A stretch of 50,616 bases of DNA, taken from positions 1 to 50,616 of the forward strand of contig JAUWPQ010000001.1 of NCBI GenBank assembly GCA_030611515.1, written 5' to 3'. Within the stretch, counting starts at the first letter, position 1, and every line of letters starts with the position of its first letter. Both the position numbers and the translations under genes were made by a program. Of this stretch, positions 1 through 50,616 are shown piece after piece. Origin of the DNA: Planctomycetota bacterium (GTDB lineage: Bacteria > Planctomycetota > Planctomycetia > Pirellulales > Thermoguttaceae). The notes beneath the pieces are model-generated. The model made no database searches. It was given only the letters and a program-made list of their open reading frames with translations, and had not been told where the DNA came from.

Positions 1-141
1 AAAATACAGTTCGACAACAAAAAGAATACGGGTTAAACATAAATTACGTGGATAAAGAAAAAATAAAAGAACTTATACCCGGAATTAACAATGAGGCGCT
101 TCGCTTGACCCACCCTACTTTCCGCAACAAAAACTAAGTAG

Positions 142-1279
<1,138 letters not shown>

Positions 1280-1297
1280 ACCCTTCGGAAAGACCTT

Positions 1298-3067
1298 TTA
1301 CCCGGTGAAGAACAGATACGCCGCCACGATGGCCGCCAGGACGACCGCCGAGGCGATCACGTCGCCGGTGCCCCAACTGTGCCGGCTGCGCTGCCGCTGA
1401 TTGTCGCTGAGGGTGCCGAAGGTCAGGCCGGAAATCCGTTCGTAGTCCGGTGCTTTGGTCAGATAGCTGACCGCGATCATCACCACCACGCAAACGATCA
1501 ATATCAAAATACTGTAATACTGGAAAAACGTATGGTTGATGATCCACAGCAACGAGCCTTCCGTGTAGCCGATGGGGTTTTGGGCGGCATCGCGGCCGAA
1601 CCATGCCATTTTGACCGGCGTATCGATGGCCAGCCGGAACAGCCCCATTAGGAACCCAACGACCAACGCCGCCAGACATCCACTGCTGTTGAGCCGTTTC
1701 CAGAAGACGCCCAGGAAGAAGACCACGAAGATCGGCGGGGCTAGATACCCTTGGACCCCCTGCAAGTAGTCGTACAGCCCGCGGCCGCCCTGGATGACCG
1801 GGATCCACGCCAGCCCGATCAGCACCATTACCACCGTTGCGATTCGCCCGATCCACACCAGGCGGTGCTGCGGGGTGTTCGGCCTCAGGCGGGAGTAGAA
1901 GTCCATCGTGAAGAGCGTGGCGGAGGCGTTGAACACGCCGGCCAGCGAACTCATCAGCGCCGCCAGCAGCCCGGCCACGACAATGCCCCGCACACCCGTC
2001 GGCAGTATCGTGGCGACCAGCAGCGGAAAGGCCGCTTGGGCCTCCTCGCGGATGATTTGTCCATCGGGGCCGATCAACCTGTCGCTGATGGCTTCGACTT
2101 TCCCGCTGGTCGCCAGCGCGAAGCAGATCATGCCGGGGATAATGAAAATGAACACCGGCAGTAGTTTAAGCATCGCGGCGAAGATCGAACCGCGACGGGC
2201 CTCGGTTTCGTTCAGCGCACCCAGGGTGCGCTGTACGATGTACTGATCGGTACACCAGTACCATAGTCCGCACACCGGCGCGCAAATCACCATGCCCAGC
2301 CAGGGATAATTGTCGTTGAAGTACCAAGCCATCCGGCCCGATTCCTTGACCGGCGCCCAAGTGGCCTCTATGCCGGCCGGCACCAGCGGCCGCCAGAGGT
2401 TGAACATTTCGGAGCCGCAGATCGCCCGCAGTTCCGACCACCCGCCAAGCGCTTGCAGACCGAAGAAGGTCACCAGCACCGCGCCGACAATCAACACCAG
2501 CGTTTGCAAGGCCTCGGTGTAGGCCACCGCCCGAAAGCCGCCGAGGATGGTGTATGCCCCGGTCATCACGATCACCATGATCGAGCCAACCCAGAAGCTG
2601 TTCAACGGACCGATTCGCAGCTCCGGCAGGAGGACGGAGAACACGATTCCGCCGGCGAAGATGCCCACCGCGATCTTCGTCAACACGTAGGTCACCAGGG
2701 AGATCAGCGAAAGAAGCCAGCGGCTGGCGGGGCTGAATCGCCTTTCGAGGAACTCCGGCATCGTGAACACCCGCGACCGCATGTAGAAGGGGGCCATCAC
2801 CCAGCCCAAAATCAACAGACACCATGCGTGCAATTCGTAATGGGCCATCGCCACGCCGTCGGTGCAGCCGGAGCCGGCCAGTCCCACCAGATGTTCCGAA
2901 CCGATGTTCGAGGCGAAGATCGACGCCCCGACGATGAACCAGCCCAGGTTCCGTCCGGCAAGGAAGTAGTCGTCGGCGGTGTTGCGTCCCTTGCGGACGC
3001 AGTACCACGTCAGCCCCAACAAGGCAGAGAAATAAAGACCTACCATGCCCCAGTCCAAAGCAGTCAT
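1298..3067 (-). CDS. sodium:solute symporter family transporter (SGLT-like)
   Basis: About 589 aa and multi-TM. Motifs FLAGRNLGWFIVGASIFASNIGSEHLVGLAGSG and WYWCTDQYIVQRTLGA are typical of SSF/SGLT. The track start at 3070 is TTG; ATG at 3067 is used here. Confidence 0.85.
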   Translation of the reverse strand: MTALDWGMVGLYFSALLGLTWYCVRKGRNTADDYFLAGRNLGWFIVGASIFASNIGSEHLVGLAGSGCTDGVAMAHYELHAWCLLILGWVMAPFYMRSRVFTMPEFLERRFSPASRWLLSLISLVTYVLTKIAVGIFAGGIVFSVLLPELRIGPLNSFWVGSIMVIVMTGAYTILGGFRAVAYTEALQTLVLIVGAVLVTFFGLQALGGWSELRAICGSEMFNLWRPLVPAGIEATWAPVKESGRMAWYFNDNYPWLGMVICAPVCGLWYWCTDQYIVQRTLGALNETEARRGSIFAAMLKLLPVFIFIIPGMICFALATSGKVEAISDRLIGPDGQIIREEAQAAFPLLVATILPTGVRGIVVAGLLAALMSSLAGVFNASATLFTMDFYSRLRPNTPQHRLVWIGRIATVVMVLIGLAWIPVIQGGRGLYDYLQGVQGYLAPPIFVVFFLGVFWKRLNSSGCLAALVVGFLMGLFRLAIDTPVKMAWFGRDAAQNPIGYTEGSLLWIINHTFFQYYSILILIVCVVVMIAVSYLTKAPDYERISGLTFGTLSDNQRQRSRHSWGTGDVIASAVVLAAIVAAYLFFTG

Positions 3068-3423
3068 CAATCAAGCTCCCTATACAACGGTGGGCAATTC
3101 GTGTTGAACAATCGTGGGCGAGACGAACTGGTCCCACCGCCAACAAGATGAAATCCATAAGAACAAAACCGGCACGCCCCCCTCCGAAGCAGGATGAACG
3201 GCGGGAATCGTGGACCGCAGTCTACCGCAAGCTTCCCGTCAAGTAAATTGGGGGTATCCGAGAATTAACCCTTGTAAGAGGCGATTCCAGTCGCCGATTA
3301 CGGAGTATTGCACCACCGCCATCGGCATCTGGAGACGCCTCCTGCAATCGAACGGTAGTTTTTCAACAAGCTGTTTAGTGAACCGTGAAAACTTAGTCTC
3401 AAGTGAACCCGTCGCCCGGCTTG

Positions 3424-4812
3424 CTACACAAGTTCCCGCTCGATCTGTTCCAATGTCTTGCCTTTGGTCTCCGGCAGGCGGAAGAAAATGAAGAAGAAAC
3501 CCGCCAGGCAGATTCCGGCGTAGAGCCAGAAGGTGTTGCCGATGCCGAGCGATTCTTTCAAGAGCGGAAAAGTGAAGGTCAAGACGAAACAGCCGGCCCA
3601 GAGCGCGAACACCGAGACCGACATCGCCGCTCCGCGAATCCGGTTGGGAAATATCTCGGAGAGGATTACCCAAACGACGGGGGCCAGAGTGCATGAGTAA
3701 CAGGCCATGGCCGTTAATACCAGGATCAAGATCGGAGTGCCCGTTACCTCGTAACGAAAGCTGCCGCCGATCAGAACGTAGATGACGGCCAATCCGGCGG
3801 CCCCGGCCAGCATCAGCGCGCGGCGCCCGATCCGGTCTACCGAAAAGATCGCCACGAAAGTAAACACCAGACAGACCGCGCCGGTGGCGATGATGTTCAG
3901 CAAGGTGTCGCTGACGCCGTAGTCGGCGGCGCGGAAGATTTCCTCCGCGTAATTGAATATCACGTTGATGCCGCACCATTGCTGGAACACCGCCAGCGTA
4001 ATGCCGAGCAGCAGAATCTTCCTCATCCTCGGTTTGAGCAACTCGCGGAAATCGACCTTCTCGATCTCACCCTCCAGCGTCTCCTCGATATCGGTCAACG
4101 CCCGCGCGGCATAGGCATCGCCTCCGATGCGGGCCAGAACATCGCGTGCTTTGTCGTGTTTCCCGTTCTTTGCCAACCACCGCGGACTTTCTGGAACGGC
4201 AAACATGAACACCAGGAAAAAAAGGGCGGGCACGGCGGTCACCCCAAACATCCAACGCCAACCCATCTGACCGTTCCACGATTGGAGAATTTCCAGGTCG
4301 GTCGCACCCTTGGCCACCGTTTCGGCGATCAGATAATTCACGATCTGAGCAGCCAGGATGCCCGTGATTATCGTCAACTGATTGACCGAGACGAACATCC
4401 CGCGCACCCGGGCGGGAGAAACCTCGGCGATGTACATGGGCGAAAGGGTCGAAGCCATGCCAATCGCCACTCCGCCCAGCAGGCGCCAGCAGACGAACGT
4501 GGAAAACGCGTTCGCCATACCCGTTCCGATCGATGTGACGGTAAACAGAAACGCGGCCAGGAGCAAGAGCCGCTTGCGGCCGAACTTGTCGCTCAACATG
4601 CCGGAGAGGATAGCGCCCAGCAAACATCCGACCAGGGCGCAACTGTTTGCCCAGCCCTTCTCGAAAGCGGAGGTCAGATGGAAGTATCGCTCGAAAAACG
4701 GCTTGGCGCCGCCGATAACCACCCAATCGTATCCGAACAACAGACCTCCCATCGCGGCCACCAGACAAATCCGCCAGATGTAACCCATGCGATAGTCGGT
4801 CTGCTTATGCAT
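3424..4812 (-). CDS. MFS sugar porter (xylose/arabinose-proton symporter-like)
   Basis: Sugar-porter signatures GGLLFGYDWVVIGGA, SDKFGRKR, PESPRWL and a PETKGKTLEQIE tail. ATG at 4812 (MHKQTDY...) is preferred over the longer track ORF. Confidence 0.85.
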   Translation of the reverse strand: MHKQTDYRMGYIWRICLVAAMGGLLFGYDWVVIGGAKPFFERYFHLTSAFEKGWANSCALVGCLLGAILSGMLSDKFGRKRLLLLAAFLFTVTSIGTGMANAFSTFVCWRLLGGVAIGMASTLSPMYIAEVSPARVRGMFVSVNQLTIITGILAAQIVNYLIAETVAKGATDLEILQSWNGQMGWRWMFGVTAVPALFFLVFMFAVPESPRWLAKNGKHDKARDVLARIGGDAYAARALTDIEETLEGEIEKVDFRELLKPRMRKILLLGITLAVFQQWCGINVIFNYAEEIFRAADYGVSDTLLNIIATGAVCLVFTFVAIFSVDRIGRRALMLAGAAGLAVIYVLIGGSFRYEVTGTPILILVLTAMACYSCTLAPVVWVILSEIFPNRIRGAAMSVSVFALWAGCFVLTFTFPLLKESLGIGNTFWLYAGICLAGFFFIFFRLPETKGKTLEQIERELV

Positions 4813-4874
4813 TGTAAGCTCCGGGGTTTGTGCGAGCGTGAGGATCGTCTTGCAACGGGAAAGAAGCCCCAACT

Positions 4875-5393
4875 TTAACGACTGGGCGAGCAACGTTCAA
4901 GTCGTGGCAGCATTTTCTCAATCGCCCGTTCCACTTCCCGCGGATCGATGGTGGCGTCGCCGGCGGCGAAGGTCCGCCGCAAATTGCCTTGGCGGTCGTA
5001 GAGTCGCAGGTGTGGAAGGGCGCCGTCCTCGAGACGGAAGGCGGAAAAAGCCTCGGGGCCGACGCCGTAGCGGGCCAGATAGTTCTCCGTCGTCGCGCCG
5101 TGACGGCCGAGCAACCGGCGGACTGCCGATTCGTTGTCGGGATCGTCCAGACTGACGGTGACGACGACCAGCCCCAGAGCGCGGAAGCGGTTTTGCAACT
5201 CGATGGTGTGGGGCAGCATCTCCACGCACGGCCCGCACCACGTGGCCCAGAAGTCGACCAGCACCACCTTTCCCCGGTGTTTTTCCAGCAGTCGGTCCAG
5301 CGCCGGGGCGTCGATCTCCCGAAGCGGCGCCTCGGGAAGTGGTTTCGGTCGAGAATCTCTCCCGCACGCCAAGCAAACGAGGACCGCTGCCAT
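4875..5393 (-). CDS. TlpA/ResA-like thiol-disulfide oxidoreductase (thioredoxin fold)
   Basis: WATWCGPC active-site motif. Hydrophobic N-terminus MAAVLVCLACG from the ATG at 5393. The longer track ORF (to 5531) runs through a REP palindrome and is unlikely to be coding. Confidence 0.7.
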   Translation of the reverse strand: MAAVLVCLACGRDSRPKPLPEAPLREIDAPALDRLLEKHRGKVVLVDFWATWCGPCVEMLPHTIELQNRFRALGLVVVTVSLDDPDNESAVRRLLGRHGATTENYLARYGVGPEAFSAFRLEDGALPHLRLYDRQGNLRRTFAAGDATIDPREVERAIEKMLPRLERCSPSR

Positions 5394-5423
5394 CAACAGC
5401 GGCAACGCGACGCGATGGACAGT

Positions 5424-5547
5424 GTAGCAGGCACACTCCGTGTGCCGTCGGCAAACATTTGTAATTGGATGGCGGCTGTCGCTCATGGAATCGAATACCC
5501 AGTAGCGCCGCTTGTGGAGCAAACGGCACACGGAGTGTGCCTGCTAC
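5424..5547. repeat. REP doublet (family B): inverted pair of GTAG-headed hairpins
   Basis: GTAGCAGGCACACTCCGTGTGCCG at 5424-5447 has its exact reverse complement at 5524-5547. Each arm is itself a hairpin (GGCACAC-TCC-GTGTGCC). Confidence 0.85.
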
Positions 5548-5554
5548 GTTGCAG

Positions 5555-6148
5555 TCATTCGTATTTTATGCTGCAACCGAACTGCTTGATTACCGCCTCT
5601 GACGGTTTCTTGCCGGCCAGCAGCGCGTCCAAGGCGTTGCGGAGGTGGTGTTTTTTGACTTTTCCGGCACTCATGTTGTCGTCGATCGCGCCCATGTAAG
5701 CGATCTTCCGTTTCCCATCGAGCACGAACACGTGTGGGGTCACCTTCGCGCCGTAGTCGTGGCCGATCTTTTGCGAGGAATCGTAGAGATACGGGAAGTT
5801 GAAGCCCTTTTCCTTCGCCCGCTTTTTCATCTCGTCCAGGCGGTCGGCCGGCAGGTTATTCACGTTGACGGCGACCAACTGTACCCCCTTCGGCCCATAG
5901 TCTTTCTGCAAGGCCACCAATCGCTCCTCGTACGCCACGGCCACCGGGCAATGGTTGCAGGTGAACACCACGACCACCAGCCGGGCGTCCGCGTAGTCGG
6001 CCAAGCCGTGCGGCTTGTCGTCGATGCCGACGATGTCCGTGAAGTTGGGGGCGGGCTGTCCGATGGTCAAGTCCGCCGCATTGGCCCCGGCGGCGAGGGT
6101 GGCCGTCAATGCCGCCAGCAAACAAACGCGTCTTGTCGTCAACGTCAT
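5555..6148 (-). CDS. secreted thioredoxin-fold protein (redoxin/AhpC-TSA family)
   Basis: Signal peptide MTLTTRRVCLLAALTATLAAGANA. Motifs FTCNHCPVAVAYE (CxxP) and KVTPHVFVLD are typical of redoxin-family proteins. Confidence 0.75.
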   Translation of the reverse strand: MTLTTRRVCLLAALTATLAAGANAADLTIGQPAPNFTDIVGIDDKPHGLADYADARLVVVVFTCNHCPVAVAYEERLVALQKDYGPKGVQLVAVNVNNLPADRLDEMKKRAKEKGFNFPYLYDSSQKIGHDYGAKVTPHVFVLDGKRKIAYMGAIDDNMSAGKVKKHHLRNALDALLAGKKPSEAVIKQFGCSIKYE

Positions 6149-6426
6149 GATCGTGGGGCTCCTTGAGTCTGAATTTGCGTAATTGCGGCCGCTCGGCGGT
6201 TTTTCGAGCGAGCCGCACTCTAATCATTATTGGATCGCGGCATCGAGTCTGGCAAGCCGACCCGTCGGACAAAACGACCCCCCCCTGTAGCCGTATTTTC
6301 GCCCGTCCAATGTTGTCGGCGGGGTTTCTTGGGTGGAATTCTTACGCCGATTATGGCATACTATCGTTTGTCGAGCCTATTTTCTTATCCAGTATCCATG
6401 ATGGCTTTTCTGTTGGAGGTGCGGGC

Positions 6427-8895
6427 ATGGCAGACAAGAGAGACGTCTTTGACAATGAGCCTCTGTCGCGCAACAACGAACCCCGGCTGTCGCACTCGCT
6501 GGACAAAGGACCGGACCCGAACAGCATCGGCGAGGCGCCCGTCGGGAAAAGAAGAGCGAGGGGGAAATCGAAGCAAGTTCCGTGGTTTAGGAACCCCGAG
6601 GTGATCAAGGTGGTGGTGGCCGGCGCGGTGGTGCTGGTGGTGGTGCTGATCGTTCTCGTTTGGCAGTTTGGATTGTTCGGCGGCTCAAGTCAGTCGAAAC
6701 CGCCGGTTGCCGCCGCGCAGCCGACCCCCCAACCGCCGCCGACCCTCGAGCCGCAGCAGCAGAACCCACAACTGTTGCCGCCGGAGGCTCAACCCACGCT
6801 GCCCGAGCAGAGACCGGTGCAAGAGCCGACTGTCGAGGAACCGCCTCAAGAGCAGAAGCCGCCCTTGCCCGAGAATGTCGCCGATTGGAAGGCGGACGAC
6901 TACTTCCGCGCGCGGCGTGAGAACGATCCGAAACTGCTGGAGGCGGTCGCTTATTTGGGCAAAACGTTCCCCGGCAAAAAGCCCGCAGCTGAAGGGTTGA
7001 CCAAGTTACTGAAGCCGCTTCCGCCCGAAAAGCCGGCGGAGCAGCCCGCCCCCGGCCGGAATCCGCCGGGCGTCGCGGGTGTCTTGCCGTCTGGCCCACC
7101 CGAGCTTGCGCCGCCCGGCGCGCCTGGCGCTACACTTCCTGGTGCTCCCGGCATTGCGCCGCCCGGCATGCAAGAGTTCGGACCCCCTGGCGCGCCAGGC
7201 ATTGTGCAGCCTCCTCCGGGCGGTCTACTTCCTCCGAACATCAATCGGCCCATTCCCGGCATGTCTCCTTACAATCCGGGAAACCTGGCGGGGCTGGTCG
7301 AGGCCATCGTCACCGCGCTGGGCAACAACGGCAGCGAGGTAGCCCAAAACACGATCGAACAAGTCCTCTCCGGCACGTTTAAGACGGACGACGACAAAGC
7401 GGCGGTGGAGGCGGCGTTAAAGGCGCTTTTGGCCCATCCCGGCCGGGAGAACGACGCCTTGATGCGCCGCGTTCTGACCGAGCCTGACGTCCTTCGCCCC
7501 AACGACCGCCAAGGGCCGTGGCCCGCGAAGGAATTGCAAGCCAAGGCGCTCGAGCTGACCAAGCAGTCCGCCTCCAGCGGACTCCGCCTCGAATTGGCCA
7601 AGGCCCTGGTCGAACATCGCGTGAAACTGGACCCCAAGGATCCGATGCACGAGTTCCTCTTGGCTTCCAATCCGCTCAATTGCAGCGCACAGTTGACGCT
7701 CTACGAGAAGGCCGACCTAACCCCGGAACTGAGGACAAGGTTGGAAGATCAGTTCCTGGTGTACAGTTCGTTTGCAATGGCCCGATATTTGGACATTCCC
7801 GACGAGTTTAAGCAGTCCACCTCCGGCGTCGGCGTCCCCGGCATGCACGCGGGACGGCCGGGCGGGTTAATCGGCGGGTTCGACCTGCCCGGCGATCGGT
7901 TGACCGGACCGGGACGCAATCCCGGCATGCTGCCCGGTATTTCGCCCGGCCCCGGCGGGAATGTCGGTTCTACGGCGGACAATCCGGACGACGAAGATTT
8001 GGCGCCGCGGTTGGCCGCCGGGCTGTGGTCCCAAGGATTCCTCGACTTGCTGGAGCCGAAGCTGACCACTCGCGCCCTGGACTCGCTGGAGAAAAAGCCG
8101 AAGTTGGTGTTGTTGGCCGGCACGATTCCCCAGGACTCCACCCGCGCATTGCTGAATACTCTGTTGCGCAAGCGTTGGAGCGAGGGGCCGAAGGCCCTGG
8201 AAACCGCCGGACTGACCGGGAATGTCGTTACCGATCCCGGGCTGTTGACGTTGATAAAAATGTTGCCTCGTAGAGGTCCCAAGGCGAAGGCCCGAGGTAC
8301 GCCAAGAGCGACGCGCCCCGCCGGGGGCGCCCTCAACAAGCGCATTGAAGAGGCACAAAAGAAACAGCGAACCGCGGAGGAGTGGATGGACCTCTCTTCC
8401 AGAATGGTCGCCGTGTGGTGTAATCGGTTCCACGCCGTCACTCAGGCCCGGCAGAAGGCCGCCGAGGATTCGGAGACCGACTCCCTGACGGTCCCGCTGA
8501 AGCTCCCCAAGGGTTTCGAGTTAAGTCCCAATGCCAGAGTGACCGCTTCTTTTCACTTGGTCTGGCCGGACGAAGCGCCGCCGGAGATTGCCAAGCTCAA
8601 TCCCGGTTGGCTGGAGGTGTATTACGTCCGCGTCGAGGAGGTCAACAAACTGCGGAAGGCCACGGCCTATTACAGCCGGCAAGCCGATCTCCGATCGTCC
8701 GACGCCCGGACCATCGACAAGAGCACCTGGTTCGACAACGTCCGGATAGGCTCGCAAAAGGACCGGCGTCGATCGCTCGACGTGCTGATTACTCCCCCCG
8801 AGAACTACGTCCCCGCCGACAAGCCCAGGGACGAGGACGAAACCGATTTGGTCATCGAAATCCTGTCGGTCGAGATCAAGGATCCGACCAAGTAG
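6427..8895 (+). CDS. hypothetical membrane-anchored protein with proline-rich linker
   Basis: ATG at 6427 is preceded by GGAGG. One TM helix (VIKVVVAGAVVLVVVLIVLVWQF), a long P/Q/E-rich stretch, then about 550 aa with no motif I recognise. The start is uncertain (the track ORF begins at 6163). Confidence 0.5.
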   Translation: MADKRDVFDNEPLSRNNEPRLSHSLDKGPDPNSIGEAPVGKRRARGKSKQVPWFRNPEVIKVVVAGAVVLVVVLIVLVWQFGLFGGSSQSKPPVAAAQPTPQPPPTLEPQQQNPQLLPPEAQPTLPEQRPVQEPTVEEPPQEQKPPLPENVADWKADDYFRARRENDPKLLEAVAYLGKTFPGKKPAAEGLTKLLKPLPPEKPAEQPAPGRNPPGVAGVLPSGPPELAPPGAPGATLPGAPGIAPPGMQEFGPPGAPGIVQPPPGGLLPPNINRPIPGMSPYNPGNLAGLVEAIVTALGNNGSEVAQNTIEQVLSGTFKTDDDKAAVEAALKALLAHPGRENDALMRRVLTEPDVLRPNDRQGPWPAKELQAKALELTKQSASSGLRLELAKALVEHRVKLDPKDPMHEFLLASNPLNCSAQLTLYEKADLTPELRTRLEDQFLVYSSFAMARYLDIPDEFKQSTSGVGVPGMHAGRPGGLIGGFDLPGDRLTGPGRNPGMLPGISPGPGGNVGSTADNPDDEDLAPRLAAGLWSQGFLDLLEPKLTTRALDSLEKKPKLVLLAGTIPQDSTRALLNTLLRKRWSEGPKALETAGLTGNVVTDPGLLTLIKMLPRRGPKAKARGTPRATRPAGGALNKRIEEAQKKQRTAEEWMDLSSRMVAVWCNRFHAVTQARQKAAEDSETDSLTVPLKLPKGFELSPNARVTASFHLVWPDEAPPEIAKLNPGWLEVYYVRVEEVNKLRKATAYYSRQADLRSSDARTIDKSTWFDNVRIGSQKDRRRSLDVLITPPENYVPADKPRDEDETDLVIEILSVEIKDPTK

Positions 8896-8985
8896 CGGTG
8901 GCATATCCGAAACGGGGCCTCGGCCGAGCGGATTTCACACCCGCTGGAACCTCACGCCTTTTCGCGGCACACTGAAAAACGCGGG

Positions 8986-10131
8986 TTAGTTCCCCGTAAG
9001 CCGAATCACCGAAATCGTGTGCGGCTTATCGTGCTTGGTGTTTTTCAGCCCGGGGAAGGGCATGTCGAAGTTCGCGATGATCAGGTCGTCGCCGCGAATG
9101 GCCGGCTCGCAAGGCTGGTCCAAGAGGCCATCGGCGCCGTTGGTGTCGTCGTTTTCCCACAGCGTCGCGATCGAGTTGTCCTTGGTATCGAAGACCATAA
9201 TGGCGTTCCGCGCCGAGTCAGCAATATATATCTTGTCGGTGCGCACGTCGCAGAACATGCCGTCGCAGCATATCAATTGCGGCCGCCCGGCGATTCGCTC
9301 CTGCGATTTGACCGAGCCATCCGGGTTGAACGTGACTTTGAAGAGTTGCCCATCGCCGAAGTGGCCGTAATACAGGTTGCCCTTGCTGTCGAAGGTCAGG
9401 CCGTCGGCGCCGGCAATGTCGTTGCCTCGCTCCGAAAACGGCTTCGTCACCGACGTGACCAGCAAGTGGGGATCGTCTTCTCCCTTGGGCTTGAGCATGA
9501 CCGGGCCCTTCTGCATCTCGGCCAACGAGATGCGGTATACGCCGCTCATGGGCTTGTCGGCCAAGTCGAAGAACGTCTCGGTGACGAACATGTTGTCGCC
9601 GTTGAACATGACGGCGTTGGAAAGCTTGAAGCCGTCCACGACGACATCCGCATCGACTGGCTTGCCGTCCTTGATGTTCACGCGGATCACCCGCGACCAG
9701 CGATGCTTCTTGTCCTTGTCATTGAAATACTGATTGTCGGCATAATACAAGTTCCCATCGGGGCCGAAGTCCATACCCATCGGATGGGCGTGGCCGGTTT
9801 CGGGGTGTTTCGGGCATTTGTCGAAATAGACCTCCCATCTATTGTTCGGGGTGATCTGGATCAACTTGCCGAGATATTTCATGTCATTGAAGTTCGGGCA
9901 AGCGACGATCATATTATTCGTCTTCTTGTCCAATCGTATGCCGTCAGGAGTGTTAAGTTCGTCGGGGAACGATAGCAGAAGCTGGGGACGGAATCGTTGC
10001 TGCCGGGCGGACGTCTGTTTCGCCGTAACGCCGACGTTTGCTTTCAGTTCCTCGCCGGCCAGGACGGCTTCCGCCAACAGGCCGCAGACCAACCATGCAC
10101 CCATCCAGTATTTCGTGTTTCGGAACGTCAT
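8986..10131 (-). CDS. secreted beta-propeller protein, SMP-30/gluconolactonase/LRE-like
   Basis: Signal peptide, then repeated GPDGNLYY / DSKGNLYYGHF / DKIYIADS blades typical of SGL/NHL-type propellers. Confidence 0.5.
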   Translation of the reverse strand: MTFRNTKYWMGAWLVCGLLAEAVLAGEELKANVGVTAKQTSARQQRFRPQLLLSFPDELNTPDGIRLDKKTNNMIVACPNFNDMKYLGKLIQITPNNRWEVYFDKCPKHPETGHAHPMGMDFGPDGNLYYADNQYFNDKDKKHRWSRVIRVNIKDGKPVDADVVVDGFKLSNAVMFNGDNMFVTETFFDLADKPMSGVYRISLAEMQKGPVMLKPKGEDDPHLLVTSVTKPFSERGNDIAGADGLTFDSKGNLYYGHFGDGQLFKVTFNPDGSVKSQERIAGRPQLICCDGMFCDVRTDKIYIADSARNAIMVFDTKDNSIATLWENDDTNGADGLLDQPCEPAIRGDDLIIANFDMPFPGLKNTKHDKPHTISVIRLTGN

Positions 10132-10177
10132 GAGGTATTATCCTTGGATTTGAAACGATGGTGAATTGTGGTAAGTG

Positions 10178-11608
10178 TTAAATCGAGATCGCCACGCCGG
10201 CATCCCGTAGAGCGAATTGCAGTTTGGCAATGTCCACGTCGCGCGGTCCGATATGCTGAGCCACGGCCATTGCCGCGGCGGCGCCGGCCGCTTGGCCGAG
10301 GGTCATCATGGTGCGACTGAGCCGGCAACTTGACGCCGCAATGTGGGAAAAACTGGCCGCGCGGCTGGCAATCATCAGGTTCCGTGTCCCCTTGGGCAAT
10401 AGGCATCCGTAGGGGGTGCCGTAGGGACCGTTTGGCAACTCGTACAGCCGGCCCTTGTGGCCGTGGAGATCGACGGCGTGGTCGCTGATGGCAATGATGT
10501 CCCTCCGCGGTTGCTTCCTCACGCCGGCTCGGCAGTCGTTCTCGTTCAGCACGTACTCGCCGATAATCCGGCGGGTTTCGCGCACCCCGATCCGCGGTGC
10601 AATACCCGAAATCGACCACGTGCCATAACCCTTACCTTTTACGGGCCATGCCCATCTGCTGTCGGGCGATAGATTCTGCAATTGATAAAAATGCGACATA
10701 ACCCGGCGATGAGCCTCGCGCATCAACTCGCTGTACTCCATGCACAAGACTGCGTTGCCGCCGATCATGCCGACGGGGTTCAGCAGCAAATCCCCGTTGG
10801 GCATCTTTACAATATGAACCGGTAGCGGGCAGCTATTCTCCTTCACGCCTTCGGGCAGATACGGCTTCTGTTTCACCCCCGTGTCCGTAATCCGGTAGCA
10901 GAGAGTCAGTCCGTTGAGAGACATTTCAGCTTTCTCCGGCGCCGTCGGTTCGTTATAGAGCGACTTCGGATCCTCGCCCATGTGATACTCGCAACCGGCA
11001 TCGGCGCAAACGTCGCCGTCGGCCGTACAGTCGATGAATACGTCGGCCTCAATCAACATCCGTTTGCCGGAAAACCAGGCTTCGACGGCCTTGACCGCGT
11101 TGTTCTCCATCCGCGCGCGGCAAAACGTCGTATTCAGCAGCGTCCGGCATCGCCCCGTGGCGTCGAGCATTTTTCGGGCGACATAGTCCAACGCTCGCGG
11201 CTCGAACGGCAAACCGTGCCCACCGCGCCGCGGCGCGCCTTCGTCGTAGTTGGAAAATGTGACGGCCAGAGGATCCTCTTTCATGGCCATGTAAAGATCG
11301 CGGGGAATGCCGTTCGCGCCCGAGACCGGCTCCCAGGTGTGAACCCAGGCCATGGTGGAAGTGCCGCCAAGGACGGATTCACGTTCGAGTAGCACGACCT
11401 TGGCGCCCGCACGCGCGGCGGCCAGCGCCGCCCCAATACCCCCGCTTCCGCCGCCGATGACGCAAACCTGGGTTTTTATAGTTTCGTCCGGCGAGGTCTC
11501 GCGCCGGCCCGTGGAAGTCACTTGCCCAACAGCAATCGCCGGGAGTCCACAGACGGCGCCCACTCCGGCAATCAGGGTTTTCGCGGCAGCGCGACGGTTA
11601 CAGATCAA
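10178..11608 (-). CDS. FAD-dependent oxidoreductase (Tat-signal-like N-terminus)
   Basis: Dinucleotide-binding motif VCVIGGGSGGIGAALAAARAGAKVVLLERESVLGG, and NRRAAAKTL near the N-terminus. The start codon at 11608 is TTG. Confidence 0.7.
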   Translation of the reverse strand: MICNRRAAAKTLIAGVGAVCGLPAIAVGQVTSTGRRETSPDETIKTQVCVIGGGSGGIGAALAAARAGAKVVLLERESVLGGTSTMAWVHTWEPVSGANGIPRDLYMAMKEDPLAVTFSNYDEGAPRRGGHGLPFEPRALDYVARKMLDATGRCRTLLNTTFCRARMENNAVKAVEAWFSGKRMLIEADVFIDCTADGDVCADAGCEYHMGEDPKSLYNEPTAPEKAEMSLNGLTLCYRITDTGVKQKPYLPEGVKENSCPLPVHIVKMPNGDLLLNPVGMIGGNAVLCMEYSELMREAHRRVMSHFYQLQNLSPDSRWAWPVKGKGYGTWSISGIAPRIGVRETRRIIGEYVLNENDCRAGVRKQPRRDIIAISDHAVDLHGHKGRLYELPNGPYGTPYGCLLPKGTRNLMIASRAASFSHIAASSCRLSRTMMTLGQAAGAAAAMAVAQHIGPRDVDIAKLQFALRDAGVAISI

Positions 11609-11722
11609 TGATCCGACTCCTTGGGAAAGTGCCTCCTCGCCCGGAATTCACGGCGTTTTCTTCGGCCATTCATTTACTTGCAAGGCTCAGTGGCGGTCGT
11701 GCGCAAATTTTTCTGTAAGCGA

Positions 11723-12748
11723 TTACAACTTATTTCCGTCGATCACGCAACCGTCGTTGCGGTTCGCCAAGTTGTAGAGTGTTGCGAGGTCGAGGGTCTC
11801 GCTGAGGAAATGCACGGAGCCGTCGGCGAACACCGTATTGGCGCCGCCGGGGTGGGCCGATTGGAACGGCGTATTCGGGCCGGTGTTTCCTATTACTCCG
11901 TAGCCGTCCGAAGGAAACGTTTTTTCGTTTATCCGATAGAGGAGGACGGTCAAGTTGAAAATCCGCTGGTCGGAAGTGGTGTTCGCGCTGGGCCCCATCG
12001 TAAAACCGTGGCTGTAATCGGAGCGCCAGTCGATTCTCGAGAACCCGGGCACGTTGACCCAGTCGGATTGCTCCACAACGGCCATGGTGTACGAGGTGCC
12101 GTCGGTGATGTCGGCCATCCGCACGCTTCGATATTCCGGCAGAACGCCACCCGCTGAAAGCTTCCCGCGGGCCGTCATGCCATCGTCCGTAATCGGAGAC
12201 ATTTCGCTGGCTGTTGGATGGTTCGCAGCTCCGGCAACGCCCGCGTACATGGCACACGGGGGCGTGAATTCCAGGGACGACTCGGTTCTCTCGGCCCCGC
12301 GGCTCAGCGGGCTTGAGGGACACCACAATATAGCGAATTTCTGTCCCAGCAGGAGTTCGCCGTTGTGAACGTTCCCACCGCCGCCTATCCAGCCCGTGAC
12401 GGGAGCGTCCGTCTCGAAGGATTCAAAAATGCCGTACTGCTCCAGGTACGGTAGTATTACCACCCACCAGGAATGTCCCCACGATCTATTCTGAAACCTA
12501 CTCGGCGGTGTTTGTCCCCCCGGCGGGAGCCAGCCGTGGGCCTCTTCGTACTGGAGCAGCGCCAACCCGATTTGTTTAAGGTTGTTGGCGCACTGAATCC
12601 GCCGGGCTGCCTCGCGTGCCGCCTGCACCGCCGGAAGCAGCAACGCGATCAGGATGCCGATGATCGTGATGACCACCAAAAGTTCCACTAACGTAAACGC
12701 CGTGGATTTTTGATTGCTGATTTCTGATTTATGATTGTTTCGGTCCAT
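11723..12748 (-). CDS. DUF1559 protein with prepilin-type N-terminal methylation domain and H-X9-DG motif
   Basis: AFTLVELLVVITIIGILIALLLPAVQAAREAARR at the N-terminus and HPGGANTVFADGSVHF near the C-terminus. This family is heavily expanded in Planctomycetota. Confidence 0.85.
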   Translation of the reverse strand: MDRNNHKSEISNQKSTAFTLVELLVVITIIGILIALLLPAVQAAREAARRIQCANNLKQIGLALLQYEEAHGWLPPGGQTPPSRFQNRSWGHSWWVVILPYLEQYGIFESFETDAPVTGWIGGGGNVHNGELLLGQKFAILWCPSSPLSRGAERTESSLEFTPPCAMYAGVAGAANHPTASEMSPITDDGMTARGKLSAGGVLPEYRSVRMADITDGTSYTMAVVEQSDWVNVPGFSRIDWRSDYSHGFTMGPSANTTSDQRIFNLTVLLYRINEKTFPSDGYGVIGNTGPNTPFQSAHPGGANTVFADGSVHFLSETLDLATLYNLANRNDGCVIDGNKL

Positions 12749-12803
12749 TACTTGCCTCCCCGCGCGAAAGCACGGCGTAGGTTGCGCTTCGGCCGACGCC
12801 CCC

Positions 12804-12832
12804 TTCCGCGTCTCCCATGCGCATGGTATAAT
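12804..12832 (+). promoter_or_regulatory. putative hicBA promoter with 12-bp palindromic operator
   Basis: TATAAT at 12827-12832, with a weak -35 (TTCCGC, 12804-12809) 17 nt upstream. The perfect palindrome CCATGCGCATGG (12815-12826) fills the spacer, about 50 nt upstream of the hicB ATG. Confidence 0.3.
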
Positions 12833-12881
12833 TAGGTGCCAAGGTTATGTCAAAGTTATCGGTACATCCGCGAGGCTGCTC

Positions 12882-13100
12882 ATGAGCTACACGGTAATTT
12901 TTCAGCAGGAACCCGATGGTGGATTTGTCGCCGTCGTTCCGGCGCTGCCCGGCTGCGTCAGCCAAGGGGACACGCGGGGTGAGGCGTTGGCGAACGTCCG
13001 CGAGGCCATGTCCGTCTATTTGGAGGATTGCGTCGAGTCGGGCGACCCGATCCCCACGGAAGCCGGACGCGAGATTGTTGAAGTGGAAAGTCCGGCGTAA
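12882..13100 (+). CDS. hicB: HicB-family antitoxin
   Basis: 72 aa. MSYTVIFQQEPDGGFVAVVPALPGCVSQGDTRGEALANVREAM matches the HicB/UPF0150 N-terminal fold pattern. The stop overlaps the hicA ATG (TAATG). Confidence 0.8.
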   Translation: MSYTVIFQQEPDGGFVAVVPALPGCVSQGDTRGEALANVREAMSVYLEDCVESGDPIPTEAGREIVEVESPA

Positions 13101-13324
13101 TGGCAAGGATTCCAACGGATTTGTCCGGACAAGAAGTCCGGCTCGCATTACAGCGGGCCGGTTTTGTTTTCCGCCGCCAGCGCGGCAGCCACATGGTGCT
13201 TCGCCGCGATCAACCTCCGGCGCGCGTAGTGGTACCCAACCATCGGCGGATTCGCAAGGGCACCTTGAACCAGATACTTCACGACGCCGACCTGACGGTC
13301 GAAAAACTGCTTGACTTACTCTAG
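13100..13324 (+). CDS. hicA: HicA-family mRNA interferase toxin
   Basis: 74 aa. SGQEVRLALQRAGFVFRRQRGSHMVL...NHRRIRKGTLNQILHDA is the YcfA/HicA pattern, including the catalytic GSH. Confidence 0.8.
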   Translation: MARIPTDLSGQEVRLALQRAGFVFRRQRGSHMVLRRDQPPARVVVPNHRRIRKGTLNQILHDADLTVEKLLDLL

Positions 13325-13417
13325 CCATCATCCATCCTCTTCCACGATTGCGAGGCGCTCCGAGCGTCGTCACGAAAACATTTTGTGACGACGCTGGAGA
13401 TCGCCAAATCATTCACG

Positions 13418-13455
13418 TCCCCTCTCCCAAAGGGAGAGGGGAGTTTTTCTTGTTT
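13418..13455 (+). terminator. rho-independent terminator downstream of hicBA
   Basis: Stem TCCCCTCTCCC, loop AAA, stem GGGAGAGGGGA, followed by GTTTTTCTTGTTT. Confidence 0.6.
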
Positions 13456-13491
13456 ACCGGCCACTAACCACCGGCCACTGACCACTAAACT

Positions 13492-14712
13492 CTACTTCCG
13501 CTTCCTCCAGGCGTAGGCCAGCAAGACGACCAGACCACAGAGCACTAGCGCGATCGAGGACGGCTCCGGTACGACGCCGCCAATCTCCGCGAGGACTTCA
13601 AAGGGCGGCTCCCAGGAGTTCTCGTCATATCCGCGCGGGCAGAAGAAATTGAAAAGGTAGACTCCGTCCACGCCGTCTTCCCAAAGCTGCTCTGCCCTTG
13701 CGCGGTACATGTCGGCCTCATTGTCATGATTGTCCCAATCAACGTAGAATTGCATCGCTCCGTAGATTGGCACTTCACTGATGAGATCCTGCCAGTCCGC
13801 AATGTTCAGGGGCTGGCCATTATGGAGAAAATTCGAGACGGTCAGGGAATCGACCCAACCCTCTTGCGCCCACGCGAGCGGGTCGCAACCGATCGCCAGC
13901 GACGCTTCGTAAGTCGCCCCGGAAATGTCGTAGTTCGTCGGAATACGGGCTGTAAGAGCGAGATGTCTGCCGCGTTTCGTTCCCTCCACGTCGAGCATAT
14001 CTCGCACCCGCTCGACCAACGAGTTCATCTTCACGACGCGTTCCACTGCCGTGCCGCTCTTAAAGAAGGACGGAAATCGCTGGAAATCAAGCTCAATACC
14101 GTCGCAATCGCCGTAGCGTTGCACGGTCTCCTCGATCAGGCCAAACACATAATCGCGGACTGCCGTCTGGCCAAAATCCAGCCCATAGCCCAAACGATAG
14201 CCGGAATTATCCATCCAAAACTGTGTCCGCAAATAACTACTGCTATGTGCATCATTCATGCGAAAGGTAAGCATCGCTTCCAGCCCTCGCCCCTTGGCCT
14301 CGCCCAGCATCACGGCGTAAGGGTCGATGCCATTGTCGAAGAAATTATTCATGTTTGCATACCGCTGTTTTTCAGCCTCCGGCCAATTCTCTCTTTCCGC
14401 CGGCGTGGACAGCTCGCCGCGCATCGTGCCCGCCGCGGTGGGGTAGTACATCACTTGGGCATTGGTGCAGAGCAGCAGCGTATCCATTTGGCTCCCTTCG
14501 TAGGAGATCTCACGAACGGCGGTTCTGAGGTCTTCAACGGTAATCGGGGTCGGTCCCATGGAGTCCTTTTTATGCCACATGACACCGTCGCCGTCATTGT
14601 TGTATATGAGCTGTCGCTGGGGCGCCGCCGCCGTGTAGTCTACCGCAGCCAACATCACAGCCAATGTATAGATCGCCAAATGTGGAACTAATAGGTATTG
14701 TCTTCGCGTCAT
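13492..14712 (-). CDS. PEP-CTERM-anchored protein with glycoside-hydrolase-like (TIM-barrel-like) body
   Basis: Signal peptide. C-terminal VPEPSSIALVLCGLVVLLAYAWRKRK is the PEP-CTERM sorting signal. Assigning the body to a GH-like family is tentative. Confidence 0.65.
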   Translation of the reverse strand: MTRRQYLLVPHLAIYTLAVMLAAVDYTAAAPQRQLIYNNDGDGVMWHKKDSMGPTPITVEDLRTAVREISYEGSQMDTLLLCTNAQVMYYPTAAGTMRGELSTPAERENWPEAEKQRYANMNNFFDNGIDPYAVMLGEAKGRGLEAMLTFRMNDAHSSSYLRTQFWMDNSGYRLGYGLDFGQTAVRDYVFGLIEETVQRYGDCDGIELDFQRFPSFFKSGTAVERVVKMNSLVERVRDMLDVEGTKRGRHLALTARIPTNYDISGATYEASLAIGCDPLAWAQEGWVDSLTVSNFLHNGQPLNIADWQDLISEVPIYGAMQFYVDWDNHDNEADMYRARAEQLWEDGVDGVYLFNFFCPRGYDENSWEPPFEVLAEIGGVVPEPSSIALVLCGLVVLLAYAWRKRK

Positions 14713-14856
14713 CTCTCGGATCCTTTTCTTTCCAGAAGTCTCATCAAACCTTCGCGGCTGAACGGATCGATCCAGGAGTGCGGCGAACTGTTGGCCATCT
14801 TTGCCGAGACGGCCAAATCAGTCCGTCGGCACTCCTGAATACAATCCCAAATCAAT

Positions 14857-15669
14857 TTACTTCCGCCTTCTCCATGCATAGCAGAGCAGGCCGAGTAGGC
14901 CCGTGGCCAAAAGCGCCAGTGTGGAAGGCTCGGGAATAACCGTCGGACCATCCCCCAAACTGTACACGGCGAAGTTGTCAAATTGCGACGCACCATAATA
15001 CAGACTCACGCCGACTTCGCCCGTGGATCGCGCGCCGTTAAGGTGCGTGTACGAGCTCTGGAACTTGAGCGTAGTCGCGTCGAAAAGCGTCTGAGAGTCG
15101 TATACCGAAAGCGTGAGAGTAGCCGAGGTATCCGCGCTGTTGTCCACGTCAAGACGCAGGTGCATCCAACTGTTGTTGGGGGCCAGTGTAGTATCGGCGG
15201 TGTATGTTTCCCGTAAGACGCCACCAGAGTCGTTCATGTTGCGGGCAGTATAGAATTTCACGCTATCGTCGTCGTCGGCAGAGGGTTTGAAAAAGGTCCA
15301 AGTCTTGTAGCTCCGGTCGATGGTACCGTCATACTTTTCGAGAGTCCAGATCCCAATCCCACCATCGCTGGTTTTAAAGTCAACATCGATGGTGACTTGG
15401 CCAAAGACCTCGCCCACGCCGCCTAGGGCTTTGTCGACGTCGTAAACCATGCTGTTGTGTGAGGTGGTTTTAGTAGTTGTGACGCAACCACCCACACCGT
15501 ATCCCGCGTCGTCGGCCGAATCGTACTTACCCCCGCTTGTCACGGTGAAGTTATCGCTGAAGTCAGCCGCGGCGCCAAACTGGATCATGGGAACCAATAC
15601 TTCGGCCCAACAGGCCGGGGCCACGACCAACAGGACAACCATCGCTACAACAAAAGAAATTCCTCGCAT
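14857..15669 (-). CDS. PEP-CTERM sorting-domain protein
   Basis: ATG at 15669 gives the signal peptide MRGISFVVAMVVLLVVAPACWA. C-terminus is IPEPSTLALLATGLLGLLCYAWRRRK. Confidence 0.7.
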   Translation of the reverse strand: MRGISFVVAMVVLLVVAPACWAEVLVPMIQFGAAADFSDNFTVTSGGKYDSADDAGYGVGGCVTTTKTTSHNSMVYDVDKALGGVGEVFGQVTIDVDFKTSDGGIGIWTLEKYDGTIDRSYKTWTFFKPSADDDDSVKFYTARNMNDSGGVLRETYTADTTLAPNNSWMHLRLDVDNSADTSATLTLSVYDSQTLFDATTLKFQSSYTHLNGARSTGEVGVSLYYGASQFDNFAVYSLGDGPTVIPEPSTLALLATGLLGLLCYAWRRRK

Positions 15670-15903
15670 CGCTATTCTCCTTGTGTTTGAAGGTCCGTTT
15701 CGCGGACCCTTCTCGCGGAGCGAACAAGGCAGACTCGATAGAGTTTGCATCTTATTCCCCCGTCATCACACCGCCGTCTTTGGGCTGCCGGCAACGTGCC
15801 GGCGATGTTCATCCCGATCAGACGGTCGCACTCTCTCCGCCTCCTCCGTATCCCTCGGCAGCCTTTGGATTTTTGCCGCCTTGCTTAATCCATCAGTCTA
15901 GGA

Positions 15904-16737
15904 TTACTTCCGCCTCCTCCATGCGTAGGCCAGCAGCCCGATCAGGCCGGTAAACAGCATTACAAGCGTTGTCGGCTCGGGAATCTTCGACACCTGCAAA
16001 TCATCGAATGTGGAGGGGCTCGTGTACGTGCCTCCGCCTGTCCCAACCGAAACGTAATTTACGATTCGGGTCGCGGCGTCTCCGACTAGGGTGTGGTCGT
16101 CGACAACCTGCGTCCCGTCGATCCAGGCACTCAACTTGTTGCCATCTGTCGTTACAACTACGTCGTAGGTGTCGGCTGCCGTCACGCTACCGTAGCTGAC
16201 CAAGACAGCATTATTGTAATACATCCATCCGTAATCATGTGAGCCATCGGAGCGCACCAGTAGCGTTGCCCCAACATCGGTGGAAACATGCGGGGCTGCC
16301 CCGTTTGGACTACTGTCGGCGCCCAAGACACCCACCATGCTATAGTAGCTGCCGTTGTCATTCCCAGACGACTCGTCCCCAACGATCGGCCTCATCGTTA
16401 CCGAAACCGTGGTGAGTTCTGCGATGCCGAAGTCCTGCTCCAACGCCATCCAACCCCGGGTGCCACCACCCAAACGCGTGTACAAGGTTTGCCCGTACGT
16501 TGGAACATACACTTGCGTGTAGTTTGTAGCGTAGTAGCTAATGTTGTAACTGGTGTCGGCATACGTTCCCGATTGCCGAGTCGCCAATTCCTGATTGACA
16601 CCATAGTCGGAATAGTGGGTGTGAATCTCTACGTTGTTGAACGTGTCCAGCAGGAGCAGTTCGGCCTGGGCCGTGCCCGCCGCCATCAGCAGAAATGCCG
16701 CCAACCCCAAAGCCATAATTTTTCGTGCGGAAATCAT
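15904..16737 (-). CDS. PEP-CTERM sorting-domain protein
   Basis: ATG at 16737 gives the signal peptide MISARKIMALGLAAFLLMAAGTAQA. C-terminus is IPEPTTLVMLFTGLIGLLAYAWRRRK. Confidence 0.7.
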   Translation of the reverse strand: MISARKIMALGLAAFLLMAAGTAQAELLLLDTFNNVEIHTHYSDYGVNQELATRQSGTYADTSYNISYYATNYTQVYVPTYGQTLYTRLGGGTRGWMALEQDFGIAELTTVSVTMRPIVGDESSGNDNGSYYSMVGVLGADSSPNGAAPHVSTDVGATLLVRSDGSHDYGWMYYNNAVLVSYGSVTAADTYDVVVTTDGNKLSAWIDGTQVVDDHTLVGDAATRIVNYVSVGTGGGTYTSPSTFDDLQVSKIPEPTTLVMLFTGLIGLLAYAWRRRK

Positions 16738-16936
16738 TGTTTGTCTCCATAAAGAAAAAGGTTGCACTTAACAAGAGAAACGTACACCATGCGAAAAACT
16801 TTTCCGGTTTCCACGTTTCGTGGAAAACTCGATTTTTCCGACGCCCCGCGAAAACGCGGTACGCCGCGGACGACACGTTCCCGCTGTGGATCGTGGGAAC
16901 AAAAACAATTACATCTAGCGCCAAACAGAGGATTTT

Positions 16937-18757
16937 TTACTTCGTGGGCAAACCTCCTTTCTCTTCGCCGGCCGGCGAGTGCGGAGCGGACGAGGCGGGA
17001 AACAAAAGCATTTCGGGGCGAAACCGCTCCAACAAGACCGATAGCCGCACTTCGTCAATTTCAGCGTCAATTGACAACCGCGGGTTGGATTGTTCGCCGC
17101 CGATTTGGAAGACGCCCTCGGGAGGATAGGGACGCCATGAGGCGACCGGTTCTCCGACCAGCCGGCCGTTCACCCAGATCCGGGCCGATCCCCATTGATG
17201 CACCAAGGCCACGTGAGTCCATTCCCCCAACTCGACCGGCACACCCGAGTCGAAAATACCTATGCCGCCGAATAGATACTGCCAGTGTCCGTCGCGAACA
17301 ATCAAGCCGAAGCCGTCGCGGCCCGTATGACCGTTGTAGGCGATTAGGGTAGTACTGTCCGCGAACTTGCGGACTTTGACCCAGGCCTCGATGACGAAGT
17401 TGTCGCGGATGGCGCATAAAGCGTCCGAATCAAAGAAACCTTCTCCAGGCGAGCCGTGGAATCTGACCGAGAATCGCCCCCCCACGGACACCTCGCCGTC
17501 GCTGTAGCTCGGCTCACCGAGTCTGGCAAGTGTGAAGCGTCCTTCTTGATCGACGGTTTCCTCATTGGCTACCGCGCCGACGGCTGCGCCCGGATCGTCG
17601 TCTCCCATGCGGAACCACGCCAACACCTTGACGGGCGAAGGTTTTGGAGCCGCCGGCATCCGCCGAACGAAACTCTTCGACTCGTCGGCTGTGCTCCCGG
17701 CATCGAGGACTTGTTCCCAGCCATTCCCATCCACCCACACGGACTCGTTCTCCGTCAGTTGGATCGCGGAGCTATTTTCCTTTCCTGAGTTGGCCAACCG
17801 CACTTCGACCTTTCCCTTAAACACATGCGTCAAGCTGTCGCCGGATTCCTTCACCTCAACTCCGAACTCGGTGCCCAGGTCGGTGATGACGGCGGTGGGA
17901 GTACGGATGGCAAAGAGGGATGAAGGATGAGGGATGAGGGATGACGTGGAATCGGCCGTCTGCGCTCCCTCTTCTCTCTTCTCTCTTCTCTCTTCTATTC
18001 TGGCCGTCAGTTTGCCCAGCGCGAGGTAGCCGCCGGCGGTTGATTCGACCTCGTAGGTGCAGGGGCCTTCGAGAATGACCTTCGCGCCGGAAGCGTAGGT
18101 GATTTCCAGCAGCCCGGAGTGGAGGATGTATTTTCGGCCCAGCGGGACGTATGCCCGTGAACTCAGCGGGGGCAGATAGTAGGGATCGTCCGACCACTTC
18201 ACATCGACCATGCCGGTGATCCGGCCGACGAACACCATCTCCGGCATGGCGTCCGACGGAACCGACTGCGACGGCGCCTCGGCGATATGTTGGTGATGGT
18301 TGACTTTGCATACCCAGAGCCCCAGCAGCATCACGACCATGATCACTGCGGAGACCATGCAGGAGAACGCCCAACTGCCGACGGAAAAGTAGCTAGTGGG
18401 TAGTGGATAGTGGGTAGTGGAGGAAAGATCGATGACGATCGGCGGGATTGGGGCTTCGGGACTGGGGGTTCGGGTATCGGAAGACACAATATCCCGAACC
18501 CCGCCGTTCAACTGCGAGTTCCCGTACACTTCGGACGGCGGCGAAAAGCCGGCGGCGCTAAACGGCACTTCACCGTAGACGCCCAACTCGCGCCTAAGCA
18601 AGGCATGGGTCCAGCAGAAGTCGAGATAGACTTGCTGGGCTTGGGGGTCGTCGCGGAGCAGGTCCGCCAGCCGCGCCCGTTCGGCGTCGGTCATCTCTCC
18701 GTCGAGCATGGCGGGCAGCAGGATCGAGAGTTCCGGATTTGTTTCGTTAGGGTTCAT
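16937..18757 (-). CDS. FecR-type anti-sigma factor with C-terminal LamG/concanavalin-like domain
   Basis: ATG at 18757 overlaps the upstream sigma gene's stop by 11 nt. N-terminal zinc-finger-less anti-sigma region (LDGEMTDAERARLADLL), TM helix WAFSCMVSAVIMVVMLLGLWV, FecR-like middle, and a LamG-like tail (WTHVALVHQWGSARIWVNGRLV). Confidence 0.7.
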   Translation of the reverse strand: MNPNETNPELSILLPAMLDGEMTDAERARLADLLRDDPQAQQVYLDFCWTHALLRRELGVYGEVPFSAAGFSPPSEVYGNSQLNGGVRDIVSSDTRTPSPEAPIPPIVIDLSSTTHYPLPTSYFSVGSWAFSCMVSAVIMVVMLLGLWVCKVNHHQHIAEAPSQSVPSDAMPEMVFVGRITGMVDVKWSDDPYYLPPLSSRAYVPLGRKYILHSGLLEITYASGAKVILEGPCTYEVESTAGGYLALGKLTARIEERREKREEGAQTADSTSSLIPHPSSLFAIRTPTAVITDLGTEFGVEVKESGDSLTHVFKGKVEVRLANSGKENSSAIQLTENESVWVDGNGWEQVLDAGSTADESKSFVRRMPAAPKPSPVKVLAWFRMGDDDPGAAVGAVANEETVDQEGRFTLARLGEPSYSDGEVSVGGRFSVRFHGSPGEGFFDSDALCAIRDNFVIEAWVKVRKFADSTTLIAYNGHTGRDGFGLIVRDGHWQYLFGGIGIFDSGVPVELGEWTHVALVHQWGSARIWVNGRLVGEPVASWRPYPPEGVFQIGGEQSNPRLSIDAEIDEVRLSVLLERFRPEMLLFPASSAPHSPAGEEKGGLPTK

Positions 18758-19280
18758 CGCGGACCTCCGCATTGATGGCCCTTTTGACGCACTCGGCCAG
18801 TTTGCCGCGAATCCGATATAGGGTTTGGGAGATGGACCCCGCGGTGCGCCCCCACTGCTCGGCGATCGCGCCGACCGATTTGCCGCCGTATCGGAGCTTG
18901 AGCATTTCGCGTTCTTGTTCCGAGAGGATCGAGATGCAGCGGCGCAGGAATTGCAGATCCAGGCTCGGCTCGCCGCCGCGCTGGGACATCTTGGCCGCCA
19001 ACTGGTCGACCAACACGTCGTCGAACCGGCGTCTTGCACGGGCCGACGAGTCCCAAAACCGCTGGACCTCGTGACGGGCGATTTGCATGGCCCAGGCGCC
19101 GAAGTCGGCGTCGGGGCGAAAGGCCTTTTGCTTTTGCAGCAGAGCTACGTTGGCGTTCTGCAACACGTCGTCGCCATCGTTCGGGTTGCCGGTCAGCGAC
19201 AATACGAAGGCGTACAATCGCGGCTGCCAGGCGATGACCTGCTGCATGTACCAGATTGTCCGATCGGTAACGTCGTTCAT
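18747..19280 (-). CDS. ECF-type RNA polymerase sigma-70 factor
   Basis: 177 aa. Region 2 (DDVLQNANVALLQK...FGAWAMQIARHEV) and region 4 HTH (GKSVGAIAEQWGRTAGSISQTLYRIRGKL). Translationally coupled to the anti-sigma gene. Confidence 0.85.
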   Translation of the reverse strand: MNDVTDRTIWYMQQVIAWQPRLYAFVLSLTGNPNDGDDVLQNANVALLQKQKAFRPDADFGAWAMQIARHEVQRFWDSSARARRRFDDVLVDQLAAKMSQRGGEPSLDLQFLRRCISILSEQEREMLKLRYGGKSVGAIAEQWGRTAGSISQTLYRIRGKLAECVKRAINAEVRDEP

Positions 19281-19587
19281 TCCGACCTGCGCTTGCGTCT
19301 GTCGTGGAGCGGTGAAAAGCCTACCCGTGGCGAGACGTGCTCTACTATTAAGTAAACCAACAACGCCGAACGAATCTCAACAAAAAAACCAGGGACTCCC
19401 ACACCGATTCGGAAAATGCCGGAAAGACCGGCGAATCGGCGACCAATGGGGGGCTAGCGACAACGCAACATGAGTAGAAACCGCCTGTGATCGGCCATCA
19501 TGCCGCGAAATGTAGAAGGCATCTCCAGACGCCGACGACAGAGGCGAAATAGTTTCTGTCGCGGAAAGCTATTGGACCGGGTGTCGT

Positions 19588-19776
19588 GGGTAAGCGAAGC
19601 TTACCAGCCCGTTGAAAAAGGGTGCCACTGGCTCTGCCAGTGCCTTGGAATGCCGTGAATGCCGGCACTGGCAGAGCCAGTGGCACTCATAATTTTCCAA
19701 AAATCACTTTTTCAACGGACTGTTACCCGTGGGCCGGAAAACGCGGAAACCCTACACGGGTAAGCTCCGCTTACCC
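19588..19776. repeat. nested palindromic element (family C)
   Basis: Core arms are GTGCCACTGGCTCTGCCAGTGCC (19622-19644) and the exact reverse complement (19664-19686). Outer arms are CCCGTTGAAAAAG / CTTTTTCAACGG. Flanking hairpins are GGTAAGC-GAA-GCTTACC and GGGTAAGC-TCC-GCTTACCC. Confidence 0.8.
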
Positions 19777-19808
19777 ATGGCGTCCACCCATTCCGCAACA
19801 GAAACCAA

Positions 19809-21431
19809 TTAAGCGGTCGCATTCTCGCGGGCCAGCCGGTACCGCAGCGCCGCGCCGATGAAGCCCGCAAACAACGGATGCGCGCGGGTCGGCTGTGACT
19901 TGAACTCGGGATGATATTGAACTCCGACAAACCAGGGATGATCGGGGATTTCGACGACCTCCACCAACAAACCGTCCGGGCTGGTGCCCGTGAATTCCAT
20001 TCCGCAGTCGGTGAACTGCCGGCGATAGTCGTTGTTGAACTCATAGCGATGCCGGTGCCGCTCGGAGACTTTCTCCGTGCCGTAGCAAGCGGCCGCCTTG
20101 CTGCCGGGCGTCAGCTTTGTCGGTTGCGCCCCCAGCCGCATAGTGCCCCCTTTGTCGGTGATTTGCTTTTGATCGTCTAGTAGGCAAATGACCGGATGAG
20201 TGACCTCCGTGTCGAATTCGTTGGAATTTGCCCTTTTTAGCCCCACTACGTTTCGGGCGAACTCGGCCACGGCGCACTGCATGCCCAAGCAGATTCCGAA
20301 GAAGGGGACGCCTTTGGAGCGGGCGAAATGCACGGCGTCTACTTTCCCCTCAATTCCCCGCTCGCCGAACCCGCCCGGCACGAGGATTCCGTCTGCGTCG
20401 GCCAACAGCCGCTCCGCTCCTTCTTCCCCGATGGTCTCGCTGTGTATCCGATCGATGTGGATTCGAGTGCGATGATGCACACCCGCGTGGTCGAGCGCTT
20501 CGTAGATCGACTTGTATGCGTCGCGGTGTTCGGCGTACTTGCCCACCACGGCGATTCGGACGTCGTGCTCCGGGTTGCGGAGGCGGTGCAGCAGGTTGTG
20601 CCAGCGGTCCAGGTTCAGCGGTCCGGCCTTCAGGGCGAGCTTGCGGACGATTAACTCGTCCGCGCCGTGCTCGACCAGGCTCATCGGCACTTCGTAGATC
20701 GAGAAGTCCTTGTCCTTCTCCTCGATCACGGCCTCGATCGGAACGTTGCAGAACAGGGCGATCTTCGCGCGGTTGTCGTGGCTCAACGACCGCTCGGTGC
20801 GACAGATAAGGATGTCCGGCTGGATGCCGATCTGCCGCAACTGGCCGACCGAATGTTGCGTCGGCTTGGTCTTCAGTTCGGCGGCCGCTTTCAGGTATGG
20901 AACCAGCGTCAGGTGGATGTAGAGGCAGTTTTCCTTGCCCACGTCGAGCGAGAATTGGCGGATGGCCTCAAGGAAGGGCTGGCTTTCGATGTCGCCCACC
21001 GTGCCGCCGATCTCGGTTATCACTACGTCCACGTCCGGTCCGGCCGGCTTGACCAGCGCGGCCTTGATCTCGTTGGTCACGTGGGGGATGACCTGCACCG
21101 TCTGGCCCAAAAACTCGCCCCGCCGCTCCTTCTCGATTACCGACAGATAAATTTGGCCGGTGGTGTAGTTCGAGTGGCGGTTTAAGAGGCTGTTGGTGAA
21201 CCGTTCGTAGTGGCCCAGGTCGAGATCGGTCTCGCTGCCGTCGTCCAGCACGTAGACCTCGCCGTGCTGATAGGGGCTCATCGTGCCCGGATCGACGTTG
21301 ATGTACGGATCGAGCTTCTGCATCCGGACGCGGAGCCCGCGCTGCTCCAGCAACATGCCGATCGAGGCACTGGTGAGTCCTTTGCCCAGCGAACTTACCA
21401 CCCCGCCGGTGACGAATATGTGTTTACTCAT
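19809..21431 (-). CDS. pyrG: CTP synthase
   Basis: 540 aa. [19 protein letters not shown]-terminus, a glutamine amidotransferase domain with GICLGMQ, and HRHRYEFN. Confidence 0.95.
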
Positions 21432-21563
21432 AAGAAAGCCGTCCTGGTGCTAAAAAAGGGCGCATCGTGCAACCGCGAAAGGGACCATTATAAAACGATC
21501 CGGGTAGATGTGGAAGTGGCGGGGGGAGAGCGGGGTGTTTAGCTCCGGCGTCCTCGCCGGGGG

Positions 21564-21637
21564 CGTTTAACCCGGAGCCATCGGCGACGGCGGGGGTTGC
21601 ACAAAACGCCCCGTCGCCGTAGGCTCCGGGTTAAACG
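21564..21637. repeat. long imperfect hairpin (family D) in the pyrG/glcG-like divergent intergenic region
   Basis: CGTTTAACCCGGAGCCATCGGCGACGGCGGGG at 21564-21595 pairs with CCCCGTCGCCGTAGGCTCCGGGTTAAACG at 21609-21637. Confidence 0.75.
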
Positions 21638-21666
21638 ATTAACCGTCCACAAAGGAGAATCACGCG

Positions 21667-22071
21667 ATGAACGACATTACCCTCGAACAAGCCCGTGCGG
21701 CGGTGGCCGAAGCGGTGAAAAAAGCCGTACAACTCGATACGAAAATGGACATTGCGATCGTCGATGCAGGGGCTAACCTGAAGGCCTTCGCGCGGATGGA
21801 CGGGGCTTGGCTCGGGTCGATCGACATTGCCCAGCGAAAGGCCCGAACCGCACGGCTGTTCGACATGAACACCGGAGCGATCGGTCAGCTTTCGCAGCCG
21901 GGCGGGCCGCTGTATGGCATCGAACACTCCAACGGCGGCCTGATCTCGTTCCCCGGCGGAATTCCGATACTAAACTCTTCCGGTGCGGTAATCGGGGCCA
22001 TCGGCGTCTCCGGCAGCACGGTCGAGAACGACCACGCGGTGGCCGAGGCCGGCGCGGCGGCGGTAAAGTGA
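21667..22071 (+). CDS. GlcG/HbpS-like heme-binding protein (DUF336)
   Basis: 134 aa. [18 protein letters not shown]...[12 protein letters not shown]...GGIPI...GAIGVSG pattern. Confidence 0.8.
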
Positions 22072-22456
22072 GGGATGTGGGGCAAGGGGCGAAGTCTTAA
22101 CCGGTGCCAACAAGCCGCTTGCGATTTCGCACCAAGCGTATTGCCTCCCTCTGTAGACGGGGTTTGGGTTTCGCGGTCGCCGGAAAATTCTCGACCGATT
22201 TTCCGATGTTTCCCGCTTGCACGCGGCGGCGAAACTGCTATGCTACGTGTCACTAGTGGTGGCCGTCGGGGCCACCCTCGGGGAGCGAGGGACTTTTTTT
22301 GATTCGTTGCACGGCTCGAAACGATACATACTCGCAGTGAAGAGAAGATTGTATCTATTTCCACCGTTCACCGCGGAAAACCCACGAAACCCGTTTGTAT
22401 TCAGAAGTCGCGCTGTCGCCCTCCGCGCCAGTGCCGTGTAAGGAGTAACTCGAGGG

Positions 22457-22825
22457 ATGTCGAAGAAATTGTTTGTTGGCGGGTTAAGTTGGGGCACTAC
22501 GGACGACAGTCTGCACGGCGCTTTCTCCCAGTTTGGCGAGATCGTCGAAGCCAAGGTTATCACGGACCGCGAAACCGGCCGCTCTCGCGGCTTTGGGTTC
22601 ATCACCTTCGCCGACGACGAGGGCGCGACGAAGGCCATTTCTGAAATGGACGGCACCGAGTTGGACGGCCGGACCATCAAGGTCAACGAGGCCGAGGACA
22701 AGCCCGTCCGCAGCGGCGGCGGTGGCGGTCGCGGCGGATACGGTGGTGGCGGTGGTGGCGGTGGTGGTGGCGGCGGTCGCGGCGGTCGCGGTGGCGGCGG
22801 CGGCGGCGGACGCGATCGGTGGTAG
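22457..22825 (+). CDS. RRM-type RNA-binding protein with glycine-rich tail
   Basis: RNP-2 (KLFVGGLSW) and RNP-1 (RGFGFITF) motifs. The C-terminal tail is poly-Gly/Arg. Confidence 0.85.
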   Translation: MSKKLFVGGLSWGTTDDSLHGAFSQFGEIVEAKVITDRETGRSRGFGFITFADDEGATKAISEMDGTELDGRTIKVNEAEDKPVRSGGGGGRGGYGGGGGGGGGGGGRGGRGGGGGGGRDRW

Positions 22826-23013
22826 TCGGCGGCGGTTTTTCCTTCTCGGAAAATCCATGATGCAGGAACCGGCGGCCTTCGGCCGCCGGATGCGCCGTCG
22901 GTATGTAGTGCCGAAGTTTTGTCGCTCCGAAATTAGGTTCGGTGAATTCCGACCCTGTTTCCGCGCGCAGTGACATCCAGTTGTCACCGGTGCCCGTTAT
23001 CCTGACGGGCACC

Positions 23014-23319
23014 ATGAAGCTCATCGACGAAAGAACGCTCGACGGCTCGCGCCGTTTTACCCACCTACCTCAGGTTGCCGACTGGATCTCCGTCCGCGAC
23101 CATGTATCGCTCTTGCCGGGAGCGGAAATGGTCAATTTCATCGGTGGGGAGATGGCCCAGAACTGGCTCGACTTTGCCTTCCACGGCCGCCGTTTTCTCA
23201 TCCGCGGCCACGACGACCATCTCCATCTGTTCGTCGATGATCCGCAATGCTCCGATCTGATTCTCTATCAGGTGGGCCGCCACTTCGAGCAACTGCTGGA
23301 AAAGGCAAGAGAGCAATAG
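23014..23319 (+). CDS. hypothetical protein
   Basis: ATG-initiated 101-aa ORF (MKLIDERTLDG...) with coding-like composition and no recognisable motif. Confidence 0.3.
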   Translation: MKLIDERTLDGSRRFTHLPQVADWISVRDHVSLLPGAEMVNFIGGEMAQNWLDFAFHGRRFLIRGHDDHLHLFVDDPQCSDLILYQVGRHFEQLLEKAREQ

Positions 23320-23340
23320 CATGTCCGGAAAAAACAACCT

Positions 23341-23820
23341 TTACTGCTCGTTGCGGATATCGAGTATCTCGAATTTCAAAACCCCCTGCGGCACGTCAAT
23401 CTCGACCCGGTCGCCAACCTTCTTGTCCACCAAACCTTGGGCCAACGGACTGGTGATGAGAATTTTCCCGTTGTCATAATCCTCCTCGCCGGCGCCGACA
23501 AGCGTGAACTCCTCTTCGTCGTCGAACGAGAGGTCTTTCACCCGGACCGTCGCCCCGAACGCCACCCTGTCCTTGGGGAACTGGGCGGGATCAAGCAGGA
23601 TGGCCCGCGATAGCTTGTCGCGGAGCAGGTTGATCCGCGCCTCCATCATGGCCCGGCTCTCCTGGGCACCGGTGTATTCGGCGTTCTCGGTCAGATCGCC
23701 TTCGGACCGCGCGGTTGCCAGCCGTTCGAGGATTTCCGGCAGTTTGACGTTGTGGAGATGGTCCATATCGGCTTTGATCTTATCGTAGCCGGTGCGAGTC
23801 ATGGGGATTCGGTCGGACAT
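23341..23820 (-). CDS. greA: transcription elongation factor GreA
   Basis: ATG at 23820. MTRTGYDKIKADMDHL...ARSEGDLTENAEY...ITSPLAQGLVDKKVGDRVEI is classic GreA. Confidence 0.9.
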   Translation of the reverse strand: MSDRIPMTRTGYDKIKADMDHLHNVKLPEILERLATARSEGDLTENAEYTGAQESRAMMEARINLLRDKLSRAILLDPAQFPKDRVAFGATVRVKDLSFDDEEEFTLVGAGEEDYDNGKILITSPLAQGLVDKKVGDRVEIDVPQGVLKFEILDIRNEQ

Positions 23821-23894
23821 AAAACACCCCGCGAAAAAACGCGGCCCCCACCCGAGATGGGGGTCGCCGTACATTGTCAAGTACTGGATTCAAG

Positions 23895-23967
23895 TGGAGC
23901 GGAGGAGGGTTGAACTCCCGACCTCTGCATTGCGAACGCAGCGCTCTCCCAACTGAGCTACCGCCCC
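23895..23967 (-). tRNA. tRNA-Ala (anticodon CGC)
   Basis: The reverse complement reads GGGGCGGTAGCTCAGTTGGGAGAGCGCTGCGTTCGCAATGCAGAGGTCGGGAGTTCAACCCTCCTCCGCTCCA. It folds as a cloverleaf with a G3:U70 acceptor pair and anticodon loop TTCGCAA. CCA is not encoded. Confidence 0.85.
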
Positions 23968-24200
23968 AACCTGCGTTCCATATTCTACAACCTAGCAGCC
24001 GGTTTCGCAAGCTGGAAGAAATCTGAGTGGTGTCCAAATATGACTACGATCTTTTCACGGTCATGGACGCTTCCCGCGTTTGCGAATTGGCAAACACCGG
24101 AGCAAACGGGCACTGTCCAACAGTGAATTACTGAGAAATGTCCATCTGAATGTGTGAGGCTTGCCAGGAACAACCGAAAAGTCAACTGGACTTGGAACTT

Positions 24201-25775
24201 CTATGTCTCGTTTTGTGATTGAGCGGAATTGAGTCGGTAATGGGCGTTCGGGTCGCGGTCAAATTTGCTCACATAATCAAATAGGCCCCGCTTCATCAGT
24301 CCCTGCAGGACTGTTCGTGCGCCGTGCCACGTCTTTTCTTCAATTAGTCGCTGCGCCTCGCTGACGTTGATTGACCCATGCTCTGCCGCAAAGTTGATAC
24401 ATCGCCGTTCCTTTTCAGAGAGGGTCTTAAAGATGGCTTCACCAACAAGATGGCTTGCGTCCTTGTCAATCCAGACATCGCGCTGAGCTTGATTGTTGCG
24501 AAGGGTTACGCGAACAAGAGCGTTTCCAATTTCTTTTTGCTCAAATTCCGGCTCCGGTAATTCCATCTTCAGCATTACATCACGCATTCGCCGCGTTCCT
24601 TCGTTTTCGCACTTGACGAAATCCATATAGAACATTGCGTCCATTAGGAAGTAGTTTCTTCTGTGGTGAACCTCATAGATGTTTTCGGGTGTTACAAATG
24701 GAGGGAATGGGCCAGGGCTTTCGATCACGAGTCGGTCATCAAACATTTTGATGAAGATATTCATATTTCTGAGGCTATACGATCGATGAACACATGCATT
24801 CACTATCGCCTCAAACCATGCGGCTTGCGGATATTCTGGGGCCGTAAAGAACTTTCCATCACGTCCCAAGCGTGAGAATGTCCGAATCTGGCTTTCCACA
24901 AGTCGATTAGCCTGGACAATGATTTCCGGCACTCGTCCCTCGATGAACTCATCTTTAACGACATTCCGTTTTTCGCCGGTCAGCTTTTCCGTGCCTTCGT
25001 ATCGCTGAAAGCGAATCATACAACCAGGAATTACAGCCTTCAGACTCTTGGCAAAGAGTAATGCACATGCAATGTTGGGGACGAATTGGCCACTTTGAAA
25101 TGTTCCGAGGTTTCGGTTCGCGAGAATTTGCTCAGGTGTGTGATCTGTTCGCAGCCCCTTTTTCTCCTTAACACTAGAAGCAAAGTCGGCAATTGCTGAT
25201 GAATCGAAGTCACCGGGATAGTTCAAACCGCAGGGCTCCTGCTCGAAAAGAACCTGCCCTTTATCAATCATCAACTCGCGTTTCTCTTCTTCCATTAGGC
25301 GGAACTTAGAATCCCCGCGTCTTCGGAAGGCTTGCCCCTTATTGGTCTCGACGACTTTGTCTTCGCGATACCGTACGCGAACAAGAAGTATAAAATCTCT
25401 TTCCCCATCTTTATCGCGAACAATTTCTACTCGTTTTGTATCGTATAACGCATCGGGGCAAAGTTCACGGCCAACCTTCTCGTGTTGATTTATCTTGTCT
25501 TGGCTGACGGATAAACACCCAACAAGTTGTCCATCGTCGGAAACGCCTATCACAATTAGGCCGCCTTCTGGCGATGTATTTGCCCACATGGAAAAATACT
25601 CCGATAGCGACTCGCGATGGATTCCCGGGGGCTTCCGTTCGACCCTGGAATCCTCGAGGAGCTTTGGAATGAATTCTGCGGACGCAGCGGCGTACAATTC
25701 GTCCGGGTTCAGTACTTCCAATGGGCGGGAGGACGGAGGCTTATTAAAATCGAGCAACAATTGGCAGTCATTCAT
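24201..25775 (-). CDS. AlbA_2 (Schlafen-like) plus HATPase_c_4 plus C-terminal wHTH protein (putative ATP-dependent DNA-binding regulator)
   Basis: 524 aa. The N-terminus (EDSRVERKP...SEYFSMWANTSPEGGLIVIGVSDDGQLVG) fits the AlbA_2 pattern. The middle (AWFEAIVNACVHRSYS...IKMFDDRLVIESPGPFP) fits the RecG-C-terminal-like HATPase_c_4. The region is AT-richer than its flanks (line 24661-24720 has 30/60 G+C). Confidence 0.7.
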   Translation of the reverse strand: MNDCQLLLDFNKPPSSRPLEVLNPDELYAAASAEFIPKLLEDSRVERKPPGIHRESLSEYFSMWANTSPEGGLIVIGVSDDGQLVGCLSVSQDKINQHEKVGRELCPDALYDTKRVEIVRDKDGERDFILLVRVRYREDKVVETNKGQAFRRRGDSKFRLMEEEKRELMIDKGQVLFEQEPCGLNYPGDFDSSAIADFASSVKEKKGLRTDHTPEQILANRNLGTFQSGQFVPNIACALLFAKSLKAVIPGCMIRFQRYEGTEKLTGEKRNVVKDEFIEGRVPEIIVQANRLVESQIRTFSRLGRDGKFFTAPEYPQAAWFEAIVNACVHRSYSLRNMNIFIKMFDDRLVIESPGPFPPFVTPENIYEVHHRRNYFLMDAMFYMDFVKCENEGTRRMRDVMLKMELPEPEFEQKEIGNALVRVTLRNNQAQRDVWIDKDASHLVGEAIFKTLSEKERRCINFAAEHGSINVSEAQRLIEEKTWHGARTVLQGLMKRGLFDYVSKFDRDPNAHYRLNSAQSQNET

Positions 25776-25800
25776 AACAACAGCCTCGGAAACGACTTAC

Positions 25801-25828
25801 AGCTAGCTCGAGCGCGCTCGAGCTAGCT
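25801..25828. repeat. perfect 28-bp palindrome
   Basis: AGCTAGCTCGAGCGCGCTCGAGCTAGCT, located 25 nt upstream of the ATG of the 24201..25775 gene. Confidence 0.9.
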
Positions 25829-26081
25829 CCTAGACATGATTATCAAAGATACAGTCTTGTCTTGCAGTTCTTGTGATGTTCTCCATCGGAGAGCGGCCCA
25901 CGTTTTGGTGGCGCAGCAGCATAATATTCTGCCGAAGGGGTCCGTGTCTGTGCAATAAATAGTACGGAAACCACCGGAAAGAATTGTCGCTCAAACCGAG
26001 GGCAAATCACAACCAGACTTTCGCCCAATTGCATCCTCACAACTGCATTGTAGCGAAATCCCCAGCAAAGGAAACCACGCT

Positions 26082-26210
26082 ATGTGCAACGTTCTGAAAC
26101 GCGAAAAATAGCTTAGTGCCCTTCGTCTTTTGGTGGAAGGTAACTCAATCCGTGGGACCGAACGCATTACCGGCATTCATCGGGACACGATCTGCCGCAA
26201 TCTGTCTGAA
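26082..26210 (+). pseudogene. remnant of a transposase N-terminal HTH
   Basis: Reads MCNVLKREK-TAG-LSALRLLVEGNSIRGTERITGIHRDTICRNL. There is an in-frame stop and the reading frame dies before the ThuA-like gene. The EGxSIRxxxRxTGxxxxT pattern is typical of IS-family HTH leaders. Confidence 0.35.
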
Positions 26211-26214
26211 ACCC

Positions 26215-26880
26215 CTAGCCCCCGGCCCAGTCGATCGCGTTCAGCACTAACTGGACGAAGTCGGGCCGATGGAAGTCTTCCCTCGCGCCGAGCAACGTGT
26301 GGAACATCCGCCCTTGAAACTCCCGCGCCCACGCGACCGGATGCGCGCCGCCGCTAGTCTTGCCCACCAGCAAACAGGTCGCATCCTCGGGGACGCAGCC
26401 AAATCGGTGTGGAACCGCTCGGGCAACGAACGAGCCAACCCGATCGAGCACCGGATGCCACGGGGCGGCAACCGTTATTTCCATATCCGCCGATGGTTCT
26501 TCCGCAACGTCCGGGCAGTCTTCAATTATGGTCTCGGCATTGAAATCCGCTCCCCCCCGTCCAAGGACGTAAAGCCCGCGGGCGAACACCACCATGCAAT
26601 CGACGTTGGGAAGGCCGTTTCCAAAGCCGGCGACGGCGTCGAAATCCATCCGCTCGCACTCCAACTCGCGTTGCCGGCGGGCGATCGGCTCGAACGCCGC
26701 CAGAGCGGCCGAAGCGCCCGCGGCGGTCGGAAGGGAAGCGAGCAGAACGCGAATCGTCTTGGTCGCCGGACCGTCGATCGGGCAGTACGGGTGAAACATC
26801 GTCCCCGTACCCGAGACACCGAGGGTCTGGTGGGCCGGGTGCATCGACAGTATGCGGCGGACCTTCGAGGAGCGATTCAT
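26215..26880 (-). CDS. ThuA-domain (trehalose-utilisation-like) protein
   Basis: The C-terminal HPVAWAREFQGRMFHTLLGAREDFHRPDFVQLVLNAIDWA matches the ThuA signature. The N-terminal part is atypical. Confidence 0.5.
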   Translation of the reverse strand: MNRSSKVRRILSMHPAHQTLGVSGTGTMFHPYCPIDGPATKTIRVLLASLPTAAGASAALAAFEPIARRQRELECERMDFDAVAGFGNGLPNVDCMVVFARGLYVLGRGGADFNAETIIEDCPDVAEEPSADMEITVAAPWHPVLDRVGSFVARAVPHRFGCVPEDATCLLVGKTSGGAHPVAWAREFQGRMFHTLLGAREDFHRPDFVQLVLNAIDWAGG

Positions 26881-26973
26881 CGCCTCACATTATCTCGATT
26901 CAAACCCGCGGCGTCTACAATTAGGCGGCGTATTAGGCGGTCGGATGTGGAAAAACACGTCCTGTTGCGCCGG

Positions 26974-28755
26974 TCACGGGGAGTATGCCGCCGAGGTTGG
27001 CAACGATTTGTTGTGTAGCGACACGAGCCGGTAACGATGCGCACGGCCGTCGGTGTCCCGCTGTTGATAATCGGTCAGCACGTTTGAAACATCCGCCAAA
27101 CGAGAGAGCAGAGAACCGCGACGGCCGTTTTTTTTGATCGGTTCGGCCAGCAGCAAGTGCGTGTAGCCCGCCTCCCACAAACGTTTCGACGCTTCGCCCG
27201 CCGAGATCGAGGAGCGTTCGAGTTCCAACAGGCGATCGTCGGCGCCAGTCCACGTCGTGCGGCAGTCGAAGTAGAACGTGCATCGGTCCTGGCTGAGGAG
27301 GCGGGCGTCGGGCGGCAATAAATGGTTGGCCGCCACGGCGGCGGGATACGTCGGCTCGCGCCGCGCGAGATACGACTCGCGGTCCTCCATCCCCAACGAA
27401 ACGCGAAGCACGTCGGACGATCGGACCAGCGATTTCGCCGCGCCGACGGCCAGCATCAGCGTCAACGCGGCGACGGCCGCGCGGCGCGCCCCGGCGGGAA
27501 AACGACGCAATTCAATCCACACCCAAACGGCCGCCACGCTCAGCAGCGGAACGACGGAAAACAACAGCCGTGCGTCGCCGTCGATCGACATCACCAGCAC
27601 GGCGAACACCACCGCCACGAAAGCCACTCCCCAAAGTCCCCGCAGTCGTCGAGCGATAAGAACGCCGGGCGCCGCGGCCAGCAGCACCAATCCCAAGTGG
27701 TCCGAAAAAGCGTGCCATCCTTGTTGCCCTTGCCACCCTTGCCGATTGCCGCTGGAGAACGTCAGCAGCGCACCGCCGACGGCGACCGAGATTAGCATTG
27801 CGACCGCGCCGCCTCGGAGCAGAAAATGTCGCTGTTCCTTGCAGCGGATCACCGTCCAGACCCAAGCGGCGCCGAGCGGCAGGGCCAACAGCACGGCCGC
27901 CGGATGGACGGCCATCGCGCCGCCGGCGGTCAGCCCCGCGGCCACGAACCATCGTCCGTCGCCGCCGTGAGCGACCGCCCACCACCACGCCGCCAGCGCA
28001 AGCGTGGCCAGTGCGGCCAGCGCGATGTATTGGGTGGGCAGGCTCATCTGTTGGTTCAGCGCGGGAGTCAAAACGACCATTGCCCCGGCAATCCACGCCC
28101 AGCGGCGTCCGAGCAACGGCGAGGCCAGCACGACCGTCGCCAGCGCCAACAGCAGCCCCAGTCCCCAATCGACCAATTGCGCACAAACGCCGCCGTCGAG
28201 CGTCGTGGCCCAGACGTACCACAAGGCAACGAACAGCGACGGCGAGGCGTACATACCCGACGGCGGTTCGACGATTCGATGTTCGACGCAAAAGCGTTTT
28301 GCCAAGTCCAAGGGACCGGCCAGGGCCGCCTCGGCCGTCGGCGGGGCCAAGGCGCCGAGCAAGGACGACGCGCAGCCCGCCGCGGCCGCCGTCAAAACCA
28401 CCGCCAACAGCAAACGGTTCGGCTCGGGCCACGGCCGCTTGGATAAGTCCCGCACAGCGTCGAGCGACGGAACTCGCGCTTTCAGCCGCAGACTCTCGTT
28501 GCCAATTTCCACCAGCCCCCAACAACAGCCAACCATCGTCAGCACAACGATCGGCAACGGCCGGAACATGCCGAGCAGACCCAGCGCTAGGAGGACGCAT
28601 CCGGCGGCCATCAACCCGATGCCCAAACTGAACACCGCCATCGTCAACCGATCGTCGTCATTCGTGCCGAGCAGTCGCCACAATGGACGCCCGAGTCCGA
28701 ACGCGGCAATCGCCATCGCGGCGAAAATGAAGATGGAAAGGAGCGAGTTCCCCAT
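26974..28755 (-). CDS. polytopic membrane protein, GT-C/ArnT-like glycosyltransferase candidate
   Basis: ATG at 28755 (MGNSLLSIFIFAAMAIAAFGLG). At least 10 predicted hydrophobic helices, then a soluble C-terminal domain. The family assignment is tentative. Confidence 0.45.
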   Translation of the reverse strand: MGNSLLSIFIFAAMAIAAFGLGRPLWRLLGTNDDDRLTMAVFSLGIGLMAAGCVLLALGLLGMFRPLPIVVLTMVGCCWGLVEIGNESLRLKARVPSLDAVRDLSKRPWPEPNRLLLAVVLTAAAAGCASSLLGALAPPTAEAALAGPLDLAKRFCVEHRIVEPPSGMYASPSLFVALWYVWATTLDGGVCAQLVDWGLGLLLALATVVLASPLLGRRWAWIAGAMVVLTPALNQQMSLPTQYIALAALATLALAAWWWAVAHGGDGRWFVAAGLTAGGAMAVHPAAVLLALPLGAAWVWTVIRCKEQRHFLLRGGAVAMLISVAVGGALLTFSSGNRQGWQGQQGWHAFSDHLGLVLLAAAPGVLIARRLRGLWGVAFVAVVFAVLVMSIDGDARLLFSVVPLLSVAAVWVWIELRRFPAGARRAAVAALTLMLAVGAAKSLVRSSDVLRVSLGMEDRESYLARREPTYPAAVAANHLLPPDARLLSQDRCTFYFDCRTTWTGADDRLLELERSSISAGEASKRLWEAGYTHLLLAEPIKKNGRRGSLLSRLADVSNVLTDYQQRDTDGRAHRYRLVSLHNKSLPTSAAYSP

Positions 28756-28992
28756 GAGTATTGCCCGGCGGAAGACGGTCTCAAAACAAAGCGGCAACGG
28801 CCTGTAAACCGGCCCAGGCGGCAACGGCGAGCAGCCATCCGGCGAAGAGCCACGCCTTCCACCCGGCGATCGGCGGCGCGTCGCCGGCCGGAGCGGTCCG
28901 TGGCGGCAGAAGAGCCGCTCCCAACAATCCATGCACCCGGCGCAAGGGAGACCGACGGGGCGATTCCTCCGGGGGACGGATGAAGGCGATCA

Positions 28993-29742
28993 TTATACGT
29001 GCGCGTGGGCGCGGTTCAGGGCCGCCATGCGGCTGCGCAGGGCCGGCTGGTGGTCCAGCAGGCTGGCAATCCGTTGCCAATCCAATCGCTCCGGTCCCAA
29101 CGCCTCGAAAAGAACCTGAACGTGGTCCCAATCTTCCTCGATGTCAACCGTCAAACGCACGTCCTCACGGTCGATCTCGGCCGGGGCCGGGATCAGCCGA
29201 AGGTTGAACTTTTCGGGGTGCGAGTAGATGTAACGGGTAACGTCCTCGCGGTCGAGCTTGTCGCGGGCCAGACGGTTGGCCTCATGCAACGCGCCGGCGC
29301 GGAACCATTCGGCGTAAACACCAACCGGCGAGAGGATCGCCGGCCGGCCGTCCCGCGAACAATAGCTCACGTAGTCGCAATTCGGATGCGCTTCGGCCGT
29401 GGTAGTCAGGCGGTCGATCATACCCGGGTCTATGAACAGGTTGTCGCCCCGGACCCGCACCACGCCCTCGGCGGGATACTGCTCCAACGCCTTGCAGAAC
29501 CGGGCCAAGGCGTCTTCCCCCTCGCAAAGACAGATAGGCACGTCGCTGGGGACCAAATGACTGCAAGCAAGAGAGTCCTCGGTATCGCAAGCCACGACGA
29601 TCACGCCGTCGAGCCGGATCGAATCGGTGACTCGGCGAATCACCCATTCCAGAATGGAGCGGCCGCCCAGCCTCCGCGCGACATTGTAGCGAAAGCGCGG
29701 CAAGTGGAAGCACGCCTGCACAATTCCCAGATTTTTCAGCAT
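28993..29742 (-). CDS. cytidylyltransferase-family protein (SpsF/NeuA-like)
   Basis: 249 aa. GRSILEWVIRRV...DGVIVVACD...RVRGDNLFIDPGMID...DREDVTRYIYSHPEKF resembles CTP_transf_3 proteins. The N-terminal nucleotide loop is degenerate. Confidence 0.6.
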   Translation of the reverse strand: MLKNLGIVQACFHLPRFRYNVARRLGGRSILEWVIRRVTDSIRLDGVIVVACDTEDSLACSHLVPSDVPICLCEGEDALARFCKALEQYPAEGVVRVRGDNLFIDPGMIDRLTTTAEAHPNCDYVSYCSRDGRPAILSPVGVYAEWFRAGALHEANRLARDKLDREDVTRYIYSHPEKFNLRLIPAPAEIDREDVRLTVDIEEDWDHVQVLFEALGPERLDWQRIASLLDHQPALRSRMAALNRAHAHV

Positions 29743-29843
29743 CCCGTTGCCTCCCCCCCAAATCCTTTTTCTTGCCAGCCGGTTTTCAAAGCCGGGTTAG
29801 GGTTACTCCTAATGTAACATTTTTGCCGGGAAATTGTCAAGAG

Positions 29844-29956
29844 GGAGTCCACTATAAAGCCGCGACCGTTGGTCGCGCCATTCCATCCACGACCATCGGT
29901 CGCGTCGGCGGGACGGCCGATTGTCGGCGGAATCACAGCGGACGCGACCAACGGTC
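29844..29956. repeat. REP-doublet-like element (family E)
   Basis: ATAAAGCCGCGACCGTTGGTCGCG (29844-29867) has its exact reverse complement at 29933-29956. Each arm contains the hairpin GCGACC-GT-TGGTCGC. A third degenerate hairpin, CGACCATCGGTCGCG, lies at 29880-29894. Confidence 0.8.
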
Positions 29957-29977
29957 GCGGCTTTATGGCGATGAGGT

Positions 29978-30651
29978 CTACCCCCGCGGAGTTATCCCGA
30001 GTGCCCGGTAGAGTTGCGGATCGGAGAGGCTATCGACCACCAACGACGCCGCGCCAAAGTCGTGTTCCCGGCTGTGTTCGCCGGGCACCGCCACGACGAA
30101 CGCACCCGCCGCGGCCGCCGCGGCGCAGCCGTTCTCGCTGTCCTCGAGCACCATCATCTCCCCCGACGGAATCTCCAGCCGCCGGGCCGCCGCCAGATAT
30201 ATCTCCGGGTGCGGCTTGCCGTTTTCCACGTCCTCGGCGGCGAGAACGAACTGAAACCGTCCGACAAAGCCGAACGGCTCCAGACAAGCGGCGACCAGCT
30301 CACTGCTGCTGCTGGTGCCGATCGCCTTGGGTATTTCGGCGCGCTCCAGGGCATCGAGCAGCTCCATCAGCCCCGGCATGGGCTTCAATCTGTCGCCCAG
30401 TATTTCGAGGAACAAACGGTTCGATTCGGCGACCAACTGCTGCCAGGTCTCGGCGAGGTTGCAGTGGCGGATCATGGCCTCGAAGGCGGGCCGCGGCCGC
30501 AAGCCCATCATCCGGTTCTTCAACTCGGGCGTGAATTCGTGCCCTCGCCGCCGCAGCAACCGCGATCCCACCTCGCCGTACACGTCCTCCGTGTTGAACA
30601 TCAATCCGTCCATGTCGAAAACGACGGCGCGTATCCGGTTCTCGTTCGTAT

Positions 30652-30655
<4 letters not shown>
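29978..30655 (-). CDS. HAD-superfamily hydrolase (beta-phosphoglucomutase/phosphatase-like)
   Basis: Motif I VVFDMDGLMFNTE, motif II IGTSSS, and motif IV EDSENG. Confidence 0.8.
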
Positions 30656-32334
<1,679 letters not shown>

Positions 32335-32346
32335 CGGGGGAAGTGG

Positions 32347-32688
32347 CTAGGGGAGAGGGGAGAGGGGAGAGGGGAGAGGAGAGAGAAGATAAAACAAAAC
32401 AGTAGTCAACTCGGCAGCGCAAGCCGCAATCAGATACGGCCATGCGACGCGAACAACGGGATGTAAGCTCGAAAGCCCCCAATCGGTGAAAAACAAGGTC
32501 GCCATAATCAGAATGGATGTGACGCCCGCGAAACCGGCGATTTTTAATTGCCGGACAATTGCAAACCCGATACAGCCGACGGCGTTCATCCCCGACAGAA
32601 CCAACAACGCCACCGGCCATGCGAAAACAACAAACAGCGCACCGACGACCGCCGCAACGGAAAAAAACGAAAGCAGTCGCAATAGCAT
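32347..32688 (-). CDS. small hydrophobic protein (3-4 TM), hypothetical
   Basis: ATG at 32688 (MLLRLLSFFSVAAVVGALFVVFAWPVALLVL...). The track start at 32727 is TTG. The C-terminal [11 protein letters not shown] tail is encoded by the flanking repeat. Confidence 0.4.
   Translation of the reverse strand: MLLRLLSFFSVAAVVGALFVVFAWPVALLVLSGMNAVGCIGFAIVRQLKIAGFAGVTSILIMATLFFTDWGLSSLHPVVRVAWPYLIAACAAELTTVLFYLLSPLPSPLSPLP
32349..32389. repeat. polypurine short-period array (GGGGAGAGG)n
   Basis: AGGGGAGAGGGGAGAGGGGAGAGGGGAGAGGAGAGAGAAGA. Its inverted partner is at 32738..32765. Confidence 0.85.
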
Positions 32689-32734
32689 GTCATTTCTCCA
32701 AACCTCGCCGGTCAAGCCCGGCCGCAAGACATCT

Positions 32735-34288
32735 CTACTCTCCCCTCTCCCCTCTCCCCTCTCCCAGCGCCGCGATGCTCTTGAAATCGTCCTTCAGCGA
32801 GCGGTAAAGCTGCTGGTAGATGGGGAAAGCACGGTCATAATGTTTTTTGGCCTTCCGATCGACCGGCGTTTCCCGAACCTCGCGGATCGACGCGGCGCAG
32901 GCTTCTTTGATATTCTTAAAGGCCCCGGCGCCGACGGCCGCCAACAGCGCCGCGCCGTAGGCCGCTCCCTCCTCGCTGTTGATCGTCGCCACCTTGCGGC
33001 CGAATACATTGGCCTGGATTTGCCGCCAGAGCGGGCTGCGCGATCCGCCGCCGGAGGCCCGAATCCGCCGCACCGGCACGCCCAACCGCTCAAATATCTC
33101 CAAACTCTCGCGCATCGAATACGTCACGCCCTCCATGATCGCTCGCACCAGATGTCCGCGAGTGTGTGCGGCCGTCAGACCGACGAAACAGCCGCGTGCG
33201 TCGGGGTCGGCGTGAGGGGTCCGCTCGCCGGAGAGGTACGGCAGGAAGAACAGTCCCTCGCTGCCGACCGGTGTTTTTTCCGCCTCCTCGGCCAACAGGT
33301 CGTAGACATCGCGTTTAGCGCGTTTTGCCGCCGCTTGGTCCGCTTGGCAGAGTGCGTTGCGGAACCATTGCAGCGATCCGCCGGCCGAGAGGTTCACGCC
33401 CATCATGTGCCAGCGGCCGCGGACGGCGTGGCAGAAGGTATGTACGCGCCCCAGCGGGTCGATCTTCACCTCGTCGCTGTGGACGAACATCACGCCGGAG
33501 GTGCCGATCGAGGTGGAGAGGACTCCGCGGGCGACGATGCCGTTTCCGACCGCTCCGGCGGCGCAGTCGCCCGCCCCGGCGACCACCACGCAATCGGCGG
33601 TCAGCCCAAGCAGCTTCGCCGCCTGCGGGGTGAGCTTGCCGGTGATGTCCTCCGATTCACAACACTCGGCCAGCAAGTCGGCGTCCAGTTCCAAGGCCGA
33701 GAGGAGTTTTTTCGACCATCGGCGCCGAGCAACGTCCAACAGCAACATGCCGCTGGCGTCGCTCACGTCGGTTGCGTACTCTCCGGTCAACCGGCGGCGG
33801 ATTTCATCCTTCGGCAACAGCACTTTGCGCGTGGCCTCGAAATGTTTCGGCTCGTGGTTTCGCAGCCAGAGGATTTTCGGGGCGGTGAATCCGGTTAGGG
33901 CCGGGTTGGCGACCATCTTGATCAATTTTGCCCGGCCGCCTGCGCGGCGCTCGATCTCGGCGCACTCGGCGGCGGTCCGCTGGTCGTTCCAAAGTATCGC
34001 CCGGCGAATGACCTTGTCGTTTCGGTCGAGAAACACGGAGCCGTGCATTTGGCCCGACAGCCCGATCGACTTTACGTCGGTCGGCTTGATTTTGGCCCTG
34101 GCCATCGTCTTGCGAACCGAGCGGACCGTCGCCCGCCACCAGTCGTCGGGGTCTTGCTCGCTCCACAGCGGCTTGGGGAAGTGGCAGGGATAGGTTTCGG
34201 TGGCCGAGGCCAAGACCTTGCCTTTTTCGTCGATGGCCAGCGTCTTCGTGCCGGAAGTGCCGATGTCGATGCCCAAAAACGCGCTCAT
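32735..34288 (-). CDS. xylB: xylulokinase
   Basis: 517 aa. [21 protein letters not shown]-terminus, FGGY-family motifs ([27 protein letters not shown]). The last 9 or so residues derive from the repeat. Confidence 0.85.
32738..32765. repeat. polypyrimidine array (CCTCTCCCC)n, inverted partner of 32349..32389
   Basis: CTCTCCCCTCTCCCCTCTCCCCTCTCCC. It encodes the GEGRGERGE tail of xylB on the minus strand. Confidence 0.85.
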
Positions 34289-34433
34289 GGTGGTCTCGTT
34301 CTTGTTCGGGACAATCTAACGCAATATGTATTGCCGGATTGTAACCCGGACGATGGTGATCGGGCAACGGGTCCATTGACCGAGCGCACTGTTTTGGTCT
34401 AATGAGATATTGGACCGTAATCGTAAGTCTGCC

Positions 34434-36026
34434 ATGAAATCAACATATATTCATCTCGCCGCCGGCCAACTGGCCGCTGAAGCGGCCAGCCCTCGTCTCG
34501 CCCCTCGCCCCTCGCCCCTCGCCCCTCTTTCCTGCCTGCTACTGATTCTGGCCGGGTGTCCCCGCCCCGAATCGGAACCGCAGCCCGGCCACGACCGTCT
34601 GCCGCTTGAGGGAGTGACGCTTCGGCTGGCCGTGGTTGACGATCCGGCGCTGGCGGCCGCCGTGGTTCAAGCGCGCGGAGAATGGAACGCACAAACCGGC
34701 GCGGAGCTTGAAGTTACGGAAATCTCGGAAAAAGAATTGGAACGGGCCGAAACGCTGCCGGCCGACGCCGTGCTCTGTCCCTCCCACACGCTGGGCATCC
34801 TCGCCGAACGGGACTTGATCGAACCAGTGCCGAAAAACATCATCCGCGGCGATCAGTGGAACGGCATCTTCGACTTGCCAAAACTCCGCGAAGCAGCTTG
34901 GGGGGGGCGGATCGTGGCCGTTCCGTTCGGCTCGCCGGTTTTCTGCTGCTACTACCGCGCCGACCTGCTGGAAAAACTCGGCCGCCGCCCGCCACGGACG
35001 TGGAGCGAGTATCGGGAACTGGCGGAGCTATTGGCGAAAAACTCCCCTCTCCCTTTGGGAAAAGGGCCGGAAGCAAACTCCCCTCTCCCTTTGGGAGAGG
35101 GGCCGGGGGTGAGGGCACCTTGGTCCGCCACAATCGAGCCGCTCGCCCCCGGCTGGGCCGGCTTGACGCTGCTGGCCCGGGCAGCGCCCTACGCAAAACA
35201 CCGCGACAATTTTTCCACGCTGTTCAACATCGAAACGATGGCGCCGTTGATTGCCGGAGAGCCTATAGTCCACGCGCTGGAAGAGCTTGTGGCCACGGCC
35301 GAACTGGGGCCTGATGATCCGTTTCAATTCGATCCGGCCAAGGTCCGTGCGGCGTTCCGGCGGGGCGAGTGCGGCATGGCGATCTCCTGGCCCACGGCCG
35401 CCGTTGAAGAGAGGGGAGAGGGGAGAGGGGGGAGGGGAGAGTTTGGAGGGCTGGCCGCTTCAGCGGCCAGTGATTCGGCCCGCGTCGGATTCGTCGAACT
35501 CCCCGGCTCGCGGCGGGTCTTCAACCTCTCCAAAAACGAGTGGGACAAACGAGCGGACGACGACGATCGCCATGTGCCGCTGCTGGCCGTGGCCGGCCAG
35601 ATGGGCGTGGTCGCCAAGGGATCGACCAATCGCAAGGCCGCTTTCCAGTTGCTCTTGTGGCTCTCCGACGACCGGATGAGTCCGCAGATCAGCGCGCTGA
35701 GTCCGGCGACGACCATGTTCCGCCAGTCGAACCTGGATGTTCCCGGCCAGTGGGTCGAAGAAACGGTCCTCCACGCCGCCGCGTCGCAATACGGCGAGGC
35801 GACCCTGGCCGCCTTCAGTCACGAGCAATGGCTCGGGGCCTTGCGTATCCCCGGCCGGGCGGAATATCTCGCCGCCTTGGACGAAGCGGTCGCGGCGGCC
35901 GTCCGCGGCGAGAAATCGGCTCAAGAAGCCCTGCAACAAGCCGAGACCAAATGGCGAGAAATCACCAACCGCCTCGGCCTCGACCGCCAAAAAGCCGCCT
36001 ATCGGCACAGCGTAGGACTGGAGTAA
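34434..36026 (+). CDS. ABC transporter extracellular solute-binding lipoprotein (family 1-like)
   Basis: ATG at 34434. Lipobox-like LLILAGC, and an SBP-like body (VPFGSPVFCCYYRADLLEKLG, WSEYRELAELL, ISWPTAA). It carries four in-frame repeat insertions. The stop codon TAA (36024-36026) is the first 3 nt of a REP copy. Confidence 0.65.
   Translation: MKSTYIHLAAGQLAAEAASPRLAPRPSPLAPLSCLLLILAGCPRPESEPQPGHDRLPLEGVTLRLAVVDDPALAAAVVQARGEWNAQTGAELEVTEISEKELERAETLPADAVLCPSHTLGILAERDLIEPVPKNIIRGDQWNGIFDLPKLREAAWGGRIVAVPFGSPVFCCYYRADLLEKLGRRPPRTWSEYRELAELLAKNSPLPLGKGPEANSPLPLGEGPGVRAPWSATIEPLAPGWAGLTLLARAAPYAKHRDNFSTLFNIETMAPLIAGEPIVHALEELVATAELGPDDPFQFDPAKVRAAFRRGECGMAISWPTAAVEERGEGRGGRGEFGGLAASAASDSARVGFVELPGSRRVFNLSKNEWDKRADDDDRHVPLLAVAGQMGVVAKGSTNRKAAFQLLLWLSDDRMSPQISALSPATTMFRQSNLDVPGQWVEETVLHAAASQYGEATLAAFSHEQWLGALRIPGRAEYLAALDEAVAAAVRGEKSAQEALQQAETKWREITNRLGLDRQKAAYRHSVGLE
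34469..34527. repeat. composite element: CTGGCCGCTGAAGCGGCCAGCCCTC hairpin plus (GCCCCTC)n tract, copy 1
   Basis: Same architecture as 38876..38944 (same orientation) and 35408..35470 (inverted). It lies in the signal-peptide n-region of the SBP. Confidence 0.8.
35041..35110. repeat. tandem pair of terminator-like hairpin units inside the SBP CDS
   Basis: ACTCCCCTCTCCCTTTGGGAAAAGGGCCGGAAG and ACTCCCCTCTCCCTTTGGGAGAGGGGCCGGGGG. The second unit forms CCCCTCTCCC-TTT-GGGAGAGGGG, the complement-loop version of the 13418 terminator stem. It is translated as NSPLPLGKGPEANSPLPLGEGPG. Confidence 0.8.
35408..35470. repeat. composite element, copy 2 (inverted): (GGGGAGA)n tract plus GAGGGCTGGCCGCTTCAGCGGCCAG
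   Basis: Reverse-complement architecture of 34469..34527. In frame in the SBP (EERGEGRGGRGEFGGLAASAAS). Confidence 0.8.
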
Positions 36027-36079
36027 ACGGGACAGGTCTAATTACCAACAGATTGCGAGCCTTTTGTCAGGATGCTCAC

Positions 36080-36143
36080 ATGCCGAGAACCGCACGTATT
36101 GCCCCTGGCGGAATGGTGTTCCACGTTCTCAACCGACGACGAA
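36080..36143 (+). pseudogene. truncated duplicate of the RAYT gene 5' end
   Basis: Part of a roughly 120-bp tandem duplication (36024-36143 versus 36144-36263). It encodes MPRTARIAPGGMVFHVLNR and then diverges. Confidence 0.7.
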
Positions 36144-36199
36144 TAAACGGGACAGGTCTAATTACCGACGGATTGCGAGTCTCTTGTTAGGATGCTCCC

Positions 36200-36889
36200 A
36201 TGCCAAGAACCGCACGCATTGCCCCTGGCGGGATGGTGTTCCACGTTCTCAACCGCGGCGTGGGGCGGATGAATCTGTTCGCTAAGGATGGCGACTATGA
36301 GGCGTTCGAGCGGAGCATCGAGAAGACGCTGGAAAGCTGCCCGATGCGTATCTGCGCCTACTGCTTGATGCCCAACCATTGGCACTTCGTATTTTGGCCG
36401 CAGCAGGACGGCGATCTGGGAGCTTTCATGCAGAAGCTTACCGTCACACACGTGCGTAATTGGCAAGAACATCGGCGGCGGGTTGGTTACGGACACGTGT
36501 ACCAAGGCCGCTATAAGTCGTTTCCGGTGGAGGCCGACGAGTATTTCTACCAGGTGATGCGTTACGTGGAGCGGAACGCCTTGCGGTCGAATCTCGTCGC
36601 CCGGGCCGAGGCATGGCGATGGGGCAGTCTGTGGCGTCGCGTGTGTGGCAAGCCTTCCGACCGCAAGTGGCTCAGCAAGTGGCCGCTGCCCATTCCGCGT
36701 GGCTGGAAAGACCTTGTCAACCAGCCACAAACGGAAGCCGAGTTGGAGGCGATTCGTCGGAGCGTGGCCCGAGGCCAGCCCTACGGCAACAACGCCTGGA
36801 GAAAACAAACCGCAAAGGATTTGGGGCTTGAATCGACGATGCGGCCCCGCGGACGGCCCTGGGACCGGGCGACAACACACGATAATTAG
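36200..36889 (+). CDS. REP-associated tyrosine transposase (RAYT; IS200/IS605-type Y1 transposase family)
   Basis: 229 aa. MVFHVLNRGV..., CAYCLMPNHWHFVFWP (HUH-like HWH), and GHVYQGRYKSFPVE (catalytic Tyr region). Flanked by inverted 21-nt repeats at 36144 and 36884. Confidence 0.8.
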   Translation: MPRTARIAPGGMVFHVLNRGVGRMNLFAKDGDYEAFERSIEKTLESCPMRICAYCLMPNHWHFVFWPQQDGDLGAFMQKLTVTHVRNWQEHRRRVGYGHVYQGRYKSFPVEADEYFYQVMRYVERNALRSNLVARAEAWRWGSLWRRVCGKPSDRKWLSKWPLPIPRGWKDLVNQPQTEAELEAIRRSVARGQPYGNNAWRKQTAKDLGLESTMRPRGRPWDRATTHDN

Positions 36890-36914
36890 ACCTGTCCCGT
36901 TTATTTCGCCTCGT

Positions 36915-37841
36915 TTATTTCGCCTTGGGGTACCGGATGCCAATTGAAACCGCCGCTTGGCCCGGCACCATCCCCATCTCAATCGTAGCCCCGTCCGCCA
37001 TTAACCCAACAAAACCTTCTTCGATCGTCTTGTCGGCACCAGTGATCACACGGTCGGGCGGTAATTCTGCAAGGCCACACTCGTCTATCGTTCGCAGCAG
37101 TTCGGCAGTGGAAGTCAAAAACCACTCCCTGCCAAGGGAAGCCGGACTTCTTCTACCGAGTGATCGCAGTCGCTTATGGACCTGTGTTTCTAAGTGCCTT
37201 CCATCCCAGGTACTAAACACAAGAAGCACTTTTGGTTTTTCCGGGAAACCGGCTCTTTCAACAATCTGCGACCGGATTCGACCGAAGGCACCATCGCAAG
37301 AGTTCTTCGAGAAGCCGACCTTGACCGGATAGTGTTCGTCACGCCTGACTGTCGCCAACTCGATCAAGGATGGGAATGTAAAAGCATACAAATCCTGATC
37401 GCCGACGCCTTTGAAAATCGTCTCCGATATTGTGAGGTATTCGCCGTAGTACTTTGCAATCCAGCTTTCACGGCACGTTGCAGCGACCAGTGGATCTGCA
37501 TCAAATCGCGTGTTCCGATTTTGTACGATCAGTTCGTCTGCGACGGCTCTCACAGAATCCTCGGTTACTCGTTGAAAGGCGCATCGCTTCAGACGAAGTT
37601 TCTGTCCCGCATCGAATATTACATCTGCAAATGTATAGCCGTCGGTCGTTTCGGAAATTGTCCAACCCAGTGCTCCAATGTGGAGTTCAGCGCCGTAGGA
37701 TCGGAGATCGTGAACCAGCACGATTCGTTCGCGGTTCTCAACGTCGAGGCACAAGCGGCCACCAATGTCGTACGTATGCAAATAGCCATTGACGATCTCG
37801 CGCCGTGAAATTTTCGGTAGTGGCTTCGATTTTGTAGCCAA
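36915..37841 (-). CDS. hypothetical protein: unassigned N-terminal domain plus C-terminal T5orf172/MUG113-like (GIY-YIG superfamily) domain
   Basis: 308 aa with a TTG start. The C-terminal half (LYAFTFPSL...YPVKVGFSKNS...GRIRSQ...LLVFSTWDGRHLETQVHKRLRS...GREWFLTSTAELLRTI) follows the T5orf172 pattern. The N-terminal 150 or so residues are unrecognised. The domain call was made by eye only. Confidence 0.55.
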   Translation of the reverse strand: MATKSKPLPKISRREIVNGYLHTYDIGGRLCLDVENRERIVLVHDLRSYGAELHIGALGWTISETTDGYTFADVIFDAGQKLRLKRCAFQRVTEDSVRAVADELIVQNRNTRFDADPLVAATCRESWIAKYYGEYLTISETIFKGVGDQDLYAFTFPSLIELATVRRDEHYPVKVGFSKNSCDGAFGRIRSQIVERAGFPEKPKVLLVFSTWDGRHLETQVHKRLRSLGRRSPASLGREWFLTSTAELLRTIDECGLAELPPDRVITGADKTIEEGFVGLMADGATIEMGMVPGQAAVSIGIRYPKAK

Positions 37842-37960
37842 GATTCTTCCAATCTGTTGGGGCCGAATGACAGGGATGATCAGGTGGCCGGGAGCGAGCC
37901 AGCCATCCCGAAAACTTCAGCTACCGGCCACTCTGGTCTATCCCTTGTTCGACGAGCGTC

Positions 37961-38482
37961 CTATGAACGCCCAAGTAGAGTACGCGCCTCGTTTCCTATG
38001 GCATCAGCAAGCACCTTATGCAGACGTTGGAGTTCATTGTGTTGAGCCTGGAAACCCGCTTGATCTAATACGCCAAGGCGTGTTGCCAATGACTGTGGAG
38101 ATAATAGCAACTCTGGTGGTTGGTGATCGGCGTCGACAAAGTGACGGAGTGCCCATGAATGATACGATCGTAGTTTCGCCGTGTATTCCGATACCGCGGT
38201 TTGTAGACCAGGGAAATACAGAATGGTCAAGGATTCTAAGGGAAAGAAAGCGATGGCCGGATGCGTATTGGCGCTGTCTTGAAATGCAGTTGTCCCTTCA
38301 AAATGCTCTCGCCATTCCGTTGTCTGCCGCAGCGCCAGAGTCAGATCTTCGAGCTTCTGAAGCAGCGTGGTGGTTCGTCTGTGTTTGCGTTCAAGCCACG
38401 ATGAAAGCATGGAGACGGATGCGCCAATGGCCGTGCCAACGATGGCGGCGGATGCGGCGATGATCGCGGGCCAGTAGTCCAT
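37961..38482 (-). CDS. hypothetical single-pass membrane protein
   Basis: 173 aa with an ATG start. N-terminal helix YWPAIIAASAAIVGTAIGASVSMLSSWL followed by a basic stretch (ERKHRR). The rest is helical-looking with no known motif. It lies 119 nt upstream of, and co-directional with, 36915..37841. Confidence 0.5.
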   Translation of the reverse strand: MDYWPAIIAASAAIVGTAIGASVSMLSSWLERKHRRTTTLLQKLEDLTLALRQTTEWREHFEGTTAFQDSANTHPAIAFFPLESLTILYFPGLQTAVSEYTAKLRSYHSWALRHFVDADHQPPELLLSPQSLATRLGVLDQAGFQAQHNELQRLHKVLADAIGNEARTLLGRS

Positions 38483-38592
38483 CGTTGTGTCCTTCCTGCT
38501 CGTCGAACTTACCCTGTATCACGAATTCCAGCAACCTGAGTATAACAAGGCTCAAGGGCGAGTAAACGGGCGAGTAAACGGTAAACGAACGG

Positions 38593-38714
38593 TAAACGGG
38601 ACAGGTCTAATTATCGCGTACTATTCCAAAAACCGTGCGAACGGCCTGTAACAAATGGCTTTCCTGATGCGGGCCGTCGCAAAGGAACGTAATAATTAGA
38701 CCTGTCCCGTTTAC
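38593..38714. repeat. REP doublet of the RAYT-associated 21-mer
   Basis: TAAACGGGACAGGTCTAATTA (38593-38613) and TAATTAGACCTGTCCCGTTTA (38694-38714), separated by 80 nt. Preceded by degenerate GTAAACG tandem copies (38562-38592). Confidence 0.85.
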
Positions 38715-38721
38715 TCGTCCG

Positions 38722-38863
38722 CGAAGCGGTCGCGGCGGCCGTCCGCGGCGAGAAAGCGGCTCAAGAAGCCCTGCAACAAGCCGAGACCAAATGGCGAGAA
38801 ATCACCAACCGCCTCGGCCTCGACCGCCAAAAAGCCGCATACCGACACAGCGTGGGGCTATAA
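38722..38863 (+). repeat. duplicated 3' end of the SBP gene (orphan copy)
   Basis: Aligns to 35882-36026. It reads EAVAAAVRGEKAAQEALQQAETKWREITNRLGLDRQKAAYRHSVGL-stop in frame. The first 110 or so nt have 1 mismatch. The last 9 codons differ at 6 third positions, all synonymous. Confidence 0.85.
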
Positions 38864-38875
38864 AATCGTCGATTG

Positions 38876-38944
38876 CTGGCCGCTAAAGCGGCCAGCCCTC
38901 CGATCCCTTCTCCCTCTTCCCTCCTCTCTCTTCTCTCTTCACCC
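38876..38944. repeat. composite element, copy 3: CTGGCCGCTAAAGCGGCCAGCCCTC hairpin plus polypyrimidine tract
   Basis: Same orientation as copy 1 (34469). It abuts the stop codon of the cyclase gene (38944-38946). Confidence 0.8.
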
Positions 38945-40866
38945 TATTTGCTTGCCAGCGGGATCACCCCGTCCCAGTCCGGGGGCGGGCGGCGGTTGTG
39001 CTGGGCGATGTGGACCACCAGAAAATCCTTCACCTGGTCCGCCGCCGGGATGCGGTGCAATAACTCGAACGCCTGCTGCCATTTGCCCGATAGAAAAGCA
39101 TCGAGCGCCGCTTCGTAAAACTCCAAGTGCTCGTCGGTCAATTCGGGGTACTCCGAAACGGGCGGCAGCAGTTCGCTGACCTCCAGCGGCGTGTCCAATC
39201 CGTAGGGGCGCACGATTGCCAACCGCCGCACCCGGGCAATGTCGCGCGGTACTTCTTGGCGAACGATCCGCGCCGTGGCCTCGTCCAGCAGAATGGAGGC
39301 CTGAATGATCTTGGTCATCCCCTCGAGCCGCGAGGCAAGATTCACCACCGGGCCGAAGACGGTCACCTTCACCTGATCGACGGTGCCGATTTTGCCCGCC
39401 ACGGCCGGACCGGTGGCCACTCCGATTCCGGTTCGGAACCCGGTTGCGGCCTCGAACTCGGCGCGGACGGCCAACGCCGCGCGGCAGGTGCGCAGGACGG
39501 CGTCCTTTTGCGGCAGCGGCCAGCCCCAGAATCCCATCGCGGCGTCGCCTTGGAAATCGCCCACCACGCCCCCTTGCTCGCGGATGTGGTGGGTCATCAC
39601 GCCCAAGGCTTTGCTCACTCGCCGCAGCAGTCCGAGCAGGTCGCCTGCCTGACGTTCCGACTCGCGCGAGAAGCCGCGGAGATCGCAGAAAATCACCGAA
39701 ACCTCCGTCTCGCGCGGCGCGAGAACCACTTCTGGGTCTTCGTCGGCCAGCGAGTCGAGCACCACTGGCGAGAAGAACTGGCTGAGCGTGGCCTGGCGAT
39801 GCTCCAGCAGCCGCATCTGCCGCAACGAACTGAGCATGGCCGCCACCAACTCGGTGAACTTTACGTCCTCGCGCAGATCGGTGGGATCGGAGGAAGGTGT
39901 CGCGTCGGACTGCTCGACGTTGAACCGTCCGGCCACGTATAGCCCCCAGCCCCGGCAAGCCTTGCCCAGCACCGGCGTGCAAAAGGCCCAATCGAACGTG
40001 TCGCTGGCAGTGTACGAATCGGGCAAGGCCGAGGCCGCGCCGCGCCAGACGTGCAACACACTCTGACCTTGTCGCAACGATTCAAGGATAAGGCCCTGGC
40101 TAGGGCGAAAATTGCTGGTGATCGCCAGCCGCTGGTCCCAGTGGAGAACGAGGGGCGGGGGGCGGGGGGCGGGGGATTGGGGGTGGGAGGCGGGGGAGGA
40201 GGGAAGAGAGAAGGGTGAAGAGGGAAGAGAGAATCGGGGTGATTGAGGATTCTCTTCGCGTCCTCCGGCTCTTCTTTCTTCTCTCTTCTCTCCTCTCTCT
40301 TCTCTCTTCCCTCTTCCCTCGTCCCCCGTTCCCCGCCCCTCCTCAACGGCCACCACCGCCGCGGCGTCGGCACGGGGCACGCCCGCCAATATCATGCTCA
40401 CCAGCCGCACGAAAAGCTCCTTGTCGCCGGTCGCCCCGGAAATCACGTCCGGCAGCCGGCTGAGCACCTCGATGCGATGGTCGGGATTGCGGAACTGGAC
40501 TCCCTTGAGGTATTGCGCGCTGAACGACTGTTGTTGAACCGGGGCGGGCTGATCGACCGTAACGTCCACCTGCTGATCGGCCAGCGTGAAGGTGGTTTGC
40601 CCAACGACGAAATGTTCGCCGGGCGAAAGCTCGAACCGCTCGGCCTCCTTTCCGTGCAGAAAGACGGGGTTTTTCGCTTCCGGCAGCCGTTGGACCTCCA
40701 GCCGCCGACCGTTCCACGAGAGACCGACGTGCCGGCGCGAGACCTGGTGGTCCCAGGGCACGGCCCAAACGCCGCCGAACCTTCCCAGAACGATCTCCTG
40801 CCCCTCGGGCAGCGGCCGCCGCCAACGTTGTTGAGCTTCGGTTCCTTGTGCAATCAGGTCGGGCAT
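38944..40866 (-). CDS. FHA-domain adenylate/guanylate cyclase (class III)
   Basis: N-terminal FHA pattern (IVLGRFGG...VSRRHVGLSWNGRRLEVQRL...NPVFLHG). C-terminal CYCc (VIFCDLRGFS...GDFQGDAAMGFWGWP...GIGVATGPAVAGKIG...VFGPVVNLASRLEG). A low-complexity insert of about 65 aa separates the two domains. Confidence 0.8.
   Translation of the reverse strand: MPDLIAQGTEAQQRWRRPLPEGQEIVLGRFGGVWAVPWDHQVSRRHVGLSWNGRRLEVQRLPEAKNPVFLHGKEAERFELSPGEHFVVGQTTFTLADQQVDVTVDQPAPVQQQSFSAQYLKGVQFRNPDHRIEVLSRLPDVISGATGDKELFVRLVSMILAGVPRADAAAVVAVEEGRGTGDEGRGKREERGEKREERRAGGREENPQSPRFSLPSSPFSLPSSPASHPQSPAPRPPPLVLHWDQRLAITSNFRPSQGLILESLRQGQSVLHVWRGAASALPDSYTASDTFDWAFCTPVLGKACRGWGLYVAGRFNVEQSDATPSSDPTDLREDVKFTELVAAMLSSLRQMRLLEHRQATLSQFFSPVVLDSLADEDPEVVLAPRETEVSVIFCDLRGFSRESERQAGDLLGLLRRVSKALGVMTHHIREQGGVVGDFQGDAAMGFWGWPLPQKDAVLRTCRAALAVRAEFEAATGFRTGIGVATGPAVAGKIGTVDQVKVTVFGPVVNLASRLEGMTKIIQASILLDEATARIVRQEVPRDIARVRRLAIVRPYGLDTPLEVSELLPPVSEYPELTDEHLEFYEAALDAFLSGKWQQAFELLHRIPAADQVKDFLVVHIAQHNRRPPPDWDGVIPLASK
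40150..40344. repeat. roughly 195-bp imperfect palindrome of polypurine then polypyrimidine tracts, in frame in the cyclase CDS
   Basis: GAGGGGCGGGGGGCGGGG...GGGAAGAGAGAAGGGTGAAGAGGGAAGAGAGAATC, centre, then GATTCTCTTCGCG...CTCTCTTCCCTCTTCCC...CCCCGCCCCTCCTC. It is translated as EEGRGTGDEGRGKREERGEKREERR...SLPSSPFSLPSSPA. Confidence 0.8.
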
Positions 40867-40912
40867 GGGAGGGATTAGGGATTGAGGGAGGCGATTGTTG
40901 GGTCACACATTT

Positions 40913-41380
40913 TCATGGTTGTTCAGGTTCGGACAACACCCACGGAACGCGCGTTATGAATTCAAGCTGGATAAGGTGCTTGCCGGCGAAAGGTACCCGA
41001 ACCAACGCAAGGCTATTGGTAAAGCCAAATTCACACCCACCGGTAAGCTTCTCAAACTCATATACTCCGCCGCTTTCGTGAGTCTGCTTTATGACATCGC
41101 GGCCGGAAAGGATTCTGCCGACAACATGATACCATCCGCCCGTAAGATGCAGAGCGGAGTCCTCTCGACCATAGTGGCACAGCTCGACCGGCTTTCTAGG
41201 GTCGATGCCTAGCAGATTAGCAATTGATGTAAACCCCTTGGGAAAAGCCTTGTCTAACGCTGCCATGAAGTTTCGGCAGTCAGCACAATCGCATCCCGGT
41301 CCTTCCGGTTCGGCTTCATAGCACTTCCGGGTGCCATCCGGCTGATGTTCAATAGTCCAACGACCAATGGTGGAAATCAC
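40913..41380 (-). CDS. hypothetical protein (Cys-motif CDCADC)
   Basis: 155 aa with a GTG start. AT-richer region (line 41041-41100 has 29/60 G+C). No recognisable domain. Confidence 0.4.
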   Translation of the reverse strand: MISTIGRWTIEHQPDGTRKCYEAEPEGPGCDCADCRNFMAALDKAFPKGFTSIANLLGIDPRKPVELCHYGREDSALHLTGGWYHVVGRILSGRDVIKQTHESGGVYEFEKLTGGCEFGFTNSLALVRVPFAGKHLIQLEFITRVPWVLSEPEQP

Positions 41381-41426
41381 GATTTTCCCAATCCCCAGTA
41401 TCTAATCCCTAGTCCCTCACTCTTTT

Positions 41427-41456
41427 CCGCTCAACCGTTTCGCCATCCCCTACAGC
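41427..41456. repeat. direct repeat, left copy (decayed copy of the kinase gene's 3' end)
   Basis: CCGCTCAACCGTTTCGCCATCCCCTACAGC versus 42205-42234 CCGCTCAACCGCTTCGCCATCCCCCACAGC (28/30 identical). In the kinase frame the left copy has TGG changed to TAG. Confidence 0.8.
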
Positions 41457-41465
41457 TTGGCTCAT

Positions 41466-41810
41466 TCACCAAGTGCCGAAAATGCGTCGCAAGGCTGCGG
41501 AGATCGCGGCTCGATCCTCACTTTGAACACAGCCCAGGCAACGTTGGACCAGAGATTTTTCCAGTGTGGCCAGTTTGTGCAGTCGAACGGTTGAGGACGC
41601 AAGCAAACCAGCGTCTTTCCAATCATGGAGTAAAACGTCATGGTTGTCTTGCCCGCGCTGAGTCGTCACCCTGGCAACCAAGACGTCGGCATCGCCCACA
41701 TCCAAGACTACCATCGCCGGACGGATCTTGGTTTTGACGCCCGCCGTGTAAGGGAACGCGATGAGAACCAGATCACCCGGCTGATAGTTGATCATAGATT
41801 GCGTCGCCAT
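41466..41810 (-). CDS. mazF: PemK/MazF-family toxin endoribonuclease
   Basis: MINYQPGDLVLIAFPYTAGVKTKIRPAMVVL...ARVTTQ...SSTVRLHKLATLEKSLV is the PemK pattern. Alternative ATG at 41795. Confidence 0.8.
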   Translation of the reverse strand: MATQSMINYQPGDLVLIAFPYTAGVKTKIRPAMVVLDVGDADVLVARVTTQRGQDNHDVLLHDWKDAGLLASSTVRLHKLATLEKSLVQRCLGCVQSEDRAAISAALRRIFGTW

Positions 41811-41991
41811 CAGAGTAGCCGTTAAGAAACTGCTCCGCGGTCAGCCCAGCCCAAGACTGGTTCTCGGCCGCGTCCGGCACAAGCAACACGACTTGCAACG
41901 CCTTTTCCCCTTGGATTTGCCGGGCGACGGCAGGCGGAACCGTAAGCGTATGATCCGGGTTCAATTGGGTCTGGAACTCCAGGACTTTCAT
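41773..41991 (-). CDS. antitoxin (AbrB/MazE/SpoVT-like) cognate to the PemK toxin
   Basis: 72-aa ORF immediately upstream of the toxin and overlapping it. TVPPAVARQIQGEKALQVVLL resembles a swapped-hairpin barrel. Confidence 0.6.
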   Translation of the reverse strand: MKVLEFQTQLNPDHTLTVPPAVARQIQGEKALQVVLLVPDAAENQSWAGLTAEQFLNGYSDGDAIYDQLSAG

Positions 41992-42102
41992 GATGCCCTC
42001 CTTCTCGGATACGCGCCATCCACCTTTACTTTAATTTTAGGCTATTCGCTCCAGCTCTGCAAGCGCCGTTCATACTCTGTAGGTCGGGCATGGGACATCA
42101 AG

Positions 42103-42177
42103 TTTAGCCGCCGCGTCCACGCGGCGTGAATGGGGGCCATGTCGGCCATAATCCCCGGCGTGGACGCCGGGGCTAAA
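42103..42177. repeat. divergent member of the TTTAGCC-hairpin doublet class (family A-like)
   Basis: TTTAGCCGCCGCGTCCACGCGGCG...CCCCGGCGTGGACGCCGGGGCTAAA. Same architecture as family A but with different stem sequences. Confidence 0.7.
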
Positions 42178-42194
42178 CAACTTTTTTTCTCCCG

Positions 42195-44285
42195 CTACTG
42201 GTTCCCGCTCAACCGCTTCGCCATCCCCCACAGCCCGGCCATGACCAGAGCGATCGTTCCCAACGCGATCAGGCCGTAGTAGAGAAACCCGCGTTTCAAC
42301 TTGCTCAGCGTGGCGTTGATGGCCGTTTCGTAGTCCTCCTGGACGATCACGATCCAACCGGTGTCGGTGTCGCGGACGCGGACCGGCTCCATCCTGGCGA
42401 GCCACCGTCGGTTGAATTCGCCCCCCTCGGCGTCGACCGCCAGCGGGTCGCTGTAATGTTCCTCTCGCGCCGGCGTGTTGGGCAGGTCGTCTGACGCGAC
42501 GCGATAGTACTGAAACCGGTCGGGCAGCTTGGTCTCCTTCTCCATCAACTTGTCGAGCAGCGGATGTTGCAGCACAACGCCCTTATGGTCGCCCTCGCGA
42601 TTGTCCACCAGCACGGCGAATTGGTCGTCGCCGCCGGGAAAATCGACGAATCGCCCCACCTCGGCAGTCATCGCCACCACGCCCAGAAACTTTTTCTCCG
42701 GCGAGAGGTCGAACACCGGCGCGCTGATGGCAACTATCCAGCGAAAAGTGGACCGCGAGCGGAACACGTCGGAGAGCGTGGTCTGTTGGATGTGTTCGCC
42801 CGGCGCCGGACGCCAGGAGTCGGGCAGATCGTTCGGTCCGCCGTGAAAAAAGCTCCGCCAGGCGAAGTCTTTGCCGATCGTCCGCCCCTCCGGCACACGG
42901 ACGGTGGACACCCCGCCGGCGTCGCAAAAGAACCAACTGGCCACCTTTTCCTCTTCCGACGGCCGCGTCGTCGAGGTGAGCATCGCCGTAAGCTCCCGCT
43001 GCAATGTTTGCCGCTCGGGGTTTTCGAGAAATTGCCGCCGCACCGAGTCCTGTTCCGCCGGATCGATATTCGGATCGGCAAGCCGGACGAGCAAATCGTG
43101 CAGTTCGGGGTTTGCGAGGGCCTCGGCCAGCCGTTCACGAAACTGCTTCGAGGCGGCCACCTGTTCGACGATCCGGTAGCGGCTCTCCAACTCGTTGGAA
43201 GCGGTCCGGGCGGCGAATTGGGCCGCGAACCGGTTGGTCTCCAACGCTCGGGCCGTCAACGCGTCGTTCGACTGCCGCAAGGCCGTGCTGAATCCCTGAT
43301 AGGCGAACCACGCCACCACCGCCAGCAGCAACGCCGGACCGATCGCGCCGAGAACCATCATCGGACGACGGGCCAACCGCGCGGCACGCTCGTCCAGCGC
43401 GTCGAGGACCGCCTGAACGTTGGGAAACCGCTTTTCAGGATCAGCCGCCAAACAGCGATCCACGATCGCCGCGAGCATCTTGTCGACGCCCCGCCGCCGC
43501 CGATGTCCCGACACCAGCGGAGACTGTTCGATCGTCCGGCGATAGTGGGCGAGCCGTTCGGTCAACTCGGGCGTCCGCTCGAAGATGTCCGTGGTCTTAC
43601 CCGTCCTATGCGGCGGGCCGCCGGTCAACATGCAATACAACAGCGCCCCCAGCGCGTATACGTCCCAGCGCGCGTCGGGCATCGCCTCCAGGTCGGCCTG
43701 CTCCGGGGCCATGTAGAACATCGTCCCCAACGCCGGCGCCTGCTCGGTCGAGAGCCGCGACTGACCGAAATCGGCCAAGCGCGGTTTGCCGTCCTGGTCC
43801 AGCAGGATATTGGCCGGCTTCAGGTCGCAGTGCAAAACACCCTTGCCGTGGGCATGGATCAGGCCGATCGACACGTCGCGGAACAACGACACCGCCTCAT
43901 CGACCGGCAACTGCCCCTGGGCAATCCGGTCGGCCAGCGACCCTTTCTCCAGATACTCCATGATGTAGTAGGGCGGGTCGGAATCCCAGCCGACGCCCAA
44001 CAGTTGCACCACGTAGCGGTCGGCGAACAGAAAGGCGAGTTTCTCGACCTCGCGGCTCAGCAGCGACCAGTCGAGGCCCCCGCGATGGGCATAGAACTTG
44101 ATGGCCACCCGCCGGCCGGTGTTCCGTTCGCGGGCGACCCATACCTCGCCGTAAGCACCGACGCCCAGGAACCGCTCCGGCTCGTAGCCGGGCACTTCGG
44201 TGGGCAGAAAGCCGCGTTTCAGGCTCTTCTCCGCCGCCCGCCGCCGCTCCCCCCCATCTTGGATTTCCGTTCGGTCGGTGCTCAT
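42195..44285 (-). CDS. transmembrane Ser/Thr protein kinase with extracytoplasmic sensor (Cache-like) domain
   Basis: Hanks kinase motifs (GVGAYGEVWVA, VAIKF, HCDLKPANILL, DFG, APE). TM helix, a domain of about 330 aa, then a second TM helix near the C-terminus. Confidence 0.85.
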   Translation of the reverse strand: MSTDRTEIQDGGERRRAAEKSLKRGFLPTEVPGYEPERFLGVGAYGEVWVARERNTGRRVAIKFYAHRGGLDWSLLSREVEKLAFLFADRYVVQLLGVGWDSDPPYYIMEYLEKGSLADRIAQGQLPVDEAVSLFRDVSIGLIHAHGKGVLHCDLKPANILLDQDGKPRLADFGQSRLSTEQAPALGTMFYMAPEQADLEAMPDARWDVYALGALLYCMLTGGPPHRTGKTTDIFERTPELTERLAHYRRTIEQSPLVSGHRRRRGVDKMLAAIVDRCLAADPEKRFPNVQAVLDALDERAARLARRPMMVLGAIGPALLLAVVAWFAYQGFSTALRQSNDALTARALETNRFAAQFAARTASNELESRYRIVEQVAASKQFRERLAEALANPELHDLLVRLADPNIDPAEQDSVRRQFLENPERQTLQRELTAMLTSTTRPSEEEKVASWFFCDAGGVSTVRVPEGRTIGKDFAWRSFFHGGPNDLPDSWRPAPGEHIQQTTLSDVFRSRSTFRWIVAISAPVFDLSPEKKFLGVVAMTAEVGRFVDFPGGDDQFAVLVDNREGDHKGVVLQHPLLDKLMEKETKLPDRFQYYRVASDDLPNTPAREEHYSDPLAVDAEGGEFNRRWLARMEPVRVRDTDTGWIVIVQEDYETAINATLSKLKRGFLYYGLIALGTIALVMAGLWGMAKRLSGNQ
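42205..42234. repeat. direct repeat, right copy (within the kinase CDS 3' end)
   Basis: See 41427..41456. Confidence 0.8.
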
Positions 44286-44328
44286 GTCAATAGTATATCG
44301 GGGTTAATCGCCGGAATACAACACCGTT

Positions 44329-44356
44329 CACTATCCACTATCCACTATCCACTATT
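44329..44356. repeat. heptanucleotide tandem repeat (CACTATC) x4
   Basis: CACTATCCACTATCCACTATCCACTATT, in the divergent kinase/response-regulator intergenic region, 44 nt upstream of the kinase ATG. Confidence 0.85.
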
Positions 44357-44486
44357 CCTCGCGTTGACTTTGCTCATCCCGTAACGTAGATATTTGGCGA
44401 CGGTGCGTTGATTTCACCACCGTCGGCCGCGAGCCGTTACAACCGGCGTAACCGGAACCGGCCGATTTTTCGGAGCATATCGGGGG

Positions 44487-45878
<1,392 letters not shown>

Positions 45879-45928
45879 ACGGCACGACACGCCGCGGAGA
45901 GTGCATGGAACAGCCGGCGGTTAACAAC

Positions 45929-46051
45929 GTGTCCTGAAACAGTTCATTTAGCCCGCCGTGAATACACGGCGGGCCGGGTTGAATGCGGAAAATCGCTTGC
46001 CCCGGGTGTATTCACCCAGGGCTAAATACGGCGGTTTCAATTTCAGGACAC
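45929..46051. repeat. MITE/REP-doublet-like element, family A, copy 2 (most complete)
   Basis: Terminal inverted repeats GTGTCCTGAAA...TTTCAGGACAC enclose the two hairpins GCCCGCCGTG-AATA-CACGGCGGGC and CCCGGGTG-TATT-CACCCAGG. It lies between convergent gene ends. Confidence 0.85.
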
Positions 46052-46059
46052 GCTCTAAG

Positions 46060-47745
46060 TTATTCTTTCTTCTTCCGATCCAGCCGGCCGGATTTGTTGA
46101 TCGCCCGCCAGAGGCGGAGGCCCAGGGCGATGCTCACCGCGGCGGAGGCCGCGCCGGGAACCGAGAGGTTGGGCAACAACGGCGGCAGATGAATCAGCGG
46201 CGGCACGTTGCGGCTCAGCATCAGCGACGCGCCGACGAAAAGCGCGCTGGCCAACATCCCCAACACCAGCCGGTTCACCGACGGCTCCAATCCGCGATGG
46301 TCCAAATGGATGTCGAACCGCCCGGTCTGCATCTGTTCGAGCACGTCGGCGATTCCTTGGGGAAGGATGTCCAACAGATGCTCGAGTTCCGAGAAGAGCC
46401 GATACAGTTTTCGCAGCCGTCGGCGGGGCGAGAACCGCCGCAGCAAAAGGGTCCGCCGATAGGGCCGGATCATCTCGACCAGACTGAACTTCGGGCTTAT
46501 CAAGCGGGCGGTCCCTTCCAACGTGACCAGTGCCTTCAAGAGCATGGCGATCCGCGCGGGCAGCATGATCCGGTAGCGGCGGACCTGCTCCATCATCTCA
46601 TTGAGTGCCCCGCTCAGGTCGAACTTGTCCAGCGATTGGCCGGCGTAGTAGGAGAGGAAATCGGCCACGTCCAGCGCCAGGGCCGAGCGGTCCAGGTCGG
46701 CCGGCGTCTTGCCCAGCCTAAGGATCATCGAGGTCATGTGCTCGGCGTCGAGATTGCTCAGCGCGACGAGCATCTCGGAGACGTCCTCGTGCAGTCGCTG
46801 ATCGATCCGGCCGACCATTCCGAAATCGAGCAGTCCGACCCGGCAGCCGTCCATTGCCAATAAATTGCCCGGATGGGGATCGGCGTGATAGAACCCGTTC
46901 TCGAAGATCATTTTCAGGCAGACGGCCGCGCCGCGCCGGGCGAGTTGATCGGTGTCGATGTTGGCCTCGGCCAGCCGCTTCTTCTCCGACAATTTGATCC
47001 CGTCGAGCAGTTCCATCGTCAGCACGCGCTGGCTGGAAAACTCGGGGTAAGTGCGTGGGATATGGACCGTCTGATCGCGGCGGAAGTCGTGGGCAAACTG
47101 CTGAATGTTGCGCTGCTCGCGGCCGAAGTCCAGCTCGCGCCGCATCGACCGCTGAAACTCGGCCACGATTGCCTGCGGGCGGTAGTTGTGGAACTCGGGT
47201 ATCATGTCGGCCATCACGGCCAGACCGGCCAGGATATCCATGTCGACGGCCACTTTTTTCTCGATCTCCGCGTGCAAGACTTTTACGACCACCGCCTCGC
47301 CAGAGTGGAGCCGGGCGCGATGCACCTGTCCGATCGAGGCCGAGGCCATCGCCTCCGGCTCGAACTCGGCGAAGAGTTGCTCGACCGGCTTGCCCAACTC
47401 GCTTTCGATCAGCTTGCGGATGACCTCGGGTGGATCGGAGGGCACATTGGCCTGAAGCTGCTGGAATTCCTCGGCCAACCTCACCCCCACCAGGTCTGGA
47501 CGGGTGCTGAGGATTTGGCCCAATTTGATGAACGTCGGCCCCAATTCGGCCAGCGCCATCCGCAGGCGGGTTTCCCAGGATTCTCGGGCGATGACCGCGC
47601 CGCCCCGGGCCTTCAATATATCCTTGGCGAAATCGGGCCCTAGCCGTCCAATCCACGTCGCCAGCCCGTACTTACTCAATACCGCCAGAATCTCGCGCCA
47701 GCGGCCCAAGTGACGGTAGCTTTGTGGTATCGAGCTGATTTTCAT
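46060..47745 (-). CDS. ABC1/UbiB-family atypical kinase
   Basis: ATG at 47745. LGPTFIKLGQILSTRPDLV, ASIGQVH, HADPHPGNL, and two TM helices at the C-terminus. Confidence 0.85.
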   Translation of the reverse strand: MKISSIPQSYRHLGRWREILAVLSKYGLATWIGRLGPDFAKDILKARGGAVIARESWETRLRMALAELGPTFIKLGQILSTRPDLVGVRLAEEFQQLQANVPSDPPEVIRKLIESELGKPVEQLFAEFEPEAMASASIGQVHRARLHSGEAVVVKVLHAEIEKKVAVDMDILAGLAVMADMIPEFHNYRPQAIVAEFQRSMRRELDFGREQRNIQQFAHDFRRDQTVHIPRTYPEFSSQRVLTMELLDGIKLSEKKRLAEANIDTDQLARRGAAVCLKMIFENGFYHADPHPGNLLAMDGCRVGLLDFGMVGRIDQRLHEDVSEMLVALSNLDAEHMTSMILRLGKTPADLDRSALALDVADFLSYYAGQSLDKFDLSGALNEMMEQVRRYRIMLPARIAMLLKALVTLEGTARLISPKFSLVEMIRPYRRTLLLRRFSPRRRLRKLYRLFSELEHLLDILPQGIADVLEQMQTGRFDIHLDHRGLEPSVNRLVLGMLASALFVGASLMLSRNVPPLIHLPPLLPNLSVPGAASAAVSIALGLRLWRAINKSGRLDRKKKE

Positions 47746-47772
47746 GGCACGGCCGTCCGCCGATAGGGGGGA

Positions 47773-47835
47773 GGGGACAGGTCCAATTTGTGCGAAGCAC
47801 CCTTCGGGCCGTTCCGGCAAATTGGACCTGTCCCC
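47773..47835. repeat. REP doublet related to the RAYT-associated repeat core
   Basis: GGGGACAGGTCCAATTTG (47773-47790) and CAAATTGGACCTGTCCCC (47818-47835). It shares GGGACAGGTC with the 21-mer TAAACGGGACAGGTCTAATTA. Confidence 0.75.
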
Positions 47836-48035
47836 TTATTCCCCTCTACTCTACGTCAGCCGCGGTCCAAATGCCAGCACCACCCCACCCGCTATACGGC
47901 TATCCCGTGCTACATAGCGCAGTAGTACTAACAGCCCCCGGTTATTGTTCACGAAATTGTTGCTATCCTGATACTCAATTGCCCCGGCATTCGTGCCGGG
48001 CGGTTTATTCCCGTTATTCCCACCGAGGTGCGTTC

Positions 48036-48446
48036 ATGGCCGAAGAACCGAAAAACCCCGAAAAAAAGCTCATCATCGACGAGGACTGGAAGAGCCAGGT
48101 CGAGGCCGAAAAGGAGGCTGCCCGACGGGCTGAAGAAAGCTCGACGTCGGCCGAATCAGAAGCCAAATCAGAAGCGCCCGCCGACCGGCGCGGTCCCTTG
48201 CCGCCCGCCGACTTGACCTTTCTGGTCGGCACGATGTACATGCAAGGGGCCGTCGCCCTGGGGCTGTTGCCCAATCCGATGACAAGCAAACAGGAAGTGC
48301 AACCCGAGCAGGCACAGCACACGATCGACTTGCTAACGATGCTTCAGCAGAAGACCGAAGGCAATCGCACGGCGGAGGAGACCGAGGGATTGGAAACGGT
48401 CTTGCACGAACTGCGGCTCGCCTACGTCACTTTGCCAGGGAAATAA
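48036..48446 (+). CDS. DUF1844-domain protein
   Basis: 136 aa. Acidic N-terminus, then FLVGTMYMQGAVALGLLPNP...AQHTIDLLTMLQQKTEGNRT..E...L...LHELRLAYV, characteristic of DUF1844. Confidence 0.7.
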   Translation: MAEEPKNPEKKLIIDEDWKSQVEAEKEAARRAEESSTSAESEAKSEAPADRRGPLPPADLTFLVGTMYMQGAVALGLLPNPMTSKQEVQPEQAQHTIDLLTMLQQKTEGNRTAEETEGLETVLHELRLAYVTLPGK

Positions 48447-48662
48447 CGTCCATGCCCGGTCCGGGGAAGAATGGGCGGACACGTCTTGCGCCCGAAAAAA
48501 CCCATTCCAAGTGACTTGCAACTCCCACCGGGTGACACGACCGGGGTCCTGTTTCCGAGGACTCGTCCGGACCGGACATGGATACGTTTGCTCGTGTATT
48601 CTTAAAGGTGTGGTACAGTGCGTAGCTGTGGAAAACGTCCTGCACAGCCGAGGGCGGCCGTG

Positions 48663-49148
48663 CTACCGCGACAACTGATCGAACAGGCGTCGGAACCGCG
48701 GCATGCGGCCCTCGAGGTACTTCAGCCAGGAGTCGGGGTTCCATATCTCGACGCACACCGCCGCCCCGACGATCTGCACCTCTCCGCCGGATTCCACGCC
48801 GAGGAACTCGCGGAATCCCTCGGGTATGACCAGTCGTCCGCGGCCGGCAAGCTTGACCGACCTGTGGCGGGTTGAAAGGAGCCGGCCGAATAGTTGCACT
48901 TGCCCGATGCGGTTCTGCAGGCGGCCCGACCGCATCTTTTGTTTGACCAACTCGACTCCTTCGTCCAACCGCGACTGCCAAACCGGGGCGCTCCAAAGGC
49001 TCAGGCAGCCCGGCCGCTCCTTGGCCAGAATGCAGTCGGCCGATTCGGCCGTCAGGGCGTCTCCCAATTCGTTGGGAATGGATAGCCGATACCGTTCGTC
49101 CAGGGACCGCTGGAACTCGCCGAGAATGAACTCTTGGGAACAGGGCAT
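48663..49148 (-). CDS. mraZ: transcriptional regulator MraZ
   Basis: 161 aa with two SpoVT/AbrB-like repeats (DERYRLSIPNELGDAL and GRGRLVIPEGFREFLG). Confidence 0.7.
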   Translation of the reverse strand: MPCSQEFILGEFQRSLDERYRLSIPNELGDALTAESADCILAKERPGCLSLWSAPVWQSRLDEGVELVKQKMRSGRLQNRIGQVQLFGRLLSTRHRSVKLAGRGRLVIPEGFREFLGVESGGEVQIVGAAVCVEIWNPDSWLKYLEGRMPRFRRLFDQLSR

Positions 49149-49418
49149 GGCCGAAACCGTCGAGGTTGCCGCAGGTCAGCGTTTTCGGGAAACCAATGGA
49201 CATCAACGCCAGACTCCATTATGGCAAATGGGACCATTGCCCACAAGTAGCTCTTGATTACCGACTCGAATGGGCCGGAAACCCACGAAAATCAAAGACG
49301 TGAGTTTAACGATTACGTGGAGTTTGACAAGTGTCCGCCCGAAATTTTTCCGAGATTTCCACAAACCCAAGCCGGGACAGGTGTTGCGCCCGTTCTTCAC
49401 CCGAGACACCGGCAAGAG

Positions 49419-49518
49419 CGTGTCCTGAAATAGTTCATTTAGCCCGCCGTGAATACACGGCGGGCCGGGTTGAATGCAGAAAACCGCTTGCCCCGGGTGT
49501 ATTCACCCGGGGCTAAAT
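49419..49518. repeat. MITE/REP-doublet-like element, family A, copy 3 (right terminal repeat missing)
   Basis: Same orientation as copy 2, with only a few mismatches across about 100 nt. It ends after GGCTAAATA. Confidence 0.85.
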
Positions 49519-49651
49519 AGTTTTCCAAACCCCGAATCCCGCCCCCCCTTTGGTGGTCGCCGACACACATTCCTTTCTTCGGCGACGTTAAACTAATAGG
49601 AAGTGGCTCTTCACTCGCCGGATATTCGCGAGGTCGGCTCCTTCCGATAAT

Positions 49652-50221
49652 ATGGAAACTCGTCCAGTGGAAGATTCTTTGCCCAACAAAGTGGACCGGT
49701 TTATGACGGCGTTGATGGCCAATCAGCGTCGGCTGTACCAATACGTCCACGTCCTGCTGCCGCGACAGCAGGACGCCGAAGACGTTATGCAGAACACTTT
49801 GTTGGTATTGTGGAAGAAGTTCGACCAATTCGACGCGGCCACGAGTTTCTACGCCTGGGCCAGTCGCGTGGCCTATCTGGAAGTGCAAAATTACCGCCGG
49901 CGCAATAATCGGTTGGTGACGGTCCTCGACGAGGGAGTGTTCGAGCAAATTTCCACCGAGGTCGTCATGCGGCAGGACCTGTTCGAGGCCCGGCGCGAAG
50001 CCATGGATCGCTGCGCCGAGCGGCTGAACCTGCTCGACCGCGAGTTGATCAATCTGCGTTACGCGCCGGGCGCGACGGTCAAGGACATTGCCCGACGGCT
50101 CGGCCGGCCCGCCAATTCCGTAAGCAAGTCGTTGGGTCGGATCCGTCAAGCCCTGTGGGATTGCATCAACCAGGAAATCGCCGCCGCCGAGGAACACCGT
50201 GCCAAGGAGGATAGGCCATGA
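49652..50221 (+). CDS. ECF-type RNA polymerase sigma-70 factor
   Basis: 189 aa, a paralog of 18747..19280 (RLYQYVHVLLPRQQDAEDVMQNTLLVLWKKFDQF...; region 4 VKDIARRLGRPANSVSKSLGRIR). Confidence 0.85.
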   Translation: METRPVEDSLPNKVDRFMTALMANQRRLYQYVHVLLPRQQDAEDVMQNTLLVLWKKFDQFDAATSFYAWASRVAYLEVQNYRRRNNRLVTVLDEGVFEQISTEVVMRQDLFEARREAMDRCAERLNLLDRELINLRYAPGATVKDIARRLGRPANSVSKSLGRIRQALWDCINQEIAAAEEHRAKEDRP

Positions 50222-50616
50222 GTGCTCGTCCCGATTGGCACGCCGAATTGCACGACTTGCTGGACCGCCTACACGACGGCGGCTTCGACGAGCCGGACCG
50301 TCTGCGGTTGAACGAGTTGCTCCGCGCCGGAGTGCCCCAGCGCGAATACTTCATTACCTACATGGACGTGCATAGCCGCCTGGCGTGGGACGGCGGTCAG
50401 CGAGAGGTGGGCAAGCGACGAGGGATGGCCGGTTCACCGGCCATTGATCTTCCCGATGGCGCGGCAGTTGAACTGCCGTCAGGCCAATGGCCCCGAACCC
50501 CGAGTCCCGAACCCCCATTCCCCGTTTTATCCACTACCAACTATCCACTACCCACTACTCCCTTCGTCGAGAGTTGGGCGTTCTCCTGTATGGTCGCCAC
50601 GGTGATCATGGGCGTG
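50218..50616 (+). CDS. FecR-type anti-sigma factor, 5' partial (runs off the window)
   Basis: ATGA overlap with the sigma gene's stop. The open frame runs to the window end. It is N-terminally paralogous to 16937..18757 (RTPSPEPP...YPLPTT...SWAFSCMVATVIMGV). Confidence 0.75.
   Translation, partial: MSARPDWHAELHDLLDRLHDGGFDEPDRLRLNELLRAGVPQREYFITYMDVHSRLAWDGGQREVGKRRGMAGSPAIDLPDGAAVELPSGQWPRTPSPEPPFPVLSTTNYPLPTTPFVESWAFSCMVATVIMGV

Follow-up and report, generated by a model that had tools for sequence, protein, structure and literature searches.

A solute-binding-protein gene end repeated across a transposase-bearing hot spot in a Planctomycetota bacterium looks like a recombination scar

Introduction

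How does the 3' end of a gene come to stand twice, on either side of 2.7 kb of DNA whose sole recombinase-like gene encodes a Y1 HUH protein of the RAYT type? The question is raised by a solute-binding-protein (SBP) gene in a 50,616-nt stretch from a Planctomycetota bacterium (GCA_030611515.1, JAUWPQ010000001.1), a single metagenomic contig referred to below as the window. A first-pass annotation had proposed that a mobile element brought in a homologous gene end and replaced the resident one. RAYTs have been described as enzymes without movement in a typical transposon structure (PMC6006769). Overall, the locus resembles a scar left by recombination in a hot spot rich in repeats, and not a new mode of moving genes.

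Results

Table 1 Features of the SBP-cyclase interval, in window coordinates.
Feature	Position	Strand	Remarks
SBP gene, 538 aa	34410..36026	+	Convergent with cyclase gene; Pfam SBP_bac_1 3.8e-13
Tail 1, functional last 46 SBP codons	35882..36020	+	138-139 nt direct repeat with 38722-38860
Recoded patch, 22 nt	35999..36020	+	Six synonymous third-position differences from tail 2
TIR copy 1	36024..36044	+	Its TAA is the SBP stop codon; junction common to L048, L033, L119
Partial left-end module	36045..36143	+	Leader and first 20 RAYT codons, then linker GACGACGAA
TIR copy 2	36144..36164	+	Left repeat of transposase unit
RAYT-like/TIRYT Y1 HUH transposase gene, 229 aa	36200..36889	+	Pfam Y1_Tnp 6.8e-12
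TIR copy 3	36883..36903	-	Right repeat of transposase unit (inverted pair); overlaps transposase stop
Stutter, 2 tandem copies of CGTTTATTTCGCCT	36898..36925	.	TIR outer end and flank
Cargo gene 1, 308 aa, T5orf172 (GIY-YIG-like) domain	36915..37841	-	Pfam T5orf172 1.4e-5
Cargo gene 2, 173-aa ORF	37961..38482	-	Co-linear with cargo gene 1 in same-strain contig L122
Stutter repeats GGGCGAGTAAAC x2.2 and AACGGTAAACG x2	38556..38598	.	Outer end of doublet
REPIN-like TIR doublet	38593..38713	.	Two inverted 21-mers and 79-nt spacer
CTCGTCCG, extended outer end of doublet	38714..38721	.	Directly adjoins tail 2
Tail 2, 5'-truncated non-coding orphan of SBP 3' end	38722..38863	+	Starts exactly at repeat end
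Palindrome CTGGCCGCTAAAGCGGCCAG and CT-rich repeats	38876..38943	.	Between tail 2 and cyclase stop; hairpin z = -5
Adenylate/guanylate cyclase-domain gene	38944..40866	-	Pfam Guanylate_cyc 1.7e-9; conserved right flank of hot spot

We recovered all of the reported framework: the repeated SBP tail, the AT-richer DNA between its copies, and five exact copies of the 21-mer TAAACGGGACAGGTCTAATTA, at 36024(+), 36144(+), 38593(+), 36883(-) and 38693(-), the inverted copies being one base off their first placement. No further copy was found in the 50.6-kb window with three mismatches allowed, and the number expected by chance is 0 (100 shuffles). Beyond the window, more than 117 exact matches were found, almost all in Planctomycetota. 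The proposed association with the junction held in all close relatives, but the repeat is Planctomycetota-wide. The transposase gene has inverted copies on either side, as had been described, its terminal inverted repeat (TIR) being the 21-mer. The protein scores 60.4 bits against NCBIfam REP_Tyr_transpos, under the cut-off of 80, and its translation contains the motifs H60-W-H62, W88-Q89 and Y122...N126.

Two features are additional to the first-pass annotation: the outermost repeats pair perfectly as inverted repeats over 24 nt, GAG/CTC included, and as single-stranded DNA the doublet is predicted to fold into a long hairpin (-39.7 kcal/mol, z = -9.2). Its spacer is 80-93% conserved in L033, L085, L032 and L042, and the 8-mer CTCGTCCG also follows a doublet in L119 (9405-9420). 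Short stutter duplications occur at many repeat ends; in the window, the second CGTTTATTTCGCCT copy provides the TAA stop of the minus-strand T5orf172 gene. The TAA of the 21-mer is the stop of long ORFs in 12/141 cases, above the expectation of 8/282 (P = 0.014).

Tail 1 ends CTG GAG TAA, and it is with this TAA that the first 21-mer begins. The C-terminus ...HSVGLE* is the same in the relatives and in most of the orthologs listed (amino acid identity up to 88%), and GLE* is the end of most of them (27 sequences read). In L128, L130 and L131, the SBP gene ends in GAA TAA without any repeat. Since distant orthologs that carry no repeat end in GAR TAA, the Glu codon and TAA are native, and the suggestion that the element rebuilt this part of the gene end found no support. 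On the reading favored below, the 21-mer would just overlap the native TAA.

The transposase is no newcomer either. The order SBP-GAR-TAA-ACGG, then 21-mer and transposase, is the same to the nucleotide in L033, L048 and L119/120, and in L118 only GAGTAAACGG and the 3' 200 nt of the transposase are left at the SBP stop. In four related genomes, a full or remnant copy thus occupies this stop codon. The transposase gene is ~96% identical at the nucleotide level to the copies in L048 (96.1%) and L033 (96.1-96.4%) and 93.6-94.3% identical to that in L119; the corresponding SBP identities are 95.3%, 92.4% and 89.3%, and that of the cyclase is ~94%. The transposase and its flanks have diverged in parallel, and the gene is therefore a long-standing resident, contrary to the earlier view that it arrived with the insertion. 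Judged by sequence comparison, this shows that the transposase and the 21-nt repeat have stood at the SBP stop codon since before the species group split. The locus is best read as the home site of a TIR-flanked RAYT-like Y1 transposase ("TIRtron") in the convergent SBP/cyclase gap.

The DNA between the tails is foreign in composition, as had been supposed (GC 0.49-0.56 over 36900-38600 vs 0.62-0.68 in the flanks), and its content differs in every relative. Different cargo was found in the window, L033, L118, L119 and L105, with doublets between the ORFs, while the cyclase gene is syntenic in L033, L085, L105 and L118. This shows that the transposase-to-cyclase gap is a turnover hot spot in which accessory genes vary per genome and hairpin-forming doublets are interspersed. 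Cargo gene 1 has 63 homologs, with no 21-mers nearby at the three loci examined (L124-126), and no match in PADLOC; cargo gene 2 gave no family match in profile and PADLOC searches. The repeat pair that belongs to the transposase does not enclose the cargo, which is placed between repeat units, and movement of the 2.7 kb as a unit by the RAYT found no support. An empty site was found in 0/5 relatives; a true one would be a same-species (>98% ANI) SBP-(GL*)-AATCGTCGATTG-cyclase arrangement without repeats.

The two tails (35882-36019 vs 38722-38859) match over 138 nt at 96% and show seven differences over 139 aligned positions. Their alignment bore out the described pattern: six synonymous third-codon differences (35999, 36002, 36005, 36014, 36017 and 36020), one Ser/Ala change at 35916 (TCG in tail 1, GCG in tail 2) and an extra Glu codon, as tail 2 ends CTA TAA and is followed by TAAAATCG. 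Upstream of tail 2, in-frame TAA TAA stands at 38689-38694. Upstream of the patch, the tails differ at 1/117 nt, and the three sites separating the window from L048 are common to both. The third positions of tail 2 are resident-type and include a GCA that, of the five relatives, L048 alone, the closest, also has; its private changes are one synonymous (CGA) and one non-synonymous (Ser-to-Ala, at a conserved Ser). Outgroup comparison shows tail 2 to be a young copy that keeps the lineage's ancestral sequence, and no second SBP tail was found in any of the five relatives. The copy is bounded by repeat boundaries on both sides, with no assignable microhomology at either junction. Only the window contig covers the junction 38721/38722: same-strain contigs from three further samples reach no farther than 36130-38658, breaking off at the repeats, and look-ups of the junction gave no match.

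The differences are concentrated at the end of the functional copy, 6/7 falling within its last 22 nt (hypergeometric P = 5e-5; ~0.002 after scan correction). Five of these six differ from L048, and the codons TAT, GTA, GGA and CTG depart from the relatives' majority, GTA and GGA being unique. At third positions of the patch, 5/8 differ from L048, compared with 7.6% over the remainder of the gene (P ~1e-4). These values show the patch to be foreign and not the lineage's own sequence; a donor was searched for and not found. The transposase has no such divergence excess, and therefore the patch did not arrive with it. The claim of a foreign gene-end replacement can accordingly be kept for 22 coding-constrained nt, as outgroup comparison indicates, but not for a joint arrival with the transposase. 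Next to the patch, a 120-nt repeat (36021-36135/36141-36255), likewise additional to the first-pass annotation, is 91% identical between its copies and comprises the 21-mer, the leader and the first 20 transposase codons; the partial module, itself foreign, is 91% identical to 36165-36255. Its derived states CCTTTTGT and GGCGGAATGG are shared with a partial copy in L033 (2660-2760) and not with the adjacent gene.

Comparable duplications were found elsewhere. In L006, a repeat outer end adjoins a 45-nt copy (100%) of gene-internal sequence located at a distance of 2.4 kb, and local copies at such ends also occur in L001, L093, L046 and L018. Those in L001 (112 nt, with a patchy extension past the stop) and L093 (42 nt) are orphan gene tails in the same orientation that adjoin the repeat outer end beyond the array. 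In L046, where one full transposase unit sits within another copy, the flanking direct duplication measures 141 nt (98.6%). Local duplicates occur at 18/206 repeat outer flanks vs 17/399 random segments, a weak enrichment (P = 0.04) in which several of the 18 are non-independent; 188/206 flanks are without any duplication.

Discussion

The patch is too diverged to have come with the arrival of a 96%-identical transposase, so that at least two separate events are required, and we infer that the arrangement is the product of two. Tentatively, and at somewhat less than an even chance, we favor a local duplication by template copying between repeat boundaries, after which a diverged allele supplied a short recombination tract. 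In the recent duplication, DNA synthesis or repair would have stalled or broken at the outer end of the distal doublet, jumped 2.84 kb upstream to a new template at 35882 within the SBP gene, copied 139 nt as far as the proximal repeat boundary, just before GAG-TAAACGG, and switched back. Both switch points would be repeat boundaries, and a non-coding orphan tail would remain, with the doublet on one side and the native intergenic hairpin on the other. A homologous-recombination tract would have replaced at least the final 22 nt of the functional tail and brought, or been accompanied by, the adjacent 120-nt partial module; the cluster of synonymous-only differences would exist because of this tract. 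No intermediate genome was found, and neither event was directly observed. If this reading is true, the SBP protein sequence was left unaltered and the transposase at most introduces breaks where repeats end and does not carry kilobase cargo. The weak enrichment of local duplicates, the junctions without assignable microhomology, the patch donor not found and the single contig behind the tail-2 junction count against this reading. Also counting against it, tail 2 lacks GAG and then runs into TAAAATCG, which an array-less resident allele explains at least equally well.

Such an allele underlies a reading that we consider unlikely, a "3'-end displacement" that keeps the idea of the first-pass annotation but gives it another engine, in which SBP tail, repeat, transposase, cargo and doublet were imported by homology into a very close relative that had lost the array and whose SBP gene, ending in GL*, led directly to the intergenic hairpin and cyclase gene. 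One crossover would lie inside the tail, and the doublet outer end would have been joined illegitimately 139 nt upstream of the stop, pushing the resident tail downstream as an orphan like those of rhs/CDI/T6SS loci. Orphaned 3' regions of the same topology have been attributed to homology-facilitated illegitimate recombination (Kirchberger et al., PMC5361080). The orphan end is resident-type and the functional end foreign-type, tail 2 is directly followed by what is plausibly native intergenic DNA, including a terminator-like hairpin, GL*-ending orthologs are known (P0008, P0010, P0011), and the orphan tails past the arrays in L001 and L093 have the same orientation. Yet the array would have to be lost beforehand within ~1.4% divergence, while 5/5 relatives carry it in full or residual form and none has an empty site; with a transposase that is not foreign and a strongly diverged patch, three events are needed versus two. 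We regard it as quite improbable that the transposase itself catalyzed the event, by cutting the doublet outer end and a surrogate SBP site (TTGGA/CGAAG) and moving tail and array as a unit to the same site of a naive chromosome, or by an array insertion that duplicated a very long staggered target. A RAYT-like enzyme would then carry kilobase cargo and preserve the target gene end. Both copies immediately adjoin the outer ends of the 24-nt perfect inverted repeat, the L046 duplication is of nearly the same length, L001 and L093 also have flank duplications, and the stop-codon coincidence suggests a sequence-directed insertion site. Against this, an ancestral SBP-repeat-transposase junction and a young tail 2 would demand exit of the array and re-entry at the same nucleotide, most flanks carry no duplication, the cargo is not enclosed by the repeat pair, the mosaic tails are left unexplained, and no such activity is known for RAYTs.

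The sharp boundary between near-identical and diverged stretches, in direct repeats 2.8 kb apart on one molecule, would also suit an old tail 2 from the original insertion whose first 117 nt were recently homogenized with tail 1. This is very unlikely, as the part of tail 2 that escaped conversion shows no great age (L048-shared GCA, one private substitution) and, by the alignment, already looks younger than the split from L048, it is the functional copy that carries the divergence, which is synonymous only, and none of the five relatives kept such an orphan. Nor do we give much credence, and if anything slightly less, to a chimeric contig from two co-occurring strains with and without the array, to which the single contig, the breaks of the same-strain contigs before the tail-2 junction and the unmatched look-ups would point. 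The two sides of the CTCGTCCG/CGAAGCGG junction have no sequence in common, and therefore a graph assembler needs truly spanning reads; moreover, seven differences suffice to separate the tails, and comparable structures occur in independent assemblies of other genomes. We find it barely credible that a decayed tandem SBP paralog left tail 2 behind: the tail has the orientation of the gene and a stop codon at its end, but over 117 nt it matches tail 1 at 99%, shares window-specific states with it, has no paralog in the window or in syntenic relatives, and begins exactly at the repeat end.

Organization of the SBP gene end

The 3′ end of a solute-binding protein (SBP) gene is present twice in the window: as the functional end of the gene (tail 1) and as an orphan copy (tail 2) beyond a Y1 transposase gene, two further ORFs and copies of a 21-nt repeat. 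All features are collected in the table below, in which L-numbers denote loci from other genomes. The first-pass annotation had described this layout correctly, since the five exact 21-mers (chance expectation in 50.6 kb, none), the alignment of the two tails and the drop in GC content to ~0.50 between the transposase and the doublet, i.e., two inverted 21-mers with their spacer, were all confirmed. The tails differ at 7 of 139 aligned nt. One difference, at position 35916, is a Ser/Ala exchange, while the other six are synonymous third-position changes that are confined to 35999-36020 (clustering P = 5e-5, ~0.002 scan-corrected), a recoded stretch of tail 1 that we call the patch. Tail 2 is placed exactly between the extended end of the doublet and an intergenic hairpin of native appearance. 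The doublet itself folds into a hairpin of 136 nt (-39.7 kcal/mol, z = -9.2). Its extended end, CTCGTCCG, is found after a doublet in L119 as well. A search of 35800-39000 against Rfam returned no family.

Features of the window locus, and repeat-associated features and gene content of syntenic and other loci
Feature	Position	Strand	Remark
SBP gene	34410-36026	+	
21-mer copy 1, TAAACGGGACAGGTCTAATTA	from 36024		begins on the SBP TAA
99-nt fragment	after first 21-mer		repeats transposase leader and first 20 codons
21-mer copy 2	from 36144
Y1_Tnp transposase gene, 229 aa	36200-36889
Inverted 21-mer	from 36883
ORF of T5orf172-domain protein	36915-37841	minus
173-aa ORF	37961-38482	minus
Inverted 21-mer doublet	38593-38713
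8-nt spacer, CTCGTCCG	between doublet and tail 2
Second SBP 3′ end (tail 2)	38722-38863
Palindrome and CT-rich repeats	between tail 2 and cyclase stop
Cyclase gene	38944-40866	minus	convergent with SBP gene
Hypothetical empty-site allele			SBP gene joined straight to AATCGTCGATTG
Patch-bearing sequence			TATCGGCACAGCGTAGGACTGGAGTAAACGG, as defined for donor comparison
Stutters	window 36898-36925, 38556-38598; L119 7494-7520; L033 3625-3715; L046 ~2141-2165; L118 2565-2585
ORFs stopping on a repeat or stutter TAA	window 36024, 36915-36917; L033 2643-2645; L119 9228-9230, 9968-9970
L033, transposase to cyclase			189-aa membrane ORF, partial left-end fragment, SEC-C protein
L119, transposase to cyclase			298- and 176-aa ORFs, DUF2442, DUF4160
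L118, transposase to cyclase			136-aa ORF, DUF2442
L105, SBP to cyclase			SEC-C, LRR protein

The repeat overlaps an older stop codon

GLE followed by the stop closes most of the 27 SBP ortholog sequences read, which reach down to 58% identity. A degenerate pattern search with the tail recovered four distant orthologs only, and neither a close relative nor an empty site. Three of them, all metagenomic, have GAA TAA followed by unrelated sequence, and in the fourth (L129, 211) a variant of the 21-mer, TAAACCGGACAGGTTTAATTA, overlaps the SBP stop. As orthologs without the repeat have GAR TAA, both the Glu codon and the stop are older than the repeat, which lies over the stop and is not its source; the idea that the element had supplied both was rejected on this ground. 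The TAA at the repeat end, or that of its stutter copy (see below), is the stop of five ORFs in the syntenic arrays of repeats, transposase and cargo, namely SBP and four others. Across all loci, the repeat TAA closes open frames of at least 200 codons in 12 of 141 repeats compared to 8 of 282 in the other two frames (P = 0.014). In a further distant lineage, L131 (~1800-2100, oriented), classical GTAG-footed REP hairpins directly follow the orthologous SBP stop.

In 225 repeat copies from all loci, TAAACGG is preceded on its outer side by a weak G-rich consensus, GGGGCAAW. This consensus resembles the native SBP end GGGGCTAGARTAA (window 36012-36026), a likeness that may explain why two distant lineages, the window clade and L129, have an insertion at the SBP stop. 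Of the recoded tail 1 positions, three (GTA GGA CTG) break the G run.

A TIR-flanked RAYT-like transposase

The transposase matches Pfam Y1_Tnp (6.8e-12, residues 13-126), and its translation contains H60-W-H62, W88-Q89 and Y122-V-E-R-N126, with Ala where Pro follows Asn in the signature. PMC6006769 lists HuH, WQ and Y---N(P) as class 2 signatures. Against NCBIfam NF047646 (REP-associated tyrosine transposase) the protein scores 60.4 bits, below the equivalog cut-off of 80, and a phmmer search of PDB sequences found no relative. Inverted 21-mers at 36144 and 36883 bracket the gene, and the inverted repeats pair over 21-37 nt. A lone 21-mer does not fold (-0.5 kcal/mol, z = +0.6); hairpins arise from doublets only. 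REPs are short palindromic hairpins with a GTAG or GTGG foot; the 21-mer has no GTAG foot, is not palindromic and thus falls outside this definition.

Among the matches listed, the exact 18-nt core of the repeat occurs in at least 117 stretches (>117) from Pirellulales, Thermoguttaceae, Gemmataceae, Planctomycetaceae, Phycisphaeraceae and a few oddly labelled bins. Several of these MAGs hold multiple loci, and ~30 of the listed loci also carry a transposase homolog with 69-78% DNA identity. The oddly labelled bins are assigned to Psychroserpens (L043), Chromatiales (L056/L096), Thermodesulfobacteriota (L065), Tepidiformaceae (L107) and Rickettsiales (L117), of which L096 also has a transposase homolog (74% identity); they represent either mis-binned planctomycete DNA or horizontal transfer. 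The transposase protein family comprises >7,800 members at E <= 1e-40, with 70-80% amino acid identity across many lineages. Most of these proteins sit on ~1-kb contigs, as expected if assemblies break at repeats. Closed genomes with the repeat include CAXXFH010000004, JAXGXG010000001 and CBDDLO010000002, and L071, which also has this family, comes from the cultured planctomycete Bythopirellula polymerisocia Pla144.

Judged by sequence, the transposase and its repeat match the published description of the TIRtron or TIRYT, the kind of RAYT that is flanked by terminal inverted repeats (TIRs). TIRtrons/TIRYTs have been described as RAYT-like genes with long non-REP TIRs, many of which share GGGGWSAS and occur as dimers or clusters (Di Nocera et al. 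2013, PMC3733652), and TIRYTs form subclass 2.1 with a median of 238 aa (Quentin et al. 2018, PMC6006769); the abundance of such genes and repeats in Planctomycetes (R. baltica) had been pointed out before (PMC3733652, PMC6006769). The window protein agrees with this description: it is a Y1 HUH protein of 229 aa with HuH, WQ and Y---N, its gene lies between inverted copies of a non-palindromic repeat that elsewhere forms dimers and clusters, and the repeat core CGGGACAG fits 7 of the 8 positions of GGGGWSAS (one base off). Four features of the window locus go beyond this description and have no counterpart in the passages of PMC3733652 and PMC6006769 that term searches brought up: among the matches listed, the 21-nt repeat does not vary between the many families of the phylum that carry it; several species have the transposase at one and the same syntenic position; the accessory gene set at this site is variable; and an orphan copy of the neighbour gene's 3′ end adjoins the distal repeat.

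The transposase is fixed in a variable syntenic region

We found five syntenic SBP-to-cyclase loci, with SBP 3′ region identities of 95% (L048+L085), 92% (L033), 91% (L118), 89% (L119/L120) and 80% (L105). In L048, L033 and L119, the SBP gene ends in CTA GAR TAA-ACGG and is followed by the 21-mer and the orthologous transposase at the identical nucleotide. L118 retains GAGTAAACGG and, of the transposase gene, the 3′-terminal 200 nt, and L105 reads GAG TAA AC, lacks the transposase and has one 21-mer against the cyclase stop. Since transposase identities track flank identities, the transposase has been at the SBP stop since before the lineages split. Its syntenic position and its co-divergence with the flanks in four genomes fit vertical descent. 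L046 contains nested copies of it. Repeat doublets are located between most accessory genes of the syntenic loci.

A second SBP tail is present in none of the five relatives. The insertion proposed in the first-pass annotation called for relatives with an empty site, in which the SBP gene runs straight into the sequence that follows tail 2 (from 38864); this was not borne out, as none of the five has such an allele and all carry repeats and differing cargo. The SBP gene of L105 (protein P0007) has a one-base frameshift at ~3505-3520, near where the duplicated tail of the window starts, which may be a long-read assembly error.

The orphan tail keeps the resident gene end

Upstream of 35999, both tails have the window state at the three sites where the window and L048, its closest syntenic relative, differ. 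The sole tail difference in this part, 35916, is a private, non-synonymous change of tail 2 at a conserved Ser/Thr. The last eight shared codons are GCA TAC CGA CAC AGC GTG GGG CTA in tail 2 and GCC TAT CGG CAC AGC GTA GGA CTG in tail 1. A single private change distinguishes the end of tail 2 from the relatives, and its GCA is common only to the closest relative. Compared to L048, the patch differs at 5 of 8 third positions versus 7.6% in the rest of the gene (P = 1e-4), and compared to L033 at 4 of 8 (P = 0.006). This outgroup comparison implies that the orphan keeps the lineage's own end, while the working gene has a short tract from a far more diverged functional allele. The gene-end replacement that had been proposed earlier thus holds in that a foreign tract lies in the working gene and the resident end in the orphan, but not as the single arrival of an element with a foreign tail. 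By the same sequence comparison, tail 2 is young, its whole length having been copied from the resident gene once the lineage had separated from L048. This pattern requires two events or more, one that made tail 2 and a separate one that recoded the end of tail 1.

The transposase shows no excess divergence and, therefore, the patch tract cannot reach into it. Directly next to the patch lies a 120-nt partial left-end module (21-mer, leader and first 20 transposase codons), which shares derived states with a partial copy deep in the L033 array and not with the adjacent gene; it is thus a separate, older lineage, and a fresh tandem duplication was rejected for the same reason. The module probably arrived together with the patch. 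A scan of JGI metagenomes with a 29-mer common to the tails of four relatives gave 0 matches. A paralog as the source of tail 2 or the patch was rejected, as neither the window nor any other locus retrieved contains one. A homing endonuclease (T5orf172) whose target was recoded for immunity was likewise set aside: tail 2 of this genome still has the unrecoded sequence, and T5orf172 homologs elsewhere do not neighbour SBP genes.

Duplications at repeat ends in other loci

Copies of neighbouring sequence at repeat outer ends were also identified elsewhere. In L006, a 45-nt piece of gene interior (4207-4251) recurs with 100% identity 2.4 kb away (6660-6704), adjoining a repeat outer end. L001 (4150-4261 vs 7863-7974) and L093 (3540-3581 vs 5102-5143) each have a 5′-truncated copy of a neighbour gene's 3′ end against a repeat outer end, on the far side of the array from the parent gene. 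L046 contains a complete transposase unit nested in another copy (1755-3475) with a 141-nt flanking direct duplication of 98.6% identity, and in L018 (7144-8000) the transposase 3′ region restarts with 100% identity right after its own right repeat and stutter; in both loci, partial re-starts of the transposase gene are among the small local copies at repeat ends.

Many repeat outer ends additionally show tandem duplications of 11-15 nt ("stutters"), composed of a few flank bases and the outermost TAAACGG. In L119, the unit consists of the last SBP codons and TAAACGG. Stutters may mark a site of nicking or slippage.

Origin of tail 2

Three mechanisms fit the exact placement of tail 2 between the extended doublet end and the intergenic hairpin. 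We tentatively lean towards a templated duplication in situ, which would involve two template switches, both at repeat boundaries; one event would be enough and no array-less ancestor would be required. The small local copies at repeat ends in L006, L018 and L046 and the stutters are in line with it. A homology-anchored import into an array-less close relative, comparable to the "C-terminal displacement" of rhs, CDI and T6SS loci (PMC5361080), would account for a tail 2 that lacks the GAG and runs straight into intergenic DNA, but it requires a prior precise loss of the array and appears rather unlikely to us. A move catalysed by the transposase, by means of a surrogate end or a very long target duplication, would agree with the flanking duplications found close against arrays in L046 (141 nt), L001 (112 nt, with patchy similarity past the stop) and L093 (42 nt). 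Against it, the array must leave and re-enter at the same base, 188 of 206 repeat outer flanks lack a local duplicate, and such duplicates are only weakly enriched over random segments (P = 0.04); we consider such a move improbable. From these flank counts, we also rejected the idea that the repeat regularly comes with a long target duplication, and a surrogate hairpin at the tail start was rejected since its fold is not more stable than that of shuffled sequence.

An old duplication whose copies gene conversion has kept alike is very unlikely, and so is an assembly artefact. A search for independent contigs over the tail-2 junction, via the 45-aa antisense ORF and the cyclase protein, found none on record, and same-strain contigs end at the repeats. 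That tail 2 is a decayed paralog is barely conceivable.

A RAYT that carries kilobases of DNA and rebuilds a gene end would have been remarkable; we found no support for this claim, and it is improbable. The wider proposal, that nicking by a TIR-type RAYT at repeat ends drives accessory-gene capture and turnover at its home locus, including insertions that duplicate 40-180 nt of neighbour sequence and keep the neighbour gene's 3′ end intact, seems equally improbable; if true, it would represent a HUH-enzyme gene-capture platform, integron- or rhs-like, that is conserved across Planctomycetota. In our reading, the locus is a TIR-flanked RAYT in a gene-turnover hot spot, and the orphan gene end is a recombination scar. 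If this ordinary reading is right, the locus is a well-documented example of a repeat-rich convergent intergenic region that acts as a recombination and turnover hot spot and leaves an orphan gene end. It offers a syntenic series of five genomes with a fixed transposase and changing surroundings, a 21-nt repeat held invariant across a phylum, and a handful of flank duplications against repeat ends (window, L001, L093 and L046) as substrates for the questions of where a TIR-type RAYT cuts and whether it rearranges local DNA.

Cargo

The T5orf172 protein has 63 homologs, with same-strain copies in identical arrangement; homologs with 82-83% identity in other genomes have no 21-mers nearby. The cargo (T5orf172 gene and 173-aa ORF) lies outside both repeat-bounded units, i.e., the transposase (36144-36903) and the doublet (38593-38713), whose outer ends both face it, and nothing indicates that the repeats mobilise it as a unit. 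Cassette sharing was rejected, as the 173-aa ORF is unrelated to the 176-aa ORF of L119. NCBIfam gave no match for the cargo, and PADLOC none for both cargo proteins and the transposase. The two cargo genes (36915-38482) form a low-GC pair without a defence-system match. In L126 (6789-7520), a homolog and a protein with a TIR (Toll/interleukin receptor) domain are ~0.8 kb apart, a hint of a defence-island setting.

Comparison with known systems

REPIN-RAYT systems have reportedly been described in Pseudomonas and Enterobacteria by Bertels and Rainey in 2011 and by Bertels and colleagues in 2017. The window locus resembles them in its seemingly vertically inherited transposase and in its non-autonomous inverted doublets that form long hairpins, both extragenic and between convergent genes. 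It differs from them in a repeat that is not palindromic and lacks the GTAG foot, a protein below the NCBIfam equivalog cut-off, and doublet spacers of 70-80 nt that are conserved between species.

C-terminal displacement with orphan 3′ ends is said to have been reported for rhs, CDI and T6SS effector loci by Jackson and colleagues in 2009. The mechanism proposed for such orphans combines one homologous anchor with an illegitimate join (Kirchberger et al. 2017, PMC5361080). Here as there, the gene keeps a working 3′ end and a 5′-truncated orphan lies beyond DNA that, in the window, may be newly arrived; the orphan opens with a conserved piece of the gene body and, by outgroup comparison, carries the older end. 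Whereas toxin tips and immunity genes are swapped in those systems, both ends in the window encode one peptide, minus one Glu; moreover, the orphan adjoins a transposase repeat, and the main gene on the cargo side, the transposase, is not foreign. Regarding the DNA between the tails, the cargo is low-GC and lineage-unique, and the transposase co-diverges with the flanks, whereas the patch does not.

Direct repeats of a gene 3′ end around AT-richer DNA, with the gene left intact, are also reminiscent of integrative elements whose tyrosine or serine integrase rebuilds gene or tRNA 3′ ends. Unlike in these elements, there is no integrase (between the tails, Y1_Tnp and T5orf172 are the sole Pfam and NCBIfam matches), the direct repeat spans 139 nt and is mosaic instead of a short identical core, the element was not found elsewhere as a unit, and the relatives show no empty site. 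IS200/IS605 elements encode a TnpA of ~150 aa, have differing subterminal hairpins without inverted repeats or target duplication, and occur as high-identity multicopy families. The window protein, in contrast, has 229 aa, Y---N rather than Y---Q and inverted-repeat ends, and family members in other genomes are just 70-80% identical. Integron-like arrays have a dedicated recombinase beside single-ORF cassettes, each with a hairpin site, and cassettes are common to several arrays. Doublets between ORFs and the five ORFs that stop at TAA-ACGG match this in part; unlike in integrons, there is no IntI and no cassette common to arrays, and the SEC-C gene is native in L105 without repeats.

In picocyanobacteria, TnpA-REP lies beside prochlorosin clusters, and its activity was proposed as a driver of local diversification, a causal claim that the authors later withdrew (Laurenceau et al., bioRxiv 10.1101/2020.03.09.984088). 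Both cases place a transposase of the inverted-repeat-associated (not REP) subgroup beside locally hypervariable genes; the prochlorosin case, however, yielded no inverted repeats, and its variable genes belong to one family.

A second repeat family

A further repeat family in the window consists of the palindrome CTGGCCGC-N4-GCGGCCAG beside heptad repeats (CTCGCCC, GAGAGGG, CT-rich), at 34470-34527, 35409-35470 and 38876-38943, and also at 35040-35115 and 40150-40340. Two copies are in frame within the SBP ORF, and similar GA/CT-rich blocks occur within the cyclase ORF. In-frame palindromic elements such as the RPEs of Rickettsia are a parallel to the copies in the SBP ORF. The low-complexity inserts that these repeats encode differ in length among the SBP orthologs P0002-P0005.

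Follow-up and report, generated by a model that had tools for sequence, protein, structure and literature searches.

The two-gene locus described here is best compared with the gene cassettes of integrons, whether these stand in sedentary chromosomal integrons, in CALINs or at lone attC (SALIN) sites. In such cassettes a short single ORF is followed by an imperfect attC-type hairpin whose cores read AAC...GTT. The cassette boundary falls at G|TT, the TTnnnn at the 5' end can pair with the R'' of the same cassette, and neighbouring ORFs are co-directional, unrelated and low in GC. All of this recurs at our locus except for the GTT core, which is mutated there. Planctomycetes are known to carry integrons (PMC4889954, PMC2426708), a lone attC site can represent a degraded cassette (PMC4889954), and many small integron cassette genes have been shown to act against phages or mobile DNA (bioRxiv 10.1101/2024.07.02.601686). 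The single-gene defence cassettes of the Vibrio superintegron (e.g., Brigantia, a TM-only protein) likewise encode small proteins that belong to no known family, some of them consisting of little more than a TM segment or a nuclease domain (bioRxiv 10.1101/2024.07.02.601686); the likeness to our two proteins lies in these traits and not in any demonstrated homology.

Other described systems share parts of the layout. SNIPE combines a single-pass N-terminal inner-membrane anchor with a cytoplasmic GIY-YIG-superfamily nuclease, and joins TM segment, DUF4041 domain and nuclease in one polypeptide (PMC13190303), whereas here anchor and nuclease are two proteins on separable cassettes. The T5orf172 homing endonucleases of phages, with the relatives that have been domesticated (ICP1 HEGs, PLE CapR; PMC10448857, PMC8096241) belong to the same subfamily as one of our proteins, are modular with a separate targeting region, and sit at exchange boundaries. 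In REP/RAYT systems (REPINs), as beside our pair, a Y1 (IS200-like) transposase gene lies between inverted 20-22-nt repeats.

The window, i.e., the whole 50,616-nt stretch of planctomycete DNA that was analysed, carries the following features at this locus:

35882-36019, plus strand: 138-nt direct repeat, copy 1; current 3' end of a solute-binding-protein gene, with a REP providing the stop codon
36021-36255: 115-nt tandem duplication with two direct REP copies, including the 5' end of the RAYT-like gene
36024-36043 and 36144-36163, both minus strand: REP copies, exact matches to the 20-mer
36200-36889, plus strand: RAYT-like Y1 (IS200-like) transposase gene, flanked by inverted REPs (36144-36163, minus; 36884-36903, plus) and adjoining the pair
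36884-36903, plus strand: REP copy adjoining ORF-A, whose 3' tail it truncates; downstream REP of the RAYT-like gene
36915-37841, minus strand: ORF-A, 308 aa, TTG start; second putative cassette gene
37842-37867, minus strand: putative 5' end of the ORF-A cassette, TTCGGCCCCAACAGATTGGAAGAATC; same leader in L005/L006 and L016
37862-37953, minus strand: attC-like site of the putative ORF-B cassette (model R2, 42 bits, E ~1e-8; predicted fold)
37961-38482, minus strand: ORF-B, 173 aa, ATG start; first putative cassette gene
38502-38508, minus strand: putative 5' boundary of the ORF-B cassette, R'-type core GTTCGAC, 19 nt (38483-38501) upstream of the ATG
38591-38715: REPIN-like doublet of inverted REPs (38593-38612, minus; 38694-38713, plus), a 125-nt hairpin upstream of ORF-B
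38722-38859, plus strand: 138-nt direct repeat, copy 2, 96% identical; ancestral 3' end of the solute-binding-protein gene, displaced, with its own stop and hairpin

An earlier note on this DNA had described two co-directional minus-strand ORFs separated by 119 nt and lying between REP copies in an AT-richer region. These positions were confirmed (gap at 37842-37960), and GC is 0.51-0.53 over 37001-38500 compared with 0.61-0.66 in the flanks on either side. Horizontal acquisition, also proposed there, is borne out by the low GC together with near-identical genes in unrelated contexts. Four features were absent from that note: the attC-like spacer, the loss of the ORF-A tail, the adjoining RAYT-like gene and the 138-nt duplication. 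In our reading, to which we give a probability of about 70%, the two ORFs are separate integron-type gene cassettes, the remnant of an array, and form neither an obligate two-gene system nor REP-borne cargo.

The spacer between the genes is an attC-like site. A simple attC finder gave 0-1 matches in shuffled sequence at strict settings and was too noisy at relaxed settings (24 vs. 53); covariance models took its place. Model R1 was trained only on 17 canonical attC sites (GCCTAAC...GTTAGGC) from non-planctomycete loci; 81% of the cells in its alignment pair, with covariation above that of all 500 shuffles. It found 11 sites in L022, every one on the strand of ORF-A, a site ending 21 nt before the ORF-A start in L005/L006 (E 1e-6), and a site immediately before a 214-aa gene in L021. 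Overall, 15 attC sites form an array around the ORF-A homolog of L022, which itself sits between the sites at 1429-1519 and 2469-2559. Model R2 was trained on these planctomycete sites recovered by R1, with the window, L001 and L013 excluded. It recovered the window spacer as its only match in 50.6 kb and the corresponding L013 spacer at 42.8 bits, compared with a background of at most 17.5 bits elsewhere in 208 kb. With the cmsearch filters off, R1 did not find the window site and true-site scores were lower; sensitivity therefore depends on settings. An Rfam search at gathering thresholds (window and eight loci) returned only tRNA and a group II intron fragment, and no attC family. The REPIN-like doublet at 38591-38715, with its GTAAAC...GTTTAC ends, was also considered as an attC and rejected, being matched by neither R1 nor R2. 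Planctomycete attC sites can be modelled and detected; that their cores are of the AGAAC/GTTCT type and not the textbook RYYYAAC/GTTRRRY counts against the cassette reading.

Within the spacer attC, R'' reads GTCGAAC (37953-37947) with its AAC core intact, and the L'' and L' arms pair imperfectly, leaving bulges in the hairpin. The R' core is mutated in both lineages, reading ATTCGGC in the window (37868-37862, with A where the canonical base is G) and in L001, and GCTTGGC in L013, as opposed to canonical GTT; intact cores are seen in L005 (GCCGAAC/GTTCGGC) and in the L022 sites (AAC/GTT). The ATT and GCT cores would no longer allow an integron integrase to separate the two cassettes. As the R' core is mutated, the cassettes are probably fused.

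Boundaries of the cassette type were found on both sides of this site. Upstream of ORF-B, GTTCGAC (38508-38502) is the exact reverse complement of the R'' of the ORF-B attC (7/7). DNA homology with loci that carry ORF-A only begins at 37850-37871, at the R' core, and the ATTCGGC at the 5' end of ORF-A (GTTCGGC in L005) pairs with an R''-like GCCGAAC in the tail codons of its homologs, just as the 5' GTTCTGC of the L022 cassette complements GCAGAAC. Divergence between L004 and L021 sets in exactly at the R' of the L021 attC. Two observations count against the cassette reading. Upstream of ORF-B, the window and L013 have ~45 nt in common beyond the R' core, so this transfer did not occur by clean excision through an integrase. 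In the ~80%-identity ORF-A clade, the attC downstream of ORF-A itself is weak or degenerate (15.6 bits in L005, 17.5 bits in L019), and only its 5' half is clear, embedded in the tail codons. In the window, the REP at 36884-36903 occupies the place of the R''-like GCCGAAC that homologs have in this site, and ORF-A lacks their 6-16-aa C-terminal tail because the REP junction cuts the gene there.

These observations suggest a first cassette that would comprise ORF-B and its attC (the 119-nt spacer), and a second that would comprise ORF-A, starting at the TT of the spacer attC's R' core, its own attC having presumably been cut away at the REP/RAYT junction. Against this reading, and unlike true cassette arrays, the window has a single detectable attC-like site with an ATT R' core, and its flanking sites are core remnants only. 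[quoted passage not shown] The block also differs from an array in lying within a RAYT/REP-associated insertion. The most fitting description of the locus is that of a lone attC (SALIN-like) remnant. A promoter and terminator scan gave no signal greater than chance.

The REP/RAYT elements raise the possibility that the pair is cargo of a composite element, in which the Y1 transposase would move a segment bounded by inverted REP hairpins. The inverted REPs do enclose both genes, and the REP 20-mer (AATTAGACCTGTCCCGTTTA) has five exact copies (none expected in shuffles). The 2.7-kb block at 36021-38716, which lies at the 3' end of the solute-binding-protein gene, has a perfect 24-nt inverted pair of REPs at its ends and is bracketed as a whole by the 138-nt duplication of that neighbouring gene's 3' end, copy 2 marking its distal limit. 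Next to the REPs lie short tandem repeats that end in TAAAC and suggest repeated activity there. However, L013-L015 have the B-A block but no REP whatever, which does not support the REPs as carriers of the pair, contrary to the mobile scaffold envisaged in the earlier note. The 20-mer is confined to the syntenic relatives L001-L003 among 58 loci, no second REP-B-A-REP unit was found, and the 138-nt flanking duplication is unlike a transposition footprint. RAYTs are known to spread short REP/REPIN units and not kilobase cargo, which also counts against this explanation, and we consider it very unlikely. The RAYT-like gene matches Pfam Y1_Tnp (46 bits, cut-off 23) and scores 60 bits against NCBIfam REP_Tyr_transpos, under that equivalog's cut-off of 80. 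Although a 125-nt REP doublet hairpin lies nearby, as in REPIN systems, all five REPs in 50 kb are at this one locus, where they flank both genes without explaining gene mobility. Under the cassette reading, the REP/RAYT elements seem to be later neighbours that were inserted beside and partly inside old attC sites, and the REPIN-like doublet appears to have replaced the 5' half of the former upstream attC.

The gene contexts also speak for separate cassettes. ORF-A homologs occur in about a dozen unrelated settings, at least 12 contexts being without ORF-B, and the upstream partner varies between ORF-B, a 214-aa protein, DUF5677, an 88-aa protein, RNase_T-BRCT, RuvB, or none. ORF-B and ORF-A were found together only in the window, L001-L003 and L013-L015. 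Distant relatives of ORF-B are single-gene cassettes with attC directly before or after them at 15 or more loci, and their neighbours are unrelated; at L030, L040, L041 and L053-L056, attC sites lie on either side. Along with L022, these are true multi-attC arrays that carry the same genes. The structure of integron cassettes, with attC sites and G|TT junctions, accounts in our view for the boundaries as well as the changing partners. The two-gene module suggested in the earlier note is therefore not conserved, given at least six different upstream neighbours, or none, for ORF-A and a wider ORF-B family that never precedes it. With regard to the outcome that the note named as adverse, that homologs of the two genes never co-occur, this holds in the wider families but not in ORF-B's closest clade (at least 68% identity). 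Under the cassette reading, co-occurrence is limited to this clade because the mutated R' core keeps the cassettes inherited as one block.

It is nonetheless conceivable that the pair is a true two-component system, a split analogue of SNIPE with ORF-B as the inner-membrane anchor or gate of the T5orf172 nuclease ORF-A, which would cut incoming phage DNA or kill the infected cell; selection would then have favoured attC decay as a means of holding the two genes together. Every retrievable ORF-B homolog of at least 68% identity has ORF-A 106-119 nt downstream, in two or more unrelated contexts, and this retention is compatible with linkage and also with function. The mutated R' core in both lineages also speaks for such a system, as does the 95.5% nucleotide identity of the pair between the window and L001, compared with 89-91% for the flanking cyclase gene. 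ORF-A and the 214-aa partner move as a unit in two contexts, the positive-inside pattern would place the ORF-B bundle in the cytoplasm, and SNIPE is a working defence design of anchor and GIY-YIG nuclease whose untethered nuclease is toxic (PMC13190303). On the other hand, ~80%-identical ORF-A homologs stand without ORF-B, behind unrelated genes or none; a T5orf172 neighbour is present in 0 of ~30 wider ORF-B-family loci; and the 119-nt spacer is a recombination site, atypical of an operon junction. ORF-A has no DUF4041 domain (no match at E up to 1) and no PADLOC match, and the pair is not related to SNIPE in sequence (no PADLOC or Pfam link beyond the superfamily) and is associated in one small clade only. 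We regard a true two-component system as unlikely, if the least unlikely of the alternatives. A broader version, which also strikes us as improbable, would make the T5orf172 protein the constant effector of a modular two-component conflict system, its upstream partners (membrane-anchored ORF-B, the 214-aa acidic protein, DUF5677) being swapped by integron recombination and locked by attC decay; ORF-B/ORF-A would then be a split membrane-tethered nuclease, SNIPE-like but unrelated.

ORF-A comprises an SH3/KOW-like beta-barrel N-terminal region (~1-135), a T5orf172/GIY-YIG-like region (~145-255) and a small conserved C-terminal domain (~260-305). Its assignment to T5orf172/GIY-YIG in the earlier note held up, with Pfam T5orf172 (PF10544) matching residues 168-254 at 26 bits (cut-off 20) and the AlphaFold model (pLDDT 90) matching viral T5orf172 domains over ~107 columns (rmsd 2.7-3.9 A, prob 1.0); the MUG113 profile scored under its cut-off. 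Most ORF-A homologs have PF10544 and/or PF13455, and the N-termini of 33 homologs are consistent with the TTG start given in that note. For the ORF-A model, Foldseek returned only generic SH3/KOW barrels from the PDB, none at E < 0.1, and a profile search against PDB sequences returned noise only. Eight residues (Y152, K174, G176, R188, E195, E218, E239 and W240) are invariant among 34 homologs, and motif order marks the Tyr/Lys-Gly/Arg/Glu set (Y152, K174-G176, R188, E239) as putative catalytic positions. On these invariant positions, ORF-A is probably an active GIY-YIG-type DNA nuclease, and its target or partner is probably set by the beta-barrel N-domain and the small C-domain. As in SNIPE, the nuclease region is conserved and other parts are variable.

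A nuclease of this kind could also be a free-standing, homing-endonuclease-like selfish gene that cuts ORF-A-less alleles, with ORF-B as an unrelated bystander. Phage T5orf172 genes are abundant homing endonuclease genes that mark recombination boundaries (PMC10448857), DNA homology between ORF-A contexts ends at the ORF's own edges, the putative catalytic-type residues are invariant, and one homolog (L011) lies in a prophage-like region. Set against this, no ORF-A relative was found in the 2.9 million viral contigs of IMG/VR, and the insertion sites share no common flanking homology and give no sign of cognate-site homing. The boundaries are attC R' cores, better explained by integron recombination. 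ORF-A (dN/dS 0.17-0.40 vs. homologs) is under strong purifying selection and pseudogenes are not frequent among 63 homologs, unlike most homing endonuclease genes. It also differs from the phage enzymes in being chromosomal and cassette-borne in Planctomycetota, in having a central and not terminal T5orf172 domain, and in pairing this domain with an SH3-like barrel and a small alpha/beta domain instead of CapR or DUF723 zinc fingers. Nor does it have the DNA-binding zinc-finger repeats that are typical of T5orf172 homing endonucleases in phages (PMC10448857). We regard homing as very unlikely as well.

For the 173-aa ORF-B, Kyte-Doolittle analysis and the AlphaFold model agree on the single N-terminal TM helix that the earlier note had reported. 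A single hydrophobic segment at ~residues 5-26 (19-residue mean 1.85) is followed by ERKHRR, and the model (pLDDT 95) shows a long N-terminal helix and then a helical bundle, which by the positive-inside pattern is predicted to be cytoplasmic. Foldseek against the PDB gave only generic four-helix bundles for ORF-B and nothing at E < 0.1. The gene is under purifying selection (dN/dS 0.22-0.25), and its family is Pfam-less and uncharacterised, with >100 clusters in several phyla. ORF-B would thus represent a membrane-anchored helical-bundle protein of a large cassette-carried family.

The pairing matches no named system, as the earlier note had surmised: PADLOC (PADLOC-DB 2.0), NCBIfam and PHROGs gave nothing meaningful for either protein or for 34 ORF-A and 45 ORF-B relatives, PADLOC having no match to the window proteins and only scattered weak ones to the relatives. 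Each gene most likely acts alone, a role in conflict with phages or other mobile DNA being plausible. A membrane protein beside a nuclease, in low GC and with repeats at the edges, mimics a new defence module, here as the product of ordinary integron cassette structure, and this calls for caution in scans that rely on gene adjacency. The Pfam-less ORF-B family can now be seen as cassette-borne, and the three-domain T5orf172 protein as a cassette gene in Planctomycetota. Compact anti-phage genes have been proven to reside in integron cassettes, and both families are therefore reasonable candidates for functional screens. A metagenome scan for ORF-B relatives used the 163-165-aa subfamily as query. 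Members of the ORF-B family occur in a defence-rich array and as a lone gene in a prophage or satellite.

ORF-A (the 308-aa T5orf172/GIY-YIG-like gene) and ORF-B (the 173-aa single-TM gene) are, in our reading, probably two relict integron cassettes; the attC-like spacer between them and their changing partners largely displace the earlier note's proposal that the pair forms a new defence module carried by a REP scaffold. The note's description of the locus itself was confirmed by coordinates and exact 20-mer matches: within window positions 36907–38592, two co-directional minus-strand ORFs with a 119-nt gap lie between REPs, in a region that is indeed AT-richer (GC 0.51–0.53 over 37001–38500 vs. 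0.61–0.66 on either side). The REP 20-mer, AATTAGACCTGTCCCGTTTA, occurs five times in the window, all within this locus (36884–36903(+), 38593–38612(-), 36024–36043(-), 36144–36163(-), and 38694–38713(+)), and shuffles give none.

Features of the locus.
36915–37841, minus strand: ORF-A, 308 aa, TTG start
37961–38482, minus strand: ORF-B, 173 aa, ATG start
36200–36889, plus strand: RAYT-like Y1 transposase gene, adjoining the ORF-A stop, inverted REPs on either side
35882–36019 and 38722–38859: 138-nt direct repeat around a 2.7-kb block, copies 96% identical

The stop codon of distant ORF-B relatives sits within GC(C/A)TAAC, and the next 60–130 nt hold imperfect hairpins ending GTTAGGC or GTTATGC. 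They are integron attC sites of the classical kind, and the arrays around them consist of small, unrelated ORFs that run in one direction. A covariance model (R1) was built from 17 canonical attC sites without any planctomycete sequence; 81% of the cells in its alignment pair, with covariation above all 500 shuffles. At least 15 loci have an R1-detected attC directly before and/or after their ORF-B-family gene, e.g., L030, where sites at 4931–4990 and 5487–5554 bracket the gene and the following RelA_SpoT gene has its own attC. Sites also occur beside ORF-A homologs: R1 detected 11 in L022, all on the ORF-A strand, with the homolog between 1429–1519 and 2469–2559; one in L005/L006 (GCCGAAC...GTTCGGC, E 1e-6), ending 21 nt before the ORF-A start; and one in L021 just before a 214-aa gene, ending exactly where homology between L021 and L004 begins. 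Over positions 1–8459, L022 (Pirellulaceae MAG contig CAVPPY010000004.1) carries fifteen attC-like sites on one strand, between small co-directional ORFs including P0047, the ORF-A homolog; this is plainly a planctomycete cassette array, and its cores are of the AGAAC...GTTCT type. A model rebuilt from the planctomycete sites that R1 detected (R2), with the window, L001, and L013 outside its training set, matched the ORF-B/ORF-A spacer of the window (37953–37862, minus strand) at 42 bits (E ~1e-8), its sole match in 50.6 kb, and the L013 spacer at 42.8 bits; outside arrays it reached at most 17.5 bits in 208 kb. In L040, another cassette array with an ORF-B-family gene, part of a group II intron (Rfam RF02005, 51 bits) borders the array at 1–79.

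The spacer attC has the cores GTCGAAC (R'') and ATTCGGC (R'). On the minus strand, 19 nt upstream of the ORF-B ATG, stands GTTCGAC (38508–38502), the exact reverse complement of ORF-B's own R'' and the pattern expected at a cassette 5' end. The ORF-A leader, TTCGGCC(A/C)C(C/T)AA(C/T)AGATTGGA, begins at the R' core and is common to the window, L005, and L016. At the other end of the gene, ORF-A homologs carry GCCGAAC followed by AAAGCGATGAACCCGAG within the codons of the C-terminal tail (KAEQSDEPE), matching the R''–L'' half of the planctomycete attC consensus. The REP junction in the window falls exactly at these codons, AAGGCGAAATAAAC replacing AAGGCCGAACAAAG, and because it cuts there the window ORF-A lacks the acidic tail (6–16 aa) present in homologs. 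Upstream of ORF-B, TTCGTGATACAGGGTAAGTTCGAC resembles the 3' part of an older attC whose 5' part gave way to the REP doublet. From the attC, the GTTCGAC, the leader, and the tail codons, we infer two cassettes with one intact-looking attC and putative core remnants on both sides. The R' core between the genes is mutated, G to A in the window and GTT to GCT in L013. Planctomycetes are known to carry integrons (PMC4889954, PMC2426708); the window locus falls outside the two-site CALIN definition (PMC4889954), and no integron integrase was found among the window ORFs scanned.

Co-occurrence of homologs had been proposed as a check on the pairing, and the outcome is divided. Close ORF-B homologs (six only, 68–99% identity) have ORF-A next at 106–119 nt wherever the DNA is readable, that is, in the window, the syntenic L001–L003, and L013–L015, which have another upstream context; DNA common to the window and L013 extends from 38552 as far as the L013 contig end (window 37207, inside ORF-A), with none further upstream. 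But in ~30 wider ORF-B-family loci no T5orf172 gene lies downstream and the downstream gene is different every time, so the pairing is confined to one small clade. ORF-A copies that are 79–83% identical in protein occupy unrelated places, nucleotide homology among their contexts is limited to ORF-A (window 36925 to 37850–37871), and the co-directional gene upstream changes from one locus to another.

Gene upstream of ORF-A, by locus.
214-aa acidic protein: L004, L007–L010, L021
88-aa protein: L005
DUF5677: L012 and a JGI contig
RNase_T-BRCT: L023
RuvB: L024
669-aa protein: L016
None: L011, L018

The mutated R' would stop an integrase from separating the ORF-B and ORF-A cassettes, which would now travel as one block; such a fusion would produce the clade-limited co-occurrence without a functional link. 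It is quite unlikely that the ORF-A nuclease works with interchangeable upstream partners; if true, this would be the more interesting case. The 214-aa gene (no family match; e.g., L004 5209–5853) and ORF-A form a 1.78-kb unit (L004/L007/L021) that recurs in two unrelated contexts at 87% nucleotide identity and starts exactly at the attC R' core in L021, apparently a second fused cassette pair.

The earlier T5orf172 assignment of ORF-A held, both in the profile search (Pfam, 26 bits against a cut-off of 20, residues 168–254) and in structure. The AlphaFold model is confident (pLDDT 90, pTM 0.81) and has three parts: an SH3/KOW-like beta-barrel region with generic PDB matches only, a central domain matching viral T5orf172 domains by superposition (~107 columns, rmsd ~3 Å, prob 1.0), and a small C-terminal alpha/beta domain. 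Eight residues are invariant in 34 homologs (Y152, K174, G176, R188, E195, E218, E239, W240), and their order is that of the GIY, YIG, Arg, and Glu motifs. Because of this, and because glutamate-dependent nuclease activity has been demonstrated within T5orf172, a GIY-YIG subfamily (PMC10448857), ORF-A is likely an active nuclease. Nearly all of its 63 full-length homologs come from Planctomycetota MAGs, their N-termini are consistent with the TTG start, and the gene is under purifying selection (dN/dS 0.17–0.40). That ORF-A is a free-standing homing endonuclease is most improbable, given boundaries that fall on attC cores, rare pseudogenisation, and the absence of both a relative among IMG/VR viral contigs and cognate-site homology.

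ORF-B has the single N-terminal TM segment previously described: one hydrophobic stretch, then ERKHRR. The model (pLDDT 95) packs a single long helix, made up of the TM and an extension, into a helical bundle that, by the positive-inside rule, is probably cytoplasmic. It had no match in Pfam, NCBIfam, PADLOC, or PHROGs, and its model matched nothing significant in the PDB. It is also under purifying selection (dN/dS 0.22–0.25). An exhaustive profile search gave a family of 116 clusters (50% identity) of 150–177-aa proteins with an N-terminal TM segment, in Thermodesulfobacteriota, Nitrospirota, Gammaproteobacteria, Geomonas, and Omnitrophica. Strict linkage inside the clade, and a pair more conserved than its flanks, would suit a split version of SNIPE (a membrane-bound DUF4041 plus GIY-YIG nuclease), i.e., a true membrane-tethered nuclease, a design that SNIPE proves workable (PMC13190303). 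However, ORF-A lacks the DUF4041 domain of SNIPE and the two families are independent elsewhere, which makes this arrangement unlikely.

As probable cassette genes, ORF-A and ORF-B may each have a conflict-related role, judging by the gene contexts of their relatives and by anti-phage cassette genes elsewhere; many small cassette genes are proven anti-phage (bioRxiv 10.1101/2024.07.02.601686). Among ORF-A homologs, neighbours include a TIR protein and a NACHT-like protein, and one setting is a prophage-like region. One ORF-B relative, P0223, shares an attC array (L030/L031, ~700–10492) with Vsr, a HaeII restriction-modification system, and a cassette for a RelA_SpoT protein resembling small alarmone synthetases; Hachiman (HamA plus DEAD helicase) adjoins downstream. 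The collection lists P0223 in 39 blocks, and the analysis covered 24 contigs that carry it. Loci L028 (5001–5492) and L057 (3956–4447) hold an ORF-B-family gene in a moron-like position: it is a lone opposite-strand gene of a prophage or satellite, with a terminase (GpA) on one side and Bro-N/primase genes on the other. This layout is seen in Methylohalobius crimeensis and again on an IMG/VR contig.

The block at 36020–38721 runs REP, REP, RAYT, REP, ORF-A, ORF-B, REP doublet, and its RAYT-like gene scores 46 bits to Y1_Tnp and 60 bits to NCBIfam REP_Tyr_transpos, under that model's cut-off of 80. That the pair is cargo mobilised by REP/RAYT, the mobile scaffold of the earlier note, is very unlikely, contradicted by the REP-free ORF-B/ORF-A copies in L013–L015. 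For relict cassettes, RAYT/REP elements would instead have inserted later, at or into hairpin-forming attC sites. The 138-nt repeat corresponds to the 3' terminus of the upstream solute-binding-protein (SBP) gene; the distal copy retains the ancestral stop codon and hairpin, and the stop of the proximal copy is provided by the REP (GAG, then TAAACGGG). The outermost REPs (36021–36044 and 38693–38716) form a perfect 24-nt inverted pair, and a 115-nt tandem duplication (36021–36135 and 36141–36255, 91% identical) comprises a REP copy and the RAYT gene 5' end. Short tandem repeats adjoin REPs at ~36904–36927 (GGCGAAATAAAC twice, adjoining the ORF-A stop) and, upstream of ORF-B, at ~38556–38592 (two copies each of GGGCGAGTAAAC and GGTAAAC). 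Repeated REP/RAYT activity at a TAAAC target, possibly within old attC cores, may have left these footprints.

Outside the block lie ordinary planctomycete genes (solute-binding protein, FHA-adenylate cyclase, kinase). The window differs from L001, its closest relative, by two further small variable inserts: one between kinase and cyclase (window 40913–42200 vs. L001 2131–2592), including a low-GC 155-aa ORF (40913–41380), and one between cyclase and REP doublet (window 38716–38935 vs. L001 4486–4825), where a 107-aa membrane ORF takes the place of the SBP fragment in L001. Elsewhere, a tRNA gene (23895–23967, minus strand, 61 bits) adjoins the lowest-GC block of the window (0.46–0.50; 24001–25775), which contains a 524-aa Schlafen AlbA_2 plus HATPase_c_4 ORF (24201–25775, minus strand) and may be a separate acquired island.
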